DNA from: Deltaproteobacteria bacterium | Lineage (GTDB): Bacteria; Desulfobacterota; Desulfobacteria; Desulfobacterales; ETH-SRB1 | DNA: 27,065 nucleotides | Direction of reading: 5' to 3' | Assembly: GCA_019309665.1 (NCBI GenBank) | Contig: JAFDFV010000001.1 | Coordinates: 1-27,065, forward strand | In this document: positions 1 through 27,065 of the stretch, in pieces | Layout of the letters: the number at the start of each line of letters is the position of its first letter | How positions within the stretch are numbered: position 1 is the first letter of the stretch | Notes under the pieces: generated by a model | What the model was told of the DNA's origin: nothing | Database searches by the model: none | Seen by the model: only the letters and a program-made list of their open reading frames with translations | Position numbers and translations under genes: made by a program

Positions 1-226
1 GCCGAACAGCTTTTGGTGCGCATGAGTGACAATTCGACTGGCTTCACCTGATCCAAAAGGATTTGTTTCCGGTACAATATTTAGCGACTATCCCTTCAAG
101 GTTTTTAAGAGGCAATCGACAGTAGTTTGGATTTAGGATACTATGAACCTGCTTTTTGGCAATCGTCCTGTGCCGTTTCCTTTGGCAGGGGCTGCACTAG
201 TAAACCTGAATCTGTTGAGGTGCCCA

Positions 227-434
227 ATGAAACGACGATTTTCCGCCCAAGAGTTATTTGAACTGTGAAAGGAATTTCAACCCCATAGATCTTGTCATGA
301 TTGTAAAAGGGGTTGGTTTTGTTGAAAGCGTCAATTATCTGAAACGCTTGTCATCTACCTCACCTGCCCATTGTAATGATAGACGTCACGACTTGAAAGA
401 GATGCTCAATCGCATCGGCAAGCCAGTAGGATGA
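227..434 (+). pseudogene. Internally deleted small zinc-finger-like (CHC2-type) gene
   Basis: ATG at 227 gives MKRRFSAQELFEL then a stop. Another frame from about 264 reads CERNFNPIDLVMIVKGVGFVESVNYLKRL...GKPVG* (TGA 432-434), resembling the C-terminal half of primase-type CHC2 zinc fingers. Confidence 0.5.
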
Positions 435-438
435 CCGT

Positions 439-840
439 TTGTACCGTTTTCTTTTATTCAAGACTTTTGAGGCGTACACCAGAGCCAGGTGGGAAATAGG
501 CAAATCCCAGGCTTACCGGCTCATTGAGGCGTGTCACGTTATCGACAACTTGTCCCCAATTGGGGACATTCTGCCTGAAAACGAGTCCCAAGTCCGTTCG
601 CTGGCCTCATTGGCCCCTGCTGCCCAACGTAAAATCCGGCGCGATTTTTTGATGACAGGCATGGAGTTGTCCGCTCTCAATATCAGGAAATACATCAATT
701 CCAGCATAACCGACAACCATGGCACAAAGGCAGATCATACGGAGATCATAAGCGACACCTATAAGGAGGCAACCCTGGCAATGCTCGAACAGATTCGTCA
801 GGCACGTTGCTTAAGGGGGAAGCAAGATAACGCACGGTAA
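439..840 (+). pseudogene. Fragment of a putative DNA-binding protein of the mobile element
   Basis: TTG-started 133-aa ORF (FEAYTRARWEIGKSQAYRLIEA...LPENESQVRSL) with no RBS. Both ends look truncated relative to the family as recalled. Confidence 0.45.
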
Positions 841-862
841 TGTTTTACCGGAGATCTCCGAT

Positions 863-1198
863 TTGCCGACAGATGATCAGTTTCTGATATTGTTGCATAA
901 AAAGATCATGAATAAGACCGGATCAGCCAAACGGCGGGCAAAAAAATACTACACTGATAAGTACAGGAAAACCGGTTTGATACCAGGTCCGCTCCTGCTT
1001 GCAGGCAGGGGGATTTTGGAGGGCCGGAAGTGCAGCGGACGTCCGAGATCGCTTGTCATTAGACTCAGAAAGCGGTTCGTCGAAATGGTGAAGGCATCAG
1101 TTGATCCGCGAAACCTACCGCAAGGAACACAACGGTTTGAAACACTACTTTTCAGACAACGGCTTGACAACAACATGGATCCCCGAACAAAAGCTTGA
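863..1198 (+). pseudogene. N-terminal fragment of an integrase/transposase
   Basis: Basic N-terminus (KKIMNKTGSAKRRAKKYY...GRKCSGRPRSL...FVEMVKAS). The protein-like signal switches to another frame at about 1102 (IRETYRKEHNG...). No DDE core is visible. Confidence 0.5.
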
Positions 1199-1877
1199 AA
1201 ATTATCTGTCGGAAGCCAGCCCCATTGTATTTTCGTCCTCTGATGTAAAAGAGTTTGCCAAATACGGGGAAGCCAGCCCCATTGTATTTTCGTCCTCTGA
1301 TGTAAAAGAGTTTGCCAAATACGGAAAAAGTCGCTTCTTAAAGTTGCTGAAGCCCAAAAAACTTCACGGGGTGTGGGTAGAATCCCTGTTTAACATCCAT
1401 GAAATTCTCTCCTCCATCCTTAAAGACTTGAACTATGACACAACAGCCACATACCGGCGCACGCCCAAATACCTGAAAACGATATGCAGCCTCACAGACT
1501 TTTTCATTATTATCGACGAGGCCAATGACCTGGACCGCCGGGTATGGCCCTACCTGAAACGAATCATTGATGCAGGCGTTCCCATTATCCTTGCAGGACT
1601 GCTAAGGGTCAGGACCTTTCTTACCAGTGAATATCCCGACATACTGAGCCGACTCAAAACGCTTATTTTGTATCCGATCGTGGTGGAGGACTTTATTATG
1701 GAATACAAGGATTTTGAGTCTGATGCGATAGAACAGATCTACGTATCTACAAAAGGCGACATGCGAAAGTTCAAAGAGATCTGTACGGATTGTCGGGACA
1801 GGGCAAATGAGTTGAATTGCAGCTTTGTTGACGTTAACCTCGCATTGGAATTTCTTTCTGACCTGCCTCCCCATTGA
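1101..1877 (+). pseudogene. Chimeric ORF: probable transposase C-terminal piece fused to an AAA+ ATPase lacking most of Walker A
   Basis: After the duplicated 19-aa block the ORF reads GKSRFLKLL (end of a P-loop), then FIIIDEANDLD (Walker B), PIILAG (sensor I) and ILSRL (Arg finger), as in TnsC/IstB/ExeA-type ATPases. Confidence 0.65.
1211..1324 (+). repeat. Perfect 57-bp tandem duplication (2 copies, in frame)
   Basis: ggaagccagccccattgtattttcgtcctctgatgtaaaagagtttgccaaatacgg at 1211-1267 and 1268-1324; it encodes EASPIVFSSSDVKEFAKYG twice. Confidence 0.98.
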
Positions 1878-2221
1878 GTTACCACAGCCGTTTCATTCTC
1901 ACAGGAAATCCCTGCGCCATATTCACAACATCTGGAAAAGATGCACATAGAACAATCCACCCTTTGAATTATTACGCCCTCCAGCAGAAAACAACCCGAT
2001 AAAAAAGGTTCAAAACTATCAAATGCATGAAACAAGGCACAAGCGTTACAGTATTTTGTCAGTGATGAAAAATGCCTTATATACACATCTATCTGATTTG
2101 TAAGAGTATTTATATGCTTTTATGATGAGATGGGTCAATAATAGCGTTACACTATTTGGATCTTATTAAGCTTATAAACCATTGAGATCTCATCTGACCA
2201 AGTCGATGTACCGTATAGTAT

Positions 2222-2701
2222 TTAACATTCCTTAATGTCGTTTACTTTGCTCAAAAGACCCGAAAAACCTTGATGGGAGAATGTGTCCGCATAGGCATGG
2301 AGCACTATTCCGAATTTTACCAGATTGTCTTGCTCAAGGGATTCCGTCAAGATATCTTTGATAACCGGTGATTCTTCGGTACAGCGGAGTTTTTTTGCAA
2401 AGTTTTTTTCCTTGCAACCTGGAACGAAGTGAAAAGCACAGGTATTGTTTATCATGGCACTGTAATTGTAGGTCTTTGTCCTGGTATAGGAATGACACGT
2501 AGCCATGTTGAAAAATGAAGGTTGATTGTCAATCACATCGTGCTGAACATCCTGAGGAGGAAATCCCCGAATAACAATATGATTTATCTTGGCATCATCC
2601 ACGAACTGGGATGCATATGCTACCTTATGGGCACTTCCCTTACTAAAACCGCATGCTCCACAAAAAGCTAAGACCGCATAATAATGGGCATCCACTTTCA
2701 T
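2222..2701 (-). pseudogene. DUF6765-like protein (possible Zn-dependent phospholipase C/P1-nuclease fold), probably 3'-truncated
   Basis: Strong RBS (aggaggag). Motifs HYYAV..., AYASQFVDDA, FHFVPG and GIVLHAYADTFSHQGFSG. The ORF stops 9 codons after the last motif. Confidence 0.6.
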
Positions 2702-2818
2702 AGTGACTCCTCCTTTCTTGACATTGTGCTTCGTTAAGTTATTAAAGCCAAGATTTGATCATACATATAGATTTTCGGAAAAATAATTTAAGAGGTCATC
2801 CTTGCCGGCACAATACTT

Positions 2819-3681
2819 CTAAACAATCTGCGAAACCTCATCTATGGCTGCTGCATAAGCTGCTGCCAAGCCATCCAAATTTTCCTGAGCCCTCGCCAAA
2901 TCACTGTTATTGTCAATAAAAAATGGCTCAGCAATGAGACAAGGGGCTTTTGTATAGCGCAAAAGGTGGCCGCCTCTATCTTCAGCCGCCTTTGGCTTTG
3001 CTCCTCTGTTGGACAGTTTTAGATGTTCAACAAGATGATTGACAAGGATTTCGCCCATTTTCCTGCCCTTTTTAGATTTATGGTAATAAAGAACCTCAAC
3101 GCCTGAAGCTTTTCCATTAAAAGCATTGCAATGAAGGCTGATAACAAAATCGGGCTCAAGAGCATTTATGTCGTCTGGTAGCTCCTTATATGTCCTTCTG
3201 TAAATTCGCTGTATTCTGCATTTCGGATCTTCTTTTCAATGCGGATGGCCAAATCTTTGTTGAAATCGAACTCACTAAGGCCCGCCCTTTTGTTAAGCGC
3301 ACCAGGAGAGCTTTTCTTATGACCGATGACCAAGGCACAAAGCTTTTTCAGCGGAGCTATTTCCTGCTCACTTTCCAACTCAGACAGGCGCTCTTGAATT
3401 TCCGTTAAAGAAACGATGCCCTTTTCTGCAAGCTTTTGAATCAATGCGCCCGTTAAACGGGGCAGAGTTTCCACTACCTGTGCCGAATAGAGAATCTTGC
3501 CGGCAAGCTCCCCTTGGACCAGGGCTGTCTTGCTCAGATCTTCTTCGACCACAGGCAATGTTGCAGCCTCAGGCGGTTGTGGTGCCCCTTTGGCAAGTGT
3601 GGTAAGCAAAATCTTCCCAGATTCAGTCTTTAGATAACCATCCGGTCTAAGCGTTCCTATGAGCCAATCTTTTAACGCCAT
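2819..3681 (-). pseudogene. N-acetylmuramoyl-L-alanine amidase (Amidase_3) with an unknown N-terminal domain, split by a 1-nt frameshift at about 3214
   Basis: The upstream ORF carries LVIGH and SEFDFN. The shifted frame continues QRIYRRTYKELPDDINALEPDFVISLHCNAF...VEVLYY and joins ORF 2819-3058 (CLIAEPFFIDN). All Zn/catalytic residues (H, E, H, E) are present. Adding one base gives a single 287-aa ORF. Confidence 0.9.
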
Positions 3682-3699
3682 TTATTTCTCCCCTGGGAT

Positions 3700-3792
3700 T
3701 CATCCAATTGATTGTTGGGAACTCGTCCGCAAGGACTTAGGGTGAATATGGTAAAATGCTTCAGGATGGGCTATTCTCAATGGCCGTGCCAT
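3700..3792 (-). pseudogene. 5' stub of a REP-associated tyrosine transposase (RAYT/Y1_Tnp)
   Basis: RBS aaaggag then ATG 3792: MARPLRIAHPEAFYHI, matching the typical RAYT N-terminus MARPLRIEYPGAFYHI. Unrelated sequence follows, with a stop after 30 aa. Confidence 0.7.
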
Positions 3793-4053
3793 AATCGCTC
3801 CTTTATCATCAAACGATATTATGGCATTTGCACATCAAAAGAGCCTATCTGTCAAAAATGAAGGACTGCCCCCGGGGTCGGGGTTTTCCCGGCTATGCGA
3901 ATGCCAGGCGGGCTGAGCGAGGCGGGCGAGTATCAAGCCTGGAGTATAACCTCTCCTACGAATCAACTATTTGCCTCCCCCCCCATCAGACTTATTTAAC
4001 ATGGCCAATAATGTCTACAATATCCCCTGTAATCAATATATTAAAGCATTTAC

Positions 4054-4554
4054 CTATGGTAGATCTCGTATTTCTAATTCAATCTTTATGGATTCTTCTT
4101 TCTCGACGAGTTCATAGCGTTCGCCGAAAGTCTTAAATCCAGAAGCCGTCACTTGGACCTTAATTTTTCCACGGGGAATAACCCGCAAAACAGCAACACC
4201 TTTGCTGTTTGTTTTAGCTGAAAATTCTTGACCGTCGCCTGATTTCACAAAAACATTGGCACCTTGTATTAGGATAAGCTCTTCATCGCTGCCTTGCGCC
4301 TTGACAACCACTTCGATGGTTGTATTCCGCGCAGTTTCAGGGGCCGCGGTATCCTGTGTAACCGTCTCATTTGTTTCTTCCGTCGAGCTATGTTGATCGG
4401 CTATTGTGTCATTGGCGCTATGCTGGGATTGTTGGACAGTATGTTCTGTCTCATTGTCAATATTCGCGCTTTCTGCGCTATCGTACCCCGCCAGCCCAAT
4501 GGACATCAAAACCAAAATGATCATTAAAACCATATGAGTGAACATTTTCAGCAT
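4054..4554 (-). CDS. Exported protein with a C-terminal carboxypeptidase-regulatory-like (prealbumin-fold) domain
   Basis: Hydrophobic N-terminal signal, T/E/Q-rich linker, then IQGANVFV...KTNSKGVAVL...IPRGKIKVQVTASGFKT. Confidence 0.7.
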   Translation of the reverse strand: MLKMFTHMVLMIILVLMSIGLAGYDSAESANIDNETEHTVQQSQHSANDTIADQHSSTEETNETVTQDTAAPETARNTTIEVVVKAQGSDEELILIQGANVFVKSGDGQEFSAKTNSKGVAVLRVIPRGKIKVQVTASGFKTFGERYELVEKEESIKIELEIRDLP

Positions 4555-4618
4555 AAATAGTCCGGTTGTGACAAGATGGCCTTATATAAAAAGCACAGTA
4601 AACAGATTGAGTAGTTTT

Positions 4619-5548
4619 TCATTGTGGCTTGCTCAGCATTTTTCGTGTACGTACGAGTTCATGAACAACCTCGTCGTAATAGGGCTTTTCTTTAAGGCTG
4701 GCGCGTGAACCCGGAAAGTAAACCAGCGCTAATTCCGCACTTCCGGATTCCCAGCGTCTTAACACGATCGCGACGCGTTGTCCTTTTGAGAGGCGTGTGT
4801 TGTCTATTATAGGAAAATCGAAAAATCCGACACGAAAGGTAAAATCGGCTTCGACTTGGTCTTCCATCCAGATTTCTAATCTGACGCGTAGCTCTTTTTT
4901 GTTCTGGTCGTAGTCAAGCACCTCGACAATGAAAAGGCGGTTTGGTCCGCTGGAACCTATGTCCGCCGAAGGGAGCCGGAGTGTTTCCTCGAGTAGTTGG
5001 ATACCTTCAGGTTTGTTTTCCAAGTCTTCAAAGAACACAGTCATAGGCCGAACAACACCAACATCTTCTAATGCGCCAATTTGTTTGTCCGCTACCTCAC
5101 GGGCGACTTTTTCTAAACGTTTCTGTAAGATTTTACGCTCGTTTTCTGGATTGTTTTGGATATTTTCCTCCACATGTTTAAACAAAGGACCGAGATCGAT
5201 CACATCGTGGAAGTTATAAGCGATTAACTCCAAAGCTAGGACTTCCTTCCTGTTTTCCGGCTTGTTTTCCGATGACTTGGATTCCAGAAAGGCTTTTATA
5301 ATAGCATTAAACATCTCCTTTCGGAGGTCACTATCGGCTTTCTCCCGGTTGCTCATCAGTTCGGCATAAAGCCGAATGTTTGTTTCCGTTGCTTGTTGTC
5401 CCTCTAAGTATTGTGAGCCGAAGAACCCGACAAGGGCTATCGATACAGCCGCCAGCAATCCGCCTACAGGTCTGAGAACAACATCCCACTTGTCCCAGGC
5501 GTCCTTTTTCCTCTCCAGTTTCTTCCCATTGTCCTTTCCGTTCGCCAT
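4619..5548 (-). CDS. Hypothetical single-pass membrane protein
   Basis: 309-aa ORF with one N-terminal TM segment (VGGLLAAVSIALVGFFG) followed by a helical then beta-rich soluble region. It starts 2 bp after the upstream stop. Confidence 0.8.
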   Translation of the reverse strand: MANGKDNGKKLERKKDAWDKWDVVLRPVGGLLAAVSIALVGFFGSQYLEGQQATETNIRLYAELMSNREKADSDLRKEMFNAIIKAFLESKSSENKPENRKEVLALELIAYNFHDVIDLGPLFKHVEENIQNNPENERKILQKRLEKVAREVADKQIGALEDVGVVRPMTVFFEDLENKPEGIQLLEETLRLPSADIGSSGPNRLFIVEVLDYDQNKKELRVRLEIWMEDQVEADFTFRVGFFDFPIIDNTRLSKGQRVAIVLRRWESGSAELALVYFPGSRASLKEKPYYDEVVHELVRTRKMLSKPQ

Positions 5549-5550
5549 TG

Positions 5551-5877
5551 TTATCTCCTGCGCAGGACGTAATCGTCCCCCTGCCTGATCAACTCGAAGT
5601 CATAGCGGACTGGGTCCCGGTAGGAATTAATCGGATGTCTGGCTCCGGGAAAGCCAGGAAGCTCAAAAGAACAATTGCCTGTCTCGTTGACATAGATGCT
5701 GTAAGCGCCACGCTCGTTTGTTGTTCCAGGATAGGTTCTTTGAGCACAGGTAATCTGAATGGGTACCCCATGACCGATGGATCGGCCGTCTTGTCTCACA
5801 GTTCCATTTATTTTTCCTGCATAGGTTGCCGGCGGGAAAACCAAAATGGTTAACAGGACGAAAGTGCAAAGCTTCAT
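5551..5877 (-). CDS. Small secreted protein, prealbumin-like beta-sandwich
   Basis: RBS aaggagg before ATG 5877 (the longer start in the ORF track is unlikely). Signal peptide MKLCTFVLLTILVFPPATYA, then GKINGTV...TNERGAYSIYV; two Cys in the mature part; 108 aa. Confidence 0.75.
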   Translation of the reverse strand: MKLCTFVLLTILVFPPATYAGKINGTVRQDGRSIGHGVPIQITCAQRTYPGTTNERGAYSIYVNETGNCSFELPGFPGARHPINSYRDPVRYDFELIRQGDDYVLRRR

Positions 5878-5903
5878 CGCGTCCTCCTTGATGTTTATTT
5901 GAC

Positions 5904-6713
5904 TTATTTGGAAAGTACGCCAGTTATGGAGCCAATGAGAATAAAGATGCTCCATATAATAACAACGATCGCAATAATAATACCAATGATAGCATCGGCA
6001 ATACTGCAAAAGATTCCTGGCACAAATCCAAGACCAAACTCAATGATAAAAAAGGTCACAAATCCAGTGATCAGAAGAAGAGTTGCGCTCTTTATCCTGA
6101 TCATCTGACTTCCGCCAATCCAAAGAAGAACAGCAGCGACTATTTTGCACAATAGCCCAAGACCGCCTAAGATTAATACGGGACCTTTTGGGAAAGCTCC
6201 ATAGATAGCCGCGTAGATCAAAGGGCCAAAGGGCACTGCTAACAGAAGACCAATCATGATGATCAGTTTGAGAATCGCCTGCACAATCAGGAAGATTGAG
6301 ATAAATATGACGATAATAGAATTAATGAGACTGATAATCATTCCCACCCTGTGAACAGAGGCTTTAGTAATCAGCATGCCGATGAGGCTGATCAGGATGG
6401 AAAAGAAGACCACCCAAAGATAGAGCCCATCGGCTTCCAGACTGTAACCAGGTGGGGCAGGTTCTGATTCTGTAATTTTTTGCCTTGCCTCTTTTTTTGC
6501 GTCCAACCGATCAGGGTGATCTTTAGGTTTTCCTTCCTCATCCATTGTTTCATCAATACCATTATTGGCGTCTCTGATCATCTCCAGAGTGGTAGGAAGA
6601 AGCTTCTGAAAGAAGGGGAGATTGGGTCCTCCATACTCAATCCCAAATCCAATAAAGAGAAAGATAAGAGCTACGATAACAAAAGATTTCTTCAGGGGTT
6701 GTATAGTGCGCAT
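5904..6713 (-). CDS. Polytopic membrane protein (about 6-7 TM), probably eCIS-associated
   Basis: Long hydrophobic runs and motifs LLLAVPFG.LIY..IYG.FP.G and GFVPGIFCSIADAIIGII. Located just downstream of PAAR on the same strand. Confidence 0.8.
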   Translation of the reverse strand: MRTIQPLKKSFVIVALIFLFIGFGIEYGGPNLPFFQKLLPTTLEMIRDANNGIDETMDEEGKPKDHPDRLDAKKEARQKITESEPAPPGYSLEADGLYLWVVFFSILISLIGMLITKASVHRVGMIISLINSIIVIFISIFLIVQAILKLIIMIGLLLAVPFGPLIYAAIYGAFPKGPVLILGGLGLLCKIVAAVLLWIGGSQMIRIKSATLLLITGFVTFFIIEFGLGFVPGIFCSIADAIIGIIIAIVVIIWSIFILIGSITGVLSK

Positions 6714-6738
6714 TTTATATTAGCTCCAGTTTTAAGGA

Positions 6739-6772
6739 ATTTGTTGACGTGGCGCATGCCACGCCAACAAAT
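6739..6772. other. 15-bp-stem hairpin in the intergenic region
   Basis: atttgttgacgtggc-gcat-gccacgccaacaaat; one mismatch in the stem. Confidence 0.8.
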
Positions 6773-6810
6773 CGTTAAGCTCCGCCGTTGGGCAACGTAG
6801 AGTTGTCCCT

Positions 6811-6990
6811 CTAATCTGTTCTTCCTCCAGTAACAAGGGAAAGGATGAGGAAAACGATACCAAAGAGTAAAAATCCTCCTCCACCAATACTAAGGAAAAC
6901 TATTCCCTTAATTAAACCAATCACCAGTAACACGGCCCCTAACACTATAGAAGCAATCCACGCTAATCTTCCACGAATAATTAACCCCAT
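6811..6990 (-). CDS. Small two-TM membrane protein (59 aa, below the ORF-track cutoff)
   Basis: Strong RBS gaggaggtg before ATG 6990. MGLIIRGRLAWIASIVLGAVLLVIGLIKGIVFLSIGGGGFLLFGIVFLILSLVTGGRTD*. Confidence 0.85.
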   Translation of the reverse strand: MGLIIRGRLAWIASIVLGAVLLVIGLIKGIVFLSIGGGGFLLFGIVFLILSLVTGGRTD

Positions 6991-7018
6991 AATAATATCA
7001 CCTCCTCTCTTGATAAAC

Positions 7019-7318
7019 TTAATCCCCTATCAGTACAGTGGGTTCACCTTCAGCTACAGGGTCAGGACCACCAGTAGCTTCTTTCACAATATCACCAATC
7101 CTGGTTGCAGGAAATTCATTAATAAAAACAGCGTTGCTTCCACCATCGACTACACCACCTCCATGGGGATTAGGTGTAGCCAGTGGACAGATATGGAAAT
7201 CCTTCTTAGCCCGCCAGGCCGGCTTTTCCCCGATAAAAACATCCGGGCTTCCTGGACCGGGCTGCAAAGGACCACCATGTGCTGTCATATCACCTAAGCG
7301 TGCTGCCGGTTTTCTCAT
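7019..7318 (-). CDS. PAAR spike-tip protein (Afp10-like)
   Basis: PAARLGD.T.HGG, PAWR, HICP...PHGGG, PATRIGD motifs; 99 aa with no toxin extension. Confidence 0.95.
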   Translation of the reverse strand: MRKPAARLGDMTAHGGPLQPGPGSPDVFIGEKPAWRAKKDFHICPLATPNPHGGGVVDGGSNAVFINEFPATRIGDIVKEATGGPDPVAEGEPTVLIGD

Positions 7319-7399
7319 CTCTTCCTTTGAAATTCCATTACTGCTTCTTCATCTATTTGCTTTTTAATTACTTTAAGACGTAAAACCTCACGTAGAATC

Positions 7400-8134
7400 T
7401 CACGGTATCTTACGTGGAACCTCAAGTACCTTACGTTGTGGAACCTCAAGTTCAAGTGCCTTACGTGGAAACCCACCAGGTCGTATTCCAGGTGAAACCT
7501 TAACCGTAACGTTTCTTGTAACTTTTTTACCTTCTTTGTTCCTTGCCATTAATGTATAGGTAGTGGTTTTGTGAGGGCGAACTTCATTTCTACCGGACGG
7601 TCTGAACCTTTTTCCTAAAGGCTCAATTATAACTTCCACAGCATTTTTGGTTTTCCAGGTTAAATTTGATCGTTCGCCTTTTTTTATAGTGGAAGGGGCG
7701 GCTTTAAAAGAAACAATTTCAGGCGGCAGGATTTCAACCTTTTGCCCATTCCCAAAAAACTTTGGAATCACAAAGACTCCTACTAATACCAGGGCCAACA
7801 CAACGACACCAATGCCGGCGCCAATGAGTATTTTGGGCAAGATGGAAGATTTGGGTGTTGAGACAGTCTCTACGGCATCTTCTTCCATAGCAATTTCTAC
7901 GGGAATAATTTGTTCTTCAATTCTACGAGTAAGTGTTTTGGTCTTAAACCCCTCTTTTTTAGCAGTACAGGTCAGGGTTTCTCCTATATAGTCGGTAGAC
8001 TCTTCATGTGCAAAATAACCCTTTCCATCCGAATACAGACTTGCCATTTCAGTAGTTCCAACACTTAGGATAATCTTCGCTTCACCTAAAGGTTCTTTAG
8101 TTCTGGCGCTTATTGCAGTTCCTGTTATCTTCAT
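7400..8134 (-). CDS. Bitopic membrane protein: N-terminal prealbumin-like domain, TM helix, C-terminal Ig/PKD-like domain
   Basis: No signal peptide; ITGTAISARTKEPLGEAKI; TM ILIGAGIGVVVLALVLVGVFVI; PEIVSFKAAPSTIKKGERSNLTWKTKNA...TTYTLMA. Confidence 0.8.
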   Translation of the reverse strand: MKITGTAISARTKEPLGEAKIILSVGTTEMASLYSDGKGYFAHEESTDYIGETLTCTAKKEGFKTKTLTRRIEEQIIPVEIAMEEDAVETVSTPKSSILPKILIGAGIGVVVLALVLVGVFVIPKFFGNGQKVEILPPEIVSFKAAPSTIKKGERSNLTWKTKNAVEVIIEPLGKRFRPSGRNEVRPHKTTTYTLMARNKEGKKVTRNVTVKVSPGIRPGGFPRKALELEVPQRKVLEVPRKIP

Positions 8135-8166
8135 CTTTCCATTCCTCCTTAGAATTGATTTTCGTA

Positions 8167-9021
8167 TTATTCCTCAAGAATATATACCTTATACGAAACC
8201 TTGGCAGCCACATTAGAAAAGTTTTTAAAAAACAGTCGATATTTAACCTGATTGTCAGAAAAACTACTTTCTATTCTCCAACTTATTGCAGTATCCTGCG
8301 TGACTGGATAGGCGCTCACCAAATAATATCTATGAGCATTCTCTATGGGCAGACTCTCTAAAAAGACAGAGGTATCTTCATGGCCTGGTGTCTTCTCCTT
8401 GCTCTTAGCTACCCTTATTTCACCTTCGCGCTTAACTTTTCCCAAGTCTCTCAATCTTGTTGGTCCTTTAACTACTCCAGCCTCTCTTATATTCATTAAG
8501 TCTATCTCGTTTCTCTTTGGATTGAATGAATCTTCAGCATCCTTGATCTCTTTAACTCCTTTGGCCAATTCGATACGAGCTAATTCCAGAATGAGGAAGT
8601 TGTCTGGCTCCTGAGTACTTACTTCTACCTTAGGCCCCTCTTCGACAAAGGCATATCCGGTAAGGGTTGGATTGGCTACATTTTCTCTTTTATCTATTTT
8701 TTGTTCATCGTAGCTAATGGTAATATACACAGTCTGCGGAAGTGTGTAGTCACTAATTCTTATATCTAATTGCTTAGGTTCAGCCAGGAAGAGATCACGT
8801 CCTTCTCCATCAATGGCATAGCCGGGGGCTATATAAAGAGAGAATCTGCCTGCCGGGGTAACCTTTAATTCGCCGGAGTAATTGGGTACTACTCCAGGTA
8901 TATGCAGTGACTTATTGTGGAGTCTCCGCTTTTCTATATGATATTTCTGACCTGCATTCCAATCATCTGCTTTAGTGAAGAATCCTTCAAAAAAACTGAT
9001 CCTTTTAAATATTTCCATCAT
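8167..9021 (-). CDS. eCIS baseplate-peripheral / tail-fibre-base protein
   Basis: RBS aaggag before ATG 9021. N-terminal KRISFFEGFF...DWNAGQKYHIEKRRLHNKSLH.PGVV and IAPGYAIDGEGRDL, the pattern seen at the N-terminus of CIS fibre-attachment proteins. Confidence 0.65.
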   Translation of the reverse strand: MMEIFKRISFFEGFFTKADDWNAGQKYHIEKRRLHNKSLHIPGVVPNYSGELKVTPAGRFSLYIAPGYAIDGEGRDLFLAEPKQLDIRISDYTLPQTVYITISYDEQKIDKRENVANPTLTGYAFVEEGPKVEVSTQEPDNFLILELARIELAKGVKEIKDAEDSFNPKRNEIDLMNIREAGVVKGPTRLRDLGKVKREGEIRVAKSKEKTPGHEDTSVFLESLPIENAHRYYLVSAYPVTQDTAISWRIESSFSDNQVKYRLFFKNFSNVAAKVSYKVYILEE

Positions 9022-9038
9022 TATTATCTCCTTTCTGT

Positions 9039-9926
9039 TCAACCTATATAACAATCCCATCCTATGGTTGAGTGAAATTCAATTTGCATAGGAAAGAGCT
9101 TAGGCCTTTCCTCATCAGGTGTATTAATCTTAAAGTAACAACTTGTGTGGGCCGGCTTCTGGGCATCTATTAATGAGCGAATTTTTTTAATGAGATTATT
9201 TCTTCGTTCTTTTTCTATCTTTCTCTTTTTAATTGAAGTGTATTCAAAAACAGGGTCCCATTCAGGGTCCCACTCTACTATAAAAGAATGAGCGGTATCT
9301 ATCTGCTCCATAATATTTGTATCAATCCCTACGCTTGAGTGTATACCAATTATGAAGCCGGCCGGCCAATTCCATTCCTTGATCTTTACCTCTACCTCGC
9401 CGAACCAGTCCAAAAAGTACTTCAAGCCTTTAGCAGTACCTCGCCATTTATAAAGCTCTGTTGCAATTTTGATAAGGTTCCTCTTCTTCTCTTTGCTCCA
9501 ACTCTCATCCAGAACTAAATCCACCCAGGAGGCTAACCAGGGCAAAAAATCTAAAGGCGCCCGATCAAGATCAAAATAAGTATAGATTTGATCTATTTTG
9601 ACCTCAAGACCTGAGAATATATGCTGAAAAATTTGCAAGAAGTCTTTTAATAAGTTTCCACCACTTATATCTTCCTGGTGATAGATAGCAGGCAGGTACT
9701 GTAAATAACTCCTGCGTGCTACAGTCAGGTCCACCGCCTGTCCCTGATTGAGTAGAAAGCCCGGTTTCGGCTTTTGAGTTAGGACCACCCCTTCCTCTTT
9801 CTCATTGTCCTCATGATATGTAACCTGTCCAAGCGTCAGCCCTGATTGAAAAAGTCTTTCTCCGGCTTCTGAGAGTAATAAATCTATAAGTCCGGGCGTC
9901 CCAATCTGTAACAAAGTTGTTGACAT
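9039..9926 (-). CDS. P2 gpI-like baseplate wedge protein (TIGR02242-type) with an N-terminal PASTA domain
   Basis: YLQYLPAIY, FLPWLASWV and LYKWRGTAKGL, plus C-terminal IDAQKPAHT. Residues 11-70 fit the PASTA pattern. Confidence 0.88.
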   Translation of the reverse strand: MSTTLLQIGTPGLIDLLLSEAGERLFQSGLTLGQVTYHEDNEKEEGVVLTQKPKPGFLLNQGQAVDLTVARRSYLQYLPAIYHQEDISGGNLLKDFLQIFQHIFSGLEVKIDQIYTYFDLDRAPLDFLPWLASWVDLVLDESWSKEKKRNLIKIATELYKWRGTAKGLKYFLDWFGEVEVKIKEWNWPAGFIIGIHSSVGIDTNIMEQIDTAHSFIVEWDPEWDPVFEYTSIKKRKIEKERRNNLIKKIRSLIDAQKPAHTSCYFKINTPDEERPKLFPMQIEFHSTIGWDCYIG

Positions 9927-9935
9927 AAAATTTTC

Positions 9936-12812
9936 CTAACCCGAGATGATATTTATAATGATCTCACCAGGATAGACTAAGGAATTATCCGGTACAGCCA
10001 CTTTCTGGAATCGTGGATTGTCATTTAAGACCAGGTTGGCAACATAGTTTATTCCTTCGATACCCTCAAGAGTTTGGTATATCTCAGAGATATATACATC
10101 TCTGCCAAATTCCCAACCTTCTTGTCTCGGGCCTCCTCTAAGAGGATGAAGAAAACCTCTTAACTCTTCCTCCATCTTCTTTTTCAGTTTGGATGAATGT
10201 TCCGGTATCCCGATGGCTACATCAATTTTTATTGAAATCTTAGTATAACTCGGTTTAACTATCTTAAGTTTAGTGGTGATCAGGCGCCGCTGCTCCAGAT
10301 AATCTCTTACCTTCCCCAATAGTTCAGTACTTGGAGATGGTCTGTCTTCTTTACTTTCAGGAACTATAATAACTGTAACTTCTCCGGGTTTTTCCTCAGT
10401 TGGCAAACATCTTGCTCTAGCTACATTGTTGGAAGCCTCTTTAGTTAATGCCTCAAAGTCATCTTTTGTCACTGCCCGATACCGATGTTTAAGGGTGCTT
10501 GGACCCCGTAATCTTGCTTGTTTCACTGTTTCCTGACCAGCTCCACCACCAGCGGATTCTAAGTTGGTAATAGATTCAATATATGGAATAGAACCCCTGA
10601 GCACAGTAATTGTTCCTGCCCCCACATTACCTATTGCTCCACCACCAACCCTGTACGTACTACATTTTATGTTATTTCTATCTATTGGAGGAATCTTGCC
10701 ATGTCTGCTATCTCCAAAATACACCTTGCCAGCCTGGCAGTCTAAGATATAGTGCCGGCCATCTTCTTTTGATTCGAAGAAGTTAGCTACCTGGCGCCAT
10801 CTTGTCCAAATAGCTTTTCCGGTTGGAGTCTCTTTCTCTTTGACTAAAATTTCTAAATTCGGAAGGATGGGAGCTTGCGAAAAACTAAATATCTGGTTTG
10901 GGTTGCCGTTACTTGAGCCTAAGATTTCATTTTTAAAAGATTTAGCCTGAATCACACTGACGGAGTTAAGATTAATTCCTCGCAACTTAGGTAAATATCC
11001 GTATCTGCAGATCTCCCATCTAGCTCTAATCCAATAAGCCTTAGTGTCAAAGACTTCAGTCCCACTAAAATCAGATGGACCTATAAATGCAATATCGCCG
11101 GCCCGGGTAAAATTTTTGGTGTTATCTTCAATCATCTTCAAGTTTACCCATTTTTTCTTTTCTTTAGACCAATATTCCCAGACTACTACCTGTTGTTCAG
11201 CCTCGGATTTTTTTCTTTGTCGATTTCCTTCATCTGGCGCTTCTTCAGCTACCCAAAAGTAAACTCGATGGAGTTTGTTGCTGAATCGTCGATCAAATCC
11301 CAAATAAAAGGCCGGCGATAACTCCGGATGAATCTTAAAAGGCTGAAAAGAAGTAATTTTTTTCTCGCGCATCTCCTTGTTAATATCCCTAAAGATAAAA
11401 TCATTATAAGCTAAACAATGCTGAGGAGTCATTAACTCTTGACTAAACTTGAGAAAAACAGTCTTGATGGATGGTGGTCTAATGGTTGTAGTTTTCGTGC
11501 CATAATCACCGGCTATGATTCTGGCTCGAATCCAGTGGTTTTTTTCTTCCCCTATCTCTGCAGGGCTAATATCAGGAGGACAGTTAAAAGATATGGAACC
11601 TGTTTTGGTAAAAGCATCAGTTTCATCCATAAAAGCAAATTTACCCAACTCAACACCGACAGGTGTAGTTATACCCAAAATTTTCCACTCTCTATTTTGC
11701 GCCCAATATTCCCAGGCCAATTTTAATTCTTTTAGAGATTCAAAGGGTAAGGGGATATAAAAGTCCGACATTGTTACCTCTAAGGAGATACGAGCATTTT
11801 TTCTTGACAAAACCTCTTGGCTTGCAAGGTAGAAAGCAGTATTTAGCCTGGGCAATTTATCCAAAGGATAAAAATTTCTATTAAAATCAATAGGTAAATA
11901 CTGTGTCTCCTCAACATTTGTGTAGCCGCGCTCCGGCTTTAGTCCCCTGCTTTCTTTAAGTTCCGCAGTTCCTTTGATAGCAACCATATAGGGTAATGCC
12001 CGCCCTCTTTCTACCTTGACCAACCGACAACGAAGCCAGAAACTTTCAATTTCATTGACCTTTGTTTTTTCTATTCCTAATATTTCATCAAAAGTCACAT
12101 AACCACTGTTAGTCAAATTTTTTGTCTCATCAGATAAAGGAATCGTACTCTCCCACCCGGCACCATTCCAGAATTCCCAATCTAAATCTATTCTCTCGGC
12201 AGTATGTTCTGCTAAGAGTTGAAAATAAATTTTAAGCGCCATATCTCCACTCAAAGACAGGAGTTCATTATCGCCAAGATAGAGAATACGCTCTATTTCC
12301 GTATCACTATGAAAGATATAATATGGTTCCTTTGCTAAGGATTCACTTAAAACGCTTTCAGTATGATCCGAAAATCCATAAGGGTCTTTAGAGCAGCATT
12401 TTATTATCTTGATAGAAGTCAGATTAACTTCATGCTCGGTCTCAAATACAATTGCCTCAGCGTTTTTAGTCTGAGCAGTAGCCAACTCTATACCCTTATC
12501 TCCCGGAATTAAATCTTCTTCCCTTGCCCCTTCAACAATTTTAAAGGTAACAACTCCCCTGGCAGGTTGGGCAGGAAGTAGATTTATCCCTATAAGATTC
12601 AGGAATTCTATGTAATTTTTATCAGGAACACGATTGAGTCGGTAGATAATCAGTTCTGTCATCCAGGCAAAAAGTTCAATCAACGTAATGCCTGGATCAC
12701 CGGGATTATAATTTGTCCATTTGGGACAATATCTAGGAATAAGTTTTATTGCCTCATTAACTATATCCTGAAAGGTGCGATCATCTAAATTTGGCGCTTG
12801 TAATTTCGACAC
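9936..12812 (-). CDS. Baseplate J-like protein (Afp11 / TIGR02243-type), 958 aa
   Basis: PNLDDRTFQDIV, WTNYNPGDPGITLIELFAW, LGSSNGNPNQ, YRVGGG.IGNV, RAVTKDDFE and FLHPLRGG motifs. GTG start overlaps the gp25 stop. Confidence 0.95.
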   Translation of the reverse strand: MSKLQAPNLDDRTFQDIVNEAIKLIPRYCPKWTNYNPGDPGITLIELFAWMTELIIYRLNRVPDKNYIEFLNLIGINLLPAQPARGVVTFKIVEGAREEDLIPGDKGIELATAQTKNAEAIVFETEHEVNLTSIKIIKCCSKDPYGFSDHTESVLSESLAKEPYYIFHSDTEIERILYLGDNELLSLSGDMALKIYFQLLAEHTAERIDLDWEFWNGAGWESTIPLSDETKNLTNSGYVTFDEILGIEKTKVNEIESFWLRCRLVKVERGRALPYMVAIKGTAELKESRGLKPERGYTNVEETQYLPIDFNRNFYPLDKLPRLNTAFYLASQEVLSRKNARISLEVTMSDFYIPLPFESLKELKLAWEYWAQNREWKILGITTPVGVELGKFAFMDETDAFTKTGSISFNCPPDISPAEIGEEKNHWIRARIIAGDYGTKTTTIRPPSIKTVFLKFSQELMTPQHCLAYNDFIFRDINKEMREKKITSFQPFKIHPELSPAFYLGFDRRFSNKLHRVYFWVAEEAPDEGNRQRKKSEAEQQVVVWEYWSKEKKKWVNLKMIEDNTKNFTRAGDIAFIGPSDFSGTEVFDTKAYWIRARWEICRYGYLPKLRGINLNSVSVIQAKSFKNEILGSSNGNPNQIFSFSQAPILPNLEILVKEKETPTGKAIWTRWRQVANFFESKEDGRHYILDCQAGKVYFGDSRHGKIPPIDRNNIKCSTYRVGGGAIGNVGAGTITVLRGSIPYIESITNLESAGGGAGQETVKQARLRGPSTLKHRYRAVTKDDFEALTKEASNNVARARCLPTEEKPGEVTVIIVPESKEDRPSPSTELLGKVRDYLEQRRLITTKLKIVKPSYTKISIKIDVAIGIPEHSSKLKKKMEEELRGFLHPLRGGPRQEGWEFGRDVYISEIYQTLEGIEGINYVANLVLNDNPRFQKVAVPDNSLVYPGEIIINIISG

Positions 12813-13213
12813 TATAACTCTCCTTTTTCGTGTAAATAAAAGGGATAAACCAGGTTAAATATGTTATTGGTGCGAATGACTTTATAGTCTATGTTTATAA
12901 GTAACTTGCCAATATCAACCTCATCTTTGGATACATCTACTTTCAGTAGTTCCAGTCTCGGCTCAAACAATATCAAAGCCTCTCTAATATGATGTATGAT
13001 CAACCCCTCAGTGGAAGTATTGACGGGCGCAAATACTAACTTATGGATTCCGCACCCAAAGTCGGGACGCATTAACCTCTCGCCTTTTGAAGTCCCTAAG
13101 ATGATTCGGATGGACTCTTTGATATCCTCCTCGTGGCAGGAGAGAGCAATTCCGCCACTAAGATTGGTTTGAAATGGAAATTTTATACCAACGCCCAAGA
13201 ATTCCTTACTCAT
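12812..13213 (-). CDS. GPW/gp25 baseplate protein (Afp9-like)
   Basis: FLGVGIKFP, IKESIRIILGT.KGERLMRPDFGCG, FEPRL and NLVYPFYL motifs. Confidence 0.95.
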   Translation of the reverse strand: MSKEFLGVGIKFPFQTNLSGGIALSCHEEDIKESIRIILGTSKGERLMRPDFGCGIHKLVFAPVNTSTEGLIIHHIREALILFEPRLELLKVDVSKDEVDIGKLLINIDYKVIRTNNIFNLVYPFYLHEKGEL

Positions 13214-13243
13214 TAGTCTTCTCCGACAAAATATTGAGAAATA

Positions 13244-14104
13244 TCAATTAATATGAACCGTATTACCTTTGATAACCATGGTGCCTTTGGCTTCCATGTT
13301 GATAGAAGCTTTAGAAATAGCCTGGATTTCTTTTGCCGAAAGGGTTATTTTACCCTTTGGCGCCTCTAATTTGATATTTCCGTTCACACTGGTTATTGTT
13401 ATTTCATGTGCTCCATAAGCTATATCTATTGTATTTTCCAGGGCAAAATCCGTAATTATTATAGACTTTGACTCATCGTCCAAGACCATCATCTGCCCAT
13501 CTGTAGTGCAGAATTGTATGCGATGGATCTCATCATTTAAAAATAGTTGATTACCTTTTTTGGTGTTTATTGATATTTCCTTCTTTGCATCGTCTAAGAT
13601 CGCCCGGTGTCCGCCTCTTGTCGTTATAAGTATCTGACCGGCGCCATCATCCAGGGTTATCTCATAGCCTTTGTTCGTTTTTATAATTATTTTCTCTTTT
13701 TTCTCTTCGTTATTATCATCAAAGACGATAACATGACCGCTCCGGGATTTTATGGCGCGGATGTTATTCTTTCCGTCAGCGTTATTAAAAGGCGGTTTTT
13801 GCTTCAATGTCCAAAGCGCTCCGAGCACAAAAGGATAATTGATATCACCATGTTCAAAGGCCACCAAAACATGGTCGCCTACTTCGGGCAGAAAAAAAGT
13901 CCCTCTATCCGGACCGGCCATAAGGGTAGCTATGCGCGCCCAGTAACTTTCATCATTCTCTTGCAACCATGGGAATTTTACCTTAACTCTTCCCAGATTT
14001 TCAGGGTCTTTGTTATTAGTCACAACCCCGACTACAACACCATATAGCTTGGCAGCCTTGTCTTCATCCGCAACAGTATCTGAAAGAGCGTCTCGTAAAC
14101 TCAT
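13244..14104 (-). CDS. Spike protein (gp5/GpV OB-fold plus beta-helix; C-terminal half of a split VgrG)
   Basis: GVVVGVVTNNKDPENLGRVKVKFPWL, WARIA and PEVGDHVLVAFEHGD, followed by repeated G..I..DD beta-strand units. Confidence 0.93.
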   Translation of the reverse strand: MSLRDALSDTVADEDKAAKLYGVVVGVVTNNKDPENLGRVKVKFPWLQENDESYWARIATLMAGPDRGTFFLPEVGDHVLVAFEHGDINYPFVLGALWTLKQKPPFNNADGKNNIRAIKSRSGHVIVFDDNNEEKKEKIIIKTNKGYEITLDDGAGQILITTRGGHRAILDDAKKEISINTKKGNQLFLNDEIHRIQFCTTDGQMMVLDDESKSIIITDFALENTIDIAYGAHEITITSVNGNIKLEAPKGKITLSAKEIQAISKASINMEAKGTMVIKGNTVHIN

Positions 14105-15183
14105 GCGGCATTCCTTTTCACTTCAAATTTAGTCAAATAACCGGTATCATTTATTGTATGTTTCGAGGATGTAATATAATATAGTCCGCTGAACCGTTTT
14201 CCCATGCCTTTTAATTCTATTATTTTACCCGTTCTCACCTCTGGTGTGCCAATGCAAGTTCCACTACCGGTGATATAATCCATAGTTGTTTTATTATACT
14301 TTGCCTTAGCCATTTCTTCAGCCTCATGTTGTGAGCGCACAGGTCTATCTACTATGGCAAATTCGGCATCCGAGTCATAAGCGTCTTCCACAGCTTGAGC
14401 GCCTGTTCTTTTGCCTCCCATCTTAGTGATTTCATCACCATTTTTGGCTATACCAATGAGCTCCTTTTCTTGTAAATTATAGCCCTTAACTATAACCTTG
14501 CTCAGTTGATTGAAGGTATTAAGCCTTGGCGAAAAAGACCTCAAGGTTTTACCCCACTCTAAGACATATAGTTTTCTTTGGCCACTTCCACTCTTCTTAA
14601 AATGAAGAGTCCTATCTGTTACCCATACTTCATAATTAATACTTGCAGCTCTATGTTTCAGGAAATGTATATTATTCTGATTGTTTTGATATACATATGA
14701 GTATCTTTCATCAGTATGATCTACATCAGGGGTCAAATTCATTTCTCTAGCTATCTGAGCGGCAATTTGACTATCACTCATGTCTAAAAAAGGTCGCCTC
14801 CTTCTCTCTCTCCTCAGACGATGATAACGGTTTTGTCCTCTTACAGTCAAAGTAGCGATTCCATCCTGAGAAAATACAGGTTCAAGAGCAGTTATCTCGC
14901 CAACTACCATGGTATGCAAATCATTAGAATAACCTATTTTTATCTCGACTCCACCACCTTCATCAAAAAGTTCAGAATCAATCCTGGTCAATTTATTGCT
15001 ATGAAAGTATTCAGGCTTTTCGTGCCTAACCCATAAGGTGAAGGAGAATATATCCGCAGCATTCAGTTTGTCTTCATAAGTCACATTGATAATATCCTTA
15101 GCTATATCATACTCTAATTTTTTACCGTCAATGCTTATATTGAACAGAGGAACATAATAATCTTTTCTGACTTCATCGGGCAT
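14101..15183 (-). CDS. Late control D / gp27-like hub (N-terminal half of a split VgrG)
   Basis: IEIKIGY, GEITALEP, YQNNQNNIHFL and GMGKRFSGLYYITSSKH motifs. ATG 15183 is preferred over TTG 15204. The stop overlaps the spike ATG (ATGA). Confidence 0.9.
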   Translation of the reverse strand: MPDEVRKDYYVPLFNISIDGKKLEYDIAKDIINVTYEDKLNAADIFSFTLWVRHEKPEYFHSNKLTRIDSELFDEGGGVEIKIGYSNDLHTMVVGEITALEPVFSQDGIATLTVRGQNRYHRLRRERRRRPFLDMSDSQIAAQIAREMNLTPDVDHTDERYSYVYQNNQNNIHFLKHRAASINYEVWVTDRTLHFKKSGSGQRKLYVLEWGKTLRSFSPRLNTFNQLSKVIVKGYNLQEKELIGIAKNGDEITKMGGKRTGAQAVEDAYDSDAEFAIVDRPVRSQHEAEEMAKAKYNKTTMDYITGSGTCIGTPEVRTGKIIELKGMGKRFSGLYYITSSKHTINDTGYLTKFEVKRNAA

Positions 15184-15218
15184 AATTGATATGACCCCCT
15201 CCAAAGCATTCTGTTTGA

Positions 15219-15839
15219 TTATGAAAGGCCTGGAATAGTCAGGACCTGACCTGATTTCAGTATTATGGGATTATCAATACCATTGAAATCCGCTATTAGA
15301 CGCCACTTTCCCGGATCTTTATACTCTTCGCCGGCAATCCCACTTAACGTATCGCCCTCTTTCACGACCCGATAAGTCGTATAATCAGAGGCGTGCAAGG
15401 GGCTGCGCCGTGTTTCAATCTCCGGAGCATTATATTCTTTGAAAATAACGCTTAAAGTTGTACGGACCGGTATTCCACTCTCTAAAAACATGGTGAATCT
15501 CTGACTAACATTTTCAAGGACACAAGTGAATTGCACCTTGCTCCAGCTAAAAAGGCAGACAGGGGGAGCATGGGTAGAAGGTTCAATATCCAATAGACCT
15601 ACTATCTTGTTAGTATACTCGCGAACATCGGTTCTTTTTTCATACGTATCAAAGAAAAGTTCCGTGGAAAGTCTTTTAATATCTCCTCTGACAAATTGCA
15701 AAAAAGGAGAGCCTGTTCCCGGAATTCCGACTTCAGCGAAGCGATTACTCTTTTCAAAAGTATATTCTGCAGGATTGAAGAGTACCTCTATCTTATCTCC
15801 CGTAACGGTATTGACAATAAATGCTTTTTCTAATCCCAT
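15219..15839 (-). CDS. CIS tube-initiator protein with C-terminal LysM (Afp7-like)
   Basis: VLFNPAEY, ELFFDTYE, HAPPVCLFSW and FTMFLESGIPVR motifs; LysM VVKEGDTLSGIA...WRLIADFNGIDNP. Confidence 0.93.
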   Translation of the reverse strand: MGLEKAFIVNTVTGDKIEVLFNPAEYTFEKSNRFAEVGIPGTGSPFLQFVRGDIKRLSTELFFDTYEKRTDVREYTNKIVGLLDIEPSTHAPPVCLFSWSKVQFTCVLENVSQRFTMFLESGIPVRTTLSVIFKEYNAPEIETRRSPLHASDYTTYRVVKEGDTLSGIAGEEYKDPGKWRLIADFNGIDNPIILKSGQVLTIPGLS

Positions 15840-15847
15840 TATACTCC

Positions 15848-16936
15848 TTATTCTCTTTCCTTTTCTATTCTGAGACGATTTTCTATTATATCATAGACCC
15901 TGTCGGCTATAAGCTCATAATCTACTAAATGTTGAGCCGGATCGGTTAAGCCGGAGGGCTCAAAACCGATTGGATAACTCTTGACATCCTTTCTTGAGTT
16001 TGTATTTTCTTTGACTCTCATAACTTTCAATGACCGACTTGAATTATGATGCCTATCAAGGAAAATAAGCTGCGAGGAAAAGGAAGCATGTTCATCACTC
16101 AAAGCATCTTTTTTCATCCTGGTATGTTGAGTATCAATCATAGGGATAAACTTATGCGTCCGCAGGGAAGACCTTCCGAGGTGAAGGATTGGTTGCGCCT
16201 CTCTATCGCCATTGATAACCGTATTGTCAGAGAAAAACATTGGTTTTCTACTTTGTGGTTTTAATAATGAGAAAAATATATCGGTTGCGACAGGAAAAGG
16301 TTGTGGAGTTACGGTATCGGCCACCTTGCTCTCCTGAAGTGCAGGAAAGGGCATATGATCAAGAAGAGCAAGCCTTTTGGGTGTAGTCAGGTCGAATTTG
16401 CCGCTGCCAAAAAAAATTTCTTTTCTTGTAGTAAAGATTTCAGATTTTGCCGTTTTTACTGCTGAAAAAGTTTCTGAATTTGAATCTAAATGTATACGAT
16501 CTTGCTTAAACTTAAATCCTTTATAAAATAATGATTCCATAAATGCAGGAATATACTTGTGTTTGTATATGGGCAAGAAGCTTTTAATTAAGTTTGCTGA
16601 TCCACCAGAAATTGCTTTTCTTTTTGTTTCAAAAAGTAATCCTTTTACTTGACCTTCAACAGATGGACATGCGGAGGGCTTTTCTTCACTATTTAGACCT
16701 TTCTCCATAGATAAGGTATTAATCAAAGGTTGAATAAGATAGGTCATCTCAACTTCCGGCAGATTCAACATTTCGGCCCCGGGAGATCTGAACATCCTTA
16801 GGCCAAAATAGGACTCCAGAAAACCAAGTGGATTGGCTCCTAAAGGCCTAAGATAGTTCTTTAGAATATCTTTGTGAAAATTTATTAATCTCTTGTTCAG
16901 CCTCCCGATACAAGAGAGATATCCTTCATTAAGCAT
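15848..16936 (-). CDS. Hypothetical eCIS protein with a degenerate DUF4157-like segment and a conserved-looking C-terminal helix
   Basis: ATG 16936 lies 1 nt after the tube-2 stop. Internal AFMESLF...RIHLDS...FTTRKEIFFGSGKFD...LALLDH; C-terminal ELIADRVYDIIENRLRIEKERE. Confidence 0.6.
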   Translation of the reverse strand: MLNEGYLSCIGRLNKRLINFHKDILKNYLRPLGANPLGFLESYFGLRMFRSPGAEMLNLPEVEMTYLIQPLINTLSMEKGLNSEEKPSACPSVEGQVKGLLFETKRKAISGGSANLIKSFLPIYKHKYIPAFMESLFYKGFKFKQDRIHLDSNSETFSAVKTAKSEIFTTRKEIFFGSGKFDLTTPKRLALLDHMPFPALQESKVADTVTPQPFPVATDIFFSLLKPQSRKPMFFSDNTVINGDREAQPILHLGRSSLRTHKFIPMIDTQHTRMKKDALSDEHASFSSQLIFLDRHHNSSRSLKVMRVKENTNSRKDVKSYPIGFEPSGLTDPAQHLVDYELIADRVYDIIENRLRIEKERE

Positions 16937-16937
16937 T

Positions 16938-17372
16938 TTAAAGCCTTTCGATTCCTTCATGGGCAATCTCTAGAACTTCGATAGCCACCTCATTGCCATT
17001 GGCCTTAAAATTTGGCCCTTTCCATTTGCAAGGCCAACCATCTTTGAAATTCCATCGCGCATTTTCCTCTCCAGTCTCATTAAGAAGTATAATGGAGCCG
17101 GATCTGCGCTCAACCTTTCCTGCGACAGCCTTATTTTGCCACTGCCACAGTTCAACTGAATCAGTGACCCCTCGTTTGAGAATGATATTGGAGTATTTTG
17201 TTTGGGTTGGTAATTTATGGATATAGGCATTCACTCCTCCTTCCTTGTATTCAAAGACCTCTGTTTCTATGTCCAGACCACTTACTTCAGAAAATCCGGC
17301 TTCTATCATTCCATTGATCTCTACCAGGAAGTTAAAGTTTACATAAGGATCACGCCTTTTCCCAGGCACCAT
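16938..17372 (-). CDS. Tail tube protein 2 (T4 gp19-like, Afp1/5)
   Basis: DPYVNFNFLVEI, GFSEVSGL, NIILKRGVT, WPCKWKGP and IEVLEIAHEG motifs; RBS before ATG 17372. Confidence 0.95.
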   Translation of the reverse strand: MVPGKRRDPYVNFNFLVEINGMIEAGFSEVSGLDIETEVFEYKEGGVNAYIHKLPTQTKYSNIILKRGVTDSVELWQWQNKAVAGKVERRSGSIILLNETGEENARWNFKDGWPCKWKGPNFKANGNEVAIEVLEIAHEGIERL

Positions 17373-17392
17373 TTCCTTGCTCCTTAGCAATT

Positions 17393-17563
17393 TCAGTTTT
17401 TAATTGAGGCATTTATCTTCTTATTAATCTTAGATATCTCCTCTACCCACCTGCACCTTTCTTGATGAGGCAAGTCCATTATCTCCTCATTTCCCCAGTG
17501 AAAATGATAGGCAATAAAGGCTATCTCCTCGTAGAGCCGGTCGAGGGGATAGCCAACTATTCC
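17393..17563 (-). CDS. DUF6760-like ORF without a start codon; probable -1 frameshift extension of the tail assembly chaperone (lambda gpT analogue)
   Basis: The -1 frame reads GIVGYPLDRLYEEIAFIAYHFHWGNEEIMDLPHQERCRWVEEISKINKKINASIKN*. There is no ATG/GTG/TTG between the upstream in-frame TAA and the conserved motif. Not in the ORF track. Confidence 0.8.
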   Translation of the reverse strand, partial: GIVGYPLDRLYEEIAFIAYHFHWGNEEIMDLPHQERCRWVEEISKINKKINASIKN

Positions 17564-17584
17564 CCCTGGTTCAAACTGACCTCC
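17519..17584 (-). promoter_or_regulatory. Putative programmed -1 ribosomal frameshift signal
   Basis: Minus strand: SD-like GGAGGT (17584-17579), 12-nt spacer, slippery GGGGGAA (17566-17560), 5-nt spacer, then stem-loop GGCTATC-C-CCTCG-N10-CGAGG-A-GATAGCC (17554-17519). Confidence 0.75.
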
Positions 17585-17919
17585 ACTTGACCGTTACAAT
17601 GGGGACACTTTGTTGTGAGGGTTAATGATCCCCCTCCGTTTATTCTCCGGTAGAACTCCTGAAGATATGTCAGATCTTCCACAAAGAGTCCCTCAATAAT
17701 CCTTGGATTAATATCCTCTATGGTTCCAAGTTTGGTAATCACCCTTGAAAGGAGAATAATTGTCAAATAGGCTGGGTTGTTCTGAACACGAGGATCTTTC
17801 AGGGGCAAAATCTCATCAGCCGCATTAGCCAGACGCAGAATACCCTCTTTGTAAAGATTGCCTTCCTTATCAACATAACCTTTTGGCAGAACAAACTCAT
17901 ATTCTGTCTGGATAACCAT
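17557..17919 (-). CDS. Tail assembly chaperone (lambda gpG analogue)
   Basis: TEYEFVLPKGYVD.EG.L...G.LRLA.AADEI.PL.DPRV..NPAYL..ILLSRVI motif, C-terminal CPHC; directly follows tube 1. Confidence 0.88.
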   Translation of the reverse strand: MVIQTEYEFVLPKGYVDKEGNLYKEGILRLANAADEILPLKDPRVQNNPAYLTIILLSRVITKLGTIEDINPRIIEGLFVEDLTYLQEFYRRINGGGSLTLTTKCPHCNGQVEVSLNQGE

Positions 17920-17937
17920 ATTACCTCCGGTTTACTT

Positions 17938-18381
17938 TTACTGGGTTCTCTTCATCCCTTCGTGAGCAATCTCCAATGTTTCTATAGCAATCTCATTTCC
18001 GGTAGCATTAAGGTCCGGAGCATCGTATCTGGTTGGCCATGCTTGTGAAAATTCCCAGCGTGTAACCGAATTAGCTTCATCATTCAGAACTACAACAGCC
18101 ATATTTTTTCTGGCATCTTTTATTTTTCCATCTTCTACATCCTTTCGCCAGTTATAAAGGTCTAGCGAATCAGTAATTCCCCATTTCAGAGTAACATTTC
18201 CATATTTTATAAGACCTGGGAGTTTTCTTACCGTAATCGCTTCGTTACCCTCCCTGTACTCAATGGGATCTTGCGCAGTATCAGGGATTGTCACCTCCCG
18301 AAATCCGGCCTGAGTAATCCCATCGATCTCAACCAGAAACCTGAAATTTTGATATGGATCTTTTCTTTTTCCAGCAGGCAT
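17938..18381 (-). CDS. Tail tube protein 1 (T4 gp19-like, Afp1/5)
   Basis: DPYQNFRFLVEIDG, YREG, RKLPGL.KYGNVTLKWG and IETLEIAHEG motifs; RBS agggagg before ATG 18381. Confidence 0.96.
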   Translation of the reverse strand: MPAGKRKDPYQNFRFLVEIDGITQAGFREVTIPDTAQDPIEYREGNEAITVRKLPGLIKYGNVTLKWGITDSLDLYNWRKDVEDGKIKDARKNMAVVVLNDEANSVTRWEFSQAWPTRYDAPDLNATGNEIAIETLEIAHEGMKRTQ

Positions 18382-18417
18382 AATCAACCTCCCTATTTAA
18401 TAATTTAAACATTAATT

Positions 18418-20055
18418 TTATTCAGTTATTTCCGAGCCGCTGCGCCATTGAGCAATTCGGAAGATGACAAATTCCGCCGGTTTGACAGGAGCTATACCGA
18501 TAAGAATAATCAGCCTTCCATTATCTATGTCATCCGGAGTCATAGTAGTTTCATCGCATTTTACAAAGAAAGCCTCATCAGGTGTAGTCCCCATTAAAGC
18601 GCCATCCTTCCATACTCTGGTGAGGAAATCGGTGATGGTTTGCTTTACTCTTGCCCAAAGCCTCTGATCATTAGGCTCAAAGACCACCCACTGGGTTCCT
18701 TCTTCAATAGATTCTTCAATATACAAAAACAGCCGCCTGACATTTACATATTTCCATATGGGATCGCTCGAAATTGTCCTCGCTCCCCAAACCCTTATGC
18801 CACGTCCACGGAAAGCCCTGATACAATTTACTCCTCTTGGGTTTAGAATATCCTGTTCTCCCTTGGTTAGAGAAAATTGCAACCCAACTGCTCCTCTTAC
18901 TATTTCATTGGCCGGAGCTTTATACACGCCCCGCTCTGTGTCACTTCTGGCATAGACACCTGCAACATGTCCTCCTGGAGGTATAAGCTTTGGGCTGTTT
19001 GTAAGCGGATCCATTACCTTAATCCACGGATAATAAAAAGCGGCATATTTTGAATCCAAGGGCGGCATAAGTTTACTGACAAGACCAGCGTTTTGCCCGG
19101 CTTGAAGAACAGCAAAACAATCCTTCTTCAACTCACAATGTTTTACTATCTCATCGGTTAATCCCGTAAAACTATTCTCATTTGGAATACAAACCATAGA
19201 AATCTCATCGACCTCGGTAAATGCGCTAAGACCCGTGCGTTCTCCAGGATTAGCTCCGGCTTTCCCTTTATAAGCAGAAAGATCTGTTTTCGCGCCATCT
19301 GAACCGCCTTCAAGAAATTTTAATCCTCCGGTGGGGGGAGTAACCGCATCGCTTATTTTACTGACTTCTATAAGAGAAGAAATATTATTGATTCTTTTTT
19401 CATAATAGTCACTAGATGATATTTCAGGAGAAAGATTGTCGTAGACTTCGATAAGCGACGGTTCCCTGCGGTTTGAGTCTCGCTGTTTATTCGGATCAGT
19501 AGGATCGGCTACAGGCTCTGGAGGGGCGGCTTTCCAATAGATTACGATTAATTTGAAAAGTTTTGGATTAAGGGCGGAGAGACTGGCCTGTTCAATCTTT
19601 ATTGCCACACGATTTCCCCAGGCTCCATGGCCTATAGTCTTTATACTAAATGCTTGACCGGAATTTCCTTGAGGAGATTCCTCGTCTGGTGCGGTTTCTT
19701 TGAGAGATTCACTCGCAGCAGCCTTCGATGATTTTTTGGGCTTTTCCGATTTATCACTATGTGTCGGAATCTCAAGAATTGCAGGGCTGCTGTTTTTTCC
19801 GACAATCCTGCAAATAAAACACCTTTTGCCTCCGTTGCTGAAAAATCCTTCCACAGCATACGGAAGATACGAATCAGGGAGAAATCCTCCGTAAAGTCTT
19901 AGAAACTGTTCCAGACCGGCAATCAGCCTTGGCACTGTTGGCCCACGATCTGTCTCTCCAATAAATCCTGCCGTGCTTGTGCTCACCCCCTCAATAGGCT
20001 TTCCACCCATTTCAACTTCTTCGATATAAACCCCTGGCGCTAAATACTCAGGCAT
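18418..20055 (-). CDS. Contractile tail sheath protein (Afp2/3/4-like, single copy)
   Basis: YLAPGVYIEE, YAAFYYPW, KAPANE, LNPRGVNCIR, VWGART, YVNVRRL, WVVFEPND and PVKPAEFVIFRI motifs; RBS aaggagg. Confidence 0.97.
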   Translation of the reverse strand: MPEYLAPGVYIEEVEMGGKPIEGVSTSTAGFIGETDRGPTVPRLIAGLEQFLRLYGGFLPDSYLPYAVEGFFSNGGKRCFICRIVGKNSSPAILEIPTHSDKSEKPKKSSKAAASESLKETAPDEESPQGNSGQAFSIKTIGHGAWGNRVAIKIEQASLSALNPKLFKLIVIYWKAAPPEPVADPTDPNKQRDSNRREPSLIEVYDNLSPEISSSDYYEKRINNISSLIEVSKISDAVTPPTGGLKFLEGGSDGAKTDLSAYKGKAGANPGERTGLSAFTEVDEISMVCIPNENSFTGLTDEIVKHCELKKDCFAVLQAGQNAGLVSKLMPPLDSKYAAFYYPWIKVMDPLTNSPKLIPPGGHVAGVYARSDTERGVYKAPANEIVRGAVGLQFSLTKGEQDILNPRGVNCIRAFRGRGIRVWGARTISSDPIWKYVNVRRLFLYIEESIEEGTQWVVFEPNDQRLWARVKQTITDFLTRVWKDGALMGTTPDEAFFVKCDETTMTPDDIDNGRLIILIGIAPVKPAEFVIFRIAQWRSGSEITE

Positions 20056-20133
20056 GGCATACCTCCTTTTATGTCTTAAGTTTAATGATTAAAACATTAT
20101 TATCATATGTTAATTTCTTAATATTACCATTTC

Positions 20134-20721
20134 TCATCCCTTATGCTTTATAGTAACTATCTTTTCCAGAACTACCGGCCCTTCAACTGTTTTAAACGGC
20201 TCTACACCGATGGTCACGCTGTAGTTAAGAGCAACCTTGGGTTTGCCGCCCATGGCTCGCCAGAACTCTCCAAGACTTTGCAATCGACCAGGCTGCAGGC
20301 TCAAGACAGGCAGAGGCAGATCCTGACCTTTCAAACTCCCATGAAGCATCCCGGCAGGAATAGTGGGGTAGCGCAAGAACACCTTCATCACCTCACCCAG
20401 CAGATGGTGCTCATCCATAACAGGATTGGGAGCGCTATCGCCGGGCCAGGCCGTAATCAGATAAGAGCAGTCCACCTGCACTGGTGGACGTTTTTTAGTA
20501 GCTGTACCGCTACTGTGCCGTTCAACGGTCCACTCGTTGCTCCGCAGATCCCGATTTTCCCGAACGTCGTAGAGAAAGATATCTATTGTCGGCAGAGTGA
20601 CCGAGGTAGGCGGAAACTGATCATCGGGCGTGGCAAAGCTTATGGTCACCTGTGAGACCAGCTCTGACGGGAGGCCTTGCTTGAGGAGTTCTTCTATTGT
20701 TTTGTCGAGGTCGTTGATCAT
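20134..20721 (-). CDS. DUF4255 / Pvc16-Afp16 cap (tail terminator) protein
   Basis: MINDLDKTIEELL, IDIFLYDVRENRDLR, VDCSYLITAW and FWRAMGGKPKVALNYSVT motifs; located immediately upstream of the sheath. Confidence 0.92.
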   Translation of the reverse strand: MINDLDKTIEELLKQGLPSELVSQVTISFATPDDQFPPTSVTLPTIDIFLYDVRENRDLRSNEWTVERHSSGTATKKRPPVQVDCSYLITAWPGDSAPNPVMDEHHLLGEVMKVFLRYPTIPAGMLHGSLKGQDLPLPVLSLQPGRLQSLGEFWRAMGGKPKVALNYSVTIGVEPFKTVEGPVVLEKIVTIKHKG

Positions 20722-20903
20722 GGTTTATTTTTTAACCTTATGAGAACCGGATCCAGGCTTATAGTACGTCGCAAATGAATTGATACTCTTATTGTACAAT
20801 GCAACTGATGTATCACTGTATCGTGTATGCCGATTTGGGACGCACAAACACGGCTTTTTGATTTTTGCGCTAAAATCAAGGGGATATAAATTTTAGCATC
20901 AAT

Positions 20904-21359
20904 TCATCTGCGAAGACCTATAGGTCGCTTTTTGGTCAAGTGGTCCTGGAAATAAGCATACAGCCGCTCGTAGCGCATATCGAGTGTCGGAGCCAGGCAG
21001 ATCAGGATGGTGTCCACATCAAAGGGAGTTAAGTGAAAGAGGCGCGCCGGTTCGTTAAGACACAGGGTAATGCCCTGTATGGTGCTTTCGGTCTTGCATT
21101 TGCCAATGTCAACGGCCATCCGGTCAAACGCGATCCTAACCTTAGTATAGAACGATGGCGATAGAGCACTTGCCCAGAGGGGTAAACAGATCAGCAGTTT
21201 CAAAAGCGCATCTATCTCTTGCTCAGAGTTAGAGAGACCCTGGAATTCGCAGTTGCTTTTCTGTACTTCACGCGTTAGCTGCACCTGCCTCTTAATGATC
21301 AGATCAATACGCTCTATTTCTGCCTGGATGTGTTGAAGTGATGTGGTATAGTATTCCAT
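20904..21359 (-). pseudogene. N-terminal fragment of the eCIS AAA+ ATPase (Afp15/Pvc15-like)
   Basis: EIERIDL, FQGL..SEQEIDALL and LFHLTPFDVDTILICLAP.LD.RYERLYAYFQD..TKKRP, then a stop after 5 more residues. No Walker motifs are visible downstream before Pvc16. Confidence 0.8.
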
Positions 21360-21660
21360 TTCAGTCTGACCTCATATTTACGGCTTGCATGAAAAACACT
21401 CCGATTGCATGAGCAACATATAAAAGACAAACCTGGAAACTGAAAGGCATCCATAACCCCATTTTAAATCAGAAAAATCAATGGTATTAATGGTGTTAAA
21501 GATAAAATCTATTTTGTTCTTAAGTACAAAAATTGTCAAGAACAAAATTAGAGTCTCCTCTCCTGTTCCAGATGTACGTGAAACACAAAATGCGGCAAAC
21601 TTGATACTTGCAGGATTTAAGGTTGCGCGCCCAAATAAACTGTGCTAATTTTGAAAAATT

Positions 21661-21993
21661 ATGAAACAATATATTATTGATGATCTAAGACTCGGAGAAT
21701 ACGAAAAGATTAAGACTTATCTGGATGAGAATGTCGGCACTTCAAAAATGGATGGAATATACTGGATACAGCTTGATGAAAATATTCTGACTGACATTCA
21801 GGCAGAACATAAGGAATGCCGGCCATTTTATTTTGCAATTGATATAGAACATGACCGTGTATCTTGTGAACTTCTTGTAAGATCCAGAAGTACAATAAAA
21901 TGCAATTGTACAAGCTATGCTACTGAATCCCAGCGCAACTGGATTATTAAATTTGCTGATACAATATTCGAAAAACTGGAAATAACGACTTAG
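21661..21993 (+). CDS. Conserved-looking hypothetical protein
   Basis: 110-aa ORF at the start of the plus-strand core block; contains C...PFYFAI and ELLVRS...CNC.SYAT. Confidence 0.75.
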   Translation: MKQYIIDDLRLGEYEKIKTYLDENVGTSKMDGIYWIQLDENILTDIQAEHKECRPFYFAIDIEHDRVSCELLVRSRSTIKCNCTSYATESQRNWIIKFADTIFEKLEITT

Positions 21994-22010
21994 GCAGCTA
22001 CTCAGGCCTT

Positions 22011-22188
22011 TAGGCTGAAGGCTATAGGCTGAAGGAAACAGATGATTCCTGAACGTTATTTTCTATGTTTAGGACAAAATTTCTGGCCGCTTTAATAACA
22101 TTTTGGCTTCTGAAAGTCTATACCTTCAGTCTATTAGTTACTTTAATGTTTTGATCAACCGTTAACTGTAAACCGACAACCGTGAACT
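22011..22188. repeat. 7/14-bp-periodic REP-like intergenic element
   Basis: taggctgaagg at 22011 and 22025, inverted copy ccttcagtcta at 22123-22133, then heptamers aaccgtt aactgta aaccgac aaccgtg (22157-22184). Confidence 0.7.
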
Positions 22189-22198
22189 ATTACTATTT

Positions 22199-22918
22199 AT
22201 GATACGAACCCTGATTATTGCAATATTTACTTTTCCTGCTACAGTCTTTTTCAGCAGCCTAACCATACTTGCATCTTTTATAAATAAAAATAGCGATCTG
22301 GCTTATAATTGTACAAAAACATGGGCAAAATTTGTACTTGCCGTCAGTCGCATTAAAGTAACCGTCGATGGCGTTTACAACTTACGACCTGACAGGTCTT
22401 ATATATACATGTCTAATCACCAGAGCAACTTTGATATTCCCGTTGCTCTGGCTTATCTTCCTTTTAAGTTCAGATGGGTTGCAAAAGCAGAACTTTTCAA
22501 GATACCGATTTTCGGTTATGCGATGCACAGGATTGGGCATATTAATATTGACAGATCAAATCGCAGAGCTGCTTTTAAAAGCTTAAAAAAGGCTGCAAAA
22601 AATATTCGGGAAGGAGTTTCGGTATTAATCTATCCTGAGGGTACACGCAGCAAAGACGGTAATATCAGTCCATTTAAAAAAGGTGGGTTTGTTTTAGCGG
22701 TGGAATCCGGAGTTCCGATAGTTCCTGTAATAATACATGGAACATGGCCTATCATGTCTAAGGATAAAATCATTATCAAACCAGGTAATGTTACTATAGA
22801 AATCAAAGAACCAATTGAAACAAAAAATTATAATAGAAAAAGTAAAGACGAGCTTCTTGAAAAAGTAAGAAATATCATTTGCGAATCTTTTGAGAAGGAA
22901 AAAAAAGAGACATTATGA
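22199..22918 (+). CDS. plsC: 1-acyl-sn-glycerol-3-phosphate (lysophospholipid) acyltransferase
   Basis: NHQSNFD (HX4D), AKAEL, IDRSN, YPEGTRS and PIVPV motifs; the stop overlaps the rnj start. Confidence 0.9.
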   Translation: MIRTLIIAIFTFPATVFFSSLTILASFINKNSDLAYNCTKTWAKFVLAVSRIKVTVDGVYNLRPDRSYIYMSNHQSNFDIPVALAYLPFKFRWVAKAELFKIPIFGYAMHRIGHINIDRSNRRAAFKSLKKAAKNIREGVSVLIYPEGTRSKDGNISPFKKGGFVLAVESGVPIVPVIIHGTWPIMSKDKIIIKPGNVTIEIKEPIETKNYNRKSKDELLEKVRNIICESFEKEKKETL

Positions 22919-24567
22919 AATTGAAAATTATTCCGTTGGGCGGGTTGGGAGAAATCGGCCTTAATATGATGGCCTTTGAATACGGGGATACTATTTTTGT
23001 TGTTGATGCAGGTCTTATGTTCCCTGAAGATTATATGCTTGGCATCGACTATGTAATACCGGATTTTAATTACCTGAAAGAAAACAAGTCCAAAGTTTCA
23101 GGAATTGTTTTAACCCATGCTCACGAAGATCATATCGGAGCCCTGCCCTATCTGCTTAAAGAAATAAATGCACCGGTCTTTGGAACTCGTTTCACGCTTG
23201 GAATAGTAAGGCACAAACTTGAAGAACATGGTCTTCTTTCATCAACTTCTCTCAATGAAATTTCTCATAGAAAAAAACTTAAAATAGGAATTTTTGAGCT
23301 TGAGTTTATTCGTGTAAGCCACAGCGTTGTGGATGGCATAGGCATTGCGGTTAAAACACCTTATGGGCTTATTGTGCACACAGGGGATTTTAAAATCAGC
23401 CATACGCCGGTGGATGGCGTAATGACCGATCTGAATAAGTTTGCCAGGTGTGGAGATGAAGGAGTTCTTGCGCTGCTGTCAGACTCCACAAATGTGGAAA
23501 AGGAAGGATATACTATATCCGACAAGGAAATAGGTGCAACACTGGCAAAAATAATTGAGGAAAGCAAAGGGCGTATCATTGTAGCTCTTTTTGCTTCAAA
23601 TGTCGCGAGAATACAGCAAATAGTTAATATTGCAAAGTCAAAAGGCAGTAAAGTGCTGATTAACGGCAGAAGTATAGAGGTTAGCACAACTATTGCGAAA
23701 GATCTTGGATACATCCATATCCCTGAAAAAATGGAAATTGATATTAAACATATTGATGACTTTAAAGACGATGAAATAATAATAATAACAACCGGCAGCC
23801 AGGGTGAACCCATGTCGGCCCTGGCCCGTATGTCCAGAGGCATCCATAAACAAATAAAAATCAAGGAAGGCGATACTGTCATCTTCTCATCAAAATTCAT
23901 TCCCGGAAACGAAAAAGCTATTTCAAGTATTATAAACAATCTTTACAGAAAAGGCGCTGACGTTATTTATGAAAAGATTTCGGCCATTCATGTATCAGGC
24001 CACGCTTTTCAAGAAGAATTAAAATTAATGATAAACCTTACCAAGCCTGAACATTTTATTCCGATACACGGTGAATACCGGCACCTGGTTCTACACTCTC
24101 GGCTTGCCGAACAAGTTGGCGTCGCAAAAAACAAAATACTTCTCGCTGAAAACGGCCATGTAATTGAATTTGATAAAAATGGAGGAAGAGTCCTTGACAA
24201 GATCATGACCGGCAGGGTGCTTATTGACGGGAAAGGAGTCGGTGATGTCGGGAGAAGTGTACTAAAAGAAAGACGTCTGCTGTCAAGAGATGGGTTTGTT
24301 GTAGTTAACATGGTTTTTGACGAAGAAACGGGAATAATTATGCATGGCCCGGAAATCGTTTCACATGGTTTTGTATTTGAGATGGAAAAAGGACATCTTC
24401 TCGAAGACGCAAAGTGCGTAATACTTGAAATTTTAGAAGAAACAGGCCCTGATGTCCCTGACAGAATTGATAAAATCAGATCTCAGATACAACCGGCTCT
24501 AAAGAAGTATTTTTATTTTACAATAGGACGCCGTCCGGTTATACTACCTTTTATTATAGAAGTATAA
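22915..24567 (+). CDS. rnj: Ribonuclease J
   Basis: IIPLGGLGEIGLNM, THAHEDHIG, HSVVD, HTGDFK, LLSDSTN, TGSQGEP, HVSGH and PIHGEYRH motifs. Confidence 0.97.
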   Translation: MKLKIIPLGGLGEIGLNMMAFEYGDTIFVVDAGLMFPEDYMLGIDYVIPDFNYLKENKSKVSGIVLTHAHEDHIGALPYLLKEINAPVFGTRFTLGIVRHKLEEHGLLSSTSLNEISHRKKLKIGIFELEFIRVSHSVVDGIGIAVKTPYGLIVHTGDFKISHTPVDGVMTDLNKFARCGDEGVLALLSDSTNVEKEGYTISDKEIGATLAKIIEESKGRIIVALFASNVARIQQIVNIAKSKGSKVLINGRSIEVSTTIAKDLGYIHIPEKMEIDIKHIDDFKDDEIIIITTGSQGEPMSALARMSRGIHKQIKIKEGDTVIFSSKFIPGNEKAISSIINNLYRKGADVIYEKISAIHVSGHAFQEELKLMINLTKPEHFIPIHGEYRHLVLHSRLAEQVGVAKNKILLAENGHVIEFDKNGGRVLDKIMTGRVLIDGKGVGDVGRSVLKERRLLSRDGFVVVNMVFDEETGIIMHGPEIVSHGFVFEMEKGHLLEDAKCVILEILEETGPDVPDRIDKIRSQIQPALKKYFYFTIGRRPVILPFIIEV

Positions 24568-24570
24568 AAG

Positions 24571-24918
24571 CAGGGATCAGGGGTCAGGGAAACGTCAAAG
24601 TCAGTGCTAAAGTGCTAATATTTAGAGTTTGTGGGGACCTCAAAATCCGAAATCCGAATATCGCCTGATTTTATAAAAATGGTCGAAACAATATCTAATT
24701 TCGAATATCAAATGACCAAAACATGTCAGGCACTTATGCAATATCTATGGCGCTCCAGCATGTTTGAAATTTTGAATTTTGGTCATTCGTATTTGTTTCG
24801 GATTTCGTGCTTTGTGCTTCGAATTTATAGAAAATCCCATAAGTAAACAATTCTCGTTAAATCATCAGGTTATCAGCTTAAATGACGTAGCCCTGGATCA
24901 GGGGTTAGGGGATAGAGC
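24571..24918. repeat. Heptamer-periodic imperfect inverted-repeat element between rnj and ftsK
   Basis: Core 24643-24826: left arm aaatccgaaatccgaatatcg...aatgaccaaaaca versus right arm tgtttgaaattttgaattttggtcatt...ttcggatttcgtgc...gaattt. Flanked by cagggat-caggggt-cagggaa (24571-24591) and a similar caggggt-tagggga run at 24899-24912. Confidence 0.75.
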
Positions 24919-24951
24919 TCAATATATAGTATTTTGTTTTTAAAAAAAAAT

Positions 24952-27065
24952 ATGCGCAAAGAAATTATCGGCATTTTCCTTTTTTTTCTATTAATTTTCA
25001 CACTGGGCAGTCTTTTGTCATACAGCCCTGAAGATCCCTCAATTCATAATGCAAAAGCGGCAGGTGATGTTTACAACCTGTTCGGCATATTTGGAGCCCA
25101 TGTTTCGGGTATTTTAATTGGGCTGTTTGGACTTGGGGCGTTCTGGATACCGATATTATTTCTTTTATCCAGCGCACATTTTTTTGGTGACTACCATGAA
25201 AAAGCTATTATTCTAATAATAGTTGGTGGAATTATTCTTATTATCTCTACCGGAAGCCTTCTTGCATTCCAGCAAAACCACTTCATAATTTTCGGAAGCA
25301 AATTTTCATCCGGCGGCATAATAGGCACCCCCATCAAATCATTCCTTATCAAATATACAAATCATACAGGCGGCGCTGTCATACTTATCCTTATGTGGCT
25401 TATGGGTTTTATCATGGCCACTGGTTTTTCTTTGATCATCTTTTTGAAACGATCCTGGAAGCTGATTATAAATGCAGTAAAAAGCACAAAAAAATTAATC
25501 GTAATATTGAAAGAGCGAAGAGAAAAAGCCAAAAACCGATCAAAAATAAAAAAAGAGTCTATCAAAAAAAAAGATCGCGAAATAAAGATAAGGGCAAAAG
25601 AGTCCAAACCGATCAGGGAAGGACCTGCTCCAAAACAGGATGTATTTGAGTTCATGAAAGCTGAAAAAGGGTTTCAACTCCCGTCTGTTAATCTGCTTGA
25701 AAATCCTGAAATAAGCTCTGCTTCTGCTGATGATAAAAATCTAAGAATGCAGTCAAAACTGCTTGAAAAAAAACTTGAAGACTTCTGCGTGCAAGGGAAA
25801 GTCGTAACCATATTGCCGGGCCCTGTTATTACGACCTTTGAATATGAGCCTGCCCCCGGGATAAAGATTAGCAAAATAGTCGGACTTACTGACGATCTTG
25901 CTCTCGCTCTTCGCTCGACAAGCATCAGGATTGTGGCACCGATCCCGGGGAAAGCGGCTATCGGTATTGAGCTGCCTAATGAGACAAGAGAAACAGTAAG
26001 ACTAAAAGATATTATTATTTCAAATAACTTTGAAAAATCAAAGTCAAAGCTTACAATCTGTCTTGGCAAAGATATAATAGGGAACGCGGTAGTAGCGGAA
26101 CTGGATAAAATGCCTCATCTTTTAATTGCAGGCGCAACCGGCACAGGCAAGAGTGTAGCTCTGAATGCCATGATTTGCAGTTTGTTGTTCAAAGCAGGCC
26201 CTGATGAAGTAAAGCTCATTATGATAGATCCGAAAAGGATTGAGCTTTCAAGCTATGATGGGATTCCACATCTTATTACTCCTGTGGTTACAGATGTAAA
26301 AAAAGCAACCAATGCTCTTTTCTGGGCTGTACATGAAATGGAAAATAGATATAAGTTGCTTTCAGAAAAGAAAGTGAAAAATATAAAACAATATAATCAA
26401 AAAACAGCTAAGGAAAAAACAAAAGAAGAAAATGGTCCTGAAAAACTACCATATATTGTTATAATTATTGATGAGCTGGCTGATTTGATGATGGTTGCTT
26501 CCAGAGACGTTGAGGTTGCATTGACACGGCTCGCGCAAATGGCAAGGGCTGCAGGCATACATCTGATACTTGCGACCCAAAGACCTTCAGTGGATGTACT
26601 TACAGGAATAATAAAGGCTAATTTCCCGACACGTCTTTCCTTCCAGGTTTCTTCCAAAACAGATTCAAGGACAATAATTGATACAAATGGAGCAGAAAAT
26701 CTTCTAGGAAATGGAGATATGCTTTTTTTGCCTCCGGGAACAGCCAAGCTTCAGCGCATACATGGTGCATACATTACAGAAAAAGAGATTGCCGGAATAA
26801 CTGAGTTTTTGAAAGAACAGGAAACCCCGGAATATGATCATGCAGTAATAACTGAATCTGAAAAAGAAAAAGCCTCATCTGAAGATCTTGAATATGACGA
26901 AAAATATGATGAAGCTATAGCGCTTATTACTAACACAGGTCAGGCCTCCATATCCATGATACAGCGCCATTTGCGCATAGGATATAACAGGGCCGCACGA
27001 ATTATAGAAATAATGGAGAAAGAGGGGGTTGTCGGCCCTTCAGATGGTGTAAAACCAAGAGAAGT
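24952..27065 (+). CDS. ftsK: DNA translocase FtsK/SpoIIIE with N-terminal 4TM domain (3' end just beyond the window)
   Basis: ATG 24952; TM N-terminus; PHLLIAGATGTGKS (Walker A), IIIDELADLMM (Walker B), ATQRPSVDV and gamma domain SISMIQRHLRIGYNRAARI. Absent from the ORF track because no stop lies in the window. Confidence 0.97.
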   Translation, partial: MRKEIIGIFLFFLLIFTLGSLLSYSPEDPSIHNAKAAGDVYNLFGIFGAHVSGILIGLFGLGAFWIPILFLLSSAHFFGDYHEKAIILIIVGGIILIISTGSLLAFQQNHFIIFGSKFSSGGIIGTPIKSFLIKYTNHTGGAVILILMWLMGFIMATGFSLIIFLKRSWKLIINAVKSTKKLIVILKERREKAKNRSKIKKESIKKKDREIKIRAKESKPIREGPAPKQDVFEFMKAEKGFQLPSVNLLENPEISSASADDKNLRMQSKLLEKKLEDFCVQGKVVTILPGPVITTFEYEPAPGIKISKIVGLTDDLALALRSTSIRIVAPIPGKAAIGIELPNETRETVRLKDIIISNNFEKSKSKLTICLGKDIIGNAVVAELDKMPHLLIAGATGTGKSVALNAMICSLLFKAGPDEVKLIMIDPKRIELSSYDGIPHLITPVVTDVKKATNALFWAVHEMENRYKLLSEKKVKNIKQYNQKTAKEKTKEENGPEKLPYIVIIIDELADLMMVASRDVEVALTRLAQMARAAGIHLILATQRPSVDVLTGIIKANFPTRLSFQVSSKTDSRTIIDTNGAENLLGNGDMLFLPPGTAKLQRIHGAYITEKEIAGITEFLKEQETPEYDHAVITESEKEKASSEDLEYDEKYDEAIALITNTGQASISMIQRHLRIGYNRAARIIEIMEKEGVVGPSDGVKPRE

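Follow-up and report, generated by a model that had tools for sequence, protein, structure and literature searches.

What is a membrane protein with a single transmembrane (TM) helix doing inside the baseplate operon that belongs to a contractile injection system (CIS)? The mode of action of a CIS cannot be read from its core genes (PMC12998442), and in the window analysed here, the whole stretch of 27,065 nucleotides, a gene for such a bitopic protein stands among them. The operon is complete and co-oriented, with genes for cap (Pvc16_N), sheath, two tubes, LysM-tube, hub, spike, gp25, baseplate J, PASTA-wedge, a 284-aa protein in the fibre position, the bitopic protein and PAAR; apart from the 284-aa and bitopic genes these are the components that mark an eCIS-type contractile injection locus, and all were found. 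The cap gene lies 12 kb from the bitopic gene. The host genome contains LpxC and a split dsrA-like match, and the host is therefore a diderm and probably a sulfate reducer. As a sequence-only reading of this DNA had stated, the bitopic gene is embedded in the structural operon. It lies 32 nt past the stop of the fibre-position gene and 81 nt ahead of PAAR, all co-oriented. The features are:

7019..7318, minus strand: PAAR gene (PF05488, E 6.5e-16), adjacent to the bitopic gene here, an adjacency lost in distant loci
7400..8134, minus strand: bitopic protein gene (P0001, 244 aa), ATG start, open reading frame intact
7403..7492, minus strand: variable tail of the bitopic protein, basic and Pro/Arg-rich, replaced or extended in close orthologs by CARDB, ricin-B or a second Ig
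7493..7729, minus strand: PKD/Ig-like domain, aa 136-214, predicted periplasmic (AF2, Foldseek), a repeat module of large surface proteins
7766..7831, minus strand: single TM helix, aa 102-123, from hydropathy
7874..8134, minus strand: N-domain, aa 1-87, a transthyretin/CarboxypepD_reg-like beta-sandwich, predicted cytoplasmic, from predicted fold and conservation
8144..8150, minus strand: strong Shine-Dalgarno AAGGAGG, 9 nt 5' of the ATG of the bitopic gene
8167..9021, minus strand: fibre-position gene, 284 aa, with a Cis13/Cis19-type shoulder (about aa 1-160) and a compact head, no fibre shaft
8170..8421, minus strand: C-terminal head of the fibre-position protein, candidate docking site from its co-occurrence with the bitopic family
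9039..9926, minus strand: baseplate wedge (Cis12/Tail_P2_I, N-terminal PASTA), expected carrier of the shoulder trimer from the Alg12-Alg19 contact (PMC13314943)

The bitopic protein has one hydrophobic segment (residues 102-123; Kyte-Doolittle maximum 2.94 in a 19-residue window) and, by hydropathy, no signal peptide, as all windows starting before residue 94 score at most 1.2. The Ig-like domain at 136-214 is real (AF2 pLDDT about 94, with PKD/Ig matches in Foldseek), and the architecture read earlier from the letters, a central TM helix followed by an Ig-like domain, is thus borne out. That reading missed a folded N-domain. Since AF2 modelled the full-length protein poorly except for the Ig domain (pTM 0.38), we folded this part separately; residues 1-87 reached a pLDDT of 94.7 and matched the carboxypeptidase D transthyretin-like domain (TM-score 0.73, Z 12). 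The N-domain is also the most conserved part of the protein among close orthologs, with a mean identity across 23 of them of 87%, against 86% for the TM helix, 75% for the Ig domain and 36% for the tail; some carry an extra CARDB, ricin-B or second Ig. Relatives at 65-99% identity number 36, and the Ig module recurs up to 45 times in giant proteins, most of them signal-peptide-bearing. The whole protein falls in no family of Pfam, NCBIfam or PHROGs, its Atlas matches are all below 0.9, pattern scans of genome-contig and viral-contig collections returned no relative and there was no plasmid match; a metagenome pattern scan found two near-identical loci. A promoter/terminator scan stayed at chance level. 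The EVPxRK tail is encoded by short, imperfect DNA repeats (7390-7470) that run beyond the stop codon and are a likely place for the tail to change in length.

Searching with an N-domain profile reaches other bacteria and ANME-2 and other Methanosarcinales archaea, so the family is no speciality of diderms. The layout is constant: 101 of 104 N-domain proteins have exactly one TM helix with all of their one to four N-domains ahead of it. The C side carries Ig stalks, CARDB, ricin, BACON, PEGA, fn3, crystallin, F5/8, LamG and cyclophilin domains, as well as collagen with an S74 chaperone and a Methanosarcina-type S-layer domain; the N side is occasionally fused to a TIR domain or zinc ribbon. 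K+R is higher before the TM helix in 20 of 26 dereplicated TM helices and higher after it in 3, although kin are not independent. Architecture, fused domains and charge bias together make N-in/C-out, the orientation suggested earlier, a well supported prediction for the family. The transthyretin-like fold of the N-domain, usually extracytoplasmic, counts against the cytoplasmic-membrane dock proposed below. Individual members show further variation: P0229 and P0235 carry TIR_2 at the N-terminus, predicted to face the cytoplasm, the ectodomain of P0223 (collagen repeats and an S74 chaperone domain) resembles a membrane-anchored tail fibre, and the called starts of the ANME-2 members (L037:7872-12388) appear to lie about 28 codons late, with an open frame upstream that completes the first N-domain.

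The N-domain family was found at CIS loci only, in bacteria and archaea alike, with identities of 17-45%. Roughly 400 genomes from the host's phylum and as many from its class yielded no further member, and those without the locus gave no match to the N-terminal family; the host's relatives mostly lack the whole locus, and the bitopic family is as rare and patchy as the locus itself. One match, in G488, was rejected as a member, being a polytopic protein with a generic periplasmic fold from a genome without a CIS tube match.

The gene keeps its place over large distances. In all seven lineages with informative DNA, including ANME-2 archaea, it is linked to a CIS and follows the fibre-position gene within one to two genes, also in loci with a rearranged gene order. 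In the window's clade one locus (L007) has two tandem copies; GCA_024449895 has at least two, also CIS-linked; L034 keeps the gene at the fibre-position gene in a rearranged CIS locus; ANME-2 L037 has two copies with one gene inserted; L079 is CIS-linked; and G438, G448 and G449 have copies after the fibre-position gene and copies before the sheath gene, with no overlap joining contigs C162 and C275 of G438. L031 and L035 end too early to be informative on context, and P0044 (L035), with no CIS gene on its contig, starts near the contig end. Since PAAR lies elsewhere in GCA_024449895, L034, L037 and L079, the constant neighbour is the fibre-position gene; of the synteny expected earlier, conservation at the fibre-position gene stood and conservation beside PAAR did not. 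L032 is an exception to the pairing with a head described below, as its bitopic gene follows a DUF6519 gene whose product has none. The DUF6519 protein did not align to the shoulder profile.

This constant neighbour looks like a tail fibre cut short. The 284-aa protein matches NCBIfam CIS13_fam (E 8.7e-8 over residues 4-111, below the cut-off) and, in profile comparison, 7B5H All3314/Cis19 (E 9.8e-7); on these matches its N-terminus is a baseplate-binding shoulder of the Cis13/Cis19/Alg19 type, homologous to Cis13/Cis19 of the Anabaena tCIS (PMC8894136) and Alg19 of AlgoCIS (PMC13314943). It has neither a fibre shaft nor a TM helix of its own (hydropathy maximum 0.79, no fibre match). The shoulder homolog L077 continues into a tail fibre, with tail-fibre matches, whereas the 284-aa chain ends instead in an 84-residue head. 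Stand-alone shoulder-only genes of 170-180 aa occur in three genomes of the host's order (L094, L096, L097), with no CIS gene in the surrounding DNA fetched.

Head and bitopic gene co-occur. In five lineages the gene ahead of the bitopic one encodes the head, and the head of L079, outside the set used for the head profile, matched it with E 7.8e-19. Conversely, CIS loci found through the shoulder alone, with downstream DNA available (12 groups), had no head and no member of the bitopic family in the DNA fetched. G448 has one CIS of each kind, and all three of its family copies are at the head-type locus. Head-positive loci with downstream DNA were all reached through the bitopic gene, an ascertainment that limits the statement that the head implies the gene; L059 ends 71 bases past its head gene. 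A Fisher test of the co-occurrence was set aside, since kinship among the loci and this ascertainment make it invalid. In a tree of shoulders (196 columns, long branches) a single clade of head-bearing genes was rejected (p-AU 1.5e-4) and three to four changes were needed, with G533 and G618, which have neither head nor partner, nesting among head-bearing genes. Because head-bearing genes do not form one clade, head and bitopic gene appear to have been gained or lost together more than once. We infer from this co-occurrence that the head is a candidate docking site for the N-domain.

Co-folding the 284-aa protein with the N-domain (1:1, each with its own alignment) gave a score of 0.53 against 0.00 for the best control, with contact agreement of at least 98% between runs and a partner pLDDT of at least 88. 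Of the calibration pairs, 58 of 80 solved and 2 of 110 mismatched ones passed, and scores of 0.60 or below included only 7 of the solved pairs and both mismatches. The result is worth more because the pair was chosen beforehand from synteny, and it lends weak support to a predicted binding of the two proteins, one of the two pairings for which the sequence-only reading had proposed such modelling.

We suggest that the bitopic protein is a putative cytoplasmic-membrane dock for an eCIS-type CIS without a tail fibre of its own, working like TssK-TssL or CisA, a reading to which we give an even chance. The family probably ties CIS machines to the membrane of their own cell. In AlgoCIS the shoulder of Alg19 has a TssK-like fold and binds the Alg12 wedge (PMC13314943), and in canonical T6SS the TssK head binds the membrane complex TssL/TssM (PMC5924787). 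From these contacts and the match to TssK reported below we infer a chain of wedge, stub trimer, N-domain, TM helix and ectodomain: the shoulder trimer would sit on the wedge, as Alg19 on Alg12; its head would bind the cytoplasmic N-domain, stably or transiently; and this contact would keep the particle at the membrane, as the TssK head does with TssL/TssM. More tentatively, the exchangeable ectodomain (here one Ig and a basic tail, elsewhere lectins, Ig stalks or S-layer domains) could grip or sense the envelope and might gate firing, and tandem paralogs would give several specificities. Outward firing across a diderm outer membrane is unexplained, because a one-Ig ectodomain would stay periplasmic and no trans-envelope channel is recognisable, Pfam and NCBIfam scans of the locus proteins giving no TssM/TssJ-type match. 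The machine may act by self-directed killing of the producer, as in Streptomyces, after lysis, as in Anabaena, or across the envelope, as in T6SS.

The membrane anchor proposed earlier was modelled on CisA (SCO4242) of Streptomyces coelicolor (PMC12237407). Its link to the CIS is upheld by synteny over distant lineages, and its adaptor role is plausible, with weak structural support. The analogy to CisA holds in part. Both proteins are bitopic, N-in/C-out (here predicted) and proposed membrane adaptors, and cisA too directly follows the baseplate genes, in the usual place of fibre genes; here the fibre-position gene stands between the wedge gene and the bitopic gene. However, the N-region of CisA is unstructured, in contrast to the folded, conserved beta-sandwich here; its C-domain is conserved and solute-binding-like, in contrast to a PKD/Ig domain that varies across the family; it is predicted to bind Cis11, whereas the likely partner here is the fibre-position protein; and it belongs to an actinomycete CIS without a fibre gene, whereas here a fibre stub is kept. 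Compared by published description, the bitopic protein is not a CisA by domain make-up. Its layout is closer to Sco4256, Sco4257 and Sco4258, published as effectors, which have similar N termini, one TM helix, variable C-domains including a ricin lectin, and tandem paralogs in the CIS cluster (PMC10066040); again by published description, and judging from locus tags, their genes lie beyond the sheath gene sco4253, away from the baseplate genes, rather than at the fibre-position gene. The one Streptomyces CIS examined (L110, of another CIS type) had no N-domain match.

The docking logic is likely closer to TssK-TssL than to CisA. In canonical T6SS, too, a shoulder-neck-head protein sits on the wedge, its head meets the cytoplasmic domain of an inner-membrane protein, and the genes are adjacent (PMC5924787), as tssK and tssL are on contig C525 of the host itself. 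The shoulder profile matched the host's own TssK weakly (hhalign E 0.0044, probability 7.8%). Unlike TssL, the bitopic protein has a beta-sandwich and a central TM helix, belongs to an eCIS-type machine and lacks TssM/TssJ matches in its locus; P0001 gave no match to the DotU cytoplasmic domain (PF09850), and the genome's only DotU is on C525. That contig (L106) carries part of a canonical T6SS, with TssK (PF05936), TssL (DotU) and a membrane gene truncated where the contig stops, so that the host genome has injection systems of two kinds. Anabaena Cis13 anchors to the membrane from the fibre position by its own TM helix, whereas here a modular protein of its own, which also has an ectodomain, carries the TM helix. 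The haloarchaeal T6SS anchor candidate Hbor_38620 is likewise a membrane protein, and its presence correlates with an eCIS-type machine being attached to the membrane, but it has six TM helices, is encoded upstream of its cluster and differs in architecture; its authors leave room for a membrane partner of Cis11/12/13 (PMC11566945).

Other roles have to be weighed against the same evidence. The protein could be an envelope sensor or trigger for the CIS that binds not the fibre-position protein but another baseplate part (as predicted for CisA and Cis11) or neighbouring membrane proteins, or that signals to assembly or lysis; variable, ligand-type ectodomains, tandem paralogs, the additional copies that G448 and G449 have upstream of the sheath gene, the headless L032, TIR fusions and a polytopic gene after PAAR in several loci would all suit it. 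We consider this unlikely, given an adjacency to the fibre-position gene that persists even in a rearranged locus, the co-occurrence with the head and the weak co-fold pass. A cargo or effector that the conserved N-domain brings into the tube or onto the spike, as proposed for Sco4256-4258, would share their similar N termini, single TM helix, variable C-domain with ricin-type lectin, and tandem copies (PMC10066040), and would fit the PAAR neighbour in the window's clade. That neighbour is lost in distant loci, however; the C-domains are binding and stalk modules with no toxin family match, members reach some 1000 aa and combine several folded Ig domains with a strong TM helix, and the positive-inside bias implies normal membrane insertion, all of which renders cargo improbable.

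Fibre-like ectodomains (collagen with S74 chaperone in P0223, a tail-collar match, lectins) raise the further idea of a detached fibre tip, a target binder on the producer's membrane used after lysis on ghosts or vesicles in the manner of tCIS, or leaving together with the particle; in Anabaena, Cis13 has a TM helix of its own as anchor, and particles act from ghost cells (PMC8894136). Against this, a one-Ig ectodomain would be too short to exit the periplasm of an intact diderm and S-layer domains point to binding of the cell's own envelope, and we allow the idea only a slim chance. That the protein is a passenger, inherited along with the locus as a surface protein that plays no part in the machine, is very improbable: unrelated adhesins commonly contain the Ig module and P0044 is a possible orphan, but the N-domain family is found only at CIS loci at identities as low as 17%, is single-copy in the host genome and gave no match in the locus-free genomes among those of class and phylum scanned.

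If the bitopic protein is a membrane dock, the means by which CIS machines are attached to a membrane would grow by a further, independent one. The two-gene signature of a head-bearing stub and a bitopic partner would then predict membrane attachment from sequence, the contact of head and N-domain is small, soluble and testable although the hosts are uncultured, and the ectodomains are candidates for recognition of a partner or the envelope. A broader and doubtful possibility is that an eCIS-type class, from sediment bacteria to ANME archaea, has split its tail fibre into a baseplate stub and a swappable receptor in the producer's membrane, such that a TssK-TssL-like coupling evolved independently, the machines are cell-attached and outside ligands control firing. 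CIS occur in all ANME groups and some sulfate-reducing partners, with function unknown, and the passages searched in papers on them discuss no protein of this kind (PMC9012536, PMC10553843, PMC12180501); one treats the ANME systems as secreted eCIS (PMC10553843). Were the split-fibre reading true, these systems would be recast as membrane-bound devices at the syntrophic interface. In the literature outside subscription we found no description of the bitopic family, which so far as this search reached is undescribed; its kind, a membrane adaptor of an eCIS-type machine, is already known.

The surroundings of the operon hold further observations, all on the minus strand. The only ORF upstream of the cap gene (20904-21359) is fragment-like, with 151 aa, where an Afp15-type ATPase might be expected. 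After PAAR comes a very hydrophobic 59-aa ORF with a strong RBS (6811-6990); in L001 and L004 a 100-aa hydrophobic ORF stands immediately before PAAR. An Amidase_3 fragment (3166-3681) has full-length homologs beside CIS loci in G448 and G373, one without a bitopic gene. The protein encoded at 5904-6713 is polytopic and without a family; homologs (44-50%) follow PAAR in G438, G448 and G449, and it is therefore a conserved second membrane component. Finally, 4619-5874 encodes two proteins, a beta-sandwich protein with a signal peptide, whose true start is probably Met46 of the listed ORF, and one of 309 aa with a single TM helix; homologs of both (32% and 43%, respectively) adjoin the CIS in G449.

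Follow-up and report, generated by a model that had tools for sequence, protein, structure and literature searches.

In the cytoplasmic contractile injection system (CIS) of Streptomyces coelicolor, the baseplate wedge consists of two Cis11 copies and one Cis12 (9GTP; Casu et al., eLife 2025, PMC12237407), and the system fires under stress from nisin, a lipid II binder, in a manner that requires the membrane protein CisA (PMC12237407). In the T6SS, the N-terminal helices of the TssG-type subunit form a stem, or core bundle, that contacts the sheath and TssE, and docking to the membrane complex is through TssG and the head of TssK; in E. coli TssG, the first 121 residues are unmodelled and their fold is unassigned (PMC6300606). 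The LysM domain of Cis7 in tCIS binds Cis9 and Cis12 and not the cell wall (PMC8894136). The gp7-like part of Alg12/Afp12 lies exposed at the lateral surface and has been called a hotspot of evolution, and CBMs are present on Alg11 (PMC8894135). What triggers contraction of phage-tail-like injection systems, and how the cell-bound versions are positioned, are largely open questions. PASTA domains belong to a family with few known ligands: muropeptides or lipid II are bound by some members from PknB, PrkC and PBPs, and beta-lactams are a further ligand of some, but several others bind nothing or bind proteins instead, as in PonA2 and in the StkP PASTA4-LytB pair. No general sequence signature marks out the binders.

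Here, a PASTA domain is identified on a baseplate wedge subunit of a CIS. The window, i.e. the whole stretch of DNA analysed, comprises 27,065 nt of contig JAFDFV010000001.1 (assembly GCA_019309665.1) from a Deltaproteobacteria bacterium of the ETH-SRB1 lineage, and all positions refer to that stretch (Table 1). Full-text literature searches found no paper on a CIS with a PASTA-wedge fusion, and PASTA goes unmentioned in the two key eCIS papers examined, in line with the remark in the earlier note that no characterised CIS is known to have this fusion. PASTA-wedge fusions are, as a separate matter, already labelled automatically in public databases.

Table 1. Features of the wedge gene and its neighbours in the window
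Feature	Positions	Strand	Size or residues	Basis
PASTA + Tail_P2_I/TIGR02242 wedge protein (TssG / gpI / gp7-like, 'Cis12' of Tail_P2_I baseplate type)	9039..9926	-	295 aa	TIGR02242, Tail_P2_I, Foldseek
Single PASTA domain	9717..9896	-	wedge-protein residues 11-70	PF03793, AF2, Foldseek
Fixed junction from PASTA to wedge core, RRSYLQYLP	9690..9716	-	wedge-protein residues 71-79	no flexible linker
Cis11 / Baseplate_J / TssF-like wedge partner	9936..12812	-	958 aa	TIGR02243 (374 bits), Baseplate_J
TssK-like (Cis13/eBAP3-like) shoulder protein	8167..9060	-	297 aa	CIS13_fam, AF2, Foldseek
gp25/TssE-like sheath initiator (Cis9), expected neighbour of the wedge stem	12812..13213	-		GPW_gp25 (90 bits)
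Cis7 tube initiator with LysM domain	15219..15839	-		CIS_tube (102.7 bits), LysM (30.9 bits)

The N-terminal residues of the wedge protein form one genuine PASTA domain. The Pfam model PF03793 aligns over profile positions 4-63 of 64 with 27.8 bits against a cut-off of 23.2 (E 2.4e-6), rising to 31.5 bits when the first 80 residues are searched on their own; a whole-genome scan gave 31 bits (E 7.4e-7), and NCBIfam PknB_PASTA_kin matches at residues 8-72. The AF2 model has pLDDT values of 85-91 across residues 10-70 in a beta-alpha-beta-beta-beta layout, and Foldseek superposes it on the S. aureus PrkC PASTA domain 3py9 with an rmsd of 1.2 A across 63 columns, with further matches to 3ouv, 2mgv and 5nod (TM-by-target 0.71-0.80). 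Residues 1-75 matched 3814 proteins at E<=0.001 in a phmmer search of 1.84 billion representatives, the best matches being multi-PASTA proteins aligned over a query span of about 8-71; the best 150 of the 3814 are mostly multi-repeat PASTA proteins. An ESM Atlas search with the PASTA part, in which kinase and PBP families were skipped, returned only stand-alone PASTA clusters with lead-level scores. The domain thus passes the curated threshold over most of the 64-position model and has a small alpha/beta fold, with one helix packed against a sheet of three strands, superposable on solved PASTA structures, although the surroundings usual for the family are missing, there being a single N-terminal copy and neither a kinase or PBP domain nor a transmembrane segment or signal peptide. 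Those surroundings are context and not a requirement of the family. A chance match is implausible because homologues from other genomes match the PASTA model independently (75/76). The earlier note had placed a PASTA domain at exactly these residues, directly ahead of a gpI-like domain, and both the coordinates (9896 is the first nucleotide of residue 11 and 9717 the last of residue 70, as checked against the ORF) and the call itself stood, a profile match and a structural match having both been found.

The remainder of the protein is a subunit of the TssG / gpI / gp7 type from a CIS baseplate wedge. TIGR02242 covers residues 75-184 (97.3 bits against a cut-off of 51.85) and Tail_P2_I (PF09684) residues 113-207 (60.6 bits against 20.6). 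The closest solved relative is Streptomyces Cis12, with a phmmer match to 9gtp_E at 2.3e-6; pyocin PA0619 is also found, and Foldseek matches 9gtp_A (6.2e-6), diffocin 8v3w_4, phiCD508, pyocin R2 6u5b_0, TssG 6n38_G and Mu 9ki1; TM scores for the wedge fold are low (0.2-0.37) because the orientation of the domains in the model is uncertain. The NCBIfam CIS12 family (NF053768, Afp12/Pvc12/Alg12 type) scores 91 bits against a cut-off of 860 and aligns only at profile positions 468-569 of 715, and the protein is accordingly the Tail_P2_I-type counterpart and not an Afp12-type Cis12. Likewise, both T6SS TssG models stay below their cut-offs (PF06996, 14.6 against 24.6 bits; TIGR03347, 12.7 against 143), placing the protein outside the TssG family by sequence even though it is TssG-like in its working. 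By analogy with 9GTP, pyocin R2 and the T6SS, each wedge would hold one copy together with two copies of the Baseplate_J protein in a 2:1 triplex. Neither a signal peptide nor a transmembrane segment is apparent from the sequence.

Gene order supports a T6SS-like wedge, the wedge gene lying between those of a big Baseplate_J/TssF-like protein (upstream) and of a TssK-shoulder protein (downstream). The ATG of the wedge gene, preceded by AGGA, lies 9 nt after the Baseplate_J stop, and the TssK-like gene overlaps the wedge gene by 22 nt; the order Baseplate_J/TssF, wedge, fibre/TssK within a contractile-tail operon recurs in 73-79 of 80 related loci. Cis11 carries an internally duplicated insert of about 300 aa when set against a 653-aa relative, and a Cis11 of 991-1038 aa adjoins the PASTA-gpI gene in 79/80 related loci. 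The suggestion that PASTA co-varies with Cis11 expansion was weakened by a PASTA-less sister group with a Cis11 of 1501 aa. The N-terminus of the TssK-like protein matches NCBIfam CIS13_fam (9.6e-8), its AF2 model exceeds pLDDT 90 at residues 30-190, and Foldseek finds TssK 6n38_E (3.7e-5) as well as 5mwn and 5y0e. The window version is without the C-terminal head of its ~520-aa relatives, a head that is conserved across the clade (52% identity) and not hypervariable; a TssK-like homologue lies downstream of PASTA-gpI in 73/80 related loci, and the gp25-like gene is conserved in 70/80. Membrane proteins, one of them bitopic, are also encoded in the window operon. These, along with a downstream PAAR and an amidase, were considered as partners of PASTA and discarded, none being conserved in the 80 related loci. 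The window holds no kinase gene and no membrane-complex gene.

The fusion is a hallmark of a large, mostly Myxococcota clade and not a peculiarity of the window locus. It had appeared rare, since a single-sequence homologue search gave about 18 clusters and only one of 301 genomes of the window's class (G000) carried it, and a first scan of genome contigs with the single protein as query gave no matches. This impression was overturned by a profile search and a scan of species-level genomes: PASTA+Tail_P2_I proteins number in the hundreds, and exactly one PASTA domain is present on the homologue in 75/76 species-level genomes tested (mostly Myxococcota), the hosts being mainly Myxococcota and Bradymonadia. 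In a tree built from the wedge core alone, all PASTA forms fall in one clade of 94 tips with support of 0.98, and the domain is kept in 94/94 members down to about 28-30% identity. The fusion arose once and was then kept, always as a single copy, by every sampled member of a clade that numbers at least 94. In phage, no PHROGs family matches the PASTA part, and tblastn against 50,697 phage records together with an IMG/VR scan recovered the wedge core only and never the fusion. A putative TssG+PASTA architecture in Acidobacteriota is a lead from the Atlas.

Within this clade the domain is held in a fixed setting. In 76/76 homologues, the distance between L67 and the invariant P79 is 13 residues, and the junction leads into the conserved YLxYLPxIY segment with which the wedge core starts. 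Mean pairwise identity is 39% for PASTA against 43-49% for the rest of the protein. The conserved PASTA positions belong mostly to the canonical fold core (P11, A21, G29, V48, Q51, P53, G56), and much of the surface is variable, with a small, non-canonical conserved patch of E39 (95%), Y41 (86%), R71 and S73. The nearest PASTA-less sister group has only 8 residues ahead of the wedge core, and the N-terminal domain is absent from short relatives of about 190 aa. Other relatives carry regions of 170 to 640 residues at the same end of the wedge protein, among them FHA (P0049), NHL repeats (P0122) and unnamed regions of about 500 aa; a GH42-like module is also found on the wedge subunit of relatives, and FHA proteins are encoded beside one PASTA-type locus. 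The N-terminus of the Tail_P2_I wedge subunit thus evidently accepts added modules, which is relevant to engineering.

What the domain does is best approached from its likely position. By analogy with TssF2-TssG (PMC6300606), the N-terminus would be sheath-proximal and not target-facing, and PASTA is most likely placed rigidly at the sheath-proximal tip of the stem, outside the junction of baseplate and sheath; the position cannot, it would seem, be enclosed, because the same N-terminus bears large regions in relatives. The reading slightly favoured here, though held at somewhat below even chances, is that PASTA is a built-in structural or docking module acting through protein contacts at this end of the wedge stem. 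Its contacts may steady or orient the stem, gp25, the expanded Cis11 or a neighbouring wedge, or alternatively a partner may dock on it. Such a role would parallel the co-option of the LysM domain of Cis7/gp53, which holds baseplate proteins together with no wall binding and sets, by analogy, the example of a wall-binding fold that serves CIS baseplates solely as protein glue. In keeping with a structural role, PASTA behaves as a core part and not as an arms-race receptor binder, given its constant single copy, the invariant junction, an identity close to that of the core, and the constant company of a ~1000-aa Cis11 and a TssK-like protein. Against it, no contact partner for PASTA has been identified, the E39/Y41/R71/S73 patch could mark a small-ligand site no less readily than a protein interface, and the 1501-aa Cis11 of the PASTA-less sister means that Cis11 expansion is not specific to PASTA; ligand-binding or enzyme-like modules (NHL, GH42-like) on the wedge subunit of relatives suggest a use in recognition, and the stem-tip placement is drawn by analogy with a TssG whose own N-terminal region is unmodelled. 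A simpler account makes the domain an evolutionary passenger, captured once and, though functionless in itself, kept since its removal would destabilise the N-terminus. The ~190-aa relatives and the sister group do work without an N-terminal domain, but retention in every clade member, conservation near that of the core and an invariant junction are not the pattern of a neutral appendage, and this account is very improbable.

The alternatives in which PASTA binds a wall ligand differ in where the machine acts. If the particle is released, each baseplate would present six PASTA domains that bind peptidoglycan stem peptides, muropeptides or glycopeptides resembling lipid II. Such ligands would be exposed on target cells, namely Gram-positive or damaged prey, or present in wall debris, and binding would result in secondary adhesion or orientation, or in help with triggering contraction. 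A bona fide PASTA domain whose nearest relatives are those of kinases, and the conserved non-core patch (E39/Y41/R71) amid a variable surface, are consistent with this; a conserved ligand would also account for a conserved, never-lost domain. Myxococcota and Bradymonadia, which supply most of the hosts, are groups known as bacterial predators, and glycan-binding modules occur on other wedge or fibre parts of CIS (NHL and GH42-like modules, and CBMs on Alg11; PMC8894135). However, the predicted sheath-proximal site on the stem lies away from the target side and makes direct contact with a target wall less obvious, the wall of diderm targets sits beneath the outer membrane, there is one PASTA per chain on a rigid, linker-free join, and PASTA domains such as those of PonA2 and StkP set a precedent for binding nothing or a protein. 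Furthermore, the TssK-like 'fibre' head of the clade is conserved and not hypervariable, and its loss in the window lineage argues against a classical free target-hunting particle there. This reading ranks next after the structural one and is possible but rather unlikely. If the machine is instead retained in its producer, in the manner of the T6SS or the Streptomyces CIS, PASTA would act as an in-cell sensor or tether that binds either a membrane partner or wall precursors (UDP-MurNAc-pentapeptide, or lipid I/II of the inner leaflet), and would thereby dock the baseplate where wall is being made or link firing to envelope stress. The absence of a signal peptide or transmembrane segment from a protein of a cytoplasmically assembled CIS, the T6SS-like TssF2-TssG-TssK wedge with its TssG and TssK head docking to a membrane complex in the T6SS (PMC6300606), the conserved TssK-like head of the clade, the membrane proteins of the window operon, the FHA domains at the same N-terminus or beside one PASTA-type locus, and the CisA-dependent firing of the Streptomyces CIS on nisin stress (PMC12237407) all point this way. 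Across the 80 related loci, though, the membrane proteins of the window are not conserved, the window has no kinase or membrane-complex gene, and the Myxococcota versions retain a fibre-like protein of ~520 aa, which would suit released particles. In addition, no PASTA domain is known to us to work in the cytoplasm, and an in-cell role is on balance improbable.

A bolder form of the ligand-binding idea would make PASTA an input to the firing switch. As a speculation, any binder of PASTA could affect firing, because the domain is joined without flexibility to the core bundle through which the firing signal passes; binding of a peptidoglycan-type molecule, either the exposed wall of prey or lipid II and wall precursors at the membrane of a producer under envelope stress, might then tilt the stem and release gp25 and the sheath. 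This is a long shot, but if true, a baseplate wedge subunit would for the first time in any CIS be the direct sensor of a defined trigger, whether a small molecule or the wall, and the FHA-fused wedges would be a parallel, phospho-dependent version. The reading in the earlier note is thus partly supported: the PASTA domain and its fusion to the wedge protein are genuine, and the wall sensor, tether or trigger is a conjecture. A domain from a family with a few known wall ligands (muropeptides, lipid II) is fixed on the subunit that passes the firing signal to the sheath, and its retention spans an entire clade of machines whose hosts are predatory and sediment bacteria. This gives a concrete and cheap hypothesis, namely that PASTA binds the wall and that binding affects firing. 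If the role is structural only, PASTA becomes the second example, after LysM, of a wall-binding fold recycled as baseplate glue, and either way it is a useful marker for the CIS lineage that carries the fusion.

Among described systems, the Streptomyces coelicolor Cis12 (9GTP) is the best match in both sequence and fold, covering residues ~75-270 of the wedge protein. Both proteins are small wedge subunits of the Tail_P2_I type, the window protein being presumably single-copy like Cis12, and in both systems the VgrG-type hub genes are split and there is only one sheath; however, the Streptomyces Cis12 has 190 aa with about 20 residues ahead of the core and no PASTA, and its cluster has no fibre or TssK-like gene (PMC12237407), whereas the 295-aa window protein carries PASTA and is encoded beside a TssK-like gene. 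TssG (6N38/6GIY), P2 gpI, pyocin R2 PA0619, Mu gp48 and the core of T4 gp7 have their fold class in common with the window protein, and T6SS and P2-type clusters have the same order of a TssF-like, a TssG-like and a TssK-like or fibre gene, but none of these subunits has been described with PASTA. Afp12-type Cis12 is a gp6-like and gp7-like fusion of ~700-1100 aa, and the window protein covers only part of the CIS12 model. The FHA- and NHL-fused Tail_P2_I wedges resemble the window protein in using the wedge subunit as a platform for accessory modules, although the modules differ. The PASTA domains of PknB/PrkC/StkP and PBP2x/PBP1/PonA2 are of the same family and fold as the window domain (rmsd 1.2-2.9 A to solved examples), but they are extracytoplasmic, usually tandem and attached to a kinase (Ser/Thr) or transpeptidase behind a transmembrane helix, unlike the single copy without export signal on a tail-like machine assembled in the cytoplasm. 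Finally, LysM of Cis7/Afp7/T4 gp53, which is also present on the window Cis7, is likewise a peptidoglycan-binding fold family within a CIS baseplate; it has another fold and sits on another subunit, and it is universal among CIS whereas PASTA is limited to one clade.

The N-terminal part of the 295-aa wedge protein is a member of the PASTA family by both score and fold. Residues 11-70 score 27.8 bits against Pfam PASTA (cut-off 23.2) in an alignment that covers positions 4-63 of the 64-position profile, the first 80 residues by themselves reach 31.5 bits, a PASTA family scan of the window's own genome gives the domain 31 bits and NCBIfam PknB_PASTA_kin matches the same stretch. The codons for residues 11-70 span 9896 to 9717; the ATG at 9926 lies 9 nt past the stop codon of Baseplate_J, the gene upstream, and is preceded by AGGA. 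When residues 1-75 were searched with phmmer against a set of 1.84 billion representatives, 3814 proteins matched at E<=0.001; the best of them have PASTA in tandem and align to ~8-71 of the query. In the AlphaFold2 model, pLDDT is 85-91 across the domain, which Foldseek superposes on the PASTA of S. aureus PrkC at 1.2 Å and on single-domain PASTA entries of PknB, PonA2 and StkP with TM 0.71-0.80. The placement of a PASTA domain at residues 11-70 in the earlier note is thus confirmed, with HMM and structural matches both found. Its context is unusual, i.e. it is single, N-terminal and without an export signal. The sole other PASTA protein of this genome (locus L001, G000:C146:1-921, minus strand) has 306 aa, three tandem PASTA domains and a hydrophobic N-terminal segment, lacks a kinase or PBP domain and is encoded immediately downstream of an rsmB-like methyltransferase gene. 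PASTA_pknB-type domains also occur in several uncultured tailed-phage proteins of 146-760 aa in BFVD (A0A6J5NY54, A0A6J5KNS9 and A0A6J5NDH4 among them), superposing on the wedge PASTA at 1.6-2.4 Å.

By HMM, the wedge protein belongs to the Tail_P2_I/TIGR02242 family, with residues 75-184 matching TIGR02242 (97 bits) and residues 113-207 matching Tail_P2_I. Its top solved sequence relative is 9GTP chain E, from the Streptomyces coelicolor contractile injection system (CIS) baseplate, followed by pyocin R2 PA0619, and by fold (Foldseek) the C-terminal two thirds resemble Streptomyces Cis12, the diffocin and phiCD508 triplex proteins, pyocin R2, TssG and Mu gp48. The Afp12-type CIS12 equivalog is matched only at positions 468-569 of 715, with 91 bits against a cut-off of 860, indicating a small Tail_P2_I-type subunit and not an Afp12-type Cis12.

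The window holds a full contractile-injection operon, whose genes are listed in the table.

Genes of the contractile-injection operon in the window
Feature	Product	Position	Strand
Pvc16-like cap			minus
Sheath gene			minus
Two tube paralogues			minus
DUF4157-like protein gene			minus
Cis7 gene, with LysM			minus
gpD-like and gpV-like hub/spike, split genes			minus
gp25 gene			minus
Baseplate_J/Cis11 gene	958 aa	9936-12812	minus
Wedge gene (PASTA + Tail_P2_I)	295 aa	9039..9926	minus
TssK-shoulder protein gene, downstream of wedge gene	297 aa	8167-9060	minus
Bitopic membrane protein gene, next after TssK-like gene		7400-8134	minus
PAAR gene, downstream			minus

Residues 30-190 of the TssK-like protein have a TssK shoulder fold in the predicted structure (pLDDT >90; matches to 6n38_E, 5mwn and 5y0e), so the window's wedge is T6SS-like, with TssF-like, TssG-like and TssK-like components. 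A helical neck accompanies the shoulder, and the conserved C-terminal head of the ~520-aa homologues in 73 related loci is missing. The layout agrees with the 'Tail_P2_I baseplate type' with eBAP3/5 fibres described for eCIS, where PASTA is unmentioned (PMC12923769). Full-text literature searches turned up no paper that brings PASTA into connection with contractile injection systems, baseplates, eCIS, tailocins, TssG or Tail_P2_I, in line with the earlier note's statement that no characterised CIS is known to have this fusion. Part of the Cis11 protein is internally duplicated: residues ~4-280 and residues ~438-610 align to one and the same stretch, ~104-276, of a 653-aa relative; Cis11 length is near-uniform (991-1038 aa) across the PASTA clade. 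Segment 131-216 of the bitopic protein has a match (5e-12) in PHROG 2155, annotated 'virion structural protein', alongside weak CarboxypepD_reg and Ig matches.

A first impression that the fusion is rare was overturned by a profile search and a scan in which each species was represented by a single genome. Single-sequence search gave ~18 clusters with PASTA+Tail_P2_I, and the window's genome is the sole one of 301 in its class to have the fusion. A profile built from the first such matches retrieved 1178 matches at E<=1e-5, nearly all of the best 120 carrying both Pfam domains, and 465 loci in the one-genome-per-species scan. In the best 80 of these loci the alignment almost always starts at residue 1-11, and the hosts are overwhelmingly Myxococcota MAGs (Polyangia, Kofleriaceae, Nannocystaceae, Bradymonadia, Anaeromyxobacter). 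Pfam PASTA was matched independently in 75/76 such proteins (best 5.6e-12) and Tail_P2_I in 76/76. Databases name them no more than 'phage tail protein I', with a single instance of 'PASTA domain-containing protein', and ESM Atlas already has clusters auto-labelled 'PASTA/Phage tail protein (Tail_P2_I) domain-containing protein'. The fusion was not found in 50,697 phage records or IMG/VR, which hold the wedge core only. A 293-aa Acidobacteriota cluster in ESM Atlas, 96% of whose members are labelled T6SS_TssG and 31% PASTA (score 0.81), is no more than a lead that PASTA may be found on TssG-like proteins a second time or more widely. No wedge homologue was found in 5 congeneric species and 11 same-family genomes (90-100% complete, one at 85%), which marks the CIS island (window ~2200-21400) as accessory in this lineage and makes it look horizontally acquired.

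In a FastTree phylogeny of 213 wedge cores, PASTA columns removed, all PASTA-bearing proteins form one clade (94 tips, support 0.977) and none falls elsewhere; in the nearest sisters without PASTA, the core is preceded by 8 residues. The window subclade (13 tips) is sister to the remaining 81 PASTA tips. What is new is that it gives the clade a divergent second branch, in a Desulfobacterales-like lineage from sediment, with a TssK-like partner that has lost its head and membrane proteins added to the operon. Exactly one PASTA copy is always present, and the last PASTA strand (L67) lies 13 residues from invariant P79, near the start of the core, in 76/76 proteins, a constancy that leaves no flexible tether. 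Mean pairwise identity is 39% in PASTA compared with 43-49% in other parts of the protein. Conserved positions are mainly canonical fold residues (P11, A21, G29, V48, Q51, P53, G56), with a smaller clade-specific patch (E39, 95%; Y41, 86%; R71; S73) on a surface much of which otherwise varies; the window subclade deviates in having D in place of G15, a position that is usually conserved, and N in place of Y41.

Constant companions in 80 related loci are the ~1000-aa Cis11 (79/80), gp25 (70/80) and the ~520-aa TssK-like protein (73/80), whose C-terminal head is conserved at 52% identity; conservation in these loci does not extend to the bitopic protein, membrane proteins and amidase of the window, nor to its downstream PAAR. 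In L100, a Bradymonadales MAG locus, the baseplate block (6345-12532) comprises a 63-aa ORF, gp25, Cis11, PASTA-wedge and TssK-like genes, with ribonucleotide reductase and rubrerythrin genes upstream in place of sheath and tube genes, suggesting that CIS genes are split between loci in some genomes. In wedge relatives the N-terminus bears FHA, an NHL propeller or an unnamed stretch of ~500 residues and is thus an accessible platform; GH42-like or NHL parts occur C-terminally. FHA is fused directly to the wedge protein in the relative P0049 and in AFDB A0A2E0L127 and A0A136LCY0; at the locus of another relative, P0362 (ENA ERZ25039489), a 444-aa PASTA-wedge gene lies just upstream of three FHA-domain protein genes and an AAA ATPase gene.

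By analogy, PASTA would be fixed at the sheath-proximal stem tip, on the outer side of the baseplate-sheath junction. In T6SS, the stem of the wedge touches the sheath, and binding to TssE is expected of it; TssG reportedly makes contact with TssM, and its first 121 residues are unmodelled (PMC6300606). The diffocin and AlgoCIS papers describe N-terminal regions forming the same core bundle with gp25 atop, and propose that fibre movements are passed through it to gp25 and sheath (AlgoCIS: PMC8894135).

It is tentatively suggested that PASTA is a built-in structural or docking module, which would act via protein contacts; having been neither lost nor duplicated, and being rigidly joined, it resembles a core part in its behaviour, and its probable non-target-facing position counts the same way. 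That it instead binds peptidoglycan-type ligands on targets or debris is somewhat less likely; in favour of this, the domain is a genuine kinase-type PASTA with a small conserved patch amid variable surface, glycan-binding modules are present elsewhere on CIS baseplates and the hosts are mostly predators, Myxococcota and Bradymonadia being groups known as bacterial predators. That in the cytoplasm it senses, or serves as a tether to, wall precursors or a membrane partner seems improbable; the T6SS-like wedge layout, the conserved TssK-like head and the FHA fusions at the same N-terminal site count for it, as does the Streptomyces CIS, which fires on nisin stress through CisA (PMC12237407). A neutral passenger, contradicted by the conservation pattern, is very unlikely indeed.

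Among known systems, the structural or docking role has its counterpart in tCIS, where the LysM of the tube initiator Cis7, a wall-binding fold, binds Cis9 and Cis12 (PMC8894136); the window's Cis7 likewise bears LysM, which is counted for that role. The window's wedge protein belongs to neither the Afp12-type CIS12 equivalog nor the TssG families, and works like TssG, gpI and Streptomyces Cis12.

Follow-up and report, generated by a model that had tools for sequence, protein, structure and literature searches.

We analysed a 27,065-nt stretch of DNA from a Deltaproteobacteria bacterium (JAFDFV010000001.1; hereafter the window, whose numbering is used throughout), in which two small overlapping reading frames of a contractile injection system operon very likely constitute a single recoded gene. 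Our model proposes that ribosomes undergo a programmed −1 slip at the heptamer G GGG GAA, with the aid of a hairpin, and that the gene would thereby yield a 120-aa form and a 175-aa form of its product. The slip signals, the −1 phase, their conservation and the covariation of the hairpin were observed across bacteria and archaea, and from these observations we infer the slipping itself, its efficiency and the role of the DUF6760 domain that the long form would carry. The claim rests on sequence comparison, the 175-aa fusion being a predicted product, and this comparison strongly supports a conserved −1 frameshift that would fuse a tail assembly chaperone homologue to DUF6760. Frameshifting of the same kind is already known in tailed phages; for contractile injection systems, our literature searches found no description of it.

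Gene order and the two reading frames

The injection-system genes of the region, and all of the features described below, are on the minus strand. A Pfam scan identified a Pvc16_N cap gene (20721..20134), after which comes a gene for a 545-aa protein (20055..18418) that we placed at the sheath position, not from a Pfam scan of its own sequence but from its location between the cap and tube genes and from the sheath Pfam matches of the equivalent genes in related loci. Tube protein 1, a member of the T4 gp19 family (17938..18387; PF06841, E = 4.7e-48), is encoded directly upstream of the 120-aa chaperone ORF (17919..17557), which was taken from the ORF list and its translation and includes the TAG stop codon at 17559..17557. 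It overlaps a −1 frame ORF without a start codon, open over 17593..17396 and ending with TGA at 17395..17393, whose translation matched DUF6760 in Pfam. Directly downstream from the DUF6760 ORF lies the gene for a second tube protein of the gp19 family (17390..16938; PF06841, E = 2.4e-49), the probable start of which is the ATG of MVPGKRRDPY. The chaperone gene comes after the first tube gene, and the second tube-family gene separates it from a gene for a 372-aa protein in the position of the tape measure (16966..15848). The latter assignment was made by position only; the protein is not recognizable as a tape measure, and its eCIS_core match was below threshold (E = 0.0023). The Pfam scan also identified a CIS_tube plus LysM protein (15839..15219). 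Two Phage_T4_gp19 genes, Pvc16_N and CIS_tube plus LysM, which identify a CIS/eCIS, are present in one operon, and no capsid genes were seen in this region. Cis1b, the second of the tube homologues in the Streptomyces CIS, is a tube initiator (PMC12237407).

The 120-aa protein matched PHROG 508, 'tail assembly chaperone' (E = 7e-5), and the same match was obtained for 21 of 21 aligned members of its family. A search for homologues returned about 8000 matches, some of which are named 'phage tail assembly protein' in the source databases, and nearly all of the best 120 of these were 119–123 aa long. Searches of Pfam and NCBIfam found no significant family for the chaperone; PF10109 (Phage_TAC_7) matched the family below threshold only (E = 0.028–0.14), and a profile search of PDB sequences gave no match. 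When a natural one-ORF fusion was compared by tblastn with 50,697 phage records, Bacillus phage BCD7 was the sole match, at 23% identity. In this phage, the sheath gene and two tube genes precede the homologue, and a very large gene follows it.

Structural comparison was carried out with an AlphaFold model of the natural one-ORF fusion P0133, which is 59% identical to the predicted product of the window (mean pLDDT 82). The model consists of an alpha/beta domain, a CxxC beta-hairpin, a low-confidence linker (residues 116–120) exactly at the junction, and a three-helix DUF6760 part with pLDDT >90. Foldseek searches with this model found phage BCD7 (5.8e-8), proteins named 'baseplate hub assembly protein, bacteriophage T4-like' (E = 3e-7), Mu FS-gp41 (E = 2e-3) and a 'tape measure chaperone'. 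FluMu gp41 was the only good Swiss-Prot match (probability 1.0, TM 0.49 by hit, rmsd 3.3 over 107 columns), and the search of the PDB gave only a weak match to 3klu, B. subtilis YqbN (probability 0.57). On the basis of this model, the chaperone domain of the fusion homologue is predicted to have the Mu gp41 fold.

The initial annotation of this DNA had read the end of the chaperone ORF as CAG GGG GAA TAG and had pointed to a protein-like −1 ORF with no start codon ahead of its motif. Both readings were confirmed by translation. The 3′ end of the chaperone ORF is AAC CAG GGG GAA TAG, and in the −1 frame the same region reads CCA GGG GGA ATA GTT GGC TAT CCC CTC GAC. The −1 frame sequence, which includes ...PGGIVGYPLDRLYEE..., matched Pfam DUF6760 (PF20546) with 65.3 bits against a cut-off of 27 (E = 5.2e-18; profile positions 8–53 of 89). 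No ATG, GTG or TTG lies ahead of the conserved GYPLD motif in the stretch that is open from 17593, and the sole such codon of the −1 ORF is an internal ATG deep within the DUF6760 domain. A slip at the heptamer would append 56 codons, beginning with GGA at 17563 and ending at 17393, to residues 1–119 of the chaperone. The predicted trans-frame fusion (17393..17919) would have 175 aa, with the junction ...SLNQGGIVGYPLDR, and the junction peptide is predicted to be ...NQGGIVGYPLDR; these product sizes, 120 and 175 aa, are those that had been proposed at the outset.

Slippery heptamers and reading phase in related loci

We compared the window with related loci from one genome per species, which gave 80 loci from bacteria and archaea, including Methanosarcina, Methanothrix, Halobacteria, Bathyarchaeota, cyanobacteria, Paenibacillus, Clostridia, Nitrospirota, Acidobacteriota, Myxococcota and others. 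A DUF6760 match was found directly 3′ of the chaperone in 79 of the 80; the remaining locus (L069), which is cut off by the contig end, has no DUF6760 match, and in one other (L025) the domain is truncated. DUF6760 was in the −1 phase relative to the chaperone in 78 of the 79 loci, the exception being a locus from Halococcaceae (L052) in which DUF6760 is a separate cistron with its own start and in another phase. Because an ATGA start/stop overlap also yields a −1 phase, starts and slip sites were checked explicitly; L045 has such an overlap and no heptamer.

An in-phase slippery heptamer was found within the stretch that is open in both frames in 75 of the 79 loci. GGGGGAA, the heptamer of the window (G GGG GAA in the zero-frame phase, 17566..17560), was the most frequent (40 loci), followed by GGGGGGG (12), GGGGGGA (10), AAATTTT (5, all Clostridia) and GGGGGAG (4), while GGGAAAA, GGGAAAT, TTTTTTG (Paenibacillus, L073) and CCCTTTC were found once each. 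The comparison of the junctions, a check that the initial annotation had suggested, showed conservation of both an in-phase heptamer and the phase. A run of 5–7 G residues was present in phase in 66 of the 79 loci. In two more loci, outside the 79 and selected for a Pro-Pro-Glu end of the chaperone, the heptamer is C CCC CCG. The distance between the heptamer and the GYPL motif is constant, and the zero-frame stop codon follows the heptamer directly, one codon later or 13 codons later (L023 and L024). Different canonical heptamers at slightly shifted places, yet always in phase, are the pattern expected of a selected frameshift and not of coupled initiation. Moreover, the recurrence of the phase, the in-phase heptamer and a hairpin in 75–78 of 79 loci is more than would be expected by chance.

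Strict X XXY YYZ sites account for many of the in-phase heptamers in these 75 loci. G GGG GAA departs from this pattern: the P-site tRNA would re-pair perfectly after the slip (GGG to GGG), and tRNA-Glu in the A site would need a G:U pair at the middle position of GGA. The conserved core G GGG G is compatible with either a P-site slip of tRNA-Gly followed by decoding of GGA, or a tandem slip that involves the tRNA-Glu G:U pair, an event that the PRFect authors discuss for the same motif in actinobacteriophage chaperone genes (PMC10885494). The codon preceding GGG was of 11 kinds, specifying 10 amino acids, and ended in G in all 66 G-run loci, compared with a background third-position G frequency of 0.31. 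The G run is constrained at the nucleotide level and not at the amino-acid level.

The principal alternative is that DUF6760 is produced as a separate small protein, either by initiation at the non-canonical ATA codon (17560) or by re-initiation after the TAG stop codon, and that no fusion is made. We consider this improbable. It would fit the finding that only a few nucleotides separate the zero-frame stop codon from the point where the conserved −1 sequence begins, and Pfam built the DUF6760 family from proteins annotated as separate genes. Clearly independent DUF6760 starts are present in L052 and L045, and a start codon (ATG, GTG or TTG) was found 2–4 codons before the Tyr of the GYPL motif in 18 of the 79 loci, such that independent initiation is possible in those. 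Ten of the 18 have ATG at the codon equivalent to ATA, in the form GGGGGAATGA, and all ten are among the 66 G-run loci; where this ATG is present, separate initiation may coexist with frameshifting.

The identity of the entry codon argues against separate initiation as the general mechanism. The first codon that would be read only in the −1 frame, following GGR, was ATA in 21 of the 66 G-run loci, ATG in 10, ATC in 10, ATT in 6, GTA in 5, GTT in 4, GTC in 3, GTG in 1 and another codon in 6. Thus, Ile, Met or Val was specified in 60 of the 66, with ATA, ATC or ATT accounting for 37 and GTA, GTT or GTC for 12, but a canonical start (ATG or GTG) was found in only 11 and was missing from 55. We therefore conclude that this position is selected as a translated hydrophobic residue. 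Separate initiation also leaves unexplained the G-ending codon before the run, the unrelated canonical heptamers (A AAT TTT, T TTT TTG, C CCC CCG and G GGA AAN) found in phase in loci that lack the G run, the fixed place of the heptamer where the stop codon is 13 codons downstream, and the hairpin that begins 5–6 nt after each kind of heptamer. We also considered the G run as a Shine-Dalgarno (SD) sequence for the codon at the ATA position. This possibility was rejected, since a spacing of only 1 nt is too close for the run to serve the entry codon.

The downstream hairpin and the upstream SD-like element

Programmed −1 frameshifting in the window would involve two further elements. A hairpin begins 5 nt 3′ of GGGGGAA, after the spacer TAGTT (17555..17559), which holds the zero-frame stop codon. 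Folding predicted 12 bp (7 + 5, with one C/A mismatch) over 17519..17554, with arms at 17554..17542 and 17531..17519 and a 10-nt loop at 17541..17532. The minimum free energy of the region was −27.2 kcal/mol (z = −3.15 relative to 200 shuffles). On the 5′ side, an SD-like sequence, GGAGGT (17579..17584), is situated exactly 12 nt upstream from the slip site and is a possible stimulator. The heptamer, the 12-bp hairpin and GGAGGT were all found where the initial annotation had placed them. Its description of them as three canonical stimulators was supported by the comparison for the heptamer and the hairpin; the SD-like element is present and enriched, but of the three signals it has the weakest claim to a stimulatory role.

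In an alignment of 64 loci, 95.6% of the cells of the 12-bp helix were paired. Both the hairpin and the SD-like element lie inside conserved coding sequence, and their conservation is inflated by this. Six of the 12 pairs changed on both sides, as in positions occupied by C-G in 36 loci, G-C in 14, U-G in 8 and U-A in 2; by C-G in 57 and U-A in 6; or by G-C in 48, A-U in 5 and G-U in 5. The covariation score of the helix was 0.228, compared with 0.138 for shuffled alignments, 0 of 500 of which reached the observed score, and 0.06–0.08 for slid controls. Several of the compensations combine a synonymous change in one arm (Tyr UAU/UAC or Leu CUC/CUG/CUU) with an amino-acid change in the other (Ile/Val or Glu/Gln/Lys), and arm-to-arm compensation of this type would not easily be explained by protein coding alone. 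In Clostridia, the A AAT TTT site is 15 nt further upstream and the common hairpin is not kept; these loci have a GCCGG/CCGGC hairpin of their own that begins 5–6 nt after A AAT TTT.

The predicted duplex energy of the SD-like element with the anti-SD sequence was −10.0 kcal/mol in the window, and the mean over the 66 loci was −7.0 kcal/mol as compared with −3.2 kcal/mol for control windows. Energies of −7 or stronger were obtained for 58% of the loci and 6.6% of the control windows. The Glu codon within the element was GAG in 34 cases and GAA in 7, compared with a GAG share of 55% in the rest of the genes (Fisher p = 2e-4). The element overlaps a conserved Glu-Val coding motif and this motif is missing from 25 of the 66 loci, and for these two reasons we rank the SD-like element below the other signals. 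Many of the loci are archaeal, and an SD effect in methanogens and haloarchaea is uncertain. We regard the element as no more than a plausible stimulator.

Another explanation for the extended protein would be that RNA polymerase stutters on the G run and inserts an extra G in some transcripts, which would then encode the fusion in one frame. The site is indeed a homopolymer of 5–7 G residues in most loci, and genomic variants with one G fewer or one G more are one-ORF fusions: the L082 run has four G residues and those of its nearest split relatives have five, and the L083 and L084 runs have eight and those of their relatives have seven. These natural counterparts of 174–177 aa align over 97–98% of the predicted fusion and have the junction ...GG[IV]xGYPL in common with it. 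Such proteins may mean that fusion of the two parts is tolerated, or they may result from homopolymer errors; since just one G of the run separates them from the split form, they are not independent proof of the fusion.

Runs of 5 G residues are short for polymerase slippage, however, and in lineages whose site is A AAT TTT or G GGA AAN, no homopolymer is long enough. In addition, a conserved hairpin 5–6 nt downstream is a mark of ribosomal and not of transcriptional slipping. Contigs from three cold-seep or marine-sediment metatranscriptomes, derived from strains that are about 99% identical, span both ORFs and have no base inserted into or deleted from the G run (word depth 40 to 1261), although slipped transcripts of low abundance may be hidden in assembled contigs, and DNA may be carried over into RNA libraries. 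These contigs indicate that the locus is present in RNA libraries and that the dominant RNA keeps the genomic frame. Taken together, these observations make polymerase stutter a highly improbable source of the long form. A broken gene, or an error in the assembly of the G run that splits a single ORF, is refuted as far as sequence data allow, and we give it next to no credence: sequencing errors are frequent in homopolymers, and single-ORF versions of the protein occur in databases in a few cases, but an independent sediment-metagenome DNA assembly is identical over 17369–17870, so the run of five G residues is not an assembly error, and the split −1 arrangement recurs across many phyla and assemblies with chaperones of tightly constrained length.

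Proposed mechanism and relation to phage tail assembly chaperones

According to the frameshift model, the majority of ribosomes would make the 120-aa chaperone homologue and terminate at the TAG codon. The 12-bp hairpin, which starts 5 nt downstream, would cause a minority to pause while tRNA-Gly occupies GGG and tRNA-Glu occupies GAA, and the SD-like sequence 12 nt upstream would perhaps add to the pause. Paused ribosomes would slip back one base on G GGG GAA and continue with GGA ATA GTT GGC TAT..., adding the 56-residue helical DUF6760 extension to give the 175-aa form. Read-through in the −1 frame is predicted to depend on GGGGGAA (mutated form GGCGGCGAA) and on a closed hairpin. If lambda G/GT and P2 E/E+E′ are a guide, the short and long forms would work together in a fixed ratio during assembly of the tube around the protein in the tape-measure position, and the DUF6760 extension would contact tube or baseplate subunits, as proposed by analogy with lambda gpT. 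We infer from the same phage precedents that the short form binds the tape measure, that the extension binds the tube protein and that both are needed in a set ratio.

Frameshifting of tail assembly chaperones is well established in long-tailed phages, those with contractile tails included (lambda G/GT, P2 E/E+E′ and Mu gp41). Levin, Hendrix and Casjens (1993) and Xu, Hendrix and Duda (2004, 2013) reportedly described lambda gpG/gpGT and the conserved frameshift of long-tailed phages. As in lambda, the two products here would share their N-terminus, the −1 slip would occur near the end of a small chaperone gene at a conserved in-phase heptamer, and the gene is located beside a tube gene and upstream of the tape-measure position. 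The lambda heptamer is G GGA AAG, and we know of no requirement for downstream structure in lambda; in contrast, the usual site here is G GGG GNN followed by a conserved hairpin. The locus also differs from lambda in that it belongs to a cellular injection system and not to a virus, and in that the DUF6760 extension has no detectable similarity to gpT. P2 gpE/gpE+E′ and Mu gp41/FS-gp41 resemble our system in serving contractile tails and, for Mu gp41, in the fold of the chaperone model. The T TTT TTG heptamer of the Paenibacillus locus is also that of P2. The chaperone family described here differs from the P2 and Mu proteins in having an added C-terminal CxxC beta-hairpin and another extension domain, and in matching PF10109 only below threshold. 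For T4-like phages, the likeness consists of the Foldseek neighbors and a gp19-family tube, whereas explicit frameshift signals are present here; a 2022 paper in Virology by Vladimirov, Gautam and Davidson reportedly proposes a mechanism other than frameshifting for the chaperones of T4-like phages.

In E. coli dnaX and in IS911, an SD-like sequence about 10–12 nt upstream, the slippery heptamer A AAA AAG and a stem-loop 5–6 nt downstream have the same three-element layout as the window. The differences are that the heptamer here is a G run, that the SD-like element is not universal, and that the same cassette is also found in methanogens and haloarchaea. The use of GGGGGAA by mycobacteriophage chaperones, which the initial annotation had mentioned, agrees with the literature: this heptamer is a recurrent 'five-two' motif in about a thousand annotated chaperone frameshifts of actinobacteriophages, and its tRNA-Glu is noted to be capable of re-pairing with GGA provided that G:U pairs are permitted (PMC10885494). 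Those frameshifts, too, were annotated by comparison and mostly not by experiment. The actinobacteriophage (SEA-PHAGES) genes share the non-canonical heptamer with the window, but they are siphophage genes with no detectable relation to the chaperone family described here.

The expectation that frameshifting is not generally described for eCIS also held. Full-text searches of the literature on contractile injection systems, eCIS and tailocins found no description of a chaperone frameshift and no paper naming DUF6760, and the Streptomyces CIS papers that we examined do not mention a chaperone frameshift. It had further been anticipated that the downstream part would be listed as a separate gene or missed. 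If the fusion is made, a widespread annotation error would be corrected: databases contain two distinct entries, 'phage tail assembly protein' and 'DUF6760 family protein', or overlook the second ORF (for example in L086 and L087).

The recoded gene pair would mean that cellular contractile injection systems retained a phage strategy by which the chaperone is produced as two forms at a fixed ratio. DUF6760 would gain a testable role, and in particle engineering, recoding or splitting the genes would alter the ratio of the forms. More broadly, we think it somewhat more likely than not that thousands of injection-system loci share one cassette, consisting of a G run or another heptamer and a hairpin 5–6 nt downstream, which makes bacterial as well as archaeal ribosomes shift to the −1 frame, and that DUF6760 is the long-sought 'T-like' arm of the CIS tail assembly chaperone, setting tube assembly through the ratio of short to long forms. 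To our knowledge, very few cases of −1 frameshifting in archaea are known. If the cassette operates in this way, methanogens and haloarchaea would supply numerous natural cases of −1 frameshifting, and DUF6760 would acquire a function.

Variation in the predicted slip site among related loci

At two of the related chaperone/DUF6760 loci, L086 (1066-1529) and L087 (1066-1264), the DUF6760 open reading frame had been missed by gene callers. The chaperone ended in Pro-Pro-Glu at both loci, and the in-phase heptamer was C CCC CCG. In the loci from Clostridia (L048, L070, L071, L072 and L077), the slip site was A AAT TTT and was shifted 15 nt further upstream. A distinct short hairpin, GCCGG/CCGGC, followed this heptamer after 5-6 nt, with an energy of -9 to -11 kcal/mol and with its 3′ arm formed by the Tyr-Pro-Ala codons.

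Two loci were exceptions to the arrangement. The DUF6760 sequence of L052 (1867-1950; Halococcaceae) was in another phase, constituting a separate cistron that had a GTG/ATG of its own as well as the SD-like sequence GAGGCGGAG. In L025 (1800-1960; Syntrophomonadaceae), the truncated DUF6760 stopped after GYPIDRI, and the run of G residues was interrupted.

Fused and doubled chaperone proteins

We found that the chaperone and DUF6760 were fused in a single open reading frame in L082 because the G run contained four rather than five G residues. Either a homopolymer error or a hard-wired fusion could account for this. The same MAG contig (1-4698) carried two adjacent sheath-tube sets.

Inspection of the database homologues revealed that P0014 (210 aa) was a single open reading frame containing the chaperone domain twice, in tandem. 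The lengths of P0123-P0132 (249-260 aa), together with their partial query coverage, indicated that these proteins probably contain a similar tandem pair. One source named one protein of this group, which includes P0014, 'phage FluMu protein Com'.

Neighboring genes and occurrence in metatranscriptomes

The second tube gene is listed with a TTG start that is probably incorrect (region 17372-17390, minus strand). Seven codons in, an ATG with AAGGAG ahead of it was present; initiation there gives an N-terminus, MVPGKRRDPY, that parallels the PAGKRKDPY sequence close to the beginning of the first tube protein. A 372-aa protein (15848-16966, minus strand) occupied the tape-measure position; its only match was a sub-threshold one to eCIS_core (PF13699; E 0.0023), and it did not have the look of a helical tape measure.

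Sequence ~99% identical to positions 16900-18400 was present in cold-seep and marine-sediment metatranscriptome assemblies, with word depth reaching 1261 at its peak in one metatranscriptome run. This identity and depth suggest that the tube-chaperone region is strongly expressed in situ.
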